A stretch of 64,000 nucleotides of DNA from Candidatus Fermentibacterota bacterium. GTDB lineage: Bacteria; Fermentibacterota; Fermentibacteria; Fermentibacterales; JCC-6. The DNA is taken from assembly GCA_963845085.1 (NCBI GenBank), contig CAWJQI010000001.1, forward strand, positions 160,001 to 224,000, given 5' to 3'. Position 1 is the stretch's first letter. The number at the start of each line of letters is the position of its first letter. Shown here piece by piece: positions 1-64,000 of this stretch. Below the pieces are notes generated by a model that saw only the letters and a program-made list of their open reading frames with translations, searched no databases and was not told the origin of the DNA. The translations under genes were made by a program, and so were the position numbers.

Positions 1-100
1 TATAACCGATTCGCAGCGCTTCATTGATGCAGGAGTTCAGCACGGGAAGGCGCGCACGAACCTGAAGAAGACCCGAATCGCTGGAAAAGTACCTCTTCAA
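1..100 (-). CDS. Possible 5' end of a CDS running off the window (MKRYFSSDSGLLQVRARLPVLNSCINEALRIGY...)
   Basis: Open frame from a TTG at 100 to the window edge, with AT-rich promoter-like DNA upstream; no family recognised. Confidence 0.3.
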   Translation of the reverse strand, partial: MKRYFSSDSGLLQVRARLPVLNSCINEALRIGY

Positions 101-326
101 CCTTGATTTGTCCTATTTTCGATTTTATTTAATATGTAAACTGCTGCTTCTTCCAATCCCATGATTCATGGCTCACAAATGGGGTGCCGGATCCGAACGT
201 GTCACAGCACTGTATGTATCTATTCTTATTATGGGCAGTTGATACTCATCCCACATCAAGAGGGGCACTCCTCCCCCGTTGACCTGCCCCGGGATTGGCC
301 GCATTATCCAACATGGAGGTGACGGC

Positions 327-713
327 ATGGAATTTTTTCTTGCTCTTTTTCTTTTCTTCTCCTCCTCCCCTCCCCTCTTGGAAGTGGAGGACTCCCTCGA
401 AAGGGGGGCGACCGCCCTGTACACGGTCTCCCTTCAGGAAGGGACCGAGTACTGGCTTGTGCTGGAGGTGATGAGCGAAGATGTCGAGGCGAACTTCGAT
501 GTGATCGTGGCTGGCCGTGAGATGAACCTCGAGCAGTTCATGCAGCTGCCTTACCGGGAGGATTTCGAGTACGCGCGCACGCACATCTGCGCCTCGGGCA
601 CGGAACCCGGTGGAGAGAGCTTCACCCTGTCGGCTCTCTACACGGGTGTCTACTACATAGTCGTTCACGATTCGGGTCAACGGGGCGGCTCGTTCCGGCT
701 GAAGCTTCAATAG
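327..713 (+). CDS. Small secreted protein with a PPC-like beta-sandwich
   Basis: GGAGGTG SD before ATG 327; hydrophobic N-terminus; C-terminal TGVYYIVV...GSFRLKL pattern typical of PPC domains; TTGACC-17-CATTAT promoter at 279-307. Confidence 0.6.
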   Translation: MEFFLALFLFFSSSPPLLEVEDSLERGATALYTVSLQEGTEYWLVLEVMSEDVEANFDVIVAGREMNLEQFMQLPYREDFEYARTHICASGTEPGGESFTLSALYTGVYYIVVHDSGQRGGSFRLKLQ

Positions 714-720
714 CCTCGAG

Positions 721-2037
721 ATGCCCAGGGATTTCACCGTTCTGGAACTGAACAGGGCAGCCGGTGAAATGCTGTCCATGGCCTTCCCCGAGCCCGTATG
801 GGTTCGGGGTGTCGTATCCGTCGGCAAACAGGGCAACAGCACCGGACACACCTATTTTCAACTGGCCGATCCATGCCCCGAGGGTGGACAGACCGCAGCG
901 GCTGCGGACTGCGCCCTGTTCGCCGGCGACAGGATCAGGATCGCACGGGAAGTCGGCAGGCAGGGCGTGGTTTTCATGCTCGAGGACGGCATGGAGGCGC
1001 GTTTTCAGGTCAGCCCCAACATCTACGAAAGAAACGGAAGATTCACGTACATCGTGAGGGGGTTCGATCCGGAGTACACGGGATCGGCTTCCGCACTGCA
1101 TTTGAAGAATCTTGTCGAGAAGCTGCGGCGAGAAGGCGTACTCGAAGAGAACGGAACTCTCCCGTTCCCTCTCGTACCGCTCAGGGTCGGCCTAGTCACC
1201 GCTGAGAACTCGGCAGCCGAGGAGGACTTCCTCCAAACCCTCAGGGAAAGCAATTACCCGTTCGAGGTATTTGCTTCCTGGTCGCCGATGCAGGGTGAAG
1301 GCACCGCCAATGGCGTTGCGGGTGCGCTCGTGAGACTCATCGGTGTTCAGGGGCTGGATGTTGCCGTTCTCACCAGGGGGGGAGGAAGCACCACCGACCT
1401 TGCGTGGTTCAACGATGAGAGGATCGCCAGAACCATCGCCCAGCTGCCCTTCCCGGTGATCTCCGCCATCGGCCACGAGATCGACATGACTCTGCCTGAT
1501 TTTGCAGCCCACACCAGGGCGAAAACCCCGACACATGCGGCGATGATCCTGGTCGACCGGGTGGCCGCCTTCTGTGATTCACTCGAGGATGCCGCATTGC
1601 GCCTCCAGAGGTCGGCAAGCCCCAGGATCACGCAGGAAAGGCGCGAGCTCGGGCGGCTGCTTTCGTCTCTCGCGGAAAGGGCGGAGCGGCCGTCGCTTCG
1701 TCTCACGGGGATTATCTCGCGTGCCACAGCCCTCATCCAGGGAAGGGTGCTGCCCCGGGTTTCCGGCCAGCACAGGCGTATCGACCAGCTTGCATCGAGG
1801 GTGAGCGGGCAGGCCTCATCCCGACTCACGGAACGGTCGGCACGGCTCGATGGCCTTGAGACCGTCGTTGCCCGGCGGGACCCGGAGAGGATGCTTGCAC
1901 TCGGCTGGGCACTGGCCACCGACTCCGGGGGGAGAATCATCGCGTCGGTCGGTTCGATCGGCCGGGATGACCGTGTTTCGATAAGGCTATCAGATGGAAG
2001 GCTTCAAACGAGGGTGGAAAAGGTGGAGAAGAATTGA
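721..2037 (+). CDS. xseA: Exodeoxyribonuclease VII large subunit
   Basis: OB-fold start VWVRG..GHTYFQL; RGGGSTTDLAWFN; SAIGHEIDMTLPDFAA..RAKTPT. Confidence 0.95.
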   Translation: MPRDFTVLELNRAAGEMLSMAFPEPVWVRGVVSVGKQGNSTGHTYFQLADPCPEGGQTAAAADCALFAGDRIRIAREVGRQGVVFMLEDGMEARFQVSPNIYERNGRFTYIVRGFDPEYTGSASALHLKNLVEKLRREGVLEENGTLPFPLVPLRVGLVTAENSAAEEDFLQTLRESNYPFEVFASWSPMQGEGTANGVAGALVRLIGVQGLDVAVLTRGGGSTTDLAWFNDERIARTIAQLPFPVISAIGHEIDMTLPDFAAHTRAKTPTHAAMILVDRVAAFCDSLEDAALRLQRSASPRITQERRELGRLLSSLAERAERPSLRLTGIISRATALIQGRVLPRVSGQHRRIDQLASRVSGQASSRLTERSARLDGLETVVARRDPERMLALGWALATDSGGRIIASVGSIGRDDRVSIRLSDGRLQTRVEKVEKN

Positions 2038-2240
2038 AGGCCAAGAATCTGTCTTACGCGGAGATGATGGATGAACTCACCAGGCTGGTGGACGAGGTCG
2101 GTCGTGAGGACTGCCCTGTCGACGGTCTGGAAACCAGGGTGGCGAGGGCAGCCGAACTGATAAGGCTTCTGCGGGAAAGGCTCAAGGCCACCGAGGTTGC
2201 CGTCAGGAGCGTTCTTTCGAACCTTGATTCATCCGAGTAG
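2034..2240 (+). CDS. xseB: Exodeoxyribonuclease VII small subunit
   Basis: 68 aa, LSYAEMMDEL helix pattern, 4-nt overlap with xseA. Confidence 0.88.
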   Translation: MKAKNLSYAEMMDELTRLVDEVGREDCPVDGLETRVARAAELIRLLRERLKATEVAVRSVLSNLDSSE

Positions 2241-3221
2241 GGTCACAACCCGGCGCACCACTTCATCAGGATCGGGATTGACCAGGGAAACGGACCGGGG
2301 TGAGAGCGGCCCGAACCTCACGTGGTTGTCTTTCCTGAACAGCGCCACAACGGGAACCCCCATTGCCGAGGCCACATGCATCGGACCACTGTCGGGACAG
2401 ACAAGCAGCGCAAGTCCCGAAACCCTGCGGGCGAAACCGGTGAGCCCCAACGGAGGGATCCTGACGCCCCCGCAGCCTGAGAGGACCTCTGCGAGCCCCT
2501 CTTCATGACGGTTTCCAGAGAACACCTCGACGGGGGCAAGGTCGGCGCACTTTCCGACAACCTCCTGCATGAATTCGACAGGAAACGCCTTCTCCCCCTT
2601 CGCGCCGGGGTGAATCCCGATCACCCTTCTTCCGGGCTCCTTCGGAAGGGACAGCGCTGGCGGTCGCCATGACGGCCAGTCCGGCCATACCGCCCCGATG
2701 GCATGCAACGCCATGCTTTCGTGCTGATCACGGCCGGGCATGGATGACGGACAGTGGTTGTACCAACCCGGCGAGGCGCCGACCGGTGACCCGACACGAT
2801 GCGGACAACCCGTGAGCGCGGTGATCACAGCCGAGGAGAGCGAAAAGCCGTGCGGATGTGAAGCGTCGATCACCACGTCGAACCTGTGCGCCCTCAGACC
2901 GCGAACCAGGGCGGCAAGCATCCAAGGCCTTCTGGCCATGGCTTTCTTCTCGACAGGAATGATCTCCCACCCCTGCTCCCCGAGTATTGACTGAAAGACG
3001 GTGCTTGCGAGGACGCTGACAACCGCAGCCGGAAAACGCTCCCTCAGAGCATTCAGAAGGGATGTGAGCATCACGAGGTTGCCCAGGCGGTTGTCAGTCC
3101 TGACAACAAGGATCCGGCCGGGTTGCGAAGGCAGCGGTCCGGCTGCCGCTGCAGGAAGGAGCCTTCTTGCGGGAGCCTCGAGAACCCGGCGACCCCAGAG
3201 CTCAAAACCCTTCAGACTCAC
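2229..3221 (-). CDS. Glycosyltransferase family 9 (LPS heptosyltransferase-like)
   Basis: ILVVRTDNRLGNLVM; IHPGAK; PDSGPMHVASAMGVPVVALF. Confidence 0.9.
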   Translation of the reverse strand: MSLKGFELWGRRVLEAPARRLLPAAAAGPLPSQPGRILVVRTDNRLGNLVMLTSLLNALRERFPAAVVSVLASTVFQSILGEQGWEIIPVEKKAMARRPWMLAALVRGLRAHRFDVVIDASHPHGFSLSSAVITALTGCPHRVGSPVGASPGWYNHCPSSMPGRDQHESMALHAIGAVWPDWPSWRPPALSLPKEPGRRVIGIHPGAKGEKAFPVEFMQEVVGKCADLAPVEVFSGNRHEEGLAEVLSGCGGVRIPPLGLTGFARRVSGLALLVCPDSGPMHVASAMGVPVVALFRKDNHVRFGPLSPRSVSLVNPDPDEVVRRVVTLLG

Positions 3222-4498
3222 GCGCGCTCCCCGTGATGTGTCCAGCCGTCGGCACGCGCGATCCTTGCATCGATGAATTCACCGGGCACCGCATCAGCGT
3301 CCCGGATCACCACGGTCCGGTTGCCGGGTGTTCTGCCCAGTAGCTGCCCTTCAAGGGTTCCGGCACCTGTGACCAGAACTGGAAGCACCCTTCCGACAAG
3401 TGCCGCCGATTTCTCCCTGGTGATGGCGTTCTGGACTGCCTGCAGCGCGTAAAGCCTTCTCAGCCTTTCCTGAACGGGAACGGACCCGGGCATTTCAGCC
3501 GCCCTTGTACCCTTTCTCTCGCTGTACCGGAACAGAAAGCCGTAGTCGTACCGAACCTCGGAGAGAAGTGACAGACTTTCCGAAAAATCTGACTCGGTCT
3601 CCCCGGGAAAACCGGCTATCATGTCGGTGGAGAGAACGATTTCCGGGATGGCGCGCCTTATCATTGCCACCTTTTCCAGATAACCCTGTCGGGTGTAGCC
3701 CCGGTTCATCCCGGTGAGAACGGTATCACTTCCTGCCTGGACCGGCAGGTGAAGGGCGTTGCAAATGTTCCCGTGGCGGGCCATCACTTCGATCAGCCCT
3801 ATGCTCAGGTCTCTGGGATGGCTTGTGACGAACCTGACCCAGGCGGGGCGCGCAGCGCGTGCCACCTGGTCGAGAAGCTGCGGAAAGGCGGTTTCACCGG
3901 CTGTGAAGGAATTGACGTTCTGGCCGAGGAGAGTGATCTCCCGGTACCCCGCCTCGACGAGCCCAGCCACTTCCCGAAGGATCGCCGCCGGTTCCCTGCT
4001 TCTCTCCCTCCCCCTCACATAGGGCACGATGCAGTAGCTGCAGAAGTTGTCGCAGCCCCTGGTGACTGTGATGAAGGCCCTCGGGAACATGTTTCTGACA
4101 GATGAGCGGCCCTCGTAGTCATCGATCCCCTGTTCCACCAGGGCAATCCTCCCGCCCGATGCGAGAAGCTCCGGCAGCCTGTGGTACCCGTCGGGGCCCA
4201 CCACGATGTCGATCTGCGGAAACCTGTCGATGAGCCCGGCCCCGTGTTCCTGAGCCACACAGCCACAAATGACGACCTGCGGCTTCCTGTCCCGGCGGCA
4301 CCCCGCGAGCTGGGTAGCCCTGCCGAGAGCCCTCACCTCGGCCCTCTCCCTCACGGCGCAGGTAACCACAAGAACGGCATCGGCGTCACCCGGACCGGAT
4401 GCCTTCACGTAGCCGGATGAGAGGAGTATCCCCTCGATAAGCTCGGCATCCCTGACGTTCATCTGGCAGCCGTAGACCTCGATGTGGTAACTGGCCAT
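3218..4498 (-). CDS. miaB: tRNA-2-methylthio-N6-dimethylallyladenosine synthase
   Basis: YGCQMN, radical SAM motif GCDNFCSYCIVPYVRG, LLGQNVNS, C-terminal TRAM domain. Confidence 0.93.
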   Translation of the reverse strand: MASYHIEVYGCQMNVRDAELIEGILLSSGYVKASGPGDADAVLVVTCAVRERAEVRALGRATQLAGCRRDRKPQVVICGCVAQEHGAGLIDRFPQIDIVVGPDGYHRLPELLASGGRIALVEQGIDDYEGRSSVRNMFPRAFITVTRGCDNFCSYCIVPYVRGRERSREPAAILREVAGLVEAGYREITLLGQNVNSFTAGETAFPQLLDQVARAARPAWVRFVTSHPRDLSIGLIEVMARHGNICNALHLPVQAGSDTVLTGMNRGYTRQGYLEKVAMIRRAIPEIVLSTDMIAGFPGETESDFSESLSLLSEVRYDYGFLFRYSERKGTRAAEMPGSVPVQERLRRLYALQAVQNAITREKSAALVGRVLPVLVTGAGTLEGQLLGRTPGNRTVVIRDADAVPGEFIDARIARADGWTHHGERA

Positions 4499-4505
4499 CA
4501 GGATG

Positions 4506-5108
4506 TCATCCGGGAATGGTGAATTCCATCACCAGCCCGGCGAAAATGGGGATGCGGAGGTTGTCGTCGAGGGGAATGTCGACAAGCTCGGCAAGGGCCG
4601 CTGCAACGCTGCCGGCGAGAAGACCGCCGGGGGTCAGTACCCATCCAAGCTGCCCGTTCAGATACAGCAGGAGCCAGGATGCGCCGAGGCAGGCCACCAG
4701 TGCTGAGAGGCTTCCCTCGAGAGTCCTGCCCCCGACAAGGGGCGTCACGCCGAAGTGCCTTCCGACGAGGGCTGCGAAACTGTCACCGAGGCTGAGAAAA
4801 ACAAGCGACGCAACCGCAATTTCCGTTCGGAACACCATTATCGTCAGAGCCGCGCTGGCAAGCACGATCGTTGAGGCTGTCATGCCGCCCTCCTGCTCCT
4901 TCGGGCGCAGCATCCTGCCGAAAACCGCCAGAAAGAGCTTCCTGAACACCTCGTTCCTGGCTCTGAGCAGGTCTATCAACAGGAGAAACAGCGCCGCAGC
5001 ACACAGAAGGAGCACCATGTCGGTGCGATTCACGAAAACTGCGGCGACCGGTATCACTACTGAAGCGACATGAACGGCTTTTCTGAGGATTTCCTCTACA
5101 AGGGGCAT
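4506..5108 (-). CDS. Dolichol/phytol kinase-like CTP-dependent membrane kinase
   Basis: RKAVH; GDSFAALVGRHFG; RTLEGS; DDNLRIP. Confidence 0.85.
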   Translation of the reverse strand: MPLVEEILRKAVHVASVVIPVAAVFVNRTDMVLLLCAAALFLLLIDLLRARNEVFRKLFLAVFGRMLRPKEQEGGMTASTIVLASAALTIMVFRTEIAVASLVFLSLGDSFAALVGRHFGVTPLVGGRTLEGSLSALVACLGASWLLLYLNGQLGWVLTPGGLLAGSVAAALAELVDIPLDDNLRIPIFAGLVMEFTIPG

Positions 5109-5119
5109 GCTGTCCGGTT

Positions 5120-6202
5120 TCAGAAACCGATTCCCACGCTGAACCTGTGGGTGTTCTCCAACTCGTCGTGGCCGAGCCAGGCGTAATCGAGCGAGACAGG
5201 CTTCCCGAAGAGACCTATCTTTAGACCGATGCCGGCCGTCATGTTGCCCTCGCTCGACCCCAGCCTCAGTCCGACGGTGTCACGGATGAGAAGCTCCAAC
5301 CCGGCCCTGGTGTCGAGGCTGATGTCGCCCCGGCTGTACTGGGCCGAGTACTCCCTGCCCTCGAACCTGAAATCGCCGTCGAGACCGAAGGTGAGCACCG
5401 ATGAGAACTTGCTTATGGGCAGCGAGAAAGCGGCGCCGATCTTCGCAGTGGGATTGACTACCTCGCTGTGGCCATTGTTCCAGAAAAGGTGTGTCCCGGT
5501 GATGTCCTGAAGATTCATGCCGAGGGAGAAGGAGTCGGTGGCCCTCCACAAAAGGGCTGCATCAAGCCCCAGCCCCCAGGCGCTGTAGTCCATGAGGTCG
5601 CGGTAGACCATCTTCACGTTCGCGCCGATGGACAGGTCGTCGGACAGGGGGCGCGACCATGACAGGTAGAGCACGTTGTCTGAAGCGCTCTGCCAGGTTA
5701 TGAGGCCCTCGTCGTATATGATCTCCTCGCCGGGGTCCCACTCGCCGTTGCCCTCGGTGCCGCCGGGGTTGGTGTCGGGCTGGTAGTCGTCGTTTCCGGA
5801 ATCGCCCGGCTCCCCCGTACCGTCATCACCGAACACGCCGTCGGCCCCGCTGTCGTACCATTCAAGATCGTTCGTATTGGCAATGCTGCCGAGGTCGGTG
5901 CGGAAGAGCGATGCACCCACGGCATCGCCGCCGAGTTTCCTGGTGTAGGACAGATAGTCGTAGGCAATGAGCCCGCCGAACCTTTCGGAGTGCATGAAGG
6001 CAGCGTTCTGGCCCGAGGTGCCGGACAGGCCGGCCGGATTCCAGTACCCGGCAGTAGCGTCATCGCTTGTGGCGACGAACGCACCGCCCATTCCGAGTGC
6101 CCTCGCCCCGGCGCCGACATACATGAACTCACCGGCATACTTGGCGCCGAAAGCCTGGCTGAAGGCCAGCAGGATCAATGAGGCCGTCATAAGTGTCTTC
6201 AA
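5120..6202 (-). CDS. PorV/UPF0164-family outer-membrane beta-barrel (T9SS shuttle-like)
   Basis: Signal peptide; GARALGMGGAFVA..DDATAGYWNPAGL; C-terminal THRFSVGIGF beta-signal. Confidence 0.85.
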   Translation of the reverse strand: MKTLMTASLILLAFSQAFGAKYAGEFMYVGAGARALGMGGAFVATSDDATAGYWNPAGLSGTSGQNAAFMHSERFGGLIAYDYLSYTRKLGGDAVGASLFRTDLGSIANTNDLEWYDSGADGVFGDDGTGEPGDSGNDDYQPDTNPGGTEGNGEWDPGEEIIYDEGLITWQSASDNVLYLSWSRPLSDDLSIGANVKMVYRDLMDYSAWGLGLDAALLWRATDSFSLGMNLQDITGTHLFWNNGHSEVVNPTAKIGAAFSLPISKFSSVLTFGLDGDFRFEGREYSAQYSRGDISLDTRAGLELLIRDTVGLRLGSSEGNMTAGIGLKIGLFGKPVSLDYAWLGHDELENTHRFSVGIGF

Positions 6203-6540
6203 AACGTGCTCCCGTCGACCAGGTCACTGATAAGCTTTCTGTCCTCGAGGCTGATACGCGTGTAGAAAAGCCCGACCCCCCACTCGCCGCCAGGCTGTTC
6301 CTCTTCCCGGATCACGACAGCCCTTGCCTCGATCTCGGCTTCGGGAAGTCTCATGACGACATCGACCCGTGTGAGATCTCCCAGCGGTGCGGCGCAGATG
6401 CAATACAAACCGGATGCGCTGATGTTGAGGGCGGTAACTGGAAGCATGGGCATGCCCGGAGTGCTCAGAAAAACCTCAACTTCGCCGGCGCTCCGTTTCT
6501 CGGTCCGCCGTTCGGAATGGATCAGAGCATCCTCGTTCAT
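6199..6540 (-). CDS. PilZ-domain (c-di-GMP-binding) protein
   Basis: ERRTEKR (RxxxR) and NISASG motifs. Confidence 0.85.
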   Translation of the reverse strand: MNEDALIHSERRTEKRSAGEVEVFLSTPGMPMLPVTALNISASGLYCICAAPLGDLTRVDVVMRLPEAEIEARAVVIREEEQPGGEWGVGLFYTRISLEDRKLISDLVDGSTF

Positions 6541-6796
6541 ATCGATTTCTACCTCGGTGCTGAGTTAATGGTTCCCTTGCATCCCGCGAAAGCAGATACA
6601 AATATAAGGAACACACTCCGGTAAGTCATAACAGCACGATCGGCCGCAAAGTGCCGAACCGTCCACCCCCGCATTGCGGAAAAATATGCATTCCCGTATG
6701 TTCCGCAAGGTCAATCTTGACAGTTGGTTTGTTTTGTCGAAGTATACGGCTGTATGCCGGGGTCCGGCTTCTCAACACCAATGAAAGAGGGGAAAC

Positions 6797-7159
6797 ATGA
6801 ACGAGTTCAATATCAGCCCCAAGGAGATCGAAGAGGGCAAGACCATGGGCGGCGTCGCCTACATCACATGGATCGGTCTGCTCATCGCCTTCATCACCGG
6901 GAAAGAAAACCGCTACGTCATGTACCATGTCCAGCAGGCTCTCATCGTTCTTCTTTTCGCCCTGCTCACCCCCATCCCGGTACTCGGCTGGATCATCGGC
7001 GTCTGCTGCCTTGTCTTCGCAATCATCGGCCTTCTCAACGGCTTCGGCGGCAAAGTCAAGCCGGTTCCCGTAATCGGAACCATCGGCTACAAGTTCAACC
7101 TTGTTAAGCCCGCCGCTTCCACTGCCTCCCAGACCCCCGGCACGCCGGATGTCGAATAA
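6797..7159 (+). CDS. DUF4870-like small membrane protein
   Basis: EEGKTMGGVAYI..YHVQQAL..IPVLGWI..PVPVIG pattern; GAGGGG SD. Confidence 0.8.
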   Translation: MNEFNISPKEIEEGKTMGGVAYITWIGLLIAFITGKENRYVMYHVQQALIVLLFALLTPIPVLGWIIGVCCLVFAIIGLLNGFGGKVKPVPVIGTIGYKFNLVKPAASTASQTPGTPDVE

Positions 7160-7180
7160 CTGATACCTGTCTGTGATCAC

Positions 7181-7205
7181 AGGGGCGGCTTCTGCCGCCC
7201 CTTTT
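7181..7205 (+). terminator. Intrinsic terminator between convergent genes
   Basis: AGGGGCGGC-TTCT-GCCGCCCCT followed by TTT. Confidence 0.8.
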
Positions 7206-8263
7206 CATTGCCCCTGCGGCCATGCGGGTATCGTCAGCGGAAGACAGGTCACACCCTCCCCGCGCTCAAGAATGGCGGCAAGAGCAGCCCTCTCCTCCAC
7301 TCCCCTGCAGATGATCTGTGCCGATCCGTCGCCCTGGGAACCGACGCCCTTGCCGCCCCAGGCCAGCGTACGAAGCGCCGGTGAAGCGAGCACCCGGTGA
7401 AGGACTGGGGATGTCAGTTCGTCAGGGCAGGCCGGTGCGATCCGTTCGTCGAACAACCGCTGGGCTTCCACCATGAGTTCACCCAGCGCCCGGGGGTCGC
7501 CCTCTTCAAGAGCCCTGCACGCTGCAGCGTTGATCATGAGGTTTGCCGCTCCCAGAGCTGCCCTCAGCCGTTCGTCACCCCTGTCGAAGGCTGCATTGAG
7601 GTCCCGCAGGATCCTTTTCGTATCCTTTTCTCCGTGCAGGTCGACGATCAGGAAGTAAAAATCCCCGCCAGGCTGCAGCATCCGGGCATCCACCATGTCG
7701 CCCGCGAATGTGAGCAGCACCGGGCGCCCCTTTCCGTATGCGCATGCCTGGTCCATCCTTCCGCACTCGCTTCCGGTGAGAAGCTCGCCCCTGTACGCCA
7801 GGTCCATCTCCCTTTCAACAGAGAGCCCAAGACCCCAGGCGAGGTTGAAGGCCCTTGCGGTGAGCACGCATACCGCAGCGGATGAAGAAAGACCCTTCTT
7901 CAGCGGAAGAGTCCTTTCGATGACATCGAGATGAAGTCCCCGCGCACAGGTCTCTTCGATGACCAGGGCCGCAGTTCCGGCGGCGTACGCGTCGAACGAA
8001 CCGGATGCAGCCACCGCTCTCAAAAGATCCGGATCGGATGGATAGGTATTGAGTGCTCCCTGTCCGCCGTCAGCGGCCACCTGTCTTACGATGAAACAAC
8101 CCTCGACGGCTTCCGCGGTCCCGCGCAGACCCTGATCGGTCCCGGTGATCAGGCACATCCCGGGCTCGATGCCGGGATCGAAAAGCCTGCGCTTCCCCGC
8201 CCAGTCCGAGTGTTCACCGAAGAGGCAGAGCCTGCCCGGAACAAAAATGTCAGATGCCGTCAT
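7205..8263 (-). CDS. GHMP-family sugar kinase (galactokinase-like); alternative GTG start at 8269
   Basis: PGRLCLFGEHSDW; LPLKKGLSSSAA; GRMDQ; GKGVGSQGDG. Confidence 0.85.
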   Translation of the reverse strand: MTASDIFVPGRLCLFGEHSDWAGKRRLFDPGIEPGMCLITGTDQGLRGTAEAVEGCFIVRQVAADGGQGALNTYPSDPDLLRAVAASGSFDAYAAGTAALVIEETCARGLHLDVIERTLPLKKGLSSSAAVCVLTARAFNLAWGLGLSVEREMDLAYRGELLTGSECGRMDQACAYGKGRPVLLTFAGDMVDARMLQPGGDFYFLIVDLHGEKDTKRILRDLNAAFDRGDERLRAALGAANLMINAAACRALEEGDPRALGELMVEAQRLFDERIAPACPDELTSPVLHRVLASPALRTLAWGGKGVGSQGDGSAQIICRGVEERAALAAILERGEGVTCLPLTIPAWPQGQ

Positions 8264-10169
8264 TTTCACCGGGGCACGGCACTCCGTCCCGATCCCATCC
8301 CCGCATGGCGTAGAGCTTCTGCAGTTCGGCCCGGAACGCTTCCGCGTCCAGCCCCGCCGCCTCGCCGATGAAGGGGTTCACAAGGTTTTCCTTCGCTTCG
8401 AAATAGGGTATCAGCGACTCGTCATCGGCCCTTGAGCGGCCGAAATTCCGTATCAGAAGGCGTCGCTCGAGACTGAGCACCCTGGCGCTCGCGGCGTCCA
8501 GTTCTGTGTCGTTCCATCCGATGCCGGTGAGCGCGTTGAACATGTGCCGCTCGAAGGACGGGCCCTCCATGTCGCCCGCACGGGCAAAGTTGTCTTCCGT
8601 GCGGTTTGAGTAGATGCGGGGGAAGACCTGGTCGCCGACGGTCAGCGAGTCCTTCATCACGGACCGGTTGCCGTGCCAGGCGGCTGCCAGGGCCTTCCCC
8701 TCGTAACCGCTCTTCGGGTCCGCACAGGCCTTCGTGCCGTAGACCCGTTCGGAAACCTCCATAATCCGCTCCCAGGAGAGGCCGTGGACCGGAGAGCATA
8801 TCCTGCTCCACCCCATGATGTTCTGCGCGTAGCCATGGGCGCTCGAAATGGGATCGCGTGTGTCGATGGCCCACTGCAGCGCCGAAACGACCCAGTACGG
8901 GAAGAATACGTAGTTGATATGGTCGCCGTGGCCGTCCCAGTGCCCGGCGTATCCCCAGGCCGGAAACAGCTGACCGAGCCGTTCGTTCCCGATTCCGAGT
9001 TCGCGGCTCGCCCTCACAGTGCCCTCGGCGAGCGCACTTCTCACCCTTCCCTGCCTCCTCGAGATCCCCATCAGAAGGTGTGACCAGAAGTGCGGGTCAT
9101 CGGGGTCGATCCGAACTCCGTCCACTTCGTCAAGTGTACCGTCGCGCGCAAGGCTTCGAAGCCAGGGCATCATTCCGATGAGGATCTCCCAGTGGTTCAA
9201 CCCCTCGTCGTTCGCTATCTGTCCGATCTCGAAACCGGCCTCGAAGCCGATCTTCCAGTCGTAGAAGCTGTTCGAAATCCCCGGGAACAGCCCGGCGACG
9301 CAGTCCATCTGGCCGGACAGTGTCCTGCCGGGGCTGAGTACTGCCGGAACGCTCGTATAGAAGCGAGCATCGTAGCAGCGGACGGCGCACCCCTGTGTGC
9401 AGGCCTGGAATTTCTGGCCGAACATCCGCACCCTGTGGGGATCGAGCTTCGGTTCATGAGGCCAGCCGTGGGAACCGTGCGCCTCGGCGCGCACAAGGTC
9501 GCAGACCTGCCCGAACCGTTCGGGTTCGGCCACCGGGATCGGCAGACCGCCCTTCACGGCTATCGCCTTCAGGTTTTTCGAGCCCATCACGGCCCCGAAT
9601 CCCCCCTGCCCCGAGGCGCTCTCGGTCTCGGTGGCGATGATGGCGATCCGGCAGAGGTTCTCCCCGGCGGGGCCGATGGCCAGCACCCTCCATCCCGGAC
9701 CGTCCATCAGCCGTTTCTGGGTCTCGTAGATGCCGAGACCCCAAAGTCCCGACGCATCGCCCAGGGTGCACCGACCGTTCTCAATCCTCAGGAAGACGGG
9801 GCTCGAAGCCCTTCCCGTAATGACGACCCCGTCGAAGCCTGCATGCTTGAGGGTCGGACCCCAGTGCCCTCCGAAGGACGAACGGGTGTACCATTCGTGC
9901 GGATAGCCCTGCGCAGACAGCCCGCAGACCGTCGTTCTCCCCGAGAACGGCGCGGATGTGCCCGAGAGGGGGCCGGTGAGGATCATGAGCGGGTTTTCAG
10001 GGCTGAAGGCGCCCGTGCCGGGGCGGATGATGTCGAATGCCATCCTGGCGGCCATCGCCCTTCCCCCGTACCAGTCCGGAAGAAGGTCGGCGGTATCCTG
10101 CATTTCGAAGGAACGCCTGGTGAGATCGACGTGCAGAAGCCTGCCTGCGTACCCGCCGAAACCGTTCAT
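8250..10169 (-). CDS. Tungsten-type aldehyde:ferredoxin oxidoreductase (AOR/WOR family)
   Basis: GYAGRLLHVDLT; LKHAGFDGVVITGRA; GGFGAVMGSKNLKAI; CTQGCAVRC; start at ATG 10169 overlaps the upstream stop. Confidence 0.9.
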   Translation of the reverse strand: MNGFGGYAGRLLHVDLTRRSFEMQDTADLLPDWYGGRAMAARMAFDIIRPGTGAFSPENPLMILTGPLSGTSAPFSGRTTVCGLSAQGYPHEWYTRSSFGGHWGPTLKHAGFDGVVITGRASSPVFLRIENGRCTLGDASGLWGLGIYETQKRLMDGPGWRVLAIGPAGENLCRIAIIATETESASGQGGFGAVMGSKNLKAIAVKGGLPIPVAEPERFGQVCDLVRAEAHGSHGWPHEPKLDPHRVRMFGQKFQACTQGCAVRCYDARFYTSVPAVLSPGRTLSGQMDCVAGLFPGISNSFYDWKIGFEAGFEIGQIANDEGLNHWEILIGMMPWLRSLARDGTLDEVDGVRIDPDDPHFWSHLLMGISRRQGRVRSALAEGTVRASRELGIGNERLGQLFPAWGYAGHWDGHGDHINYVFFPYWVVSALQWAIDTRDPISSAHGYAQNIMGWSRICSPVHGLSWERIMEVSERVYGTKACADPKSGYEGKALAAAWHGNRSVMKDSLTVGDQVFPRIYSNRTEDNFARAGDMEGPSFERHMFNALTGIGWNDTELDAASARVLSLERRLLIRNFGRSRADDESLIPYFEAKENLVNPFIGEAAGLDAEAFRAELQKLYAMRGWDRDGVPCPGENDGI

Positions 10170-10651
10170 GCCTGCCCCTTCCCAAGCAAAGGGTCCTGTT
10201 CCCCTGGCGGGATGCCCCGGAAGGCAAACAACGGGTCGGATCGTTCGATGTAACGCAGGACGCCGAAAGTGCATGCAGCCGTGCAGCGGGGGTGTCCGCC
10301 GCAAAGGTCGCATTTGACCGGCTCGTTGAGGTCGTCCCTCCAGAATATCGCCCGGAAGGGGCAGGCCTGAACGCACTTTCCGCACCTGATGCACAACCCG
10401 GTGTCGATCAGCCATGCTCCGGTCTCACCCGACCTGGACAGCGCACCGGCAGGACAAGCCTCGGCACATGCGGCCTTTTCGCACTGCCTGCAGTAAAGAT
10501 GCCTGTGCAGTCCGCCGAATGGGTCGAGCTCGATGACTATTGCGGATGCCCCTGGAACGTGGTCGCACGCCCTGGCCTGGGCGCAGACCACCATGCAGTT
10601 CAGGCAACCCGTGCAGGGAAATGGGTTTACGGAAAGCCGTCTGGGATCCAT
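10166..10651 (-). CDS. 4Fe-4S polyferredoxin subunit (AorA/DmsB-like)
   Basis: CTGCLNCMVVC, CRQCEKAACAEACP, CIRCGKCVQACP, KCDLC..CTAAC; GGAGG SD. Confidence 0.92.
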   Translation of the reverse strand: MDPRRLSVNPFPCTGCLNCMVVCAQARACDHVPGASAIVIELDPFGGLHRHLYCRQCEKAACAEACPAGALSRSGETGAWLIDTGLCIRCGKCVQACPFRAIFWRDDLNEPVKCDLCGGHPRCTAACTFGVLRYIERSDPLFAFRGIPPGEQDPLLGKGQA

Positions 10652-10737
10652 GATCCTCCGATTCCGGAAGGCATGACAAACCGGGGACGCAGGATGGTCT
10701 ACCAAATGCCAGAACTCGAAGCCCGGATTATATAACC

Positions 10738-12912
10738 ATGATGAAGAGACGAATCACGGCCTTGACCGGGCAGGAAATCCAAGCCATTGCAAACGCGGCG
10801 ACTCCCGATCCGTTCCGGCTTCTGGGGATGCACCGGACAGCTGACGGCTTCGTTGAGGTAAGGGCATTCTGTCCGGGCGCCTCCTCAATGCTCCTCGTGC
10901 CCGACGTGGGTTCACCTTCACCCATGAACCTCGTGCACGCGGACGGGCTGTTCGTCTTCCGGTCGCTCACGAAGACCGACCCCTTCGCATACTGTTTGAC
11001 CGTCATCAGGGGCGATGTCTCCTGGACAACCCGTGACCCGTACTGCTTCCTCCCCCAGCTCGGGGAGATGGACCTGCACCTGTTCGGCGAGGGGCGCCAT
11101 CTCAACCTTCACCGGATAATGGGCGCCAGGGTCAGGTCGATAGGCGCCACCGCCGGCGTGCTCTTCGCCGTCTGGGCGCCGAACGCCCGTGCTGTAAGTG
11201 TGGTCGGGAGTTTCAACGACTGGGACTGCAGGCGTCATCCCATGAGGAACCGGGGCGCGAGCGGAGTATGGGAGCTTTTCATTCCCGGAGTCGCCCCCGG
11301 AGACCTCTACAAATTCAGCATCCTGCCGCCGGGGGGTGAAAGGCGCACCAAGGCCGATCCTTTCGCGCTCAGAAGCGAATTGAGACCGGGAACCGCTTCA
11401 ATCGTGGCCGATCCAGGCGCTTTCTGCTGGAGCGACGGTGATTGGCTTCTGTCACGGGGGCGGGTCGATCCGTTCGCAGCCAGGATGGCTATCTACGAGG
11501 TGCACGCCATGTCGTGGGCTGGCAGCGATGACAGCTTTCCGGGCTGGGACAGGCTGGGGGACTGGCTTATCCCCTATCTCGGCGGCATGGGCTTCACCCA
11601 CGTTGAACTGATGCCCGTCATGGAACATCCGTTCGACGGTTCATGGGGCTATCAGGTAACCGGTTTCTTCGCTCCGACGAGCAGGATGGGAAACCCCGAG
11701 GACTTCTGTCGTTTTGTCGACCGCTGCCATCGGGCCGGGATCGGGGTGATCCTCGACTGGACGCCCGCCCATTTCCCAATGGATGACTGGGCGCTGGCCC
11801 TTTTCGACGGAACGCACCTTTTCGAACACGAAGACCCGCGCCTGGGCGTTCATCCCGACTGGGGAACCCTGATTTTCAATTACGAACGGCGGGAGGTCAG
11901 GAACTTCCTTCTCGCAAGCGCCGTTCACTGGCTGGACACTTTTCATGCCGACGGGCTGCGTGTCGATGCCGTTGCTTCGATGCTGTACCGGGACTACTCC
12001 AGAAAGGAGGGCCAGTGGATCCCGAACCGTTACGGCGGCCGGGAAAACCTCGAGGCTGCCTCCCTTCTCCGGGAGATATGCCATGAGATCGGCTGCCGCT
12101 TCCCCGGAGCGCTGATGGTCGCCGAGGAGAGCACGGCCTGGCCGGGGGTGACCCGTCCGCCGGAGGCGGGCGGCCTTGGTTTCCACTTCAAGTGGAACAT
12201 GGGCTGGATGAACGACACCCTCGAGTACTTCAGCAGGGACCCGCTCTTCAGGAAGGGCCGCAGCGGGGGGATCACGTTCAGCGCGGTGTACGCCTGGAGC
12301 GAGAACTTCATTCTTCCCCTCTCGCACGACGAGGTGGTGCACGGCAAAGGCTCACTCTACGGAAAAATGCCCGGAGACGACTTCCGGAAGAGGGCCAACC
12401 TCAGGCTGCTGTTCTCATACCAGTGGCTGTTCCCCGGCAAACAGCTCCTCTTCATGGGCGGTGAGAGGGTGCAGCAGCACGAATGGAACCCCGAAGAACC
12501 CCTTCCAATGGGCGACACCCGCATGGAGAGGTTTGTGGCCTCGCTGAACGACCTTCAGCGCCGGTACCCCCAGCTTCACCTGGAGGACTGCAGGTATTCC
12601 GGTTTCAGGTGGGTGGACTTCTCGGATGAGGCTGCCTCTGTGATTTCCTTCCTCCGGATGGCAGAAGGCTTCGATCCCCTGCTGTGCGTTTTCAACATGA
12701 CACCGGTGCCCAGGGCGGGCTACCGGATCGGCGCCCCTCTGTCAGGCGAGTGGACCGTTGTTCACAACAGCGATTCCGGCGAGTTTGGAGGTTCGGGGCT
12801 TCCTGTCCCCGGCACCTTCACTGCCGAGCCCGTCCCCCTGCACGGTCTGGATGCCTGCGTCGAGCTTTCGCTGCCACCCCTCTCATGCATCGTCCTCGGG
12901 CACAGAGGCTGA
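10738..12912 (+). CDS. glgB: 1,4-alpha-glucan branching enzyme
   Basis: [37 protein letters not shown]. Confidence 0.96.
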
Positions 12913-12958
12913 ACCCCGTTCCTTTTCATATACTTGCATCGTTCGAGAAGGGGGGGGG

Positions 12959-13375
12959 ATGAAATCCCATACCGCATACCTGTGGTTCCAGACCGCCGGC
13001 AGGATGGAATTCATCAACATCACTGACCGTGTGGAAGAAGAGGTCGCCGCAAGCGGTATAAGGGAGGGGCTGTGCCTGGTGAACGCAATGCACATCACGT
13101 CCAGCGTCTTCATCAATGACGATGAGCAGGGGCTTCTGTCGGATTACGGGAGGTGGCTCGAGAAGCTGGCCCCCCACGAACCCGGTCTCTACCGGCACAA
13201 CCTGACCGGCGAGGACAATGCCGATGCCCATCACAAGAGGCAGGTGATGGGAAGAGAGGTCGTCGTCGCGGTGACGGCGGGCAGACTGGATTTCGGACCC
13301 TGGGAGCGGATCTTTTATGGTGAGTTTGACGGACGCCGGCGCAAAAGGGTGCTGGTGAAGATCATTGGAGAGTAG
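12959..13375 (+). CDS. yjbQ: YjbQ/UPF0047 family (secondary thiamine-phosphate synthase)
   Basis: [37 protein letters not shown]. Confidence 0.9.
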
Positions 13376-13384
13376 GAGACCGGA

Positions 13385-14086
13385 ATGCGAACACTTTTCA
13401 TTGTGCTGACCGCAGCGCTTGTGGCTGCGGCAGGTTGCGCGAACCAGGGGTATCCCCCCTATCCGCCCACGATAAGCGTGAACGGCATAGGCACGGCCTA
13501 CGCAGAACCTGAGATCGCCGTGATAAGTTTCGGGTTCAACGTAACCGAGAGCGACCCCGAGACAGCAGTCCAGACGGCGGCGGAGATGGCAGAATCGGCG
13601 ATCGCCGCAGCCGGTGAGGCTGGCATCCCCGCCGAGAACATCACCACGACAAGCTACTCCCTCTGGATCGAGGAGGAGTACGACTACAACACCTACGTCT
13701 ACACCGGAAACACCCTGTACCACCTTGACCACAGCATGCAGATCAAAACGGCCGACACCGAACAGGTCGGCGCGGTGCTCGCAGCACTTGTCGGTGGCGG
13801 AGCCAACACCATCCAGTCCGTGCAGTTCACGGTCGAGGACAGGGCAGCCCTCTACGCCCGTGCAAGGGAGATTGCGCTCAATGACGCGGCGCAGTCTGCC
13901 GGGCAGCTCGCTGAAAGCCTCAACGTGCGCATCAGCGGAGTCCAGAGTGTCAGCGAATGGGTCGACACCTACGCTGCCGATGCCGCCATGGGTTACTACG
14001 GCGACGGAGAGGCGATTCCGCCGGTCACGGGGGGAAGCCAGTCCATCACACTCAACGTCAACGTAGCCTACACCATAGAGCAGTGA
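13385..14086 (+). CDS. SIMPL/DUF541-domain lipoprotein
   Basis: Lipobox AAGC; TISVNGIG..AEPEIA; GGANTIQSVQF; AREIALNDA. Confidence 0.88.
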   Translation: MRTLFIVLTAALVAAAGCANQGYPPYPPTISVNGIGTAYAEPEIAVISFGFNVTESDPETAVQTAAEMAESAIAAAGEAGIPAENITTTSYSLWIEEEYDYNTYVYTGNTLYHLDHSMQIKTADTEQVGAVLAALVGGGANTIQSVQFTVEDRAALYARAREIALNDAAQSAGQLAESLNVRISGVQSVSEWVDTYAADAAMGYYGDGEAIPPVTGGSQSITLNVNVAYTIEQ

Positions 14087-14355
14087 TTCCCGACTTTCCG
14101 CCCCCGTCGGTTCAGGCGGGGGCGGACTCCCTTCAAGCCCTGATCCTCGACGCATCTGTCGAATCGCTGGGACTTTTCTTTGCCGAGATAGGCCTGGAAG
14201 CTGCTCCGGACGAGGTCGTGCAATGGGAGACGGGCGATTTCATAGAGATCATCCAGGTCTACGGCGACTGCCGCTTCCCCGGGAAGGCGCCGGACAGTGT
14301 GAAGGTTTTCATGGGCGGTCTTCCCCTGCATCTGCTCGAGCCGGATCATCAGTGA
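14083..14355 (+). CDS. Hypothetical protein (90 aa)
   Basis: GTG start overlaps the SIMPL stop (GTGA); acidic protein-like composition. Confidence 0.45.
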   Translation: MIPDFPPPSVQAGADSLQALILDASVESLGLFFAEIGLEAAPDEVVQWETGDFIEIIQVYGDCRFPGKAPDSVKVFMGGLPLHLLEPDHQ

Positions 14356-14429
14356 CCGGCATGACGTTCCTGCATCCCTGAACGCCCGCCCCCCTTGAAA
14401 ACCTCCGGTCCGGCGCCGTACTTGGGGGA

Positions 14430-17400
14430 ATGGAACACCTCTTTCTCATCCTTCTCGGGCAGGCCGTCACCATCACCGAGGTTTGCGCCGACCCTCTGAA
14501 CGAAACCTCCTGCGAATTCATCGAGCTTCATAATGCGAGAACCGGCACCTGTTCCAACCCAGGGCTTCTCCATAACCGACGGCGACGCGCTGGATCAGCT
14601 TCTGCCCTGGAACGAACAGGCGTACGGGGCTTTTCCCCACGCAGGGGTGGTCACGGGAACCGATTCGATCCCCGCGGGAGGGTGGGCAGTGGTGCTTGAA
14701 CTCGGTTACCTGCTCGATCCGTCCCTTTCCATAGCCCCCGGCACGGTGATCCTCACCACGGGCGACTACGCCCTGTGCAACGGCCTCGCCGCCTCTTCCG
14801 ACCCCCTCACCCTTTTCGGACCCGGTGGCACGGCCGGCTCCGACGTTCTTTCCACATTCGGCACCCCGGTTGAAACCGACGTGTGGGAGAACCGCGACGA
14901 TGACGGGCTCGACACGATTCCCTTCGATCCCGGCAACGGCCTTTCGGCAAACCTCTTCCCGCCCGGCTCCCCCGACGCCGAGGGCAGCTGGGTCGCAGCA
15001 TCTCCCACACCGGGAGGCCCGCCCGATTCCCCTCCCGACACCTTCGCGGTTTTCATCGAGGGGGTGTGGTTCAGCCCTTCCCAACCCGAGCCGGGCGAAG
15101 ACTGCGCACTTTTCGCCGTCTTTCACTGCTGGGGAACGGTTTCGCCGGACCAGGGCCTTCTCGAAATCTTCATCGATTCTGATGGCGATTCTCTCGCCGG
15201 GCCCGGTGAACCCTGGTCGTCATGGCCGGCCCAGATGCTCGAGCCCGGCTCGACCGACACCCTTTCAATGAGTTTCTCCGCCCCTGCGCGGGGGTGGTAC
15301 CTTGCCTCCGCCACGGCATGCGGGGCATACCTGGGCATCCCGCTTGCATCGGGGGGCGGGGTATCCCCGGTCATTACCGAGGTGATGGCAAACCCATGGG
15401 AGCAGGCCTCCCAGGAGTTCATCGAGGTTCACTACCCGGGCCCTGGCGTATTTCTGCTCGGTGGATGCAGCTTCACCGACGGCGATGCGGTCGACATTGT
15501 CACGCCGCTTTCCGGAACCTCGCTTCTCGAGGGCGGCGCATGCGGCGTCATCCTCGACCCCGACTACTCCGGGGGGCTTCCCATTCCACAGGGAACACCG
15601 CTGTTCACCCCGGGCAATTCGTCACTGGGCAACGGCCTCGCCACAGATGACCCCGTGGTGCTTTACGACAGGAACGGAACCGGGGTTGAAAACATCCTCG
15701 GAACCGCGGGCACGCCCGCCCTGTCCAACGACCCTCTCCAGTGCGATGACGACGGGCTCGACGGCATACCCTTCAACCCCGGCCAGGGGCGAAGCATGGT
15801 GAGGATCAACCCCGCGGCACCCGACCGCGAGTACAACTGGGCCGCTTCCGGCGAGGGCGGTTCGCCGGGGTGGCTCGACGACTGCGGCGCAGGCGCTGAT
15901 GTAATGGCCGACACGATCATTGCGCCCGCCTGGGTGACTCCCATGTCTCCGTTCCAGCTGGCCGGGGTTTTCACATCGGTCGGGGCTGCCGCGGCCTCCA
16001 ACGTCGAGCTTTTCCTGTTCAACGACCTCGACGCCGATTCCTGTCCCGACGCCTCCGAGGTCATCACCACCGCATTCATAGACTCGCTTGCGCCCGGTGA
16101 ATCATTCACCCTTGAAGGAAGCGCCGTCCTGCCTGATCACGGTTTCTTCCTTCTGCGGGCCCTCGCGGACTGCAGCGCAGACACTGTTCCTGCCAACGAT
16201 CAGACAAGCGTCACCGTGATGTGCGGGGAAGGCTCGTTCCCCGTCATTACCGAGGTCATGTGCAACCCCTCCGACCAGTCCCGCGACGAGTTCATCGAGT
16301 TGTTCCTTCCCGGCCCGGGGGTTGTCGACCCCTCCATTTTTTCCCTCTCCGACGGCGATGCCGTGGATGCGCTCCACGGCGACTTCCTGATCTCGGGCAG
16401 GTACGCTCTCATCCTCGATCCGGATTACTTCTCGGGCGCGATGCCCCATGAGATCCCGCCCGGCACCCCCGTCGTCCTTCCGGGAAACTCAGCCATCGGC
16501 GACGGCCTGTCGGGCGGAGACCCCGTCTCCCTCATCTTCGGAACAACAGTCGTCTCCACCTACGGAACGCCCGATAACCCTGATGACGGCATTCCCTACG
16601 GCCCTGCCACAGACATGAGCATCGAGCTTTTGTCACCCGGCCTACCCGACGCCGAAGCGAACTGGTTTGTGAACCCGCTTGGCCCGTCCCCCGGGCAACC
16701 CCCCCTCGGGTTGTGCCAGGGCACCGATTACGGGATGAGAGGCCTGTGCCTCTCCCCACCCGCGGGAAACGAGGGGACCGCCGTTACGCTCCGGGCAACC
16801 GTTGAGTCACTGGGAACGGAAACCGGCGCCATCACGGTGCTCTTCTGGGCAGGTGGAACCGGGATCGGCTCGTCATCGCCACCGCCTCCAGCGCCGGGCG
16901 ACTCCGTGTGCGTCGAACTCCAATGGGTGTCATCGGGTTCCGGAACCCCGGTCGAAGCGCTGGTGCAGTGCGCAGAAGACGAAAACCCCGGGAACAACGG
17001 GAAGACTGTACCGTGGGATCCTGATCCCGGGCTTGCGATCAACGAGATCATGTACTCACCCGGAACACCCGGGCCCGAGTGGGTGGAGTTGTACAACGGC
17101 ACAGGGTCTTCCGTTGAACTCTCTTCATACGTCTTCTCCGACCCTGATGCAGCAGCGGCACTGCCCGGATACCTGTTGGAACCCGGCGCTTACGCCATCC
17201 TGTGCCCGGATGCGCAGGCGTTCAGCGACGCCTGGAGCGGCGTGCAGTGCGCCGTACTCACGCCCTCATGCTGGCCGACGCTCAACAACGCAGGTGACAC
17301 CCTCTCCCTCGGTGACGGCACATTGACGGACTGGGTCCCGTTCAGCGCGGACTGGGGGGGCGGAAGCAATGTAAGCCTTGAGCGCCGCTCCCCGGCGGAA

Positions 17401-17784
17401 CGGGGGTGGCTTGAGGAAAACTGGGGAAGCTGCACCGAAGGCGCCACACCGGGCAGGGCCAACAGCATCTGCGGACAGCAGGGAGGCCCGTTCCTTTCAG
17501 CCTGGCCCGAGGTCTTCTCCCCTGACGGGGACGGAGTAGACGACAGGATCGAAATAACCCTGAACGTACCCGGGCAGGGCTGTTCAGCCGAGGCAAGGGT
17601 GTACGACGTTACGGGGCGAGTCGTTGCCGAACTGTGGAACGGCCCCGTTCCGGGGGTGACCCTCGTGCTCTCCTGGGACGGCGCAGGCATGCCGGTCGGA
17701 CGCTACATCGTCTTCGCCTGCGCGAGGAACGGGAACAGCCTGCTGGAGGGTGCTCTTGTAAGGGTTCTTGCCCGGAGGCTCTAA
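14430..17784 (+). pseudogene. Lamin-tail-domain (4x) and CARDB-like surface protein with T9SS/FlgD-Ig-like C-terminal domain; apparent frameshift near 14538
   Basis: Four ITEV/INEI...EFIEL repeats; C-terminus PEVFSPDGDGVDD..VYDVTGRVV..WDG..GRYIV; the leader and the first repeat start (14430 frame) are out of frame with the rest (14533 frame). Confidence 0.8.
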
Positions 17785-18746
17785 GACCGCCCGAACCTTG
17801 CCTTGAGCCTCTGCAGCATGTCGGCGGTCATGGCGGGAAGGTCCCAGGCGGGCTTCCACCCCCACTCTTCCCTGGCAGCCCTGTCGTCGATGCTGCTGGG
17901 CCAGGAGTCGGCGATGGCCTGCCTGAAGTCCGGTTCGTAGGTGACCCTGAAGCCGGGGATGTGGCGCCGGATCTCGGCTGCAAGCTCTCCGGCCGTGAAG
18001 GAAAGGGCTCCCACATTGAAATCGCCGTGATGCACCAGACGGGAATGGTCCGCCTCGGCAAGGTCGATGGTTGCCTTTATGCAGTCCGGCATGTACATCA
18101 TGGGGAGGGATGTGTCCTCCCTCACGAAACAGGTGTACTCGCCCTCCTGCACGGCCTTGTAGAAGATATCGACCGCGAAGTCGGTGGTGCCTCCCCCCGG
18201 AGGCGTTTCGGAGCTGATGATTCCGGGATAGCGCAGACCCCTTGCGTCGATTCCGAAGCGTCTGACGTAGTAGTCGCCCAGAAGCTCTCCGCATACCTTT
18301 GTCACGCCGTACATCGTCCGGGGTCTCAGGACTGTTTCCTGCGGGGTGTTGTCCCTTGGGGTTTCGGGGCCGAACACAGCGATGCTGCTCGGGATTACAA
18401 CCGTGCCCAGCTTCAGCTCAACCGCCAAATTGAGGATGTTGAGCGTGCCCTCCATGTTCACGCGCCAGCAGAGGGAGGGGTTCTTCTCGCCGGTTGCGGA
18501 GAGGATTGCAGCGAGGTGGTAAACGGTATCGATCCCGTAGCGTTTCATGATGGCGCCCGCCATTGCCGGGTTCGTGACATCGAGGGTGTCGCAGGGACCG
18601 GTTTGTGCAAGCGGGCCTTCAATGGTTCTGACATCGGTGGCAACAACGTTGTCACTGCCGTAACGCTCACGAAGCGCCAGGGTGAGTTCGCTTCCGATCT
18701 GACCCATCGCGCCGGTGACGAGGACTTTCGGGGTGGACTTGGTCAT
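17781..18746 (-). CDS. tdh: L-threonine 3-dehydrogenase (SDR type)
   Basis: VTGAMGQIGSEL; HLAAILSATGE; PSSIAVFG; MYGVTK; PGGGTTDFAV; RQAIADSWP. Confidence 0.9.
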   Translation of the reverse strand: MTKSTPKVLVTGAMGQIGSELTLALRERYGSDNVVATDVRTIEGPLAQTGPCDTLDVTNPAMAGAIMKRYGIDTVYHLAAILSATGEKNPSLCWRVNMEGTLNILNLAVELKLGTVVIPSSIAVFGPETPRDNTPQETVLRPRTMYGVTKVCGELLGDYYVRRFGIDARGLRYPGIISSETPPGGGTTDFAVDIFYKAVQEGEYTCFVREDTSLPMMYMPDCIKATIDLAEADHSRLVHHGDFNVGALSFTAGELAAEIRRHIPGFRVTYEPDFRQAIADSWPSSIDDRAAREEWGWKPAWDLPAMTADMLQRLKARFGRS

Positions 18747-18803
18747 CAGGGCTCCTGTATGTGAAAATGGATTGAACCGGTTTTCAAAACAAGCCGCATG
18801 CTA

Positions 18804-20136
18804 CTAAGATTCGGTCCGGATTTCAAGTATTTGAGTGCCGGGCGCGATCTCATCGAGGTTTTCGGTGTTCAGTATCCTGCCGAAAACAGTGTAGCGTCCC
18901 TCAAGCCTTCCCTGACTGTCCAGCGTGATGAAGAACTGGCTGCCCCCCGTGTCGATGCCGGCATCGGCAATCCCCACGGTTCCCCTTACGTACGGGTGAT
19001 AGGCTTCTCTCCGCAGGCAGCACGTATCCCGGACCGCCGTAGCCGTTCCCCTCGGGACAGCCCGCCTGGGCGACGAACCCCGGAATGACGCGGTGGAACC
19101 TCATCCCATCGTAAAACCCGGTAGAAACAAGGTGAACAAAGCTTTCACAGGCGATGGGAGCGATCCCGGGAAGCAGTTCCATTGAGAATGTTCCGGCGGT
19201 GGTGACGATTTCGACCACCCTGGGGACCTCAACGCCAGTTCCGCCGGTAAACACGGAATCCCTCGGCTCGACGGCCGGCACCAGCGCAAGCATTTCCATG
19301 ATGACTTCCCCAACGAGGGGATATTCGTCGTGCCTGAGAATCGACAGCTGGCCCGGATCGGGCGTCCAGTCCATGCCAGCCAGCGTGATCAGGGCAGCAC
19401 CCCTCCGACCGGGGTCGGGGGACGTGAGAAGGATGTTTTCGAGGAGAGGGACACTGTCGAGCAGTGCGATTGCTGAATTGCCGACGGGACCCTCCAGGTT
19501 GGAGAGGGCAAGCAGGGCTTCGGTGTTGCCGGAGACTACGGCCGCCCCCAGCGCCACTGCGGGAACGGGATCCTGCACACGGAGCGCCGCGGACGAGCTG
19601 TCTGCCTTCTCCACGGCGGCCAGACGCACGGCCCAGCACGGGTCGTCAAGAAAAAGACCGGGCTGTATCCTTGCCGCATAAACCCTCTCGAGCGGCGTCA
19701 TGCCGGTCGGAAACACCGCGCTTCCGCCCACCTCGGCCGCATATCTGAGCAGGGCTGCGGATGAGGAACAAAGGGCGCCAGGGTTGTCGAGCAGGACTCC
19801 CGACCTTCCGAACACCTCGAGGGCAAGCCTCCCCGTGGAATCGGGGATGCCGCCTTCGAACGCGAGCACGAGTTCCGTGAGCTCATCGATCAATTCGGGC
19901 GCCCTCCCCTCGCTCTGGAGGACAAGCTGTCTTCTCAGGGCGGCATGAAGAAGGGCCGGATTGTTCCTGACCTGCTCAGGCGAAGGCAGTACTGTCGGCT
20001 CGCCGAACTCGAGCAGCGCTGGGGAAGCCGGATCGGAAAGAAGCGGTTCACCGGCCAAGCGCGCAGCAAAGGCATTTTCACGGGAGAAACCGGAAATCCC
20101 CGGCAGCATCGTGAGAACGATCATGACGGTGATCAC
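18804..20136 (-). pseudogene. HEAT-repeat and cyclophilin peptidyl-prolyl isomerase; one extra base near 18994-18996
   Basis: FYDGMRFHRVIPGFVAQAGCP..GGPGY in one frame; YVRGTVGIADAGIDTGGSQFFITL..YTVFGR continues in the next frame to TAG at 18804. Confidence 0.85.
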
Positions 20137-20375
20137 TCCCCCTCCTCCTCCAGGGAGTCGATGAGTTCCCTTGCCCTCCGCTCATCCCTCTCCAGCACAA
20201 GAACAAAACCCCAGACGGGTTTGAACGCCATCGCAATGGTGCCGTAGGTCGGTATCTGCCGGCTCTGGATCGCTGATGAAATTCCCTCGCCCTCGAGCAG
20301 CGATTGAACGCTGATCGCCTCGATCTCGCTTCCCGCCTCGAACACCCTGACGAGGTTTTCGTCTTCTCCTGACAT
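20133..20375 (-). CDS. DUF2007-like small protein
   Basis: EAISVQSLLEGEGI..VLVLERDERRARELI; GGGGAG SD; coupled to the PPIase gene. Confidence 0.8.
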   Translation of the reverse strand: MSGEDENLVRVFEAGSEIEAISVQSLLEGEGISSAIQSRQIPTYGTIAMAFKPVWGFVLVLERDERRARELIDSLEEEGE

Positions 20376-20428
20376 GGCTCCCCCTTACTGAGTTCATGGC
20401 GGGTGAAGTATAATCTTTGACGGACAGC

Positions 20429-21733
20429 ATGAAAGGACCCCCGGATTTGACCATACTCGAAGAAACACTCAAAGGCGGCATTCCTGAAGTTGTAAGAAAG
20501 GCCGTTGAAAACGAGCACCTCACCCCGGCAAAGCTCGCCTCCGCGGTGGCACTCGGACATGCCGTGGTCCCCGCCAACCGTCTCCACCCCGTTGCGAAAC
20601 CGTGTGCCATCGGAGGCGGCACCAGAATCAAGGTGAACGCCAACATCGGAAGCTCGCACGACCTCGAGTCCCTTGAGCAGGAGATGGTGAAGCTCCAAAC
20701 AGCCGTTGCATGCGGAGCCGACACCGTCATGGACCTTTCCACCGGCCCTGCCTGGCGTGACATCCTCTCCCACGTCCTCAAAAAAAGCCCGGTGCCCGTC
20801 GGAACCGTTCCGCTCTACCAGGTTTTCGGAGAGGTGCTGGAAGGGGGCGGCGAGGTCTCAGACGTATCGCCCGACGGGATTTTCAAAGCCGTTGAGGCCC
20901 ACTGCAAGGCCGGTGTCGATTACCTCACCCTTCACTGCGGCGTCACAATGCGCTCCGTGGCCCTTTTGAAAAGCCGCGGCCGCAGGATGGGCATTGTTTC
21001 CAGGGGCGGATCACTGATGGCGGAGTGGATGGAGAAACGGCACGAGGAGAACCCCCTGTACTCGGGCTTCAACCGACTGATCGACATTCTGCACGAATAC
21101 GACGCAGTCTTCTCGCTTGGCGACGGCCTTCGACCGGGATGCATCTCCGATGCGGGCGACACGGCCCAGATGGAGGAACTCGTCACCCTGGGCGAACTGC
21201 AGCAGAGGGCCACTGCGGCGGGAGTGCAGGTGATGATCGAAGGGCCGGGGCACGTGCCCCTGCACCGGATAGCCGAGAACATCAGTATCCAGAAGACCAT
21301 CTGCAACGGGGCGCCCTTTTATGTACTGGGACCGATCGTGACCGACATCGCCCCGGGCTACGACCACATCACAAGCGCCATCGGGGGCGCCATTGCCGCC
21401 ATGAACGGCGCCGACTTCCTCTGTTACGTCACCCCGGCGGAACACCTGCGGCTCCCCGACGCAAGCGACGTCAGGACCGGCGTCATCGCCGCCAGGATCG
21501 CCGCCCATGCGGCCGACCTCGCCAGGGGCATTCCCGGCGCCCGGGATTGGGACGACGAAATGGCCGATGCCAGGGCCGCCTTCAACTGGGAAAGGCAGTT
21601 CGAACTCTGCATCGACCCGCAGACAGCAAGAAGGATGAGGGGAGAAGCCCTTCCCGAAGACGGAGACGTGTGCTCGATGTGCGGGCACCTCTGCGCCCTC
21701 AAGACAAGCAGGCGGACGCTTGGAAAAGGCTAG
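20429..21733 (+). CDS. thiC: Phosphomethylpyrimidine synthase, short form; alternative TTG start at 20417
   Basis: KVNANIG; MDLSTG; SRGGS; LGDGLRPG; EGPGHVP; YVTPAEHL; CSMCGHLC. Confidence 0.88.
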   Translation: MKGPPDLTILEETLKGGIPEVVRKAVENEHLTPAKLASAVALGHAVVPANRLHPVAKPCAIGGGTRIKVNANIGSSHDLESLEQEMVKLQTAVACGADTVMDLSTGPAWRDILSHVLKKSPVPVGTVPLYQVFGEVLEGGGEVSDVSPDGIFKAVEAHCKAGVDYLTLHCGVTMRSVALLKSRGRRMGIVSRGGSLMAEWMEKRHEENPLYSGFNRLIDILHEYDAVFSLGDGLRPGCISDAGDTAQMEELVTLGELQQRATAAGVQVMIEGPGHVPLHRIAENISIQKTICNGAPFYVLGPIVTDIAPGYDHITSAIGGAIAAMNGADFLCYVTPAEHLRLPDASDVRTGVIAARIAAHAADLARGIPGARDWDDEMADARAAFNWERQFELCIDPQTARRMRGEALPEDGDVCSMCGHLCALKTSRRTLGKG

Positions 21734-22947
21734 AACGAGTACTTGTCAAGCATGAACACGGTTGACGGGACCACCGGCAGTTCCTGCCTCACACGGTAAA
21801 GGAAGAACTCGTCGGGATCCCAGCCCAGGTTCCTGAAAACCTCTGAGAGCATCTCGCCGTAATCGGACACGAGCGGCGTGTATGTTCCATCGAGGCCGTT
21901 GCCCCGCAGTGAAATCGTAGTCTCAACGGGAAGCCGGTCGCACTTGAAACGGCGGGACAGAGGGCCGCTTCTGCCGTTGAAGTCGCCCATCACCTCGACC
22001 CTGGGCTCCTGTGCGAGCGGGAGGCTCTCATGAACGAACTGGTCGAACACAAGGTTCTGAACGGGTGTGTACACGCTTATGAAGACCTCGTGGCTTTTGT
22101 CCCCTGCGGGTATGTCCGAAATGCGGAAGACATTCCGTGTGACCGTCCCGGTTACCGAATCCATGAGGGTCGTGTTCCCGACCGGTCCCTCGACCAGCTC
22201 GTAGGTCGGGCCGCAGGCGCTGCGCGTGATGGCCTTCACCTCGGGAAGCGGATCGCTGCAGTAATTGAGAAGGAACGGCACGCTGCGTTCAAGGTCGGTT
22301 CCCGCCTCGGGATCGATCGGCTCGGCGGGCAGCGGCTCGCCCGTGGACGAGCTGAGGCACTCGCTGTGAACTATCCAGCGGGTTGATCGGCGATTCCTTC
22401 GTATCTTGTAAAGACCTTTCAGAACTGCGATGCTGAAGGCGCCGTCTTTTCCGGGGCCGAATATCCATGTGTTGAGCTGTGTTTCAGCCTGAAGGCCCAG
22501 CATGTGGCTCTGGTTCTGGTAGAGGTTCTTCTGCAGCGTCTTGTAAGCCTGCTGCCTGCCAGTGTCGCTGCTGGTCATGAGCATCAGGTCGAGTGACTGC
22601 CTGTCGCCGGAGTGAACGTCGACAAGACCGTAAAACTCCTCGACGGCCTTCATCGCATCATCAAGAAGGTCCTGCGGAACTCCCTTTGAACGGCAGCTCT
22701 TCAGGAACCTGCTGAAGGACTGCTTGCCTGGAATGAACTGGGCCGCAAAGAAGATGTCGTCCTCGTGGACGATTCTGAAGATCCTCCATCCCAGCTTCTT
22801 GTCAAGATTGAGGACCTGGTAGACATCGTGGGGGTTCTCGATGTACGCCGGGAGGGCGTCCATCAGAGCGCCGATACGCCGTTTCACCTCGAGCACGGTC
22901 TTTCTGACATCGTCTTCAAAACAACCGCTGAAGCTGTTCATTGCCAT
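21730..22947 (-). CDS. Hypothetical 405-aa cytoplasmic protein with possible N-terminal HTH
   Basis: Long ORF with host-like codon use; GGGAG SD; AT-rich upstream region. Confidence 0.75.
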   Translation of the reverse strand: MAMNSFSGCFEDDVRKTVLEVKRRIGALMDALPAYIENPHDVYQVLNLDKKLGWRIFRIVHEDDIFFAAQFIPGKQSFSRFLKSCRSKGVPQDLLDDAMKAVEEFYGLVDVHSGDRQSLDLMLMTSSDTGRQQAYKTLQKNLYQNQSHMLGLQAETQLNTWIFGPGKDGAFSIAVLKGLYKIRRNRRSTRWIVHSECLSSSTGEPLPAEPIDPEAGTDLERSVPFLLNYCSDPLPEVKAITRSACGPTYELVEGPVGNTTLMDSVTGTVTRNVFRISDIPAGDKSHEVFISVYTPVQNLVFDQFVHESLPLAQEPRVEVMGDFNGRSGPLSRRFKCDRLPVETTISLRGNGLDGTYTPLVSDYGEMLSEVFRNLGWDPDEFFLYRVRQELPVVPSTVFMLDKYSF

Positions 22948-23053
22948 CTCCCGTGGATAATATGTGCATTACATTTATACGATGATTATAACACACAAGG
23001 AATGCTGCTGATAGTGTCAGGAAACGTTCACCGCAGGGAACTGAACAGCCCTG

Positions 23054-23719
23054 CTACATCCTGTCAAGAAGCAGGCTGCTGAACAGGTCCTCCTGCCTTG
23101 TCGTTATCACATCAAGGTCGGAGCGTGTACCCTGCAGGAATATCTTCTCGTCCGCGAGCACCCTGTTGACCTGGGCGTCTGCAAGGGTGAAACCCCTCCT
23201 GAACTCACGGGTCGTCCAGAAGGCGATGACCAGCTTTCGCCCGGTCTGCGCCAGAAATGCCTTCGAGCACTCCGAAAGTTTCGCGCATCGTGAATCGCCG
23301 ATCACAACAAGCCTGATAGGCGTTTCGTCGGTTGCGGTTCCCGCTGCGTACTCGCCGTGGATGAAAACGATCCCGAGTTCGGCGCTTATCGGCTCGATAA
23401 GCGAACCGAGGGCATCGACAAGGCCGGTGGTCTTCGAGAAAATGGATAGAAGCTCCCTGTAGATCAGACAATCGCGGTTGACCCTGAAGTGAACCTGGTT
23501 CCCGCGACGGACCCTCAGCACTATCCCCGCGCGCGAAAGCCTCGCAAGCTCCCTCTGAACAGCCCCCCTGCCGCATTGAAGGATTCGGATAAGCTCAAGA
23601 ACGTAGAATGAACGGTCGGGGTGAAGCATGAACGTTGATAGTATCTGCCTCCGAACCTTTCCAAAAAGGCACTCGCCAAGCAGTTCGTTTGGGTTGATAC
23701 TCATTGAGGGTACATTCAT
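23054..23719 (-). CDS. wHTH fused to a degenerate minimal nucleotidyltransferase; start may be 23704
   Basis: LFGKVRRQIL..GAVQRELARLSRAGIV..GNQVHF..IYREL; MNT motif degraded to HGEYA..PIRLVVIG. Confidence 0.8.
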   Translation of the reverse strand: MNVPSMSINPNELLGECLFGKVRRQILSTFMLHPDRSFYVLELIRILQCGRGAVQRELARLSRAGIVLRVRRGNQVHFRVNRDCLIYRELLSIFSKTTGLVDALGSLIEPISAELGIVFIHGEYAAGTATDETPIRLVVIGDSRCAKLSECSKAFLAQTGRKLVIAFWTTREFRRGFTLADAQVNRVLADEKIFLQGTRSDLDVITTRQEDLFSSLLLDRM

Positions 23720-23804
23720 ACTTTTTTAGGGTATGTCAAGTTTTTGTGGAACTGTCTTTACGTAGAAGGTATATTCGGATCGGATCATACCCGAAAGGAA
23801 AACC

Positions 23805-25301
23805 ATGAAATCTCTTGTGGCGGTTCTTCTGCTTCTGGCATCGGTTTCATTCACCAATGGCCTTGTCCTTGTTGAAAACGACATCCGTGACATCCTTCCA
23901 ATCGGAACCGATGTAACGGTGTACTTCGTGGGGGACGACTGGTTCATAGCGGAAGCCCCCGACACCTGGGGCACTGCGCTCGCAGAGTCCGCAGAAGGCC
24001 TTTACGTTGCGCATCTTGCCGATCCCGATGCGGCCGTTCCCGGTACCGTAATCTTTTCCCGCGACGGCGTTGCCATCTTCGAAGCCGCCATGCCCCTGCC
24101 TCTCTCGGCACACGAGGGCATCCGTCTCATCACGCCGCTGCGCCCATACGACGCGCGCGCCTTTCTCACCCCCTCCGCCCTGCCGTTTGGCCAAAACCGC
24201 GACCTGATCAGCGATATCATAGACCAGCTTCAGGAGGACAGCCTGAAGAGCCACATCCAGAACCTTCAGGATTTTGAGACCAGGCTCTGCATAACCCCGC
24301 AATTCTTTGAGAGCGCTCTCTGGGTGGCGGACAAGTTCGAATCGTACGGCCTCGAGTCGGTAGAAGTCGACACGTTCGACTTCACCTTCTACGGTGAGGA
24401 GTACGAGTCGGCCAACGTTCAGGCGGAGCTTCCCGGAACCCTCGACGAGCCGGGCATCGTACTGATAACCGGCCACCTCGACGCCATCACCAACGGCTCG
24501 CCGTACACTTTCGCCCCCGGCGCCGACGACAACGCAAGCGGCTGCGCGACCGTGCTTGAGGCGGCCCGCATCATGAGCCAGTACGAATTCCCCAATACGG
24601 TCCGGTTCGTCTGCTTCGGAGCCGAGGAACTGGGGCTGATCGGCAGCGAGTACTACGCTGAAAACGCCTTCAACGCGGGCGAGAACATCGTTGCCGTCAT
24701 GAACCTCGACATGATCCTTTACGGCCCTGAAACGAACCGCGCCCTCTTCGTCCCCTACGACTCCCAGTCCGAGTTCATCTCCACGATGTTCGAAGAAGCT
24801 GCGGCAACCTACGTCCCCGAGCTCGACGTGAACGTCGTGTACTCCCCGGGAACCACGTACAGCGACCACGCCTCGTTCTGGCAGAAGGGCTACGCAGCTC
24901 TCCTGGGCATCGAGGCCGCAATCGACGACAACCCCCATTACCACCAGGACTCAGACATACTTGCAAACTACGAGGAGTACTGGCCCTTCGGAACGCTCTG
25001 TGCAAAAGCTTCGCTCGCCTTCACAGCCCTTGCCGCCAGCACCGACTGGCTCGGCATCGAAGGCTCGGTCCCGCCGGTCCCGGTCATCACCGTTTTCCCG
25101 AATCCCGCTTCGACGACTCTCGGGATCATGATGGGTTCGGCCTCACCTTCCTCGGTGAGCCTCTACGACCTGTCCGGAAGGCTCGTCCTCACCGGAGCGG
25201 GCGGCAACCTTGACGTCTCGGCCCTCACTTCGGGAGTCTACCTTCTCAGGGCCGGAATTGACGGTGATGTCCAGTCGGCACGGGTCGTGATCTCCCGATA
25301 G
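23805..25301 (+). CDS. M28-family zinc aminopeptidase with T9SS type A C-terminal domain
   Basis: GHLD; PGADDNASG; GAEELGL; NLDM; SDHASF; YH; tail VFPNP..LYDLSGR..LDVSALTSGVYLL. Confidence 0.9.
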   Translation: MKSLVAVLLLLASVSFTNGLVLVENDIRDILPIGTDVTVYFVGDDWFIAEAPDTWGTALAESAEGLYVAHLADPDAAVPGTVIFSRDGVAIFEAAMPLPLSAHEGIRLITPLRPYDARAFLTPSALPFGQNRDLISDIIDQLQEDSLKSHIQNLQDFETRLCITPQFFESALWVADKFESYGLESVEVDTFDFTFYGEEYESANVQAELPGTLDEPGIVLITGHLDAITNGSPYTFAPGADDNASGCATVLEAARIMSQYEFPNTVRFVCFGAEELGLIGSEYYAENAFNAGENIVAVMNLDMILYGPETNRALFVPYDSQSEFISTMFEEAAATYVPELDVNVVYSPGTTYSDHASFWQKGYAALLGIEAAIDDNPHYHQDSDILANYEEYWPFGTLCAKASLAFTALAASTDWLGIEGSVPPVPVITVFPNPASTTLGIMMGSASPSSVSLYDLSGRLVLTGAGGNLDVSALTSGVYLLRAGIDGDVQSARVVISR

Positions 25302-25458
25302 GCCCGCATCCCGGGAATACCTGAAACCATTCCGCACCGTCGGGGAAGGACGCGGAGTGGTGCATCGTGACGCCAGTGCGATCCTTCGGGCACGCCGCAG
25401 CATGTTCCAACGATGGTGATCGTGGGATCACGCGGGGGATGCCTGAGGGAAAGTGACC

Positions 25459-25914
25459 TCAGTCGGCGAAGATCACCTTTTTGGGGTTGTCGGGGTCTAC
25501 CCTGACCTCGTGCGAGCTGCCCACCCCGTAGGATGCAAGGTTCAGCATGGAGATGACTTCACTGTGCTCGACCTGGTACACCCCATGGGCATCGGTGGCC
25601 ACTTCGAGAAGGAACTTGATCTTGGGCATGTTGTTTATGTAGGTGCCCGTCTCGGAGGCGTTAACCACCTTCGCGGTTCCGTGCATCCAGGTTTCGAGGA
25701 TGTTCCTCCTTCTGGCCTGCATGCCGTTGATTACCAGGATGAGCGCGAGGTCCGACACCAGCCAGAAAGCGCCGAAAGCCCAGAGGAATATCCTCAGAGG
25801 ATGGCCGTCGTCGGTCTCGGCCGCGGGACTGACAAGAAAGCCGGCCACGATCATTCCCACACCCATGAGTATGAAGACCTTGAAAACGCTCCAGTTGATT
25901 CCCCAGACCGCCAT
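25459..25914 (-). CDS. Two-TM membrane protein with C-terminal OB-like domain (DUF3592-like)
   Basis: Two TM helices; ETGTYINNMP; VRVDPDNP. Confidence 0.75.
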   Translation of the reverse strand: MAVWGINWSVFKVFILMGVGMIVAGFLVSPAAETDDGHPLRIFLWAFGAFWLVSDLALILVINGMQARRRNILETWMHGTAKVVNASETGTYINNMPKIKFLLEVATDAHGVYQVEHSEVISMLNLASYGVGSSHEVRVDPDNPKKVIFAD

Positions 25915-26051
25915 GTCAGCTCCCCCTTTGATCTGCAGTCAACCCCGGAGGGAAGATACATTAAAAACAGCAGAGGATAAAGGCCGTCAGGCAAACCGGA
26001 GTGCCGATGGCGTTCTGTTCGGCAATATTCCCGAAGCCGGAAGGTGGACTG

Positions 26052-26831
26052 ATGCAAAAGGCCCTTTTGATGATCATAGCGATGGGCGCCTTCTCGATCT
26101 GTTCGGGCCGGGCCTTTCCCTATCAACTGGACTGGACCGTCGACGGACCCGTTACCGCCTCCTGCGCCGCGCTTTGCGTCTCCGGTCTCCTGGCGGGGTC
26201 GGACGACGGCGGCGAACCATGGAACGGCGAAACCCCTGAATCATCGGATGTGAACAGCTTCGACCGCTGGGCCATGAACCCCTACGCAGCAGGGTCCGAT
26301 CATGCCGGAACGGCCCTTTCCATGGCCGCGATGGCGGCACCGGCCGCCCTCGCCTCTGCAGATTCAGGCGACTGGGCCACGATCGCCGTGATGTACGCAG
26401 AATCCGTACTTCTCACCACGGGAATCAAGAACACGCTGAAGGGGCTTGTGGAAAGGGAACGCCCGTACATGTACTTCGACGACCCCTGCGAGTCCGAGCT
26501 GGCCAGCGGCGACTACATGCGCTCATTCCCCTCCGGTCACACCGCATATGCCTTTAACGGCGCCGTATTCACCTCATGCGTTTTCTCGCGATGCTTCCCC
26601 GATTCTCCCTGGAAGGTGCCGGTCATCGCCGGTTCCATGGGCGTGGCGGCAGCCACGGGCGTGTTGAGAATGGAAAGCGGAAGCCATTTCCTGTCGGATG
26701 TGCTGGCCGGGGCCGCCATAGGCGGGCTTTCCGGCTGGGTGATACCCTGGCTGCACGAGCGGGAAGGCTCCCCGGAAGCACTTTCTGTTACTCCGCTCCC
26801 CTGCGGGGGGATGGTCACGGTCCGTTTCTAG
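26052..26831 (+). CDS. PAP2-family phosphatase
   Basis: K-x6-RP; SFPSGH; R..SGSHFLSDV. Confidence 0.9.
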   Translation: MQKALLMIIAMGAFSICSGRAFPYQLDWTVDGPVTASCAALCVSGLLAGSDDGGEPWNGETPESSDVNSFDRWAMNPYAAGSDHAGTALSMAAMAAPAALASADSGDWATIAVMYAESVLLTTGIKNTLKGLVERERPYMYFDDPCESELASGDYMRSFPSGHTAYAFNGAVFTSCVFSRCFPDSPWKVPVIAGSMGVAAATGVLRMESGSHFLSDVLAGAAIGGLSGWVIPWLHEREGSPEALSVTPLPCGGMVTVRF

Positions 26832-26842
26832 CCGGAGGCGCC

Positions 26843-26881
26843 TTGACACAACTGTACCACTGTAATGGTATTGTGGTACAG
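26843..26881 (+). promoter_or_regulatory. TTGACA -35 box with palindromic operator
   Basis: TTGACA at 26843-26848; CTGTACCAC-N12-GTGGTACAG inverted repeat at 26852-26881. Confidence 0.65.
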
Positions 26882-26896
26882 CAGGAGGTCAGGAGC

Positions 26897-27121
26897 GTGT
26901 TCTCAAAAAAAGGCACGAATGTTTTCCGAACTGCGGCCGAGTTCGTGGCCCGGTCAGTGGAACTCGGTCTGACCCCGAATGAGATCCAGGCCAAACGGAG
27001 CCGGCAAATCCATGGTGCTGCGCGTTCTTGCGGGGGCTCTCGCCCCGACACGGGGAACGGTCGATTACGGCTGGCCAGGCTTATGGAAAAAGCCCGCAAA
27101 GAAGTGAGGGAAAGCCGATGA
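26897..27121 (+). CDS. Small protein, possible relic of a GntR/YtrA regulator
   Basis: AGGAGG SD and GTG start; AEFVARSVELGLTPNEI resembles the YtrA C-terminal helices. Confidence 0.4.
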   Translation: MFSKKGTNVFRTAAEFVARSVELGLTPNEIQAKRSRQIHGAARSCGGSRPDTGNGRLRLARLMEKARKEVRESR

Positions 27122-27233
27122 GGACATCCCCGCTGCTTCTTGCGCTGTTTCTGATCACATGCAGATGCAGTGTGGGAAGCCGTGGGGATTTGATTTCATT
27201 GCGGAAACTTAACGATTTTGTTATGTTACTGCC

Positions 27234-27860
27234 ATGAAATTTACTGAGCTGATTGCGATCGTGGGAGATGAACCGGTTTTCAGCACCGGTCACCTTCTCG
27301 TCGGCGACGTTTCACCGCAGGGCATCCGCGCCCAGCTCTCCCGCTGGGCGAGCGAGGGGCGGCTGATCATGCTGCGCCGCGGGCTTTACACCTTCGCCCC
27401 CCCGTACCGCACGAAAACCCCGTCTCCCTTCGTGGTGGCGAACGCCCTGTCGCCCGGGTCCTATGTGAGCTGTCAGTCTGCGCTTTCCTGGCATGGCGTG
27501 ATCCCCGAGGGGGTGAAATCGGTCACTTCGGTCACCCCGGGCCGTCCGGGAATTTACACCAATCCACTTGGCACATTCATCCAGCGCCACATGAAACCCG
27601 ATCTGCTCTGGGGTTTCGAGAGCGCTCCGATGCCCTGGGGGGGAAGCGCCAGGATGGCCCTGCCGGAAAAGGCGCTTCTCGATCTGCTGTATCTGGAGCA
27701 CGGAGGCGGTTCACCGGAGTACATCAGACAACTCCGCCTTTCCGGGCAGGGTGGGCTTTCCGCAGCACTCCTTCGGCAGTTCGCAAGGCGATGGGGCAGC
27801 CCGGGCATGCTTGCGGCCGCCGAAAAAGTGATCGATGAGCTGGAATGGAGCGGGCAATGA
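27234..27860 (+). CDS. Type IV TA antitoxin, AbiEi-like
   Basis: QLSRWASEGRLIMLRRGLY; PGSYVSCQSALSWHGVIPE; ALPEKALLDLLYL. Confidence 0.88.
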   Translation: MKFTELIAIVGDEPVFSTGHLLVGDVSPQGIRAQLSRWASEGRLIMLRRGLYTFAPPYRTKTPSPFVVANALSPGSYVSCQSALSWHGVIPEGVKSVTSVTPGRPGIYTNPLGTFIQRHMKPDLLWGFESAPMPWGGSARMALPEKALLDLLYLEHGGGSPEYIRQLRLSGQGGLSAALLRQFARRWGSPGMLAAAEKVIDELEWSGQ

Positions 27861-28675
27861 AGGAGGAGCTTCGAAGAATCGTTGAGACCACTTCTTCCCT
27901 GACATCAGCGGTCTTTCCAGTGAGGGAGTACCTTCAGTCCAGGATACTCGGAATACTGCAGGACGCGGGGGCAATGATCCCCCTGGCATTCTGCGGCGGC
28001 ACGGCCCTTCGATTCCTGTACGGCATGCCAAGGTACAGCGAGGACCTGGACTTCTCACTGGAACGGGGGGAACCCGGCTTCTCCCTGCAGCCCGTTTTGC
28101 AGAGGATCACAGGTGTTCTTGCCAGGGAGGGCTATGCTGTTGATGCCGGAAGTAGCAGGGGGACCGGAACGGTTCACTCGGTGATGCTGCGCTTCCCGGG
28201 GCTGCTTTATGAACTTGCCCTTTCCCGGAGGAAGGAACAGGTCCTCTCCATCAGGATCGAAGTGGATACCCGGCCCCCTGAAGGGGCCGTTCTCGAGGTC
28301 AGCACCGTCCGTGTTTTCCAGCTTCTGCGTCTTCAACACCACGACCGTTCATCGCTGCTTGCGGGAAAGATCCATGCCGTCCTTACGCGCGAGTACGCTA
28401 AGGGACGCGACTTCTACGACCTTCTGTGGTACCTTTCCGGCAGGGAGTGGCCGGCTCCGAACATGGTGCTGCTTCGGAACGCCCTGACGCAGAGCGGTTG
28501 GCCCGGGGAACGGGTTTCCGGCATCGACCCCGGGGAAGAGCTTGAAACAAGGTTCCGCTCGCTCGACTGGGCAGCGGTGCGCCGGGACGTCCTCCCCTTT
28601 CTGGAGAAACCCGGGGAGGCTGACCTTCTGAACGAAGCCGACATGTGTGCCCTCATCAAGGGTCTGAACTGGTGA
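27857..28675 (+). CDS. Type IV TA toxin, AbiEii-like nucleotidyltransferase
   Basis: FCGGTALR..RYSEDLDFS; KIHA..KGRDFYDL; ATGA coupling to the antitoxin. Confidence 0.92.
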   Translation: MKEELRRIVETTSSLTSAVFPVREYLQSRILGILQDAGAMIPLAFCGGTALRFLYGMPRYSEDLDFSLERGEPGFSLQPVLQRITGVLAREGYAVDAGSSRGTGTVHSVMLRFPGLLYELALSRRKEQVLSIRIEVDTRPPEGAVLEVSTVRVFQLLRLQHHDRSSLLAGKIHAVLTREYAKGRDFYDLLWYLSGREWPAPNMVLLRNALTQSGWPGERVSGIDPGEELETRFRSLDWAAVRRDVLPFLEKPGEADLLNEADMCALIKGLNW

Positions 28676-28716
28676 GTGGCGGAGCCAGGCTTTTCTATCT
28701 TTCCTACACCATATCA

Positions 28717-28745
28717 TTGACAGTTATTGAATTATGTACTACATT
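28717..28745 (+). promoter_or_regulatory. Sigma-70-type promoter of the ATPase gene
   Basis: TTGACA-17 nt-TACATT; CGTAAC repeated twice downstream. Confidence 0.65.
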
Positions 28746-28782
28746 TCTTTCGTAACATCTTTCTCGTAACGAAGGGAATGAA

Positions 28783-29919
28783 ATGGCAAACCCTTTCTCA
28801 TACGGCGGCATCGTCAGCGACCGGCAGTTCTGCAACAGGGTCACCGAACTGCGGGAGCTTGCAAGGGCGGCGAAAAACGGCGAGAGGCTCTTCATCCACG
28901 GGGAGCGGCGGGTCGGCAAGACCTCGCTTCTGAAGTCCGTGATGGGCAGGATCAGGGAAGAAGGGGGCATCTGCTTCTACATCGACGTGTGGAAGTGTGT
29001 TGACGAGGCGGATTTTCGCAGGGTGTGCGCCTCGGCCCTCTCGGGTTACGCCCTTGAGAAGGGAAAGGGTGCCCTTGAAAAACTTGCCGGGCTTTTCTCG
29101 GGTGTCGCGCCCTCATTCGGCATCGACGAGTCGGGAAAGCCCACGGTCACCCTGGTGCGCGACCGAAGCCGGCCTGAAGGGCCCGATGTCGAGGAGATAC
29201 TTCGGGCGCCGGGCAGGATAAGCGCCATGGAACCGGGAAGACCGGTTCTTGTAGTCTTCGACGAGTTCCAGCAGATCAGGGAGATATCGGGTCTGAAGCT
29301 CGAAAAGGTCATTCGAAGCGTGATACAGGAGGAGACAGGTGTGGCCTGGTTCTTCTGCGGCAGCCGGGCCACGCTTCTTCGGGAGATGTTTTTGAAGAAG
29401 GGAAGCCCCCTCTTCAGGAGTTCGGGGCACTACCCGGTTGGCGCCATCGGCCTTGCCCACTGGCGCCCCTTCATCACCGGCGAGTTCGACCAGAGCGGCA
29501 AGAAGATCTCACCGGAAACGGTAAGGTCGCTTGTTCGGGCAACGGGGGGCCACCCCTTCTACACCCAGATGCTCTGCTCCACCCTCTGGGACATCTCCGG
29601 GCACACCGCCTCCGGGAATGATCTCGAAGCCGCTGTTTCACTTCTTCTGGACAGGGAGAGCGGCACTTACGCAACCCTGTGGAACTCACTTCCCGACCAG
29701 CCCAGGAAGATGCTTCGGGCCATTGCCCTCGAAGGCACGCTTCTGAAGCCAACATCGGGGGTCATTGTGAGGAAGTACGGGTTCTCATCGCCTTCCACTG
29801 CAAAGAGCGCCCTCCTCTACCTTCTGAAGCACGATCATGCCTCGCAGGATGAAAAGGGCGGCTACCATCTTTCCGACTGGTTCCTGGCGATGTGGTGCCT
29901 TCGCAACGTGGCGACGTAG
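28783..29919 (+). CDS. AAA+/STAND-like ATPase (ATPase_2 type) with C-terminal wHTH
   Basis: NPFSYG..FCNR..E; Walker A GERRVGKTS; Walker B VVFDEFQ; GGHPFY. Confidence 0.88.
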   Translation: MANPFSYGGIVSDRQFCNRVTELRELARAAKNGERLFIHGERRVGKTSLLKSVMGRIREEGGICFYIDVWKCVDEADFRRVCASALSGYALEKGKGALEKLAGLFSGVAPSFGIDESGKPTVTLVRDRSRPEGPDVEEILRAPGRISAMEPGRPVLVVFDEFQQIREISGLKLEKVIRSVIQEETGVAWFFCGSRATLLREMFLKKGSPLFRSSGHYPVGAIGLAHWRPFITGEFDQSGKKISPETVRSLVRATGGHPFYTQMLCSTLWDISGHTASGNDLEAAVSLLLDRESGTYATLWNSLPDQPRKMLRAIALEGTLLKPTSGVIVRKYGFSSPSTAKSALLYLLKHDHASQDEKGGYHLSDWFLAMWCLRNVAT

Positions 29920-29988
29920 GGGCTGGAGGATGGCGAGGCGCTCTGCTGCTGCCCTTTCGAAAATCCTCGTTACACCTATATTCACTGA

Positions 29989-30183
29989 ATGGAAAAAACC
30001 ATCATGGTTTTCACGAGTCCTGACGAACTGGACAGGTATGAGCGTTCCAGGCGCAGGGCCATGTCACCTGAGCAAAGGCTTCTGGAACTGGAATCCATCC
30101 GCAGCGAGGCAGGCAAATTCCTTTATGAGCATTCAGCCAGACTTCGAAGAGTTGTTACGGTCACTGGAAAAAAACGCAGTTGA
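29989..30183 (+). CDS. Small basic partner protein (putative antitoxin)
   Basis: MSPEQRL..LESIR..RLRRVV pattern; overlaps the downstream NTase gene. Confidence 0.65.
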   Translation: MEKTIMVFTSPDELDRYERSRRRAMSPEQRLLELESIRSEAGKFLYEHSARLRRVVTVTGKKRS

Positions 30184-30565
30184 GTACCTGATAGTCGGAG
30201 GCTATGCGGTTGCTCTGCACGGCTATCCCCGATACACGAAGGATATCGACCTCTTCTTCAGTCCAAATGAGGAGAATATTGACAGAATCATCGAAACCCT
30301 GATCGGGTTCGGATTTTCTTCCGATCAGCTCAACCGGGAGTTGTTCTCAACACCAGGAAACATCGTAACCTTCGGTGTTACACCCGTAAGGGTTGATTTT
30401 TTGAATGAGATTGATGGCGTTTCCTTTACAGACGCCTGGCCCAACAGGGTCCGAAGGGCATACGGAAACGTAACAGCAAATTTCATCGGCTTTGATGATC
30501 TTATCAAGAATAAATCTTCAACTGGTCGCAACCGCGACAAGCTGGACCTTGAGGAATTGTCCTGA
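30125..30565 (+). CDS. Nucleotidyltransferase (DUF6036-like)
   Basis: VEYLIVGGYAVALHGYPRYTKDID; LIKNK..GR.RD..DL; lower GC than its flanks. Confidence 0.85.
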   Translation: MSIQPDFEELLRSLEKNAVEYLIVGGYAVALHGYPRYTKDIDLFFSPNEENIDRIIETLIGFGFSSDQLNRELFSTPGNIVTFGVTPVRVDFLNEIDGVSFTDAWPNRVRRAYGNVTANFIGFDDLIKNKSSTGRNRDKLDLEELS

Positions 30566-30583
30566 CGGTTCCGGATCCGTGCG

Positions 30584-31828
30584 CTATCCCGTTATCCCGT
30601 GCTTTTTCCCGACCTTCTCAAAGGCCTCGATGGCCCTGTCGAGGTGTTCGCGGGTGTGGGCGGCGGAGAGCTGCACCCTGATGCGGGACTGCCCGCGGGC
30701 GACCACAGGGTAGAAGAAACCGATGGCGTAGATCCCCTCTTCCAGAAGGTCGTCGGCGAACTGCTGCACCAGCGCTGCATCGTTTGGATACATGCCGAAG
30801 AGGATGGGAACGATGGCGGTCTCGCCGTCGATTATTGCGAAGCCGGCCTTCTTGATTCCACTGCGGAAGTAGAGGGCGTTTTCATGGACCCTGTCACGGT
30901 ATTCAGTGCTCGCCTCGATTATGTCGAGCACCTTGAGCGTTCCGCCCACGACCGGGGGAGCCATCGTGTTGCTGAATATGTACGGGCGCGAGGACTGCCT
31001 CAGCCATTCGATCAGCACCCTTCGCCCGGCGGTCACACCGCCGCTTGCGCCTCCGCAGGCTTTCCCGAAGGTTGTCGTGATGAGGTCGGCCCTTCCCATG
31101 ACACCGTGATGTTCAAGGCTGCCCCGGCCTGTCCTGCCGATGTAACCAGTGGCATGGCTGTCGTCGACCATGAGCAGAGCGTCGTGCCTGTCGCACATTT
31201 CAACCACCGCATCGAGCGGCGCGATGTCGCCGTTCATGCTGAAGACGCCGTCGGTCGCCACAAGCCTGTACTTGGCGTTCCTTACACTGTCGAGCATCAG
31301 GATGTCTTCAAGGCCGGGGAGTTCCCTCCCGTCGAAGTTCCGCAGACCGCGTCCGGTGTGGCAGTGGCTGTACACATGCCGCTGCGCCTTGCAAAGCCTT
31401 ACACCGTCTATGATCGAGGCATGGTTCAGCTGGTCTGCAATGATGGCGCACTCCTCGTCGAGGAATGGCTGGAAGACGCCTCCGTTGGCATCGAAGCAGG
31501 ACGAGTAAAGGATCGCGTCATCGGTTCCGAGGAACCGGGCGGTCCTTCTCTCCAGCTCCCTGTGGATGTCCTGCGTGCCGCAGATGAACCTGACGCTGGA
31601 GAGGCCGAAACCCCTTGTTCTCAGGGTCTCAGCGGCGGCTTCTATCACATCGGGATGGTTGGCGAGGCCGAGGTAGTTGTTCGCGCAGAAATTGAGGACC
31701 TTCCTCCCGCTGCCGACGGTAATCTCGGCGCCCTGCGGGGAGAGAATGACCCGTTCCCTCTTGAGCAGGCCTTCGCCCTCCCGGACTTTCATGAGTTTTG
31801 CAAGGTCGACCAGTATCCTGCTGGACAT
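30584..31828 (-). CDS. kbl: Glycine C-acetyltransferase (2-amino-3-ketobutyrate CoA ligase), canonical copy
   Basis: NFCANNYLGL; SVRFICGTQ; YSSCFDAN; LNHASIIDG; DDSHATG; TFGKACGG; RIRVQLSAAH. Confidence 0.92.
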   Translation of the reverse strand: MSSRILVDLAKLMKVREGEGLLKRERVILSPQGAEITVGSGRKVLNFCANNYLGLANHPDVIEAAAETLRTRGFGLSSVRFICGTQDIHRELERRTARFLGTDDAILYSSCFDANGGVFQPFLDEECAIIADQLNHASIIDGVRLCKAQRHVYSHCHTGRGLRNFDGRELPGLEDILMLDSVRNAKYRLVATDGVFSMNGDIAPLDAVVEMCDRHDALLMVDDSHATGYIGRTGRGSLEHHGVMGRADLITTTFGKACGGASGGVTAGRRVLIEWLRQSSRPYIFSNTMAPPVVGGTLKVLDIIEASTEYRDRVHENALYFRSGIKKAGFAIIDGETAIVPILFGMYPNDAALVQQFADDLLEEGIYAIGFFYPVVARGQSRIRVQLSAAHTREHLDRAIEAFEKVGKKHGITG

Positions 31829-31919
31829 CCGTTCCTCTTCCCGGGCCGGAAAACGGCAACCGTGGCTGTTTGTTGGAATGATTACGCCGGCGCTGCCCGG
31901 CACCCCGGAATATAACGAA

Positions 31920-31941
31920 GGGGGGCGCGGATGCGCCCCCC
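31920..31941 (-). terminator. GC-rich hairpin between the two kbl copies
   Basis: GGGGGGCGC-ATCC-GCGCCCCCC followed by TTCGTTATATT on the minus strand. Confidence 0.65.
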
Positions 31942-31960
31942 CGGTATCCCAAAGCCCTGG

Positions 31961-33208
31961 TTACATCCCGTACTTCTCTATAATCCCGTTCTTGTCCAGA
32001 CCGATGATCCCGTACTTCTTTCCGACCTTGTGGAAGGCCTCAACACATTTGTCTATGTGGTGGTCTTCGTGGGCCGCGGAAAGCTGCACCCTTATCCTCG
32101 CCGCCCCGGCCGGAACGACAGGGAAGAAGAAGCCGATCACGTAGATGCCCTCGGCGTACATGTCACGGGACATGTCGTTGGCAAGCTTGGCATTGAAGAG
32201 CATCACCGGAACGATCGGAGTCTCGCCCTCGCGAACGCAGAGCCCCGCTTCCGTGATGCCCTTTCGGAACCTCGCGGTGTTGCGCTCGAGCTTGTCACGG
32301 CGCTCGGTGCTTTTCGAAATGAGGTCGATGACGGTTATGGACGCGGCAACTATCGGTGGCGCCATGGAGTTGGAGAAGAGGTACGGCCTTGCCTTCTGCC
32401 GGCAGAGCTCCACTATCTCCTTCCTCCCCGAGACACAGCCGCCGGAGGCGCCGCCAAGCCCCTTGCCGAAGGTGGTGGTGATGATGTCGATCCTGTCCAT
32501 CACACCGAAATGCTCGTGGGTGCCCCGCCCTGTCCTGCCGATGAAGCCCGAGGCATGGGATTCGTCGACCAGGATCATGGCGTCGTACTTGTCGCAAAGA
32601 GCGCACATCTGGTCGAGGGGGGCGAGGTCGCCGTCCATCGAGAAGACGCCGTCGGTCACAACGAGCCTTGTGCGCTTGTCCTGGTGGAGGATCAGCTTGT
32701 TCTCGAGATGCTTCATGTCCATGTGCTTGAAGGTGTCGTACTCGGCCGAGCAGAGCCTGATGCCGTCAACCAGGGAAGCATGGATCAGCCTGTCCGCGAT
32801 GATCACATCCTGCTGGCTGAGAACGGCTTCGAACACGCCCGAGTTGGCGTCCATGCACGAAGGGAAAAGCAGGGTGGCCTCCATGCCGAGAAACGCCGAC
32901 ATCCTGTCCTGGAGCTCGCGGTGGATGTCCTGCGTGCCGCATATGAAACGGACCGAGCTCATGCCGTAGCCCCGCTCATCAAGACCCCTGTGGGCGGCGG
33001 CGACCACGTCAGGGTGGCTGGAGAGCCCGAGGTAGTTGTTGGCGCAGAAGTTGAGAACCCTCTTCTTTGGTGCGCCCTCGGGGAACTCGACAAGGATCTC
33101 GGCGTCCTGCGGTGAGCAGATGAACCGTTTCTCCTTGTAGAGACCCTTCTCCCTGATGGTGTCTATCTCGGAGCTGAACGTGCTCCTTGTTTTATCGCTG
33201 TATGCCAT
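31961..33208 (-). CDS. kbl: Kbl-like PLP alpha-oxoamine synthase, ACP-linked copy
   Basis: NFCANNYLGL; SVRFICGTQ; DESHASG; TFGKGLGG; variant motifs FPSCMDAN and LIHASLVDG. Confidence 0.88.
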   Translation of the reverse strand: MAYSDKTRSTFSSEIDTIREKGLYKEKRFICSPQDAEILVEFPEGAPKKRVLNFCANNYLGLSSHPDVVAAAHRGLDERGYGMSSVRFICGTQDIHRELQDRMSAFLGMEATLLFPSCMDANSGVFEAVLSQQDVIIADRLIHASLVDGIRLCSAEYDTFKHMDMKHLENKLILHQDKRTRLVVTDGVFSMDGDLAPLDQMCALCDKYDAMILVDESHASGFIGRTGRGTHEHFGVMDRIDIITTTFGKGLGGASGGCVSGRKEIVELCRQKARPYLFSNSMAPPIVAASITVIDLISKSTERRDKLERNTARFRKGITEAGLCVREGETPIVPVMLFNAKLANDMSRDMYAEGIYVIGFFFPVVPAGAARIRVQLSAAHEDHHIDKCVEAFHKVGKKYGIIGLDKNGIIEKYGM

Positions 33209-33221
33209 TCGTCAGCTCCTG

Positions 33222-33470
33222 TCAGCCCTGGTGTTTCTTGACCAGTTTGCAGATGGATGTGACGGTGTCAAAGGCTTCCGGTGTGGCCTCGTCGTCAGGA
33301 AGCTTTATGCTGTACTTCTTCTCGAGGAACACCTTCAGGGAGACCATCGAGAAACTGTCCACCAGCCCCGACGAGATCAGGGCGGTGTCGTACCCGACGT
33401 CCAGTTCGTCATCCTCGTCCACGTACTCGCCGATAACGTACTGCAGGATCACGTCTTTCATATCATCCAT
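33222..33470 (-). CDS. Acyl carrier protein
   Basis: 82 aa, acidic; LISSGLVDSFSMV phosphopantetheine-attachment motif. Confidence 0.92.
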   Translation of the reverse strand: MDDMKDVILQYVIGEYVDEDDELDVGYDTALISSGLVDSFSMVSLKVFLEKKYSIKLPDDEATPEAFDTVTSICKLVKKHQG

Positions 33471-33502
33471 TTCGTTTCCTTCCGTGAAAGTGCCGGGTTG
33501 TT

Positions 33503-35248
33503 TCAGTCATCCTCAAGGGTGGAAAGATCGCCGGTTTCCTCACCCCACTCCAGCGCTCTGAGGTAGCGCCGAAGTATCTTTCCGGAGCGGGTTTTTGGAA
33601 GCTTTTCAAGGTACTCAATCTCCTGCGGCATTGCCAGGGGAGAAAGCCTTTTCCTTATGAAGTTCATTATGGAGAGCTCAAGATCATCGTTGGGCTCGTA
33701 TCCGGGGTTCAGCGTCACGAAGGCCTTCACGACCTCCATGTTCACCTCGTCCGGCTTACCCACGGCGGCCGCTTCGGCTATGGCCTCATGCTCGATCAGT
33801 GCCGATTCCACCTCGAACGGACCAACGAGGTGTCCGCCGGTGTTTATAACGTCGTCGTCCCTGCCCACGAACCAGTAGTAGCCTTCCCGGTCGATGCTGG
33901 CCCGGTCGCCGGAGACGTACCAGAGGTTCTGGTTGGCCCTCAGCTCCTTCGGGGAGGCGTTCTCGGGGGCGCCGGGGAACTTGCTGCGGTACAGGTCGGG
34001 CCGCTGCCAGTATTCGCGGAACATCGAGGGCCAGCCCGGTCTGAAGGCGATGAGCCCCACCTGCCCCGGTTCGGTCACCGGCTGGTGGGTCTTGAGGTCG
34101 AGCACCGTGGCGGTGATCCCGGGGAACGGTTTGCCCATCGAGCCGGGCTTGATCTTCATGCCCGGGTAGTTGGTGATCATCATTGCACCGGTCTCGGTCT
34201 GCCAGAACGTGTCATGGAATGCGAGGCCGAATACCTTTTCACTCCAGATCACGGCTTCGGAGTTGAGGGGCTCACCCACCGAGGCGAGGTGTCTGAGCGT
34301 GGAGAGATCGAACTTCTTCACCGTTTCTTCGCCGTCCCTCATAAGCGAGCGGATGGCGGTGGGTGCGGAATACCAGACCGTCACCCTGTTGTCCTGGATG
34401 AACTGGTACCATCTGGCCGATGTGAAACCCGAGTCGAGGACGCACTGGGTGACGCCGAGGCTCCAGGGACCGATGATGCCGTAACTGGTTCCCGTCACCC
34501 AGCCCGGATCCGCGGTGCACCAGTAAACGTCATCCTCTTTCAGGTCGAGAACCCAGTGGGCGGTCAGGGACTGCCCCATGACCGATCCGTGAACGTGCTG
34601 CGCGCCTTTGGGCTGGCCTGTCGTGCCCGAAGTGTAGTGAAGCACGGAAGGCGTCTCGGGGCCCGATTTGTAGGCATCGAAATGCTCGATCCGCGGTGCG
34701 GTTTCAAAGTCGTAGAAGTGCTCGCCCTCGCGAAGCTTGTCGGGTGTGCCCTCCACGACTATCACGTGCCTGAGTTCAGGAAGGCTGTCCTGGATGGCCC
34801 TGACCTTCTTGACATGCTTCTGGGTTGTGAGGATCGCCTTCGTGCCCGCCCCGGCAAGCCTCACCGAGAGGGACTCGTCGCCGAATGCGCTGAAGAGCGG
34901 CTGGGCTATTGCACCGAGTTTAAGGACGCCGAGAAAGGAGATGTAAAGGGCCGGTATCTTGTCCATGAAAATGCATACACGGTCGCCGGGCACGATCCCG
35001 ACAGATTCGAGGAGATGGGCGAATCCGTTGGAATAGACCCTTATGTCATCAAAGGTGAAGGTCTTCTTCTTTCCCCCGAAGCCTTCCCATATCATTGCAG
35101 TCTTCCGGGCTCCGCCCCGGGCGCAGATCCTGTCGGAACAGATGGATCCGATGTTGAGAAGCTCGCCTTCCTTCCAGTCCAGAACCTTCTCGGCGATCTT
35201 CCAGTCGAAGTCCTTCAGTCTCTGTTCATAGCTTCCGATGTTGCTCAA
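33503..35248 (-). CDS. Acetate-activating adenylate-forming ligase (AcsA-like)
   Basis: YTSGTTGQPKG; WCTADPGWVTG; DTFWQTETG; PKTRSGKILRR; TTG start overlaps the acpS stop. Confidence 0.9.
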   Translation of the reverse strand: MSNIGSYEQRLKDFDWKIAEKVLDWKEGELLNIGSICSDRICARGGARKTAMIWEGFGGKKKTFTFDDIRVYSNGFAHLLESVGIVPGDRVCIFMDKIPALYISFLGVLKLGAIAQPLFSAFGDESLSVRLAGAGTKAILTTQKHVKKVRAIQDSLPELRHVIVVEGTPDKLREGEHFYDFETAPRIEHFDAYKSGPETPSVLHYTSGTTGQPKGAQHVHGSVMGQSLTAHWVLDLKEDDVYWCTADPGWVTGTSYGIIGPWSLGVTQCVLDSGFTSARWYQFIQDNRVTVWYSAPTAIRSLMRDGEETVKKFDLSTLRHLASVGEPLNSEAVIWSEKVFGLAFHDTFWQTETGAMMITNYPGMKIKPGSMGKPFPGITATVLDLKTHQPVTEPGQVGLIAFRPGWPSMFREYWQRPDLYRSKFPGAPENASPKELRANQNLWYVSGDRASIDREGYYWFVGRDDDVINTGGHLVGPFEVESALIEHEAIAEAAAVGKPDEVNMEVVKAFVTLNPGYEPNDDLELSIMNFIRKRLSPLAMPQEIEYLEKLPKTRSGKILRRYLRALEWGEETGDLSTLEDD

Positions 35249-35637
35249 GGCTTCCCCTTCCGTTCTTTGCTCCGTTCGAGGACCACCAGTGCCATTGCCG
35301 CAGTTCCGCAATGGCTTATGGAAACGCGCACCGCTTCGACACTTTTCCGGGCCGCCTTCAACGCAGCGTTCCCGTGAAGGCGGATTCCCACTTCGCCAGA
35401 TCCGCTGTTCCTGAGGACCTCGATCTGGTTCCACTCAAGCCCGCAGCCATGGCACCCAAGGGCCTTTATCACAGCTTCCTTCGCGGCAAACCTTCCCGCG
35501 TAGCTCTCATGACACCGGGCCCTTGAACCGGCGTACCTTGCCTCTTCGGGAAGGAACGCGCCCGATATGAAATCATCGGTCAGGCGTTCCCTGAACTCTG
35601 CGAGATCAACGATATGAATGCCCACCGCCATTATCAA
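35245..35637 (-). CDS. acpS: Holo-ACP synthase
   Basis: AVGIHIV; YAGRFAAKEAVIKAL; VSISH. Confidence 0.88.
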   Translation of the reverse strand: MIMAVGIHIVDLAEFRERLTDDFISGAFLPEEARYAGSRARCHESYAGRFAAKEAVIKALGCHGCGLEWNQIEVLRNSGSGEVGIRLHGNAALKAARKSVEAVRVSISHCGTAAMALVVLERSKERKGKP

Positions 35638-35734
35638 TACGCACCCCCGGTGAAGTTCGGCGGCGACACTTCGGTATGAACGCCGTTTTCCGCACCAACC
35701 CTAACCACGAACCCTTCCAATGTCCACCGGCGGT

Positions 35735-37900
35735 TCAGAACCATATCGCCTTGTAAATGGCGTAGTTGTGATGGACAATCTCAACGTATTTCTTGGTCTC
35801 GTTGTAAGAGATCCTCGAGAAGAACTCCTCCGGCCCCGCCGAGCCGGCTCCCCAGCGGCGGGCGTTGTGGGGGCCTCCGTTATAGGCGGCGAGCGTTTCG
35901 ATGACGTTCCCTCCCATTTCCCGGGAGTACCCCGAAATGCAAGCCGTTCCGTACTCGATCGATACGGCGGGTTCATACAGCGCGTCGGGGGAGAACCTTT
36001 CCCATCCCATTTCGGATGCGACGTATTCGGATGTGCTCGGTATCATCTGAAGAAGCCCCCTTGCTCCGGCAGTCGAGTAGACCCTGGGCGAAAACCCGCT
36101 CTCCTGCTTCATTATGCTCCAGATGAGAAGCGGATCGAGGGCTGTCCGACCGCACGCGCTGCTGACCTCCGCTTCCCAGGCCTGCGGGTAGCGGAGCCTC
36201 CAGAGTTCAAGGGGTCTGTTCGCACCCTCCAGGCTCCACATGTTGTATGCGGCCCACGGCCCCCTCTCCCAGATTCCGTGTTCGGCGTAGAAAGGACCGA
36301 GCCTGAATGCGCCGCCGACTTCCGTCTCGGCTGCACGGAAAAGCTCGAGCGCCCACGCCCTCCTGCCGACGGAAACAAGGAAGGCGCCGGTGATCGCAGA
36401 CTCGGGGGGAACGGCCTGCGGCCGTTCGTTTCTCGCCATCCATTGATCAAGCGGCTCGAGGGTGTATGAGGGCTGCCAGGGCGGCAAACCGAGGTACTCC
36501 CGCGCGAACAGGGCAGGAAGGCTCTCGGGCTTTTCTGCTATCAATGCCTGCAGAACTCCCTGTCCAGCAGGATCGCCGGCTTCGACCAGCAGCCTTCCAT
36601 GCCAGTACCTGGCCGGAGGCGAGTAGACGCTCTCCGGCCAGCGCGCCGTGAATTCCGCGAACCCGTCACATGCTCCGGGATCGCCGGTTTTAAGAAGGCC
36701 GAGGCACAGATAGAAATGGGCGTCGTCCGCCGTCGTGTTTTCAGGATATCTGGCCAGCGTTTCACGGAAATAAGGCAGGGCTTGCTCCCAATCGCCGTTC
36801 TCGGCGAGCAGGCTGCCCCGGTACCAGGGCAGATTGCTGATCCTGACATGATCCGGCCAGCTCTGCTCGTACTGCGAAAAAAGATCGAGTGCTTCTTCCA
36901 CACCGCCCATGGCGGCAAGGCTTCTTGCAAGGTTGATCGTCGCGTCGGGCGCATCTGCGCCCATGGGCCAGAGCCGCAGATACTCACGGAGCATGTCGGA
37001 GGCTTCCTGGAAAAGACCGAGCCTGTCCCTCGTTCTCGCCGCCAGGTAATAGAGGTGAGGCGGTGGAGACGCGCTCTCAACGGCCAGCTGGTGCAGCTGG
37101 TTCCACATTCCCCCGCTGTAGTAATGCTCGGCCACCGACAAGGCGAGCGCGGGGTCGGAAAGCAGCCTGTCGCGCAGGACGTCGAACGCCGCGCCATGCA
37201 TGTCGCCGGCGGGCCAAAGCTCAAGGGAGGTCACGAGGTCGCCCTCCCAGCCGGACGAACCGGCGGCGCGCCTGAACATCCCCCTGTGATGGTGAAACAC
37301 GGACATGACCTCGGGTTCTTCGAGCGCTTCGGCTCTTCGCCACAGAGTCTCCTGGAGGCCGGTGTCACCCGTTCCCAGGGCCGCCCTGTATGAGAGCACG
37401 AGCTGGTCTGTTCCGGCCGCGCCCGGAAGGCTCTCTCCCGCATGATCGAGAAAAACAAGCGCCTCGCCGTAGCGGGCGGCTTCCACCAGGGCCTGTGCCG
37501 CGGCAAGCGCCGCATACTCGGAGTGCGGAGTTCCGCGGGACAGGATCAGGGTTTCGAGCTCAACCGCCGCATCGGCCCCGCCGAGGCGTATCGCCTCGAA
37601 CACCGCCACCGGGTCGGGTCGTTCGAGCAGCAGCCTTGCCGCGCCGGGATTGGAACTGATGGCCACCGAAGCCGCCCTGTGGGCAAGTTCGGACCTTGCA
37701 GGGTCGGATGCGGAAAGAAGCAGCGCGGCCTCAACGTAATGATCCGCCGCCTCATCAAACCGGCCGGCCAGAGCAAGGCTGTCTGCCGTCAGTGCAAGGC
37801 TTGCGCTCCGCTCTTCAGGGCTTTCCGGGGGTGTGTCGACGGTAGTGCTGCCGCATCCGCAGAACAGACACAGCAGGACCAGCCTGACCCCCCGCCTCAA
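35735..37900 (-). CDS. TPR-containing soluble lytic transglycosylase (Slt70-like lipoprotein)
   Basis: Cys-containing lipoprotein signal; TPRs; IMKQESGF..AGARGLLQMIPST..AAYNGG..ETKKYV. Confidence 0.9.
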   Translation of the reverse strand: MRRGVRLVLLCLFCGCGSTTVDTPPESPEERSASLALTADSLALAGRFDEAADHYVEAALLLSASDPARSELAHRAASVAISSNPGAARLLLERPDPVAVFEAIRLGGADAAVELETLILSRGTPHSEYAALAAAQALVEAARYGEALVFLDHAGESLPGAAGTDQLVLSYRAALGTGDTGLQETLWRRAEALEEPEVMSVFHHHRGMFRRAAGSSGWEGDLVTSLELWPAGDMHGAAFDVLRDRLLSDPALALSVAEHYYSGGMWNQLHQLAVESASPPPHLYYLAARTRDRLGLFQEASDMLREYLRLWPMGADAPDATINLARSLAAMGGVEEALDLFSQYEQSWPDHVRISNLPWYRGSLLAENGDWEQALPYFRETLARYPENTTADDAHFYLCLGLLKTGDPGACDGFAEFTARWPESVYSPPARYWHGRLLVEAGDPAGQGVLQALIAEKPESLPALFAREYLGLPPWQPSYTLEPLDQWMARNERPQAVPPESAITGAFLVSVGRRAWALELFRAAETEVGGAFRLGPFYAEHGIWERGPWAAYNMWSLEGANRPLELWRLRYPQAWEAEVSSACGRTALDPLLIWSIMKQESGFSPRVYSTAGARGLLQMIPSTSEYVASEMGWERFSPDALYEPAVSIEYGTACISGYSREMGGNVIETLAAYNGGPHNARRWGAGSAGPEEFFSRISYNETKKYVEIVHHNYAIYKAIWF

Positions 37901-39132
37901 TTAGCTTCGCCTCCGGTGTAGGCCGCGAGCTCGGCTTTGACATCGGGATTCCCGGGGGCAAGGGCGGATGCCCTTTCAAGCGTCAAAACGGCTTCGGAGT
38001 GGCGTCCCGCTTCAGCCAGCGCCCTGCTGTAGGCTATCATTGTTCTTATCGAGGGGGCCTCGTCGGCCATGAACTTCTCGAGGAAGGAAATGGATTCACC
38101 CGTCCTTCCGCCGGCCAGAAGCAGGACACCGAGCCCCGAAACGGCCTGGTCAAGGTCGGGCTTTATTTCAAGGGCCTTCCTGAATGATGCCTCGGCCTCC
38201 GCTTCCTCACCGGAAGCAGCCTGCACGTGCGCGAGGTTGCACCAGATCTCGGGACGGTTGGCGTCGAGGTTGATGGCTTCCTTCAGGTCTTCCGAGGCGG
38301 CCGCGTACTCACCGAGGTTGTAGTGGTGCACGGCGCTTCTGTTGAGGGTGCTGATCCCCTCCTCCATGGCCTTCCCGGCAAACCGCTCGGTGACCTCCTG
38401 CATCTCAGTTAAAAACTGGATATTCCTTTCGAGCCCCTTCGAGAGCTCCTCTTTTACTGCTTCCACGGCCTTCTCGGTCTTCCTCCCGGCCTTGTTCATG
38501 TCCTCGAGAGCAAGTTCCGTGCTCTTCATCGCGGCTTCGGCCTTTTCAAGATGAGCTGCGGTTTCCGCCCGCACGGCTTCGGCCCTCTCCTCGAGGGACG
38601 ACTGCATGGCCTTCACGGCATCGGGAATGGAGCCGATGGCGTCGATGACGAAACCTGACGCCTCGTTGATGCCGGCTGTGCGCTGTTCTGCGGACTCCCG
38701 GATCGATGCGTTCACCTCGGAGAGAAGTGCCGCAAGCTTTTCGCCCAACCCGGCGAGCTGCCCGGAAAGATCAGCGGGGCCCTGCCCGGTCTCCCGGCCG
38801 GCGAGGCCTGCGGAAAGGGCGTCGATCTTGTCACCGATGCCGGTCGTCATCCTTTCGAGCGCTGAATCCAGCCTCCCAAGTGCCTCATCGAGCGAACCTT
38901 CGGCCGAAGGGGCCTCCCCGCGTGAACCCGAACCGGCGACTGCGGCTTCGAGCCTCCCGAACTGTGACTCGAAGAAGCCTTCGCCCGGAAGGGCGGGAGT
39001 CGAAGTCTTCGCCACCTCGTCCCGAACGGCATCGAGCTTCGCAGCAAGAACATCCATCTTCTCCGACATCTGCAGAATGGCCTGTCCCAGTCCCCTGAGC
39101 AGCTGTTCCACGGTCACCTGGTTATCTGCCAT
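37897..39132 (-). CDS. Coiled-coil protein with C-terminal TPRs
   Basis: Heptad-rich N-terminal two thirds; TPR consensus IWCNLA..AEASFRKALEIKP. Confidence 0.82.
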   Translation of the reverse strand: MADNQVTVEQLLRGLGQAILQMSEKMDVLAAKLDAVRDEVAKTSTPALPGEGFFESQFGRLEAAVAGSGSRGEAPSAEGSLDEALGRLDSALERMTTGIGDKIDALSAGLAGRETGQGPADLSGQLAGLGEKLAALLSEVNASIRESAEQRTAGINEASGFVIDAIGSIPDAVKAMQSSLEERAEAVRAETAAHLEKAEAAMKSTELALEDMNKAGRKTEKAVEAVKEELSKGLERNIQFLTEMQEVTERFAGKAMEEGISTLNRSAVHHYNLGEYAAASEDLKEAINLDANRPEIWCNLAHVQAASGEEAEAEASFRKALEIKPDLDQAVSGLGVLLLAGGRTGESISFLEKFMADEAPSIRTMIAYSRALAEAGRHSEAVLTLERASALAPGNPDVKAELAAYTGGEAN

Positions 39133-42100
39133 TGGTCATCCCCCGTCCCATATGCCTATTCCCCGTTTCAAGATCGCTTATGGTCCATGCTCGTTCGTGA
39201 TCAGCACCCATCGAGCTGAACAGGTCGGGGTGCCGTTCGCGCATGAACCTTTCCAGGGCCGCCTTCTCCATGGCAAGCCCCATCTGTGAAAACGCCCAGC
39301 GGAGAGTTTCAAGGTGTCCGGGGTCTCCGGACCGCCTGTAAAGGGCAAGCCATGCAGCGCATGCAGCCTCCCTTCTGCCGGAGGCCCACAGCGCCCGGCC
39401 CTCCTCCGAGGGAGCTCTCGAAAGTTTCGCCACGGAGTCCCGCAGCGCGGCGAGCAATGAATCATCGGCACGTGCTGCGCGGAACGCCTCGCCAGGCCTG
39501 CCGGCAGCGACCAGCAGGCGGATGAACCCCGTTGAGGCGGATCCGTCGGAACGCTCCAGCGCCCTGTCGACGAGCAGGGACGCCTTCTCCGAAAGCGCCG
39601 TTTCATCGGAATCGGCAAGCCTCATGGCGAAGGCCATGATGGTTTCGCTGTCAAGCGAGGACCTTGCAAGCGCTTTTGCGGCTTCAGCCGCTTCGGCCGG
39701 ATCGATGCGCCTCTCCGTCGGCAGAAACTCGGCCAGCCCCCGGACGATCAACTCGTCGGATCCGACCGACCTCCAGAAATCGCACCGCAGGGTTTCATCG
39801 GCAACGGCGTCGTTGAAAAGCTCCTCGTCGATTTCGGAGAAGCCCTTCCCGGCGAGTGCCACCCTTGCCCTGTGCGCGAGGGGCTGCATTCCCGACGCTG
39901 CGCAGGTTTGCTTCAGGGAGTGAACGGCCTTGAACATCCCGTCCACCGTCCAGCGGTCAAGACAGAGCCCGACTGAAGAGGCGGGGGGAGCGATGTCAAA
40001 GGGCGCCCCGGCCGAAGAGAACAATTCGGCGTCGCCTGAAGCTATCCCGATGAGCGCCCTGACCGATGGATCGGAAAGCCCAAGCATTGAGAACTGTTCG
40101 TAAAGGGAAGGATCGAGACGGAGCGCGGTGCATGCGGCTTCGGATACGTCGATCCCGGTCGAGTTCTTCACGGCGGTCGACGAGGCATAAAGAAGCAGTT
40201 CCGCGTTCCTGGTCCTCATGCCGTACCCGAGGGCCGCCTCGGCAAGTTCTGCGGCAGGGACCGGGCCCTTCTCAAGCGCCGTGTTGGCTGCCATTCTGAA
40301 GCCCCCCACGTCACCGGCGAAAAGGCGGGAGAGGGCAAGGAGCTTCCATATCTCCCAGGAGTCGACATGCTTCGAGGCTGTTTCCTCGAGAAACGCCCTG
40401 ACATCGTCCGATTCAATGCTTTTGGAAAGAACTCCCGCTGCGCCGGAAAGATCGCCGGAGTTCACGAGGGAACGGGCGAGCGCAAGCGTGGTCAGCCCCG
40501 AGGTTTCCTCCCCCGCCAGCGATTCGAGAACCTTCCTTGCAAGGGGGGCGGTTCCGCTGTCACGGGCGGCGGATGAAAGAAGCTCGACGGCCCTTGTTCG
40601 GTCACCCGTGGCTGCGGCCCTGCAGCCTTCCGCAAGGTCTGCCACGGTGCCTGCAGGTATGGCCACCGACTCCACGGAAACTGCCGCAGTGCCGAAACGT
40701 CCTGATTCGATGAAGTACTCGAGCCGGAACATCGCAGTGGAAAGGGGATCTCCGGTTTCGACACGTGCTGCGAGCGAATCCATCCATTCGGCGCGGGCCT
40801 CGGGTATGGAGAGCAGTGGAAGAAGCTTGGCGACCACGGCGCCCTGGCCGGCGGTGTTCAATGCCGGCATGAATGTTTCCGCGGCGGTTTTATGGAGCAG
40901 GCTCAAACGCATGTCTGCCACGAGGGAGGCCATCCTGACGGCCAGCGCGGGCTCCTTCGAGGCCTCGGCCATCGCAGGCGAGGCGGTGGCCGCGTCCTCC
41001 TGGGCTATCGCCGCCGCAGCCTGCACAAGGTACTCGGAAGGGGTTCCGGGTGTGAAACCTGAATCAAGGATCGCCCTTGCGTTCTCCCGGGCGAGCCCGT
41101 TGTCGAAAACCTCCAGAAGCCCCTCCTCCGACACCTTTTCCCCGCGGAGCAGGAGGGCGAGCCAGTCGGATGCCGTTGCCTTCGAATCTCCGATGCCGCC
41201 GGTGATGGATGCCCTGAACCTGCGGAGTCTCGGAAATCTGTCCATCAGGGGCGAAAGCCTGGAAAGAACGACCGCCATGTCGGAACGGGATTTCAGGTCC
41301 TTCCGCGTTGCAAGGTGCTGCATTGCGGCACCCGCCTCGCCCTCCCTGCCGACTATCATCTTGTGGACCGCAAGCAGGATCAGCACCGACGCATTTGTCT
41401 TCTCGCGTTGAAGAAGCTTCTGGATCTGGTTGAACACCCAGTCCGGGTCCTGCTCGAGCGAGTAGAGAATGATCTGGACAGCCTCTTCGACCGAGCCCTT
41501 CTCCACAAGGAACTCCCCGAGTTTCCTTGAAACCTTTCCATCGCGGTCCATCCCCTTCTCGATAACGCTTCTGCAGACTTCCGTCACAGGCGCCTGATCG
41601 AGATCGGGGCACTCGAACACCTTCGCCAGGGACTCCATGCCCTGGGTCGCCTCGCCTCTTGAGATCCTGAGGCGTGCCTGAAGCAGATGCGCCCGTGCGC
41701 TTCCCGGCGCCACCAGGACGATCCCGGTCGCAGCCTGTTCAAGAAGGGAGGCGTCCACCTCGCGGTCAAGCATGCCCTCGAGAACAGCGCACGCGTCGTT
41801 GATGCGGCCCGCTGCAGCCATGAGCCTGGCAAGCGCTATGGAGGCTTTTCCGGAGGTGTCCGACGGTATGAGGCTTTTCTCAATGATGCCGATCGCCTTC
41901 TCGATAACCTCGCGGTCGGCCTGAAGCAGGGTGGTAAGCTCGGCCACGGCGCGTTCGGTGTCGGAAAGGGCCACCAGTATGCGAATCCGCCCAAGATTGA
42001 CTTCCATGTCGGTGCCGCCGGTGCGGTTGGCGATCCATCCGCTGAGCCTTGAGAGGCTCTCGTCGGGGAACGACGACCGTTCCGCGGCGTTCACCAGAAC

Positions 42101-42613
42101 ATCCACGGCTTCGGCGGGTCTTCCCTTCCTGAAAAGCACCACCGCCATCGCAAGGCATGGCTCGGTGTTCTTCAGCTCCTCACCGGGAAACTTCGCCTGG
42201 GACTGGTAGGCGCTTTCTATTGAATCAACGAACCTTGACTCGGTGATCCTGTCAACCGTGGTGAGCAGCTCAAGCATCCCGTTGTAGTCCTTGCTGCGAA
42301 GCCTGAGCCTCCAGAGGACTTTCAGCAACTCGGTCGATCGTGCGAACTGCCCGAGTTTTTCCTCGAGCATCTTGACGATGCCGGCGCGCAGATCGGAATG
42401 GGCTTTGATGATTCGCTCGGATAGCCTCGCCGCGAGGTCGGGATGACCGATGTCCATCAGGAAGGGCAGCACCTGTCTGGCCACTTCCTTCTCCTCAAGG
42501 ATGCCTTCTATTTCCTCTTCAATGAGTACGGCCGCCTGATCGACCATGTCATCCGCGGCCATGTCCCGGGCTTTTTTCAGGATTCTCTGCGATTTTGATT
42601 TAAAAAGCGCCAT
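39122..42613 (-). CDS. Giant (1163 aa) alpha-solenoid/TPR-like hypothetical protein
   Basis: Ala/Leu-rich helical repeats throughout; no signal peptide; overlaps the downstream gene. Confidence 0.8.
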   Translation of the reverse strand: MALFKSKSQRILKKARDMAADDMVDQAAVLIEEEIEGILEEKEVARQVLPFLMDIGHPDLAARLSERIIKAHSDLRAGIVKMLEEKLGQFARSTELLKVLWRLRLRSKDYNGMLELLTTVDRITESRFVDSIESAYQSQAKFPGEELKNTEPCLAMAVVLFRKGRPAEAVDVLVNAAERSSFPDESLSRLSGWIANRTGGTDMEVNLGRIRILVALSDTERAVAELTTLLQADREVIEKAIGIIEKSLIPSDTSGKASIALARLMAAAGRINDACAVLEGMLDREVDASLLEQAATGIVLVAPGSARAHLLQARLRISRGEATQGMESLAKVFECPDLDQAPVTEVCRSVIEKGMDRDGKVSRKLGEFLVEKGSVEEAVQIILYSLEQDPDWVFNQIQKLLQREKTNASVLILLAVHKMIVGREGEAGAAMQHLATRKDLKSRSDMAVVLSRLSPLMDRFPRLRRFRASITGGIGDSKATASDWLALLLRGEKVSEEGLLEVFDNGLARENARAILDSGFTPGTPSEYLVQAAAAIAQEDAATASPAMAEASKEPALAVRMASLVADMRLSLLHKTAAETFMPALNTAGQGAVVAKLLPLLSIPEARAEWMDSLAARVETGDPLSTAMFRLEYFIESGRFGTAAVSVESVAIPAGTVADLAEGCRAAATGDRTRAVELLSSAARDSGTAPLARKVLESLAGEETSGLTTLALARSLVNSGDLSGAAGVLSKSIESDDVRAFLEETASKHVDSWEIWKLLALSRLFAGDVGGFRMAANTALEKGPVPAAELAEAALGYGMRTRNAELLLYASSTAVKNSTGIDVSEAACTALRLDPSLYEQFSMLGLSDPSVRALIGIASGDAELFSSAGAPFDIAPPASSVGLCLDRWTVDGMFKAVHSLKQTCAASGMQPLAHRARVALAGKGFSEIDEELFNDAVADETLRCDFWRSVGSDELIVRGLAEFLPTERRIDPAEAAEAAKALARSSLDSETIMAFAMRLADSDETALSEKASLLVDRALERSDGSASTGFIRLLVAAGRPGEAFRAARADDSLLAALRDSVAKLSRAPSEEGRALWASGRREAACAAWLALYRRSGDPGHLETLRWAFSQMGLAMEKAALERFMRERHPDLFSSMGADHERAWTISDLETGNRHMGRGMTNGR

Positions 42614-42619
42614 GATCCC

Positions 42620-44014
42620 CTACTCCGGTCTTATTATGAGAACCTCGCCAATACGAAGTGAAGAATCCGTCTTGCTGTTCAAACTTTGTATCTCCTCCAC
42701 CTGAACCCCGTACCTGCGTGAGATGTCCCACATCGTGTCACCCGAGATCACGGTGTGGGTTACGCGTCCGCCGGCTGCGGATGACCCGGTTGCAGATGCC
42801 TCCCCGGGAGGCGTTCCATGGAGCTGGAGCACCATGCCGGGAAAGATGGTGGCGCTCGCCGAGATGCCGTTCCACTCGGCAACCTCCCTTGAGGAAACTC
42901 CCACAAGGGCGCCAATGCCCCCAAGCGTGTCACCCGAACGGACAGTGTAGCCGAACGAGCCCGAGTTGCCCGGGACGGCAGTGTTTACGGGAGTTCGACC
43001 GCTCTCAGGCAGGTCGACATAGGTTCCGACAACCGGCTCGGACGAACCGTTGGCCTCGACAAGACGCTGCCTGTCGACACCTGTTGCCAGGGCAATCGTG
43101 TCCCAGCTGTCGCCCTCCTTCACCATGTACCCTGAGGGCTCGACTGCCCACGCAGCCTGGAAGGCCCTGGCGGCATTCCCGGTGGGAACGACGACCTCCC
43201 ACCCCTCTCCACCGCCGGGGACCGTCTCGGAAAGGTAGCCCCGGTTCAGTTCGGAGAGAAGATCGGGAGGTATGCCGGCCTCGGCTGCGAGCACGCGCAG
43301 GTCGAGACCCGGCGGTACAAGAATTACGGAAAGACCGCCGCCGGTCTCGGAAAGCTGATTGTAGGCTTCCAGGGCGTTTGCGAACCTGGGGACGAAGGTA
43401 CTCGTCTCTCTTGGCAGGCTGAGCTCGGAGAGGATGCCGGGGCCGAGTGCAAGTGCCCGCTGCATGGTGCCCTCCCCGCAGTTGTAGGCCGCGAGGGCGA
43501 GCTGCCAGTCCCCGAACATGCCATGCAGGTAGCCCAAATACCTTGATGCGGCACGGGTCGATGCGACCCAGGAGTACCTTTCGTCGACGCGGTCAGCCAT
43601 CTGAAGGTTGCACGACCTGGCGGTTCCGCTGATGAACTGCCACGGCCCCGCCGCGCCGGCTGATGAATAGCTGCCAACCGAATACCCGGTCTCGATCCAG
43701 ATGAGGGCCGACAGTTCAGCTGGAACCCCCTCGCTTCTCAGAACCCTTTCCAGCAGACCCCTGAGGTCGGCGTCAGCCGGACAGTTGTCGGCGCTGTAGC
43801 GCACATCGCTGGTCTCGGCGAGACCGGGCGGGATCCTCACCGGATGGGGATGGCCGCCGGTGGTCCTGGCCACGAGCGGAATGACCGGGTTCTGACGGGC
43901 CGGAGCTTCTTGAGCGATGACATCAACATGTCTGACAACCGGTTGAACGGTTCTTGTGCCGGAACAGCCCGGTGTTATTATCATTGTGCAGAACAGAAGC
44001 AGCAACGACACCAC
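42620..44014 (-). CDS. MltD-like lytic transglycosylase with three LysM domains (start uncertain)
   Basis: IETGY..SSAGAAGPWQF..LALAAYNCGEG..ETSTFVP; VKEGDS, VRSGDTL and VISGDTM LysM starts. Confidence 0.88.
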   Translation of the reverse strand: MVSLLLLFCTMIITPGCSGTRTVQPVVRHVDVIAQEAPARQNPVIPLVARTTGGHPHPVRIPPGLAETSDVRYSADNCPADADLRGLLERVLRSEGVPAELSALIWIETGYSVGSYSSAGAAGPWQFISGTARSCNLQMADRVDERYSWVASTRAASRYLGYLHGMFGDWQLALAAYNCGEGTMQRALALGPGILSELSLPRETSTFVPRFANALEAYNQLSETGGGLSVILVPPGLDLRVLAAEAGIPPDLLSELNRGYLSETVPGGGEGWEVVVPTGNAARAFQAAWAVEPSGYMVKEGDSWDTIALATGVDRQRLVEANGSSEPVVGTYVDLPESGRTPVNTAVPGNSGSFGYTVRSGDTLGGIGALVGVSSREVAEWNGISASATIFPGMVLQLHGTPPGEASATGSSAAGGRVTHTVISGDTMWDISRRYGVQVEEIQSLNSKTDSSLRIGEVLIIRPE

Positions 44015-44032
44015 CGAAAGGGGGAAAAGCCT

Positions 44033-44992
44033 GTGTTCACCGTGGGAGTGGTGGGAGCCACCGGCCTTGTCGGTTCGAAAATGATAGAGATCCTTCAGGA
44101 AAGGTCCCTCCCTGTCAAAAAGCTGTTCGCCTATGCTTCCCATGGTTCGGGCAGAACGGTCAGTTTCCATGGGGAAAACATACCCGTTGAAATAATAAAC
44201 CCCGAAGCCCTGGAAAAGGGCACCATCCTTCTCGGGGCCACAAGCTCGGCCGTGGCCGGGAAATGGATCCCCCCCTGTCTCGAGAGGGGTGCTGTTATCA
44301 TAGACAACTCTTCGGCTTTTCGCATGTCCGCCGGGATTCCCCTTGTTGTGCCCGAGGTCAACCCGCATGCGATCCCGCGAAACCCCGGCCTCATCGCCAA
44401 TCCCAACTGCTCCACCATCCAGCTCGTCACCGCTCTTGCACCCCTGAGGGGCCTTTCCGAGATCGATTGGGTGTCGGTGTCAACCTACCAATCCGTCTCC
44501 GGAGCGGGTGCCCGTGGCATTGCCGCCCTTGAGAACGACGAAAGGGAAGCGCCCGCATTGAACCGTTTCCATAGAAACGTGGTTTGCGAGATCGGCAGCA
44601 TCTCCGAATCGGGATACACGGAAGAGGAGCTGAAACTGGTCAGGGAGACCGCGAAGATCATGGAAGCGGATTTCCCGGTCTATCCGGCAGCCGCCCGCGT
44701 CCCGGTCGGGGTCGGCCATACCGAAAGCGTGACGGTCCGTTTCCGCGAGGCTGTTCCCGCTGCAAAGGCCCGCCTGGTTCTGGAGAATTCATCAGGGCTC
44801 CGCGTGCTTCCGCTGGGAGTCCAGCCGGTGACCGTCGAGGGGACGGACCAGGTCTGGGTGGGAAGGCTCCGAAACCATCCTGCCGACCCCCGGATGCTGC
44901 AGTTCTGGGTCACATCCGACAATGTGAGAAAGGGTGCCGCGCTGAACGCGGTGCAGATACTCGAGCTTGTTGCGAAGAAGGGGCGGCCCTGA
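44033..44992 (+). CDS. asd: Aspartate-semialdehyde dehydrogenase
   Basis: VGVVGATGLVG; IDNSSAFRM; VVPEVN; ANPNCSTIQ; TYQSVSGAG; DNVRKGAALNAVQI. Confidence 0.95.
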   Translation: MFTVGVVGATGLVGSKMIEILQERSLPVKKLFAYASHGSGRTVSFHGENIPVEIINPEALEKGTILLGATSSAVAGKWIPPCLERGAVIIDNSSAFRMSAGIPLVVPEVNPHAIPRNPGLIANPNCSTIQLVTALAPLRGLSEIDWVSVSTYQSVSGAGARGIAALENDEREAPALNRFHRNVVCEIGSISESGYTEEELKLVRETAKIMEADFPVYPAAARVPVGVGHTESVTVRFREAVPAAKARLVLENSSGLRVLPLGVQPVTVEGTDQVWVGRLRNHPADPRMLQFWVTSDNVRKGAALNAVQILELVAKKGRP

Positions 44993-45023
44993 CGGACCAC
45001 CCCTTCAGTCGGATCATGTTTTT

Positions 45024-45719
45024 CTAAAGGTCCAGCTCGTCGTCGTCGATAAGGTCGAAGTCATCGGCGAAATCATCGTCTTCGGCGCCGAGGGCCGCCC
45101 CGCACTCCTCGCAGAACGGGTTCTGCGCGGGGTTGGAGTGACCGCAGGAAGGACACTTCACGCCATCGCCGGCGGCGGGTTCCTCGAGGTCTTCCTCGAG
45201 TTCGAGTTCGTCAATGGAATCGGTTGATTCCCCCGAAACGGCCTTTGCGGGAGCTCCGGCAGCGGCAGCGGCACGGCCCGCCGTTGCATCGTCAACGTCG
45301 CGGAGGACCTTCCTGAGCTCACCAAGCTCGGAGCGCAGAAGGTCAAGCTCGTTGGCGGTCTTGTTGCGCTCGTTCTTTACCGCATCGAGCTTCTTCTGGA
45401 AATCGGGGTCATTCTCGTCGTGTTCCCGAAGCCTGGCTCTGATCTGAAGCTCATCCACCGCATCGGACTGCTCCTGATGGCTCTTCTCGAGTTTGTCGAT
45501 CCTGGTGGAAAGCTCATCGACCTTGGAGACAAGGGCGCCCTTCTCCTCGCCGATGCTTGCCAGAACGGTATCCAACTGGGCTTCATAGTCCTTCTTGATG
45601 CGAACATAGACCCGGCTGTTGGTTTCGTCCTTCAGCGAGTCAAGGTTGGAAAGACGATCCACCAGCTCCAGTCGCTGATCCAGGAGCTTTTGGATTCTTG
45701 CTTCAAGCACTTCGGCCAT
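45024..45719 (-). CDS. Coiled-coil and zinc-ribbon protein with acidic tail
   Basis: Long heptad region; CPSCG..N..FCEECG; Asp-rich C-terminus. Confidence 0.82.
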   Translation of the reverse strand: MAEVLEARIQKLLDQRLELVDRLSNLDSLKDETNSRVYVRIKKDYEAQLDTVLASIGEEKGALVSKVDELSTRIDKLEKSHQEQSDAVDELQIRARLREHDENDPDFQKKLDAVKNERNKTANELDLLRSELGELRKVLRDVDDATAGRAAAAAGAPAKAVSGESTDSIDELELEEDLEEPAAGDGVKCPSCGHSNPAQNPFCEECGAALGAEDDDFADDFDLIDDDELDL

Positions 45720-45790
45720 TTCCCCTCCTTATAGAGAGCACGAACAATCAGGCGGACAAAAGCAAAACCGCGATGAAAGATAATTGTCTG

Positions 45791-46786
45791 TCATTCTTCG
45801 GGCAATGTCAAGGCGGCTATAAAGGGAGCCAGGGCCGCCACCCCATCCCAGCTTCTCTTCAGTCTGAGGTCGGTTTCCGAGAAGGCTTCGGCAACAGGAC
45901 CGAGCGCCCGTGCCCTCCAGAACCGGGAGGCCTCGATCACCCATTTCGCCCTGTAGGGGCTGATGCCAAGCGCCGCGGCAAGCGCTGATTCGCTTTTCCC
46001 GCGGTTCACAAGACATGCGGCGGAGGCCGCAAGCACCCACTGCGAGTGAATCAGCGCCAGAAGCCGGATCGGCTCCTCGCCCGACGCAAGGAGCAACGAC
46101 AGTTTGGCGAGGGCCTGGGCGCGCTGACCTGTCACCGCGTCCTGGGACATGTCAAGCGCCGTACACTCTGGAATCCCCCCCGAAAGGGCGAGCACCATTT
46201 CGGAGTTGACCGGCTTTCCGGGCCCGTAACGCACAGAGATGCGTTCCATGAGCCCCCAGAGGTTGAACAGCCTGCCATAGGCAAGCGCTTCGACCAATTC
46301 GCCGGCCTGCCTGTCGAGCCTGATGCCGAGCTCGCCCGAAAGCCTTTTTGTCCAGGGCCACATCCTTCCAGCGAAGGGTTCCCAGGAGGCATATACCACG
46401 GAAAGGGCGCCGAGCTTTTTCAGGAAAGCCGTATTGAGGGTTGTTCTTTCTGTCTGGAAAAGGAAGATGTGGTCGGAAGCGGGGATGGAAACCGCATCGA
46501 GGAGCTCGCCCTGGACCTTGACCGGGATGCTTTCAACGTTGCGGACAATGATCAGCCTGCCGCTGCTGAAAAGGGAACCTTCGCTGGCAAGCCTCCGAAT
46601 GTCGCCGGGAGCCGCCTCGTCACCCGGGACCCTGGCCAATTCCAGCCCCCGTGCCCGCGCGGCCGCCTCGATCGCACTCTCCAGCCTCATTATCTGATAC
46701 GGCTCTTCGCCGGTCAGGAGAAACACCCCTCCCGGGGTCGCCCCGACAGCCAGTTCGAGAGCCCTGTCAAATTCCTTGACCAGCAT
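45791..46786 (-). CDS. holA: DNA polymerase III delta subunit
   Basis: FLLTGEEPYQI; SLFSSGRLIIVR; GEEPIRLLAL; D..LK near the end; 331 aa. Confidence 0.82.
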   Translation of the reverse strand: MLVKEFDRALELAVGATPGGVFLLTGEEPYQIMRLESAIEAAARARGLELARVPGDEAAPGDIRRLASEGSLFSSGRLIIVRNVESIPVKVQGELLDAVSIPASDHIFLFQTERTTLNTAFLKKLGALSVVYASWEPFAGRMWPWTKRLSGELGIRLDRQAGELVEALAYGRLFNLWGLMERISVRYGPGKPVNSEMVLALSGGIPECTALDMSQDAVTGQRAQALAKLSLLLASGEEPIRLLALIHSQWVLAASAACLVNRGKSESALAAALGISPYRAKWVIEASRFWRARALGPVAEAFSETDLRLKRSWDGVAALAPFIAALTLPEE

Positions 46787-46871
46787 GCCAAATCCTTCAG
46801 GGCTTTACGGAAGACCCTGTTCAGGTGTATTTTCCCGCCCAGTTACGCACACACATCGAAGGGTTGAAAAC

Positions 46872-48719
46872 ATGCTCTCCTGGTTCCGGGATAATGCGAA
46901 GATATTCCTTGTGATGGTCATTGTCATCTTTGTGGTGATGATTTTCGTGGACTGGGGCTCAGGCCGGAACAGGGCCGCGAACGCCGAAAGAATGGTGATC
47001 GGCTCCGTTAACGGCGAAGACGTCCCCCCGGGCGCGTACGACGCCGCGAGGAACGAGGTCTACACCTCCCTGAAGACCCAGATGGAGCAGACCGGCAACC
47101 CGGATCCGGAGAACGAGCTCATGCTCCTCTACAGCGACATCAACGATGCAGCCTTCGATCTCGTCGTTGAGAGGGCCATACAAAGGGAGTTTCTGGAAGG
47201 GCTGGGATGGAAGCCCCTGCATACCGGTCTTGCCGATCATCTCGTGAGGGCCCAGATCAGGCTTGCCGGCATCCCCGAACCCGACGAATACCTTGAGCAG
47301 TTCAGAAGCGATCCCAACTACAGCTCCGCTTCCTACCAGCTGCTGGTGCAGGCCGAACGGGGACGCTTCGATTCCGCAATGAACCTTTTCAGGATGAGTT
47401 CCCGTGCGGAAGCCGCCTTCATGGTGAACGACCTCTACAGCCAGGTCCAGGCCAGGTACATTCCCTTCAGGGCAACACCGCCACTCCCCGACAACGACCA
47501 GCTTGAGGCCTTCTACAACGAGAACCCGGAGCTTTTCGACCTTCCGCCCAGCGCCGGTCTCAGGTACGCAACAGTACTCATCCCGCCCACTCCTGAAGAC
47601 GAGGGTTTCTCGATGAACCTTGTCGACTCCCTTGCCATGGCCGGCGGCGGCACACCCGACACCATCAGCCTGACGAGGCGCCAGATGCTCGAAAGCCTCG
47701 AATGGGACATGGAACTGGAACCCGGGCTCCTTTCAGCCCCCTTCATCGGCCGTTCCCTCGCGAACCCGCAGAGCGGCATCTCCGCATGCCACTCCGTCGA
47801 ACTTCTCGAGGTGCATCCCGCCGCTGATACATCGGGCCTTGAAGACACGCTGCTTATCGTTCACTGGGAGATCCCGGCCTACCCGAGCCGTGAGACGATA
47901 AGGGAAACGCTGTGGCGCATGCAGGACCTTGGCGCCGCCATCCTCGAAACGTCGAACCCCTTCGTCGCGGAAGACCTTCCCATTATCGACTGGGGCGAGA
48001 TGCAGGTCACAGCCGACAGCCCCCTCTCGAACAACCTCAGCAAGGCGATGATCGCCTTTGCCCTCGATTCGGTCTGGACCGATTCGATCGGCCCGGTGTT
48101 CTACAATCCAAGCTACGACGGCAGTTATCCGGCGCTAACGGTTGTGAGAAGGCTCTCGCAAAACCCTGGCGGAAACCTCACTTTTGAAGAGGCCATGGAG
48201 AACGGCCAGCTTCTTGTCGAGGCCTATACGGGCATCCAGTCGCAGGAAGCCCTGACCCTCGCCGCCGAAGCCCTCTCCAGATGCCAGTCGACGGGTGAGG
48301 ATCTCGCCATGCTGGCCGAATCCGATACCCTTGAGCTCTACACGACGCAGCCGTTCTCGCCAATGTCGGTGCGCATGTGGTCAACATCCGAAGAGGCCGC
48401 CTACCGTGGCCTGCTTGGATGTGCCGAATTCGCCGACGCCGCAGCAATTGCCCCGGAGTTCACCATTGTTGGCCCGTTTGAATGCGCCGGTATTGCGTAT
48501 CTTGCCGAGATAACCGGTAGAACCACGCCCGACCTCAACACGGATCAGTCCCTGGTGGCTTCGATATACATTTCCCTCGAGCAGGCGCGCAGCCAGGAGT
48601 ACAACAGAACATTCCTCGGCTTCCTGCGGAACCTTGCCAGCATCGAGGACAGGCGCGACGAGTTCTTCGCGGCAGTCGACTCCCTCCGTGCGACCCAGGA
48701 GCAGGAGGAGGGTTACTGA
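46872..48719 (+). CDS. PpiD/SurA-like membrane-anchored periplasmic chaperone
   Basis: MLSWFR..TM..DWG; IGSVNGEDV; FYNENPELF. Confidence 0.78.
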   Translation: MLSWFRDNAKIFLVMVIVIFVVMIFVDWGSGRNRAANAERMVIGSVNGEDVPPGAYDAARNEVYTSLKTQMEQTGNPDPENELMLLYSDINDAAFDLVVERAIQREFLEGLGWKPLHTGLADHLVRAQIRLAGIPEPDEYLEQFRSDPNYSSASYQLLVQAERGRFDSAMNLFRMSSRAEAAFMVNDLYSQVQARYIPFRATPPLPDNDQLEAFYNENPELFDLPPSAGLRYATVLIPPTPEDEGFSMNLVDSLAMAGGGTPDTISLTRRQMLESLEWDMELEPGLLSAPFIGRSLANPQSGISACHSVELLEVHPAADTSGLEDTLLIVHWEIPAYPSRETIRETLWRMQDLGAAILETSNPFVAEDLPIIDWGEMQVTADSPLSNNLSKAMIAFALDSVWTDSIGPVFYNPSYDGSYPALTVVRRLSQNPGGNLTFEEAMENGQLLVEAYTGIQSQEALTLAAEALSRCQSTGEDLAMLAESDTLELYTTQPFSPMSVRMWSTSEEAAYRGLLGCAEFADAAAIAPEFTIVGPFECAGIAYLAEITGRTTPDLNTDQSLVASIYISLEQARSQEYNRTFLGFLRNLASIEDRRDEFFAAVDSLRATQEQEEGY

Positions 48720-49651
48720 TCCCGGCCGGCCCCGCTTCTTGAAAGCAGATGCAGGAAGTAAGGGCCGCCGAGCAGGGCGGTGATGATCCCGATCGGAAGC
48801 TCTCCGGGACTCACCGCCATTCTGCTCAAAATATCCGACCATACGAGCAGCACGGCCCCTCCGATCGCACTGAGGGGTACAAGCTTTCTGCAGTCCCCGC
48901 CGGAAAGTTTCCGGAGGATGTGCGGAACAACAAGACCCACGAAACCGACAGGGCCAACTGCGCCCACGGTTCCGCCGGCGAGAACGGCTGACGCCGCGAG
49001 CATGAGGCTCCGTTCCCTCCGGGTGTTCACACCCCTTGTCTCGGCAAGCTCCTCGCCTGCGAGCATCTGGTTGAGGGTGCCGGTGCGCATGAGCACGACA
49101 GCCATCCCGACAGCGGTGAAGGGCAGAAGAAAGAACACCCTGGAATAACCGGCGGCGGCCAGGTCCCCCATCATCCACCGCACTATCTCCATAAGCCTCG
49201 AGGCCGGGCTCAGGTACTCCATCAGAAGCAGCAGGGACGCCCCGAGGACGTTTACGGTGACCCCCGCCAGGATGAGCGTAGAACCGTCGCTGCGTCCCCT
49301 TCCCGCAAGCGAGGCGACGAGCAGGGTTGCCGCCAGCGCTCCGCCGGTTCCGGCCAGGCAGGCCCAGTAGCCGGAGATGCCGGCCCCGAACAGGATCACG
49401 GCACCCGCTGTAACGCCCGCCCCGGCGCTCACTCCGAGCGTGTAGGGGGTGGCGAGCACGTTTCTGAGAACGGCCTGAAGCACAGCGCCTGCCACGGCGA
49501 GAGAGGCGCCTGCAAGGATTGCCAGCGCCGTCCGGGAGAGCCGGAGCGACAGCACCACGCCCAACGGGGCAGATCGTCCCATCGGGCCGGTGACAGCCGA
49601 AACGATCACCCCCAGCGCCAGGAGGAAGAGGAGCCATCTCAGCACCTTCAT
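48713..49651 (-). CDS. FecCD/BtuC-family ABC permease
   Basis: LRNVLATPYTLGVSAGA; GPVGFVGLVVPH; ELPIGIITALLGGPYF. Confidence 0.92.
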   Translation of the reverse strand: MKVLRWLLFLLALGVIVSAVTGPMGRSAPLGVVLSLRLSRTALAILAGASLAVAGAVLQAVLRNVLATPYTLGVSAGAGVTAGAVILFGAGISGYWACLAGTGGALAATLLVASLAGRGRSDGSTLILAGVTVNVLGASLLLLMEYLSPASRLMEIVRWMMGDLAAAGYSRVFFLLPFTAVGMAVVLMRTGTLNQMLAGEELAETRGVNTRRERSLMLAASAVLAGGTVGAVGPVGFVGLVVPHILRKLSGGDCRKLVPLSAIGGAVLLVWSDILSRMAVSPGELPIGIITALLGGPYFLHLLSRSGAGRDQ

Positions 49652-50433
49652 TTTCTTCCGCCGGCCGTGACCACCCAGCCCCCAGTCGAGGCATCCTGTG
49701 TCACTGAAAGAGGGATCCCGAACACCCTGCTCATCAGGTCGGGCACGAACATCTCCTTCGGGCTTCCCATGCCGAGGCACCTGCCCCCGCTCAGCATCAG
49801 CGCGCCGTGCAGGTGCTCGCCCGCCATCCCCAGCCTGTGGGTCGACGCGAACACCGATACCCCGCTCCGTGCAAGCTTCCCGAGGATCTCCCACAGCATT
49901 ACGGTGTGCCTGTAATCAAGGCCGCTTCCCGGCTCGTCAAGAAGAAGGATCGCAGGCTTCTGGACGAGAACCGAAGCCAGAAACACCATGCGTTTCTCGC
50001 CGCCTGAGATAGCCGAAGCCTGCCTGTCCGCAAGATGGAGGATCTCGCACTGGTCCATTACTTCCGCGGACACCTGCCGGTCCCTTTCGGAATCGGTTGC
50101 CCAGGGCGACCTGAAGGGGTGCCTTCCGAGAAGCACCGTCTCCCTCACCGAGAGCCCCTGGGGCACCGGCGGATCCTGCGGAAGGTAACCGACAAGTGCC
50201 GCCCTTGCGGCACCCGTGATCTTTTCGAGGGGTTTCCCGTCAACAAGGACGGAACCGCTGTGCCAGAGCCACGGGAAACCCATGATGCCCTTGAGCAGAG
50301 TGCTCTTTCCGGCCCCGTTCGGACCGAGAAGACCCCATATCTCACCCGGGGCCATCGAGAACTCCACGTCGCTCACCGCCGGCTTCCTGCCGAGGTAGCC
50401 TGCGGAAAAACCTTTCAGCGAGAGCTCAGGCAG
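49648..50433 (-). CDS. FecE/BtuD-family ABC ATPase (possible CTG start at 50433, otherwise GTG at 50376)
   Basis: GPNGAGKST; ISGGE; LLLDEP. Confidence 0.9.
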   Translation of the reverse strand: MPELSLKGFSAGYLGRKPAVSDVEFSMAPGEIWGLLGPNGAGKSTLLKGIMGFPWLWHSGSVLVDGKPLEKITGAARAALVGYLPQDPPVPQGLSVRETVLLGRHPFRSPWATDSERDRQVSAEVMDQCEILHLADRQASAISGGEKRMVFLASVLVQKPAILLLDEPGSGLDYRHTVMLWEILGKLARSGVSVFASTHRLGMAGEHLHGALMLSGGRCLGMGSPKEMFVPDLMSRVFGIPLSVTQDASTGGWVVTAGGRK

Positions 50434-51242
50434 AACGACAACCTTTCCGTGATCTCCGGGAGCCTGGCCCCCGGGATCAGCATGAAATCATCTTCGAGCA
50501 GGAACACCCTGCCGGGGGGAAAACCCCTTTCCTCCCAGAAGTCCTTCTGCCTTTGAAGCAGGGCACCGGGGTCCGCTTCATCCGGGGCAAGGAAGATGAG
50601 GGCGTCGGGATCCAGGAGGAGTATGCCCTCAACCGAGACATCGGGGTAGGTGCCGGCAGCCGGAGCGGATATGGTGCATCCTATCCCCTCGAGCAGGTCT
50701 TCGTAGAAGGTTCCCCTTCCGGCAAGGGTGTATCTGCCGTCATCGCTGTTGTAGATCACGAGCGCCGCAGACCCGCCGTTCTCGACCCTGTTTTCGATGA
50801 AGGCCTGTGAAAGCTCTTCCCGGAACTGATCGAAGGAAGCTTCGGGGTACATGGCCTCGAGGCTCCCGCACGCAGCGTAAACATCGTCGAGCGTGTCAAA
50901 GCAGTACGAATGGTATGGTATTCCTGTGTTTCGGGCGAGCTCGGCCAGCCTTGGGCTGTTGCCCACGGAATGAAGGCTTGTTGCCGAAAGCGCCGCAACG
51001 GCCTCGGGCGAGGGGTCGAGGTAACCGCCCACGCGCGGCAGCGTGTCGGCGCCCGGAGGCCACTTCGTGAAATCATCCACAGCGGCAACCCTTTCCCACA
51101 GGCCACCGGCGTAGAAGAGCTCGACGAGCGACGGCCCGAACACCACAGCCCTGCCGTCCCCGCCAGGGACCGCTTTCTCAGGGGTGCAGCCGTGGCTGAG
51201 AATCAGGATACAGATGACTCCTGAGCTTCTCAAGAGCGTCAT
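50415..51242 (-). CDS. BtuF-like substrate-binding lipoprotein (cobalamin/iron)
   Basis: Lipobox SHGC; PSLVEL; PRVGGYLDP; AGRGTFYEDLL; VSVE; PGARL. Confidence 0.85.
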   Translation of the reverse strand: MTLLRSSGVICILILSHGCTPEKAVPGGDGRAVVFGPSLVELFYAGGLWERVAAVDDFTKWPPGADTLPRVGGYLDPSPEAVAALSATSLHSVGNSPRLAELARNTGIPYHSYCFDTLDDVYAACGSLEAMYPEASFDQFREELSQAFIENRVENGGSAALVIYNSDDGRYTLAGRGTFYEDLLEGIGCTISAPAAGTYPDVSVEGILLLDPDALIFLAPDEADPGALLQRQKDFWEERGFPPGRVFLLEDDFMLIPGARLPEITERLSFCLSSR

Positions 51243-52134
51243 GCTCGATCTGCCTCACTCTTTCCACGGAAACTCCCAGAATTTCCGAAACCCGTTTCAG
51301 TGTTTCCTTTTTATCGCCGAGAAGACCGAGCCTGAGAACCAGAACGGCCTTGCTTCTCTCCGGAAGCGTTTCCAGTGCCTCGGAGATCCTTCGAGCCTCG
51401 AATTCATCGGCCACCTCGACGTGCGGTTGACCAGGGGCGGCAGGGAATTCGTCGAACCCCCTCGCATCAAGGGATACGTACTGATGGTCGAGGAGAGACA
51501 GCGCGATGACCCAGTCCGGTTCGAGTTCCATGCACTGTCCCATCTCCTCGAGGGACGGCAGCCGCCCGTTCGAGGCCACGAATGAATCCAGCAGACCCCT
51601 GGCCTTTGCGCACTTTCGAATGGCGCTCCGGGGAATGCGGACCAGCTTGGACTGACGGCTGACCTCCTCGATGATGAACCGGCGGATCACATACACGGCG
51701 TACGTGCTGAACCCGGAATAGCCCTTCAGATCGTGTCTTCTGGCGGCCATGAGCAGGCCGCGACACCCCTCCTGCAGAATGTCCATGTCTTCAAGGGAGC
51801 CTATCCCGCCCTCGAAATACCGCCTTGCGACATGCAGGACCAGCCGAAGATGCCCCTCGACAAGCTCCGCCTCCATGTCGAGCAGCTCCTCGCGAAGCCG
51901 CCCTATCTCCCCGGCTTTGTCGGCGGGCGCCCTTGTCAGTTCGAGGCTGGCCCTTTCCTGCCACTCGCCTTCCCCGGTGCTATCCTGCCCGATAAGAACC
52001 TCGAGCGATCCCCGGCAGGCCCGCATGCGCTCGAGCAGTTCCTCCCAGTGCCCGACCTTCCTGCAACCGGCCCTGCTGACACAGCGTTCAAAGACGCCCA
52101 GGGCGTCGTCCTCCCGGCTATTCCTTCCCCGCAT
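51178..52134 (-). CDS. Divergent sigma-70-family factor in the rpoD position
   Basis: HLRLVLHVARRY; DILQEGCRGL; FSTYA; VRIP; ETLKRVS..VSVERVRQIE; GGAGG SD. Confidence 0.88.
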   Translation of the reverse strand: MRGRNSREDDALGVFERCVSRAGCRKVGHWEELLERMRACRGSLEVLIGQDSTGEGEWQERASLELTRAPADKAGEIGRLREELLDMEAELVEGHLRLVLHVARRYFEGGIGSLEDMDILQEGCRGLLMAARRHDLKGYSGFSTYAVYVIRRFIIEEVSRQSKLVRIPRSAIRKCAKARGLLDSFVASNGRLPSLEEMGQCMELEPDWVIALSLLDHQYVSLDARGFDEFPAAPGQPHVEVADEFEARRISEALETLPERSKAVLVLRLGLLGDKKETLKRVSEILGVSVERVRQIEHDALEKLRSHLYPDSQPRLHP

Positions 52135-53794
52135 GCCTCCGCCTGTCCAGTTCGCTTATCTCGACCGCGATCTCCCGAACCTCTTCAGGCGACGCGCCCG
52201 AAAGCTTCTGCTGCAGGCTGCGCTTCAGCGCTTTCAGCCTGTCGCCCTCGACCCTCTTTACTATCTTGTCCCGGTCGCCGGGTTTCATGCCTGTCATGGA
52301 GGAGGCCAGCCTCGAGCAGATGGATCCGTGTTCGGGGGAGAGCAGCCCGAAATTCACGGTCACGCACCCCTCATCCATCTGGGCTCTGAGGGCTTTGTAA
52401 AGAAGCCTTCCCTCCCCGGACCTGAAATCACCTTCCGAAAGCCATCTGAGCAGGCTTGCGTCGATGGCGCCGCCTCCGACCACGGCCGAGATGATGTCAC
52501 GGTCGCCCCTGTCGAGCTCACCCTGCACCACTGCGGACGGAAACCGCTTCTGCTCCCCGCTGAAACTCAGATGGCTTTCAAGCGAGCTTCTGGAGAAGCC
52601 GGTCGAACTCTCGACCTCAAGAAGAAGCTGCTCGCGGGCAAGGGGATCGGACGCCGTCGAAACTATCTCCATCAGCCTTTTTGCGGTCCTTACACCCGCA
52701 ACCCCCTTGGGGAAACCGCCTTCGAGGAGGCAGAGGCAGAAGCCGACCGGTCCTGGAGCGCGTTCAACAAGCTCCATGAACGAATCCATCCCCCTCGATG
52801 CAATGAAATCATCGGGATCCAGCCCGCCGGGAAGCCGCACGACCCGGGGGAAACCGCCGACGGAAAGCAGGGCCATCCCAGCCTTTACGGCGGCCTTCGT
52901 CCCGGCCTCATCTCCGTCGTAGCAGATGACGGTGTCTTCGGCCATGGTGCGAAGCGTCCGGGCCTGGATCTCGGTGAGGGCCGTTCCACAGGTCGCCACC
53001 ACGGACGGGAAGCCTGAGGCGAACACCCTTGCATGATCGAAGTACCCCTCGACAAGAATGACCATGCCGGTTTCCCGGGCGGCGGGAGCCGCGTCGGAGA
53101 AGCCGTAGAGAATGCTGCCCTTGTGGTATACCTCGGAATCGGGGCCGTTCAGGTACTTGGGTCCGGAATCACCCAGCGTTCTGCCGCCGAAGCTCACGAC
53201 CCTGCCGCGCCTGTCCCGAATGGGAAAGGTGAGCCGGTTCCTGAAGCGGTCGCGCCGGCTGTCTGTGCCGGGAAGAAGCAGACCGGACTGCTCGAGCTGG
53301 GAATCACTGTAGCCCATTCCGCGCATGTGCATTGACAACCCCTCGGGGGAGTATCCCACGCCGAGCGCCTGGGCCACACCCGCAAGACCCCTGCCCGCTA
53401 TGTATTCCCTTGCGGCTGCACCCTCGCGGGAGTTGAACCGGTCGACGAACCACTTCTGAGCCTCCCTGAGCGCATCGAACAGCCCGGTCTCGGGACCGCT
53501 CCACGACCCCTTCCGTTCAAGAGTGATGCCGCACTGGTCGGCGAGCTCTTCCAGGGATTCGCGGAATGACAGGTTGCCGTACCTCATAACAAAGGTGATC
53601 ACATCCCCGCCGGCGCCGCAGCCGAAGCAATGCCACGTGCCCGTCTGGGGGAACACATGAAAGCTCGGTGTTTTCTCGTTGTGAAACGGACAGAGCCCCC
53701 TGTGGGACGAACCTGCCTGCTTCAGGTCAACGTGCCTGCCGATGACGGAGAGGATGTCTGAAAGCTGCTTGACCCGCTCAACATCGTTCGACAC
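52118..53794 (-). CDS. dnaG: DNA primase
   Basis: CPFHNEKTPSF..CFGC; PKYLNGPD; VEGYFD; YDGDEAG; DPDD. Confidence 0.96.
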   Translation of the reverse strand: MSNDVERVKQLSDILSVIGRHVDLKQAGSSHRGLCPFHNEKTPSFHVFPQTGTWHCFGCGAGGDVITFVMRYGNLSFRESLEELADQCGITLERKGSWSGPETGLFDALREAQKWFVDRFNSREGAAAREYIAGRGLAGVAQALGVGYSPEGLSMHMRGMGYSDSQLEQSGLLLPGTDSRRDRFRNRLTFPIRDRRGRVVSFGGRTLGDSGPKYLNGPDSEVYHKGSILYGFSDAAPAARETGMVILVEGYFDHARVFASGFPSVVATCGTALTEIQARTLRTMAEDTVICYDGDEAGTKAAVKAGMALLSVGGFPRVVRLPGGLDPDDFIASRGMDSFMELVERAPGPVGFCLCLLEGGFPKGVAGVRTAKRLMEIVSTASDPLAREQLLLEVESSTGFSRSSLESHLSFSGEQKRFPSAVVQGELDRGDRDIISAVVGGGAIDASLLRWLSEGDFRSGEGRLLYKALRAQMDEGCVTVNFGLLSPEHGSICSRLASSMTGMKPGDRDKIVKRVEGDRLKALKRSLQQKLSGASPEEVREIAVEISELDRRRHAGKE

Positions 53795-56124
53795 TACGAA
53801 CCGTCCTTCAAAAGAACGATCGATGCGCCAGCCCCGCCCTCGACGGGGGATGCCTGTGTGACGGCTCTCACCCTGCGGTCACGCTTGAGCCACTGGGTGA
53901 CGCCGGCCATGAGTGCGCCCTTGCCGTGCACGACCCGAAGGCGGAAAAGGCCCGAGACCACTGCGCTGTCGATCCGCTGGTCGAGTTCGGCAACCGCCTC
54001 GTCAACCGTCCGCCCGAGAAGAAGCACCTCGTGGCCTCCCTGGATGGGCGCCCATTCGGAAAGCCGAACCGGTGCCTTCGGAGGGCCGCCATCCCTTCGG
54101 GAAAGGGATGTTACGGGCCGTGTGAGCAGAAAGCTGCCGGAACGAACCCTGGCCGAAGGGCCGTCGACACTTTCCACCATTCCCGGCTGATTCCAGCCCT
54201 CGATGTCCACCCAGTCACCCGGCGACAGCCCTTCGGCCGCCGCAGGCAAAGGTGCGGGAGTGCTTTGTTTCTCACGGGATGCCGATTTGCCTGCCTTCAC
54301 GACGAGGTCCCTGATCTTCCGGCGGGCCTCCTTCGATTCAGCGCGGTCGCCCCCCCCTTTTGCGATCAAAGCGAGGAGCGAGTCGGCCTGGGAGGAGATG
54401 TCGCGAAGTTTTCGCTCCTGCTCCTCCCTCATGTACTCCCCCAGTTCGGTGAACTCGGACAACGCCTTCTCGTGTTCGATCCGTCTTTGTAGGGCGGCCT
54501 CGGCTTCCCTGCGCCTCTCATCCCTGAGCAGCCCGGTCTCCCTGCTCCTGGCCTCGTTCATCTCGGTGAGCGCGGTCAGCAGGTTGTCCAGCCTGAAGGA
54601 GTCGCCGGCGAGCACCCGGGCCTGTTCGAGAACATCACCTGGAATCCCCGTGGCGCCGGCCACTTCAAGGGTGAACGATGCCCCGGGAACGCCGTGCACG
54701 TATGTGTATGAGGGCGTTAGTGTATCGCGGTTGAAGGCGAGCGAGCCGTTCAGGAAGCCAGGGGTTTCCGACGCCATCATCTTCAGCTGCCCCATGTGGG
54801 TGCTCACGAGAACCCTGGCGCCCCGTGATGCGAGCTTCGTGAGAACCGCGGCTGCGAGCGCCGCCCCGGTGGACGGATCGGTGCCGGCCGCCGGTTCGTC
54901 GATGATCGCAAGGGTCGCCCCGTCAGCCTCCACAAGCATCTCCCTCTGCTCGGAGAGGCGGGCGGAGTACGTGCTGAGCTGCTCGGCTATCGACTGGTTG
55001 TCGCCCATGCTGACCAATACCTTTTTGAAGAAAGGCATTGTCGATCCGGGTCCGACGCAGGCACCCAGTCCAGAACGGGACATTATCGAAGCAAGGGCTG
55101 CGGCCTTCATCAGAACGCTTTTTCCCCCCGCATTCGGCCCTGAGATGACAAGAACCTTCCAGGCATCGGGAAGGCAGAGATCACTTCTGACAACCCTGTC
55201 ACGGTCTATCAGCGGGTGTCTGAGACCCAGCAGTCTCATCGGACCCTCGGGCGGGAAAACCGTGTTCTCGCGTGCCTGGTACAGTGCGCGGGCGAAAACG
55301 GCATCAAGGGCAACCGCTGCGGCAAGCCCCCCGGAAAGGGCTTCCTTTTCCGCCCGGACCATCGCAGTTGCATCCCTCAGAATGCGCCGTCTCTCCCTCT
55401 GAAGCTCCATCTCGGCTTCCTGCAAGGCATTGCCCTGTTCGACAAGGGATGACGGCTCGATGAACAGGGTTGAGCCGCTCTCCGAACGGTCGTGGATGAT
55501 TCCGTTGACGGAACCCCTTTTGCCGGAAGCCACCGGCAGCACGAACCTGCCGTTCCGTATGGAGGGCGGTGCATCCCGGAGCACCCCCGACGATGAAAGC
55601 CTTCCGGCTATTTCCGCAACCCTCGATGAAAGCTCCCTGCGAAGGCGGTCAGCCTGCGCGCAAAGTTTTGAATACCTTGGTGATGCGTTGGGAGAAACCC
55701 CGCCTTCGGGTGTTGTTATGCGGTTCAGGTGGGTATACAGCGTTTCGAGGACGGGCAGCTGTTCAACATGGGACAGAAGCGGAACCACGGGGCTGTCGAC
55801 GGCAAGGGCATCGGTGCGGAACCTCCCGAAGGCTTCCGCGGAAAGCCCGGTTTCCCTGAGCTGATCTGGTTCAAGGTATATGGCGCCCCGTTCGATCAGG
55901 GAAAGGCTTTCAGTCAGTGCTTCAACATGAGCAACCGGCGGCAGGAGCCCCATGCCGGACAGCATCCCGGCGGACATGGTTTCCCGCTCCAGCTCGAGAG
56001 CCTCTTCCGGGGAATCAGCCGGATCGAGGGAAAGAACGGAGGTTCTTCCGGGTTCCGACAGGCACCCCCTGGCCACATCCCGGAGGATCCGGGCGAACTC
56101 GAGGGACTCGGGGGCGCCTTCCAT
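53794..56124 (-). CDS. mutS2: MutS2 (MutS ATPase, KOW, Smr domains)
   Basis: HDRSESGSTLFIEP; SGPNAGGKS; QSIAEQLSTYS; DEPAAGTDP; VVHGKG. Confidence 0.92.
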   Translation of the reverse strand: MEGAPESLEFARILRDVARGCLSEPGRTSVLSLDPADSPEEALELERETMSAGMLSGMGLLPPVAHVEALTESLSLIERGAIYLEPDQLRETGLSAEAFGRFRTDALAVDSPVVPLLSHVEQLPVLETLYTHLNRITTPEGGVSPNASPRYSKLCAQADRLRRELSSRVAEIAGRLSSSGVLRDAPPSIRNGRFVLPVASGKRGSVNGIIHDRSESGSTLFIEPSSLVEQGNALQEAEMELQRERRRILRDATAMVRAEKEALSGGLAAAVALDAVFARALYQARENTVFPPEGPMRLLGLRHPLIDRDRVVRSDLCLPDAWKVLVISGPNAGGKSVLMKAAALASIMSRSGLGACVGPGSTMPFFKKVLVSMGDNQSIAEQLSTYSARLSEQREMLVEADGATLAIIDEPAAGTDPSTGAALAAAVLTKLASRGARVLVSTHMGQLKMMASETPGFLNGSLAFNRDTLTPSYTYVHGVPGASFTLEVAGATGIPGDVLEQARVLAGDSFRLDNLLTALTEMNEARSRETGLLRDERRREAEAALQRRIEHEKALSEFTELGEYMREEQERKLRDISSQADSLLALIAKGGGDRAESKEARRKIRDLVVKAGKSASREKQSTPAPLPAAAEGLSPGDWVDIEGWNQPGMVESVDGPSARVRSGSFLLTRPVTSLSRRDGGPPKAPVRLSEWAPIQGGHEVLLLGRTVDEAVAELDQRIDSAVVSGLFRLRVVHGKGALMAGVTQWLKRDRRVRAVTQASPVEGGAGASIVLLKDGS

Positions 56125-56126
56125 TC

Positions 56127-57206
56127 CTAACGACCGTCGGGGATGAATGAATCAATCGCGGCCATCTCCTCGAGAAGCTTCTTCTCCCGGCGGCCGGGTT
56201 TCCTTGGAACGTGGATCTCGACCTGCACCAGAAGGTCACCGCGGCCGCGCCTTGAAAGCCTGCCCATGCCAATGCCCCTGACGACGATCCTGTCGCCGCT
56301 TTTGGAGCCCTCCGGAACCTTCACCGGAACAGCCTCCTCGCCGCAGGGGTGCGGGACATGCAGTGATGCGCCCATGACCGCTTCGGGGTACGAGACCCTG
56401 AGCCTGTACACGAGGTTGTCGTCCTCGCGCAGAAAGCTGCCGTAATCCACCCTTCCGATGACCACCCTGAGGTTGCCCGGCGATCCGGCATCACCGGGGT
56501 GATGGCCCTGGCCCCTGAGGGTAAGACAGTGTCCTTCGGAAAGCCCTGCGGGCAGTTGGACGGTGATTGACCTTGATCTGCGGTAAACCCCCCTTCCCCT
56601 GCACTTGCCGCACGGCTTGCGGGGAACTTTCCCGGTGCCCCGGCAGATCTGGCAGGTGGACACGGAACGGAAGGTTCCGAGAAGGGTTCTCCTGTCGCTT
56701 ATAACCCTGCCCGAGCCCTGGCACTGAAGGCATGTCTGCAGCCCCTCGCCCGGGTCTGCTCCGTTGCCTCCGCAGGTGTCGCACGCCTCCATCCTCTCGG
56801 TCCGAATGAGCCTGTCGCCCCCCAGGACCGCCTCGGGAAGGGTGAGCTCGATGGAGACGGTAAGGTCGTCGCCCCTTGAGGCCGACTCGGAATGAAAGCC
56901 GCCGAACCCGAAATTCTCCATGAAGGAACGAAGGGCGTCCTCCATGTCGAACCCGGCAAACGGGCTTCCGCCGTGGCCTCCGGGAGTGTCGTCAACGCTG
57001 CCGTACCTGTCGAAGCGGGAACGCTTTTCCGGTTCGGACAGGATGTCGTAGGCCCTGCCGACCTCCTTGAACTTTTCTTCGGCTTCGTGGTCGCCCGGGT
57101 TTTTGTCGGGGTGGTATTTCATGGCCTGCTGCCTGTAGGCGCGTTTTATGTCATCTTCGCCGGCGTCGCGGGGCAGACCGAGAACTTCGTACGGGTCAAA
57201 TCGCAT
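56127..57206 (-). CDS. dnaJ: Chaperone DnaJ
   Basis: HPD J-domain; four CxxCxGxG repeats; GGAGG SD. Confidence 0.95.
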   Translation of the reverse strand: MRFDPYEVLGLPRDAGEDDIKRAYRQQAMKYHPDKNPGDHEAEEKFKEVGRAYDILSEPEKRSRFDRYGSVDDTPGGHGGSPFAGFDMEDALRSFMENFGFGGFHSESASRGDDLTVSIELTLPEAVLGGDRLIRTERMEACDTCGGNGADPGEGLQTCLQCQGSGRVISDRRTLLGTFRSVSTCQICRGTGKVPRKPCGKCRGRGVYRRSRSITVQLPAGLSEGHCLTLRGQGHHPGDAGSPGNLRVVIGRVDYGSFLREDDNLVYRLRVSYPEAVMGASLHVPHPCGEEAVPVKVPEGSKSGDRIVVRGIGMGRLSRRGRGDLLVQVEIHVPRKPGRREKKLLEEMAAIDSFIPDGR

Positions 57207-57286
57207 CAACAGACCTCCGGTGGGGCTTTTCTGCCTGCGAAAAGCCTCGGGCGGAATCACTTCTCATGAAATCGGGAGCAGGGGCA

Positions 57287-59164
57287 TCACACGCCCGTCA
57301 TGCCCTCAATCGGTTCATCGGTGATTTCAATGTCGTCTATAAGGCCTCCGGCCTCTTCGGCAAGCCGGGTTTCGAACACTTCTATCAGTTTCGACACGGC
57401 TTCGACCTGGATTCTGGTTTTTGCAATCTGCTTTGCGATCGAGTCTGCGTTGTCGCTGTCACGCAGTTCGCGGAGCTTTGCAAGGTCCTCTTCGAGGCCC
57501 TGCCAGGATTCCCTGTCCACCTGTTCCTTGGCCGCCTTGAGAATCTTCGTTGCGTCGTACATCAGCTCGTCGGCCTGGTTCTTGTGGCCGGTCAGGAGGA
57601 TCCTTGCACGGTCGGCCTCGGCGTTGGCCTCGGCCTCCTTCTTCAACCTTGCGATCTCGTCGCTCGTAAGGCCGCCGCTCGGGTTCACCTTGATGCTGTG
57701 GGCGTTACCTGTGTTCATGTCCTTCGCGGACACGTTGAGTATGCCGTTCGAATCGATCTCGAAGAGGACCTCGACCCTCGGCTCCCCCCTTCTCGCGGGA
57801 GGGATGCCCCTCAGCTCGAAGGTTCCGAGACTGCGGTTCCCCTCGGCAAGGTCGCGCTCGCCCTGAAGCACGTGCACGCTGACCACGCTCTGGTTGTCCA
57901 CTGCGGTCGTGAATATCCTCCCCCTGCGCATCGGAATCGGGCTGTTTCTTTTTATGATCGGCGCCATCACCCCGCCAAGGGTTTCCACCCCGAGGGAGAG
58001 GGGTGTGACATCGATCAGGACAAGGTCCTTCTTCTGCCCGGAGAGAACCGCCCCCTCGAGGGCCGCGCCCATGGCTACAACCTCGTCGGGGTTTACGCTT
58101 TGCGCGGGCTTCCTGCCGAATGTCTGCTCGACCAGTTCCTTCACCATCGGGATGCGGGTGGAACCACCCACGAGCACGACATGGTCAAGGTCCTCCATCC
58201 TGAAGCCGGCGTCTTCAACGGCTTTCTGGCAGAGCTCGCGCGTCCTTTCGACAAGGTCCGAGACCAGGCTCTGGAACAGCTTGCGGGTAATGCTTATCTC
58301 CATGTGCACCGGGCCGGAGTCGCCAGATGCGATGAAGGGAAGGTTGATGCTTGTCTCGAGTGTCATGGATAGCTCGCACTTGGCGCGCTCGGCGGCTTCA
58401 CGCACCCTCTGGGGCGCTATCTGGTCACGATTGAGGTCGATCCCCGTCTCGGTGCGGAACTGCTCCATTATCCAGTCGACGAGGCGGCTGTCGAGGTCGT
58501 CGCCCCCGAGGTTCGTGTCACCGCAGGTGGACTTCACCTCGAATACGCCGTTGACAACCTGCAGCACGCTGATGTCGAAGGTGCCGCCCCCGAAGTCGTA
58601 CACCGCTATCCTCTTGCTCTCCTTCGGCTCCATGAAGGCAAGGGCCGCGGCGGTCGGCTCGTTGAGAACCCGCCTTACGGAAAGCCCCGCGATGACGCCC
58701 GCCGCCTTCGTGGCTTCCCTCTGTACCTCGTTGAAATAGGCGGGGACGGTTATCACCGCTTCGGTGACGTCCTCGCCCAGGAACTCCTCGGCGGTGTGCT
58801 TCAGGCGCTGGAGGATGATGGCACTGACCTCGGGAGGCGTGTAGAGACGGTCCATAATGCGAACCGCGGCATCGCCGTTGGAGTTCTCCTCGATCGTGTA
58901 TGAAACCCGTTTCACGAGATCCGACACCTCGGAGAACTTCCTGCCCATCAGCCTCTTGATGCTCGAGATGGTGTTCTTGGGATTGGTGATGGCCTGACGC
59001 TTCGCCACAAGCCCGACAAGCCTCTCACCCTTTGCCGTAAAGGCGACAACTGACGCCATCACCCTCGCACCGGCCTTGGTCTGGATAACGGTCGGATTCC
59101 CGTTGTCCACAAAGGCGATGCAGGAGTTTGTGGTGCCCAGATCAATGCCGATGGTTTTCCCCAA
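57287..59164 (-). CDS. dnaK: Chaperone DnaK (Hsp70)
   Basis: GIDLGTTNS; TVPAYFN; NEPTAAA; GGGTFD; VGGSTRIP; DVTPLSLG; TTG start with GGAGG SD. Confidence 0.93.
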   Translation of the reverse strand: MGKTIGIDLGTTNSCIAFVDNGNPTVIQTKAGARVMASVVAFTAKGERLVGLVAKRQAITNPKNTISSIKRLMGRKFSEVSDLVKRVSYTIEENSNGDAAVRIMDRLYTPPEVSAIILQRLKHTAEEFLGEDVTEAVITVPAYFNEVQREATKAAGVIAGLSVRRVLNEPTAAALAFMEPKESKRIAVYDFGGGTFDISVLQVVNGVFEVKSTCGDTNLGGDDLDSRLVDWIMEQFRTETGIDLNRDQIAPQRVREAAERAKCELSMTLETSINLPFIASGDSGPVHMEISITRKLFQSLVSDLVERTRELCQKAVEDAGFRMEDLDHVVLVGGSTRIPMVKELVEQTFGRKPAQSVNPDEVVAMGAALEGAVLSGQKKDLVLIDVTPLSLGVETLGGVMAPIIKRNSPIPMRRGRIFTTAVDNQSVVSVHVLQGERDLAEGNRSLGTFELRGIPPARRGEPRVEVLFEIDSNGILNVSAKDMNTGNAHSIKVNPSGGLTSDEIARLKKEAEANAEADRARILLTGHKNQADELMYDATKILKAAKEQVDRESWQGLEEDLAKLRELRDSDNADSIAKQIAKTRIQVEAVSKLIEVFETRLAEEAGGLIDDIEITDEPIEGMTGV

Positions 59165-59196
59165 CGCTCATACCTCCTGAAGGGGGATATCGACGC

Positions 59197-59940
59197 CTAT
59201 TCGGTGAACACCGACTTGACCATTGCCCAGGTCGCAGGGGAAAGGTGCTGTGTACCGGGATCAAGCTGATAGACCTGCGCACCCGTTTCCTCGTACTCGG
59301 TAATCCAGATGTACTGGCCGTCCCAGGCGAGGTCCTGCGGGGTTTCACAGGGCAGCATGTAGTAGGAAACCGGCTGCGGGACCATTGGGAGAAGCACGTA
59401 CACCATCGGAGTGTTCTGCATGCTCACGTACAGGTTGAAGCCGTCGAAGGTGAGGCCGGTGCAGCCGGCCGGGCTGTACGGCTGGAAATAATCCAGAACA
59501 CCGCCGCTTGCGGGGTCGAGCTTGTAGATGGTGTTGTTGCTGTAGTTGGTGCTCCAGAGGCAGGTGCCGTCCCAGGTGAGCCCCTCGTTGTTGCTGCCGC
59601 TGGGCGCAGGGATGGAATCAACGGCAAGGCCGGTGTTGACATCGATGAAGTAGATCATCCAGGGATCACACGTTGCCACAAGGTACGTGCCGTCCCATGC
59701 GAGACCGGTGAGCGACCCGGTTGCAGCGCTCGGAGGGGTGATCTGGTCCACCACGGCCCCGCTCGTCGGGTCGATCTTGTAGAACATGTGGTCGGTGTCG
59801 CTGGTGATCCAGAGGTACCCGTCAGCCCAGGTGAGCCCGTCGGGGTTGCCGCCGGGGGCCGGGATCTGGCTTATGATGTCGCCGGGGGCCGCCGCAACGG
59901 CGCAAACAAGAAACATGGAAATCAACAAGGCTGCTCTCAC
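59197..59940 (-). CDS. Secreted beta-propeller (glutaminyl-cyclase/YncE-like) with TWxxVK tail
   Basis: Signal peptide; five GL(T/A)WDG..LW-type repeats; ends LSPATWAMVKSVFTE. Confidence 0.82.
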   Translation of the reverse strand: MRAALLISMFLVCAVAAAPGDIISQIPAPGGNPDGLTWADGYLWITSDTDHMFYKIDPTSGAVVDQITPPSAATGSLTGLAWDGTYLVATCDPWMIYFIDVNTGLAVDSIPAPSGSNNEGLTWDGTCLWSTNYSNNTIYKLDPASGGVLDYFQPYSPAGCTGLTFDGFNLYVSMQNTPMVYVLLPMVPQPVSYYMLPCETPQDLAWDGQYIWITEYEETGAQVYQLDPGTQHLSPATWAMVKSVFTE

Positions 59941-60024
59941 AGTACCCCTCCTTCATTAATGGGTTTCAAACGTAATATCCCTTTGAATCATCCGGCCTGA
60001 CAGTATGTTTTTCACGGCCCGGTG

Positions 60025-61047
60025 TCAACCTTGCATCCCCCGAAGCTCTTCCGGGCTGCCGACCACGCCGTGCTCGCATATGATGCCCGAAATCAGGGCC
60101 GAAGGGGTCACGTCGAAGGCCGGGTTCCATACCGCCGCACCGGGCGCAACGACCATCGAGCTGCCGGAGCCGGTCACCTCGCCGGGATCCCTCTTTTCGA
60201 TCACTATCCCGTCCCCTGTCGGTGTTTCGAAGTCGAATGTGGAGACCGGTGCGGCCACGAAGAAGGGAACTCCCGCCTCCCTCGCGGCGAGCGCCAGCGG
60301 ATATGTTCCAATCTTGTTCGCGGTGTCGCCGTTGAGTGCGATCCTGTCGGCGCCGGTTATCACCGCGTCGACCACGCCCGAGGCAAGCAGCATCGCTGCG
60401 GCGGAATCGGGGATGACGGTGACAGGTATCCCCGCACGGACCATTTCCCACGCGGTCAGCCGGGCGCCCTGAAACAGGGGCCTGGTTTCATCCGCGAAGA
60501 CCTCCCGGAGCATCCCGCGGTTGTGCGCCTCGTAGATTACCGCGAGGGCGGTGCCCAGACCGCCCGTGGCAAGACCCCCAGCATTGCAGTGGGTAAGCAC
60601 CGCGCATCCCTTTCGGAGAAGGCCGGCTCCGTGCCTTCCGATCGCAGCACTGGCTTCGAGATCCTCGCGGTGAAGGCGGCGAGCCGATTCGAGCAGGCGG
60701 CCGACCGCCTCGTCCCTGTTGGAAGTACCGAGCAGGACTTTCTCCTGAATGGCAAGACAATGGAACAGGTTGACCGCGGTGGGCCTGGTGGCGGCAATGA
60801 TACCCATTTTGCAGAGGCATTCCTCATGAAAGGAAGGCCCTGCAGGCGTCGAAAGGGCCGCGATGACGGCGCCGTAGGCGGCTGCAAGCCCGATGGCCGG
60901 CGCCCCCCTCACGGCGAGGGACCTGATGGCGTCAGCCAGGGATTCCACATCCCCGCACACGATGAAGGCTTCGGTCAGCGGAAGAAGGCGCTGATCGAGA
61001 AGCTTCAGTGCATTCCCGGTCCACTCGAGCGTGGGAACGGGCTTCAT
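60025..61047 (-). CDS. mtnA: S-methyl-5-thioribose-1-phosphate isomerase
   Basis: LLDQRLLP; VRGAPAIG; TRPTAVNL; LTHCNAG; DETRP; NKIGTY; NPAFDVTP. Confidence 0.93.
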   Translation of the reverse strand: MKPVPTLEWTGNALKLLDQRLLPLTEAFIVCGDVESLADAIRSLAVRGAPAIGLAAAYGAVIAALSTPAGPSFHEECLCKMGIIAATRPTAVNLFHCLAIQEKVLLGTSNRDEAVGRLLESARRLHREDLEASAAIGRHGAGLLRKGCAVLTHCNAGGLATGGLGTALAVIYEAHNRGMLREVFADETRPLFQGARLTAWEMVRAGIPVTVIPDSAAAMLLASGVVDAVITGADRIALNGDTANKIGTYPLALAAREAGVPFFVAAPVSTFDFETPTGDGIVIEKRDPGEVTGSGSSMVVAPGAAVWNPAFDVTPSALISGIICEHGVVGSPEELRGMQG

Positions 61048-61589
61048 TGAATGTCCCTTCCCAGAAGCCGGAAGCAGACCTCGAAAATCTCATCGGGCTC
61101 CATCATCCTGCCCGGACCGGTCGTGCCGCACGCCAGCGGCCCCTCCACCGGGCCGGCCATTACCACCCCCATGTCCTCGAGGATCCTCACGTTGTTCCTG
61201 ACGGCGGGGTTGTTCCACATCCTCGAGTTCATTGCGGGCGCCATTACAACAGGGGCGTCGCAGGCAAGAAAGACCGCGGTGAGCAGTTCGTCCGCAAAAC
61301 CATGGGCGGCCCGTGCCATGAAATGGGCCGTTGCGGGGGCCACCACCAGAAGGTCCACGTTGTCGGTAAGACTGATGTGCGGAACGGGATCAGCCGGCTG
61401 CAAGGGAAACAGCTCGGTGTGAACAGGTTCTCCCGTCACGCAGGCCACCTGGGTCGGGGAGATGAAGCGGGTCGCCCCCTGAGTCATGACACAGCCGACC
61501 TTGTGGCCGGCCTTGCGAAACAGCGACGCGAGGCTGCATGCCTTGAAGGCCGCCGCACCCCCGGTGATCCCGAGCAGGATCTCAGCCAT
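61044..61589 (-). CDS. coaC: Monofunctional phosphopantothenoylcysteine decarboxylase
   Basis: LLGITGG; VAPATA; APAMNSRMW; LACGTTGPGRM; stops where the CoaB domain would start. Confidence 0.85.
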   Translation of the reverse strand: MAEILLGITGGAAAFKACSLASLFRKAGHKVGCVMTQGATRFISPTQVACVTGEPVHTELFPLQPADPVPHISLTDNVDLLVVAPATAHFMARAAHGFADELLTAVFLACDAPVVMAPAMNSRMWNNPAVRNNVRILEDMGVVMAGPVEGPLACGTTGPGRMMEPDEIFEVCFRLLGRDIQ

Positions 61590-62349
61590 TTCCCAACCTC
61601 CTCTTCCTGCCGATTGCGTCAATGCCCATTAGCGTAAGCTCGGGGCAGACGACAAAGCCGGACCTGCACCGGGGACAGATCGCCTCCGCCCAGCCGCCGG
61701 TCGCCAGCAGGGCCGGGCTGCCCCCAACGACTGCAGAGAGAAGCTCGATCATCCTGTCGGCGCTGCCTACAGCACCGTACAGCACGCCCGACCTCACCGC
61801 CTCGACCGTGGAGCGCCCCAGCGGGCTCTCGGGGAACTCAAGGTCGACCGGGCTGATACGCTCCGCCTTCTTGAACAGCTCAGATGCGGCGGTTCCCACT
61901 CCCGGGAGTATGGCGCCACCGATGTACATTCCTTTGGAATCTATCACGTCGAATGTCGTAGCCGTGCCGAAATCCGCTACAATGAACGGAGGGGTTCTCA
62001 TCAGAAGGGCTCCGACGGCGTTTGCAAGCCTGTCCGGGCCGAGTTCACCCGGGTTGGGGTAATCGAGAGGCATGCCGGCCGTTTCGGGGTTCACCTCGAT
62101 GGGCTCGGTGTGCAGCCACCTTCGGGAAAAACCGACCAGGGCGTGCGTCACCTGTGGAACCACGCACGCGTAGGCCACCACCGAGGGCAGGGGCGCCCCC
62201 GATGCCATGAAGAGGGAATGGACGAGCACCCACAGCTCGTCCGGCGTCCAGTGGACGGTTCTGACCCGCCACTGGCTGACCAGGCTGCCCATTTCAAAAA
62301 GCCCGAGAGCGGTCTTCGTGTTCCCGACATCAACCGCGAGCTGGTACAC
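61582..62349 (-). CDS. coaX: Type III pantothenate kinase
   Basis: VDVGNT; LGPDR; DFGTATTFD; GGAILPG; TGG. Confidence 0.93.
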   Translation of the reverse strand: MYQLAVDVGNTKTALGLFEMGSLVSQWRVRTVHWTPDELWVLVHSLFMASGAPLPSVVAYACVVPQVTHALVGFSRRWLHTEPIEVNPETAGMPLDYPNPGELGPDRLANAVGALLMRTPPFIVADFGTATTFDVIDSKGMYIGGAILPGVGTAASELFKKAERISPVDLEFPESPLGRSTVEAVRSGVLYGAVGSADRMIELLSAVVGGSPALLATGGWAEAICPRCRSGFVVCPELTLMGIDAIGRKRRLGNG

Positions 62350-63196
62350 AGGGACCCTCCCTCCAGTCCAGGCCGATATCGGCCGCCCTTGCGGAGTGGG
62401 TCAGCGCCCCGACCGAAACACCGTTGACCCCCGTCGCGGCGATCTCACCCACGGTTTCGAGGGTGACTCCCCCCGAAGCCTCGAGATAGCAGCGCCCCGC
62501 AACAATGCCCACCGCTTCGCGCAGCATGGGGATGCTCATGTTGTCGAGCAGGATCCGGTCCGGCGCAAGTGCGAGCACCGCCTGAAGCTGTGCCGGCGAA
62601 TCCACCTCGATCTCGATCGGGATCCCCATCGAACGAACCGAGGAAACGGCGGGAAGCAGCGCCTCGACTCCGCCGAGCGCAGCGACATGGTTGTCCTTGA
62701 ACATGGCCATGGCGGAAAGGTTCATCCTGTGGTTGACTCCGCCCCCCGCAAGCACCGCGTACTTCTCGAGCACCCGCAGCCCGGGCGTGGTTTTCCTGGT
62801 GTCGAGCACTTCGACACCGGGCGCTGCCTCGACGAAGCGCCTTGTAAGCGTTGCGATCCCGCACAGTCTTCCCAGGATGTTGAGTGCGCTTCTTTCGCCC
62901 CGAAGGATGCTTCCGGTGAGACCGCGGACGACCCCGATCACTGAGCCGGCATATGCCTTCTCGCCCTCCCCCGCAAGCCTCTCAAGTCTTGCTGCGCCCT
63001 CGAGTGCGGCGTAGACCGCCTCGACCGCGAACAGACCCGCCACAACCATTGTTTCCCTTGCCCTGAACTCGCAAACGGCCGGCATGAGCGCGGCCCGCCC
63101 CAGGGCGGCGGTGGCGGCGTCGTTTGCTGCATCATCCTCGGAGAGGGCAAGCCGGGCCACCCTCTCGGCCTCGTAAAGAACCATGGCATCCATCAT
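62330..63196 (-). CDS. nadC: Nicotinate-nucleotide pyrophosphorylase (carboxylating)
   Basis: ERSALN; DTRKTTPG; NHR; KDNH; EIEVD; LLDN; EASGG. Confidence 0.95.
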   Translation of the reverse strand: MMDAMVLYEAERVARLALSEDDAANDAATAALGRAALMPAVCEFRARETMVVAGLFAVEAVYAALEGAARLERLAGEGEKAYAGSVIGVVRGLTGSILRGERSALNILGRLCGIATLTRRFVEAAPGVEVLDTRKTTPGLRVLEKYAVLAGGGVNHRMNLSAMAMFKDNHVAALGGVEALLPAVSSVRSMGIPIEIEVDSPAQLQAVLALAPDRILLDNMSIPMLREAVGIVAGRCYLEASGGVTLETVGEIAATGVNGVSVGALTHSARAADIGLDWREGPCVPARG

Positions 63197-64000
63197 GCCT
63201 CCCTTAAAAGACCGGGGTCGCCGTGAACGACCTCACCGTCCAGGATCGTTGCCTCCACGCTGATCTCGTTCCATGGGACCCCGCGGAAAGGGTCCGCCGA
63301 GAGGAGGCACAGGTGGGCGGGACGGCCCGGAGCGACCATTCCCGCCAGATCACTGAAACCACAGACATCCGCGGCGCCGAGAGTGTAGGCATGAAGCGCC
63401 TGGCCCACCGACAGCCTTTGATCCGGAGAAGGATGGCCGGTCGCGCCCGGAAGCCCCTCGAGCGGGCCGAAGGGCATACCGTCGCTTCCGAAACCAAGCC
63501 GGAATCCGAGGGAGAGGGCGCGGGCGAAGGGGTTCAGCTCACGCGCGCGCTGCGGCGACAGCCTGGATTCGTACATGCCGCCGGGCATCTGCCACCTCGA
63601 CACGAAGTTGGGCTGCATGCAGAAGGAATGGCGGGAAGGGCTCAGTGACGACTCGAGCACTGAAAGCAACTCCTCCGCGTGCTCTATCCGTACCGCGGGC
63701 GAGTCCTTCCGCTGCGAGACCCTCGAAAGCTGGCGCAGCGCCCCCGCCCCGATCGAATGGGCGGCAATGCCTGTCCCGCAGAGCGCAGCAGTGTCGAACA
63801 GGGTCTCGACCTGCTCGTCGCTCATCAGCGGAGCGGCCTTGGAGCCGTCTGCATAGCAGCCGTCGACGGCTGCGCTGCGGGCCCCGAACGTGCCGTCCAT
63901 GAATATCTTGATCCACCTGACGAGCGCCCCCGCCCCCCGGGAGAGCAGCATGGGCGCGTCATCGGCAAAAACGCCGATCGCTGTTCGAAGGCGGGGACCC
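63193..64000 (-). CDS. Amidohydrolase family 3 (YtcJ-like), 5' end truncated by the window
   Basis: IKIFMDG.FGAR; AHSIG; RIEHAE; FGSDGMP; ALHAYT. Confidence 0.85.
   Translation of the reverse strand, partial: GPRLRTAIGVFADDAPMLLSRGAGALVRWIKIFMDGTFGARSAAVDGCYADGSKAAPLMSDEQVETLFDTAALCGTGIAAHSIGAGALRQLSRVSQRKDSPAVRIEHAEELLSVLESSLSPSRHSFCMQPNFVSRWQMPGGMYESRLSPQRARELNPFARALSLGFRLGFGSDGMPFGPLEGLPGATGHPSPDQRLSVGQALHAYTLGAADVCGFSDLAGMVAPGRPAHLCLLSADPFRGVPWNEISVEATILDGEVVHGDPGLLREA

Follow-up and report, generated by a model that had tools for sequence, protein, structure and literature searches.

On its minus strand, the window (the whole analysed stretch of 64,000 nt from a Candidatus Fermentibacterota genome, here called G000) carries the following genes and features, listed in the order in which they are transcribed.

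35245..35637, minus strand: acpS, encoding an AcpS-type phosphopantetheinyl transferase (PF01648)
33503..35248, minus strand: AMP-forming acetate ligase, 581 amino acids, short AcsA type (PRK04319 score slightly under the cut-off; pocket residues)
33222..33470, minus strand: ACP, a stand-alone acidic carrier protein of 82 amino acids
31961..33208, minus strand: KblA, a glycine C-acetyltransferase paralog (TIGR01822, over the cut-off)
31919..31942, minus strand: GC-rich hairpin of 10 bp with a T-rich tail (scan for terminator-like sites)
30584..31828, minus strand: KblB, an ordinary CoA-type Kbl
17781..18746, minus strand: SDR-type L-threonine 3-dehydrogenase (Tdh), outside the operon (solved-structure match)

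As stated in the original prediction, the first four genes are co-directional and tightly packed. From its TTG start, the ligase gene shares 4 nt with the end of acpS, and gaps of 32 nt (ligase/ACP) and 13 nt (ACP/kblA) follow. A longer ligase ORF of 643 amino acids was rejected, since its start is not the likely one, and the 581 amino acids from the TTG are preferred. The prediction had missed kblB, which is located 132 nt downstream of kblA and beyond the hairpin that likely ends the four-gene unit. The case for a terminator is suggestive and is built on the position and the stem, not on the site count, as the scan found 5 terminator-like sites where 5.6 are expected. L021 and many other loci have similar hairpins 3' of kblA (counted without a shuffle control). 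A promoter scan at the locus gave no signal above chance.

The gene-neighbourhood survey that had been proposed as a check revealed that the linkage is conserved. Among the 80 ACP loci from our genome scan, which cover more than ten lineages, 77 encode KblA and 75 the ligase, and the linkage of the three genes is far beyond chance. An acpS gene is present in 46 and an ordinary Kbl in 27 of these loci. The four genes form a conserved operon in many phyla of uncultured anaerobes. In two genomes (G085 and G094) kblA is not found beside the ACP gene but elsewhere in the genome, and in the cassette-free family f2 ligase and ACP are absent together (0/9 each). In L066, L070, L071 and L100, long ORFs that end in the ACP run across the ligase in a different frame; they were treated as artefacts of ORF calling. 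A profile search of cluster representatives resulted in 253 matches at E 1e-10, given without gene context, and a search of plasmids detected no cassette-type ACP or KblA, all matches being below 60% identity. Our literature searches, mostly without subscription journals and without supplements, retrieved no description of the cassette.

The carrier does stand alone, as predicted. Its Ser39 lies in a DSF motif and is invariant in 39/39 aligned members, the predicted structure has a carrier-protein fold (pLDDT 87) with PigG, PltL and DltC as the best structure matches, and the protein has 18 acidic and 8 basic residues. The best NCBIfam match, ACP_for_OlsHI, was rejected as the identity of this ACP, since it scores 51.6 against a cut-off of 130. 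G000 possesses a distinct fatty-acid ACP (G000:C5:802261-802500) and a second AcpS (G000:C2:19367), and the AcpS of the operon is likely dedicated to the cassette ACP. ATP-dependent acetylation of a private carrier with release of AMP and PPi is known from the acetate:ACP ligases MadH and CitC, whose carriers bear phosphoribosyl-dephospho-CoA and use the acetyl group catalytically; in contrast, an AcpS-type transferase is encoded in the cassette presented here. The resemblance of the fold to DltC and PigG also fits a cassette in which acetyl-ACP is itself the product, fed from acetate and threonine and consumed by a third enzyme encoded elsewhere, for instance a Dlt-like MBOAT O-acetyltransferase. 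An MBOAT was detected in four of five carriers tested. However, that of G000 sits at an unlinked locus on another contig, G109 gave no MBOAT match, none of 170 loci links an MBOAT to the carrier (one query, E 1e-6), and the neighbourhood clusters contain no other recurring consumer of acetyl-ACP, so that this explanation appears rather improbable.

Both motifs attributed to the acetate pocket of the ligase, WCTADPGW and DTFWQ, were found. The best match of the protein is an acetate-CoA ligase, and it scores 727.4 bits with PRK04319 (cut-off 729). V251/T252/V324/W349 and K557 are present in 72/72 ligases and correspond to V310/T311/V386/W414 and K609 in E. coli, which we take to be the acetate pocket and the functional lysine of AcsA/Acs. 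At position 526 of motif A8 (E. coli numbering), the AcsA of Bacillales and Acs of E. coli have an Arg, but 72/72 ligases a Leu. Basic patches occur where the CoA nucleotide binds (K148 and R150 in 72/72; RK[K/R]LS) and would face the acidic ACP. The closest solved structure is Bacillus AcsA (9g79, E 6e-160; PRK04319), with which the ligase has the acetate pocket and the K609 equivalent in common, but from which it differs by FSAFG for FEAFM, HL for ER at 525-526, the basic CoA-loop and the linkage to an ACP. The ligase is predicted to act on the ACP.

A second group of ACP-linked ligases exists. All seven bacterial non-Bacillales relatives of the ligase that were inspected on plasmids sit in acsA-pdhA-pdhB-pdhC-ACP operons, while none of four Bacillales AcsA has an ACP nearby. 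The two ACP-linked groups are sisters in two trees and have the change of R526 to L/M in common; the support (91/88 and 88.6/92) is moderate, under the starred threshold of the tool, with only seven outgroup rows. The pdh operon is similar to our cassette in R526L, FSAFG, a dedicated ACP and an acetyl-transferring partner. It differs in that the partner is PDH E1/E2, that it often occurs in aerobes, next to stress genes, and that its ACP family is only remotely similar (hhalign probability 19%). We found no paper on this operon in the literature.

KblA scores 566.7 bits with TIGR01822 (cut-off 493) and 566.9 with PRK06939 (cut-off 460), whereas the models for serine palmitoyltransferase (SPT) give 254-326 bits, under their cut-offs of 500-670. 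SSVRFI, RPY-FSN, H136, S185, D210, H213, K244 and R368 are conserved in 76/76 KblA proteins, and so is the whole set of PLP/catalytic and glycine/acetyl-pocket residues including V79 and F81 (E. coli numbering); we assume that these residues have the corresponding roles in E. coli Kbl. In contrast, the site for the CoA adenosyl moiety is remodelled. The position equivalent to Lys156 of ALAS, which is the CoA-adenosyl position there (PMC4615937), is K/R in 30/30 ordinary Kbls but in only 2/76 KblA proteins. N135 (30/30 in ordinary Kbls) is replaced by V/I in 76/76 and thus retained in 0/76, K147 is kept in 23/76 compared to 30/30, and A133R and Y151D each occur in 76/76. In the KblA of the window, the remodelled residues are R140, I142, Y157 and D158. 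KblA forms a separate clade (support 0.999), while KblB, 53% identical to KblA, falls together with the only Kbl that cassette-free relatives possess.

It might be argued that Acs and Kbl are ordinary CoA enzymes and that the ACP is incidental or regulatory, since KblA exceeds the TIGR01822 cut-off, the ligase nearly reaches that of PRK04319 and is the only Acs-like gene found in G000, and R584 is conserved in 72/72 ligases. This is improbable in view of the ACP itself, whose sequence shows roughly 60% or higher conservation between phyla and whose DSF is invariant, of the acpS in 46/80 loci, of the Lys/Arg of the CoA site, which the KblA clade specifically has lost, and of the joint absence of ligase and ACP in f2.

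The presence of an SDR-type Tdh at 17781-18746 was confirmed (best solved-structure match 2yy7, E 1e-107), and this enzyme is likely the source or the sink of 2-amino-3-ketobutyrate (AKB). In other genomes, Tdh is found directly at the cassette: an SDR-type Tdh lies upstream in L078 and L093, and a Zn-type Tdh lies immediately upstream and co-oriented in L080, L169, L187, L189, L192 and L212 (four of these six calls are over an NCBIfam Tdh cut-off). Thus two unrelated types of Tdh recur beside the cassette, as do three families of monocarboxylate transporters, which are present in 19/80 loci (SatP 11, ActP 5, MFS 4). SDR-type Tdh also occurs in 8/9 cassette-free f2 genomes, and a clear Tdh was not identified in 15/50 carriers (7 weak SDR matches, 8 none). 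PALP matches beside the cassette in genus g8 were considered as threonine dehydratases, but the one checked is a cysteine synthase.

The conserved linkage, the retained pocket residues, the loss of the CoA-adenosyl Lys/Arg and the recurrent Tdh and transporter genes make it likely that the acetyl group is transferred on the carrier. We therefore propose, with a probability of roughly 0.87, that the cassette moves acetyl groups among threonine, glycine and acetate in carrier-bound form. The central idea of the original prediction, acetyl and glycine chemistry on a dedicated carrier, gains from the linkage, the pocket residues, the remodelled CoA site and the two Tdh families upstream elsewhere, but the synthetic direction that it proposed is weakened. 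Compared to the Tdh-Kbl threonine cleavage pathway (E. coli Kbl 1fc4; SDR Tdh 2yy7), KblA possesses all checked catalytic and substrate-pocket residues and the linkage to Tdh, but it belongs to its own clade, has an altered CoA-adenosyl site and travels with ACP, AcpS and ligase, and G000 retains an ordinary Kbl next to it. The AasR-AcpR-SPT system of Caulobacter and other Rhodobacteria (PMC9386255) likewise links an adenylating ligase, a dedicated ACP and an alpha-oxoamine synthase, and a private carrier replaces CoA. Our cassette differs by an Acs-type ligase with an acetate pocket, by a Kbl (glycine/acetyl) as the synthase and by neighbours that are Tdh and acetate transporters in place of lipid genes, and its direction may be reversed.

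An SPT with a long-chain ligase was rejected, since the SPT models stay under their cut-offs and the ligase best matches acetate-CoA ligase, and an SPT-like lipid product is not supported. More generally, a product such as aminoacetone, a longer aminoketone or a lipid base is very improbable. AKB decarboxylates spontaneously and some carriers have no identified Tdh, which would fit aminoacetone, but both enzymes retain small acetyl pockets, tailoring or lipid genes do not recur, and G000 has a separate SPT-like locus.

As to the direction, we tentatively favour threonine catabolism over threonine synthesis, although we rate catabolism itself at somewhat below even odds. The cassette would then run from threonine to acetyl-ACP, and ATP would be made from AMP and PPi. 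AcpS would arm the ACP at Ser39, Tdh would oxidise threonine to AKB, and KblA would split AKB into glycine and acetyl-ACP, with KblB diverting part of the AKB to acetyl-CoA. The ligase would work in reverse and convert acetyl-ACP, AMP and PPi into acetate and ATP, and the acetate would be exported, in some genomes via the co-encoded SatP. On a private carrier, the acetyl/thiol ratio could exceed that of the CoA pool, which Pta-AckA would keep low. This direction is suggested by the sister operon, where the relatives of the ligase pair with an acetyl donor (acsA-pdhABC-ACP), by the co-occurrence of KblA and KblB, which this way would not create a futile cycle, by ThrC, which is often present alongside the cassette, and by the transporters in 19/80 loci, although AckA, likely an internal source of acetate, is present in 39/50 carriers.

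The opposite direction was originally predicted: after ATP-driven loading of the ACP with acetate, KblA would join the acetyl group to glycine, and threonine would be formed from AKB by Tdh. In that case, a push which the CoA pool cannot give would come from the private carrier. Marcus and Dekker reportedly observed in 1993 that Kbl and Tdh of E. coli can run towards threonine. Hom is absent from 70/70 genomes of the phylum and from 31/50 other carriers, G000 (88% complete) lacks both ThrC and Hom, acetate uptake-type transporters are among the neighbours, Tdh is adjacent to the cassette, and AasR-AcpR-SPT has the same architecture (PMC9386255). The absence of ThrC from carriers, which had been set as a test, thus applies to G000, but it fails as a general rule. 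ThrC is over the cut-off in 27/53 ACP-carrying genomes of the phylum (in G045, a class II ThrC enzyme is encoded beside a TIGR02535 gene), Hom together with a ThrC-family match over the cut-off is found in 15/50 carriers of other lineages, and in the single-contig genome G080 Hom adjoins thrC. Moreover, the adjacent KblB would drain the product by cleaving AKB, and neither Hom nor ThrC occurs in the f2 genomes, which have no cassette. ATP-driven threonine synthesis is weakened by these observations and seems unlikely, though it is the strongest competitor of catabolism.

A forward relay for acetate assimilation, in which acetyl-ACP is converted to AKB by KblA and AKB to acetyl-CoA and glycine by KblB, is scarcely probable. 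It would account for kblA and an ordinary kbl in the same locus (27/80), for the transporters nearby and for the missing canonical Acs, of which none was found in 69/70 genomes of the phylum. However, such a detour would replace just one enzyme, G000 and 39/50 carriers have AckA, and a hairpin separates kblA and kblB.

With respect to pyrophosphate, G000 encodes two membrane PPases and AckA, and no match to family I or II soluble PPases was found in it. Syntrophus, in which Acs1 forms ATP out of AMP and PPi, is reported to have the same PPase pattern (PMC4992975), and this match is in line with the catabolic direction. However, the pattern does not discriminate for or against catabolism. Among 50 carriers, 46 have a membrane PPase, 14 a soluble PPase and 39 AckA; a membrane PPase is also present in 24/26 genomes of the control family of G080, both carriers of which have a soluble PPase, and the cassette-free G005 has a membrane PPase and no PF00719. 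PPase and AckA profiles were rejected as a marker of carriers, since carriers and control family are separable only by lineage, and with only 2/27 ACP-containing genomes the G080 family is too small for a matched comparison. Acs1 of Syntrophus aciditrophicus (PMC4992975, PMC13404658) is comparable in being an AMP-forming ligase whose proposed role is ATP formation out of AMP and PPi, in a host with membrane PPases, but it is of the long Acs type, uses acetyl-CoA and its host lacks AckA, whereas the cassette ligase is of the short AcsA type, ACP-linked and mostly found in hosts with AckA. The Syntrophus bias residues G196/T197 (PMC13404658) are not transferable, since the loop length differs in our ligase.

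Since annotation pipelines give the genes the housekeeping names acs, acpP, acpS and kbl, this conserved part of the central metabolism of bacteria from digesters and sediments goes unnoticed. Lipid, polyketide and cell-wall pathways use carrier-protein chemistry, but threonine/acetate metabolism is not known to do so. If catabolic, the cassette would be a new way of making ATP from AMP and pyrophosphate; if anabolic, an ATP-driven route to threonine from acetate and glycine. In either direction, the cassette would provide a compact way of moving acetyl groups apart from the CoA pool, accessible to tests with five or six soluble proteins. More speculatively, and with less confidence than catabolism itself, one ligase lineage could represent a class of private-carrier modules for substrate-level phosphorylation, with Tdh/KblA as the donor here and pyruvate dehydrogenase in the sister operon. 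If so, the dedicated ACP would be acetylated by its donor to a level well beyond that of the CoA pool, and the ligase would make ATP and acetate from acetyl-ACP, AMP and pyrophosphate left over as waste. Hundreds of species that live anaerobically or are adapted to hypoxia would then synthesise ATP in a way that has not been described.

Some further observations speak against catabolism. AckA already yields ATP from acetyl-CoA, and threonine probably gives only a modest thermodynamic push. Since the phylum lacks Hom (0/70) and genus g1 lacks ThrC (8/8), these organisms would benefit from a synthetic role. The 15/50 carriers without a clear Tdh, the modest sister-clade support and the barely alike ACP families belong here as well. 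Finally, ActP-type symporters and Pat-like ACD-GNAT proteins, the latter present in 10/80 loci, are typical neighbours of an acetate-consuming Acs.

The original prediction described four closely packed genes, with a 4-nt overlap followed by gaps of 32 and 13 nt, and this arrangement is borne out:

35245-35637, minus strand, acpS
33503-35248, minus strand, acetate ligase
33222-33470, minus strand, carrier protein (ACP)
31961-33208, minus strand, kblA, the Kbl variant of the cassette

Family scans agree with the proposed identities. The PPTase is of the AcpS type, the ligase matches short AcsA-type acetate-CoA ligases (727.4 bits, cut-off 729), the carrier scores under every ACP cut-off, and the Kbl-like enzyme, KblA, is above cut-off as glycine C-acetyltransferase. 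A second, ordinary kbl (kblB, 30584-31828; 53% identical to kblA) lies downstream of kblA, from which 132 nt containing a 10-bp hairpin separate it. An insertion of 12 residues follows the CoA-site strand in KblB and also in the Kbl of a cassette-free relative (G005). Elsewhere, the genome of the window (G000, 88% complete) has another AcpS as well as a distinct fatty-acid ACP; no Acs-like ligase besides the cassette copy was found in it. A defence- or mobile-like island (27234-30565; AbiEi/AbiEii pair, archaeal-type ATPase, DUF2204 nucleotidyltransferase preceded by a small ORF) converges on kblB. Four long ORFs show at most slight family matches: 12926-14155, 14533-17784 (lamin-tail domain), 21730-22947 and 39122-42613 (TPR).

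KblA forms a clade of its own (FastTree support 0.999, 25 rows), and kblB clusters with the Kbl that cassette-free relatives have as their only copy. The 76 KblA proteins and 30 ordinary Kbls compared share every catalytic and pocket residue examined, and the differences of KblA concentrate around His136 (F112M, A133R, N135V/I, variable K147, loss of R150, Y151D, E160H). Position 150 aligns gap-free to Lys156 of R. capsulatus ALAS (2bwn alignment), which is part of the adenosyl pocket for succinyl-CoA according to the consulted part of PMC4615937. Chemistry that is kept beside a CoA-nucleotide site that appears rebuilt is the pattern that a switch to a protein carrier would predict. Judged from the sequences, it is highly probable (roughly 0.87) that the cassette transfers acetyl groups on a private carrier instead of CoA. 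Such a carrier would be useful in both directions of the reaction, since the acetyl/thiol ratio is uncoupled from the CoA pool.

In the ligases of the cassette, the acetate pocket and K609 are intact (72/72), but Leu replaces Arg526. Basic residues are found in the region matching R191/R194 of Salmonella Acs, which bind CoA (PMC13404658, consulted in part). The closest plasmid relatives are 40-48% identical and occur in two contexts. Among the 12 of 43 that were inspected, seven belong to acsA-pdhA-pdhB-pdhC-ACP operons, whereas no ACP accompanies the four AcsA genes from Bacillales; the remaining one, from a haloarchaeon, stands alone. Operons of the first kind (L114-L117, L121, L122, L222) lack E3 and occur on plasmids from seven genera, several of them with genes for Usp, BON, Hsp20 or hydrogenase maturation in the vicinity. 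The two ACP-linked ligase groups are sisters with moderate support in both trees (91/88; 88.6/92), for which 16 and 10 of the 72 cassette ligases were sampled. They also share FSAFG and R526L/M. Ligase plus private ACP thus looks like the stable unit, attached to varying acetyl-transfer partners.

The cassette ACP as query retrieved 3108 protein clusters. Within the Fermentibacterota, 53/70 genomes possess the ACP and 56/70 the ligase; both are absent from family f2 (0/9 each). The genome scan confirmed 561 loci from 27/64 parts of the collection, of which the 80 best were kept, so that this set is biased to near relatives. It includes Bacteroidales, Acidobacteriota, Zixiibacteriota, Delongbacteria, Aminicenantes, Calditrichaeota, Chloroflexota, Gemmatimonadota, Krumholzibacteriia, Ignavibacteriales, Latescibacterota and Clostridia. 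The neighbourhood survey proposed with the original prediction confirmed the linkage in these best 80 loci: KblA is present in 77 and the ligase in 75, many of the misses falling at contig ends. Further neighbours are acpS (46/80), ordinary Kbl (27), SDR-type (13) or Zn-type Tdh (2), the transporters SatP (11), ActP (5) and MFS monocarboxylate transporter (4), and a Pat-like ACD-GNAT protein (10). An acidobacterial ACP as query led to 80 more loci from metagenomes in which the same core recurs; eight of them have a Zn Tdh-like gene upstream (two look like duplicates) and nine an acylating aldehyde dehydrogenase close by. In acidobacterial-type loci (L169:5159-7760, L177, L057, L067, L164), this dehydrogenase and a CoA-transferase-GNAT fusion adjoin the cassette. 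The match to the dehydrogenase begins, on the same strand, no more than about 10 nt from the kblA end in L169 and L177. In L054, L059, L062, L072, L094 and L097, kblA-kblB is followed by a 1250-aa Ser/Thr kinase, hsp20 and lon. A kblA frameshift near residue 355, running into isocitrate dehydrogenase (L041:10254-12701), is probably an assembly error in the single-contig genome G074.

Operation of the cassette as threonine synthesis from acetate and glycine, as originally proposed, appears rather unlikely. It would fit the absence of homoserine dehydrogenase (Hom) throughout the phylum (0/70 genomes), the 31/50 carriers outside it in which Hom was not found (genome completeness not given), an uptake-type ActP close to the cassette and the precedent of AasR-AcpR-SPT (PMC9386255, consulted in part). 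ThrC is absent from genus g1 (0/8 genomes), which would also fit, but it scores above cut-off in 27/53 phylum carriers, that of G045 being a true class II enzyme, and Hom and ThrC occur together in 15/50 carriers outside the phylum (TIGR00260 being a broad model). Moreover, KblB would reverse what KblA makes. The G045 gene lies in one run (L217:2258-7517) with an unknown 433-aa protein, an aminotransferase and a TIGR02535 'proposed homoserine kinase', an arrangement that may point to a further way of making homoserine in this Hom-free phylum.

Somewhat better, though still below even odds, stands cleavage of threonine to acetyl-ACP with ATP formation from AMP and PPi. KblA and KblB would then share 2-amino-3-ketobutyrate without a futile cycle, the partner in the sister acsA-pdhABC-ACP operon is an acetyl donor, and a transporter nearby in cells possessing AckA (G000 and 39/50 carriers) suggests high flux. 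G000 also has two membrane PPases and no match to a soluble PPase, resembling the Syntrophus pattern (PMC4992975, consulted in part). Against cleavage, soluble PPase occurs in 14/50 carriers, the PPase pattern of G000 is also found in non-carriers, and Tdh lacks clear identification in 15/50 carriers (the others having a strong SDR-type match in 23, a Zn-type match above cut-off in 10 and one near cut-off in 2). By free energies, threonine yields just a modest push.

No description of the Kbl cassette or the acsA-pdhABC-ACP cassette was found in the literature searched, which was incompletely covered and without supplements. The consulted part of the Hyd24-12 genome paper (PMC5030696) lists threonine among the amino acids synthesised, reports no catabolism of amino acids and does not mention the operon; the parts seen of PMC13688921 and bioRxiv 2022.09.28.509898 held nothing further. 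The present analysis adds the mapping of the KblA CoA site, the Hom/ThrC/AckA/PPase profiles of carriers and the sister relation of the two ACP-linked ligase groups.

Consumption of acetyl-ACP by an MBOAT enzyme is possible, but the single MBOAT gene (G000:C4:562567-564000) is unlinked to the cassette; it is surrounded by apparent surface-polysaccharide genes, and no related ACP was found near it. A lipid product is unlikely, because the pockets are small and G000 possesses a separate SPT-like locus. In the latter (L215, G000:C5:163441-166799), an SPT-like oxoamine synthase (473 bits with its best model, SerpalmtaseCFB; cut-off 640) is accompanied by a divergent NAD-dependent epimerase and a GNAT gene, which suggests a ceramide locus in Fermentibacterota.
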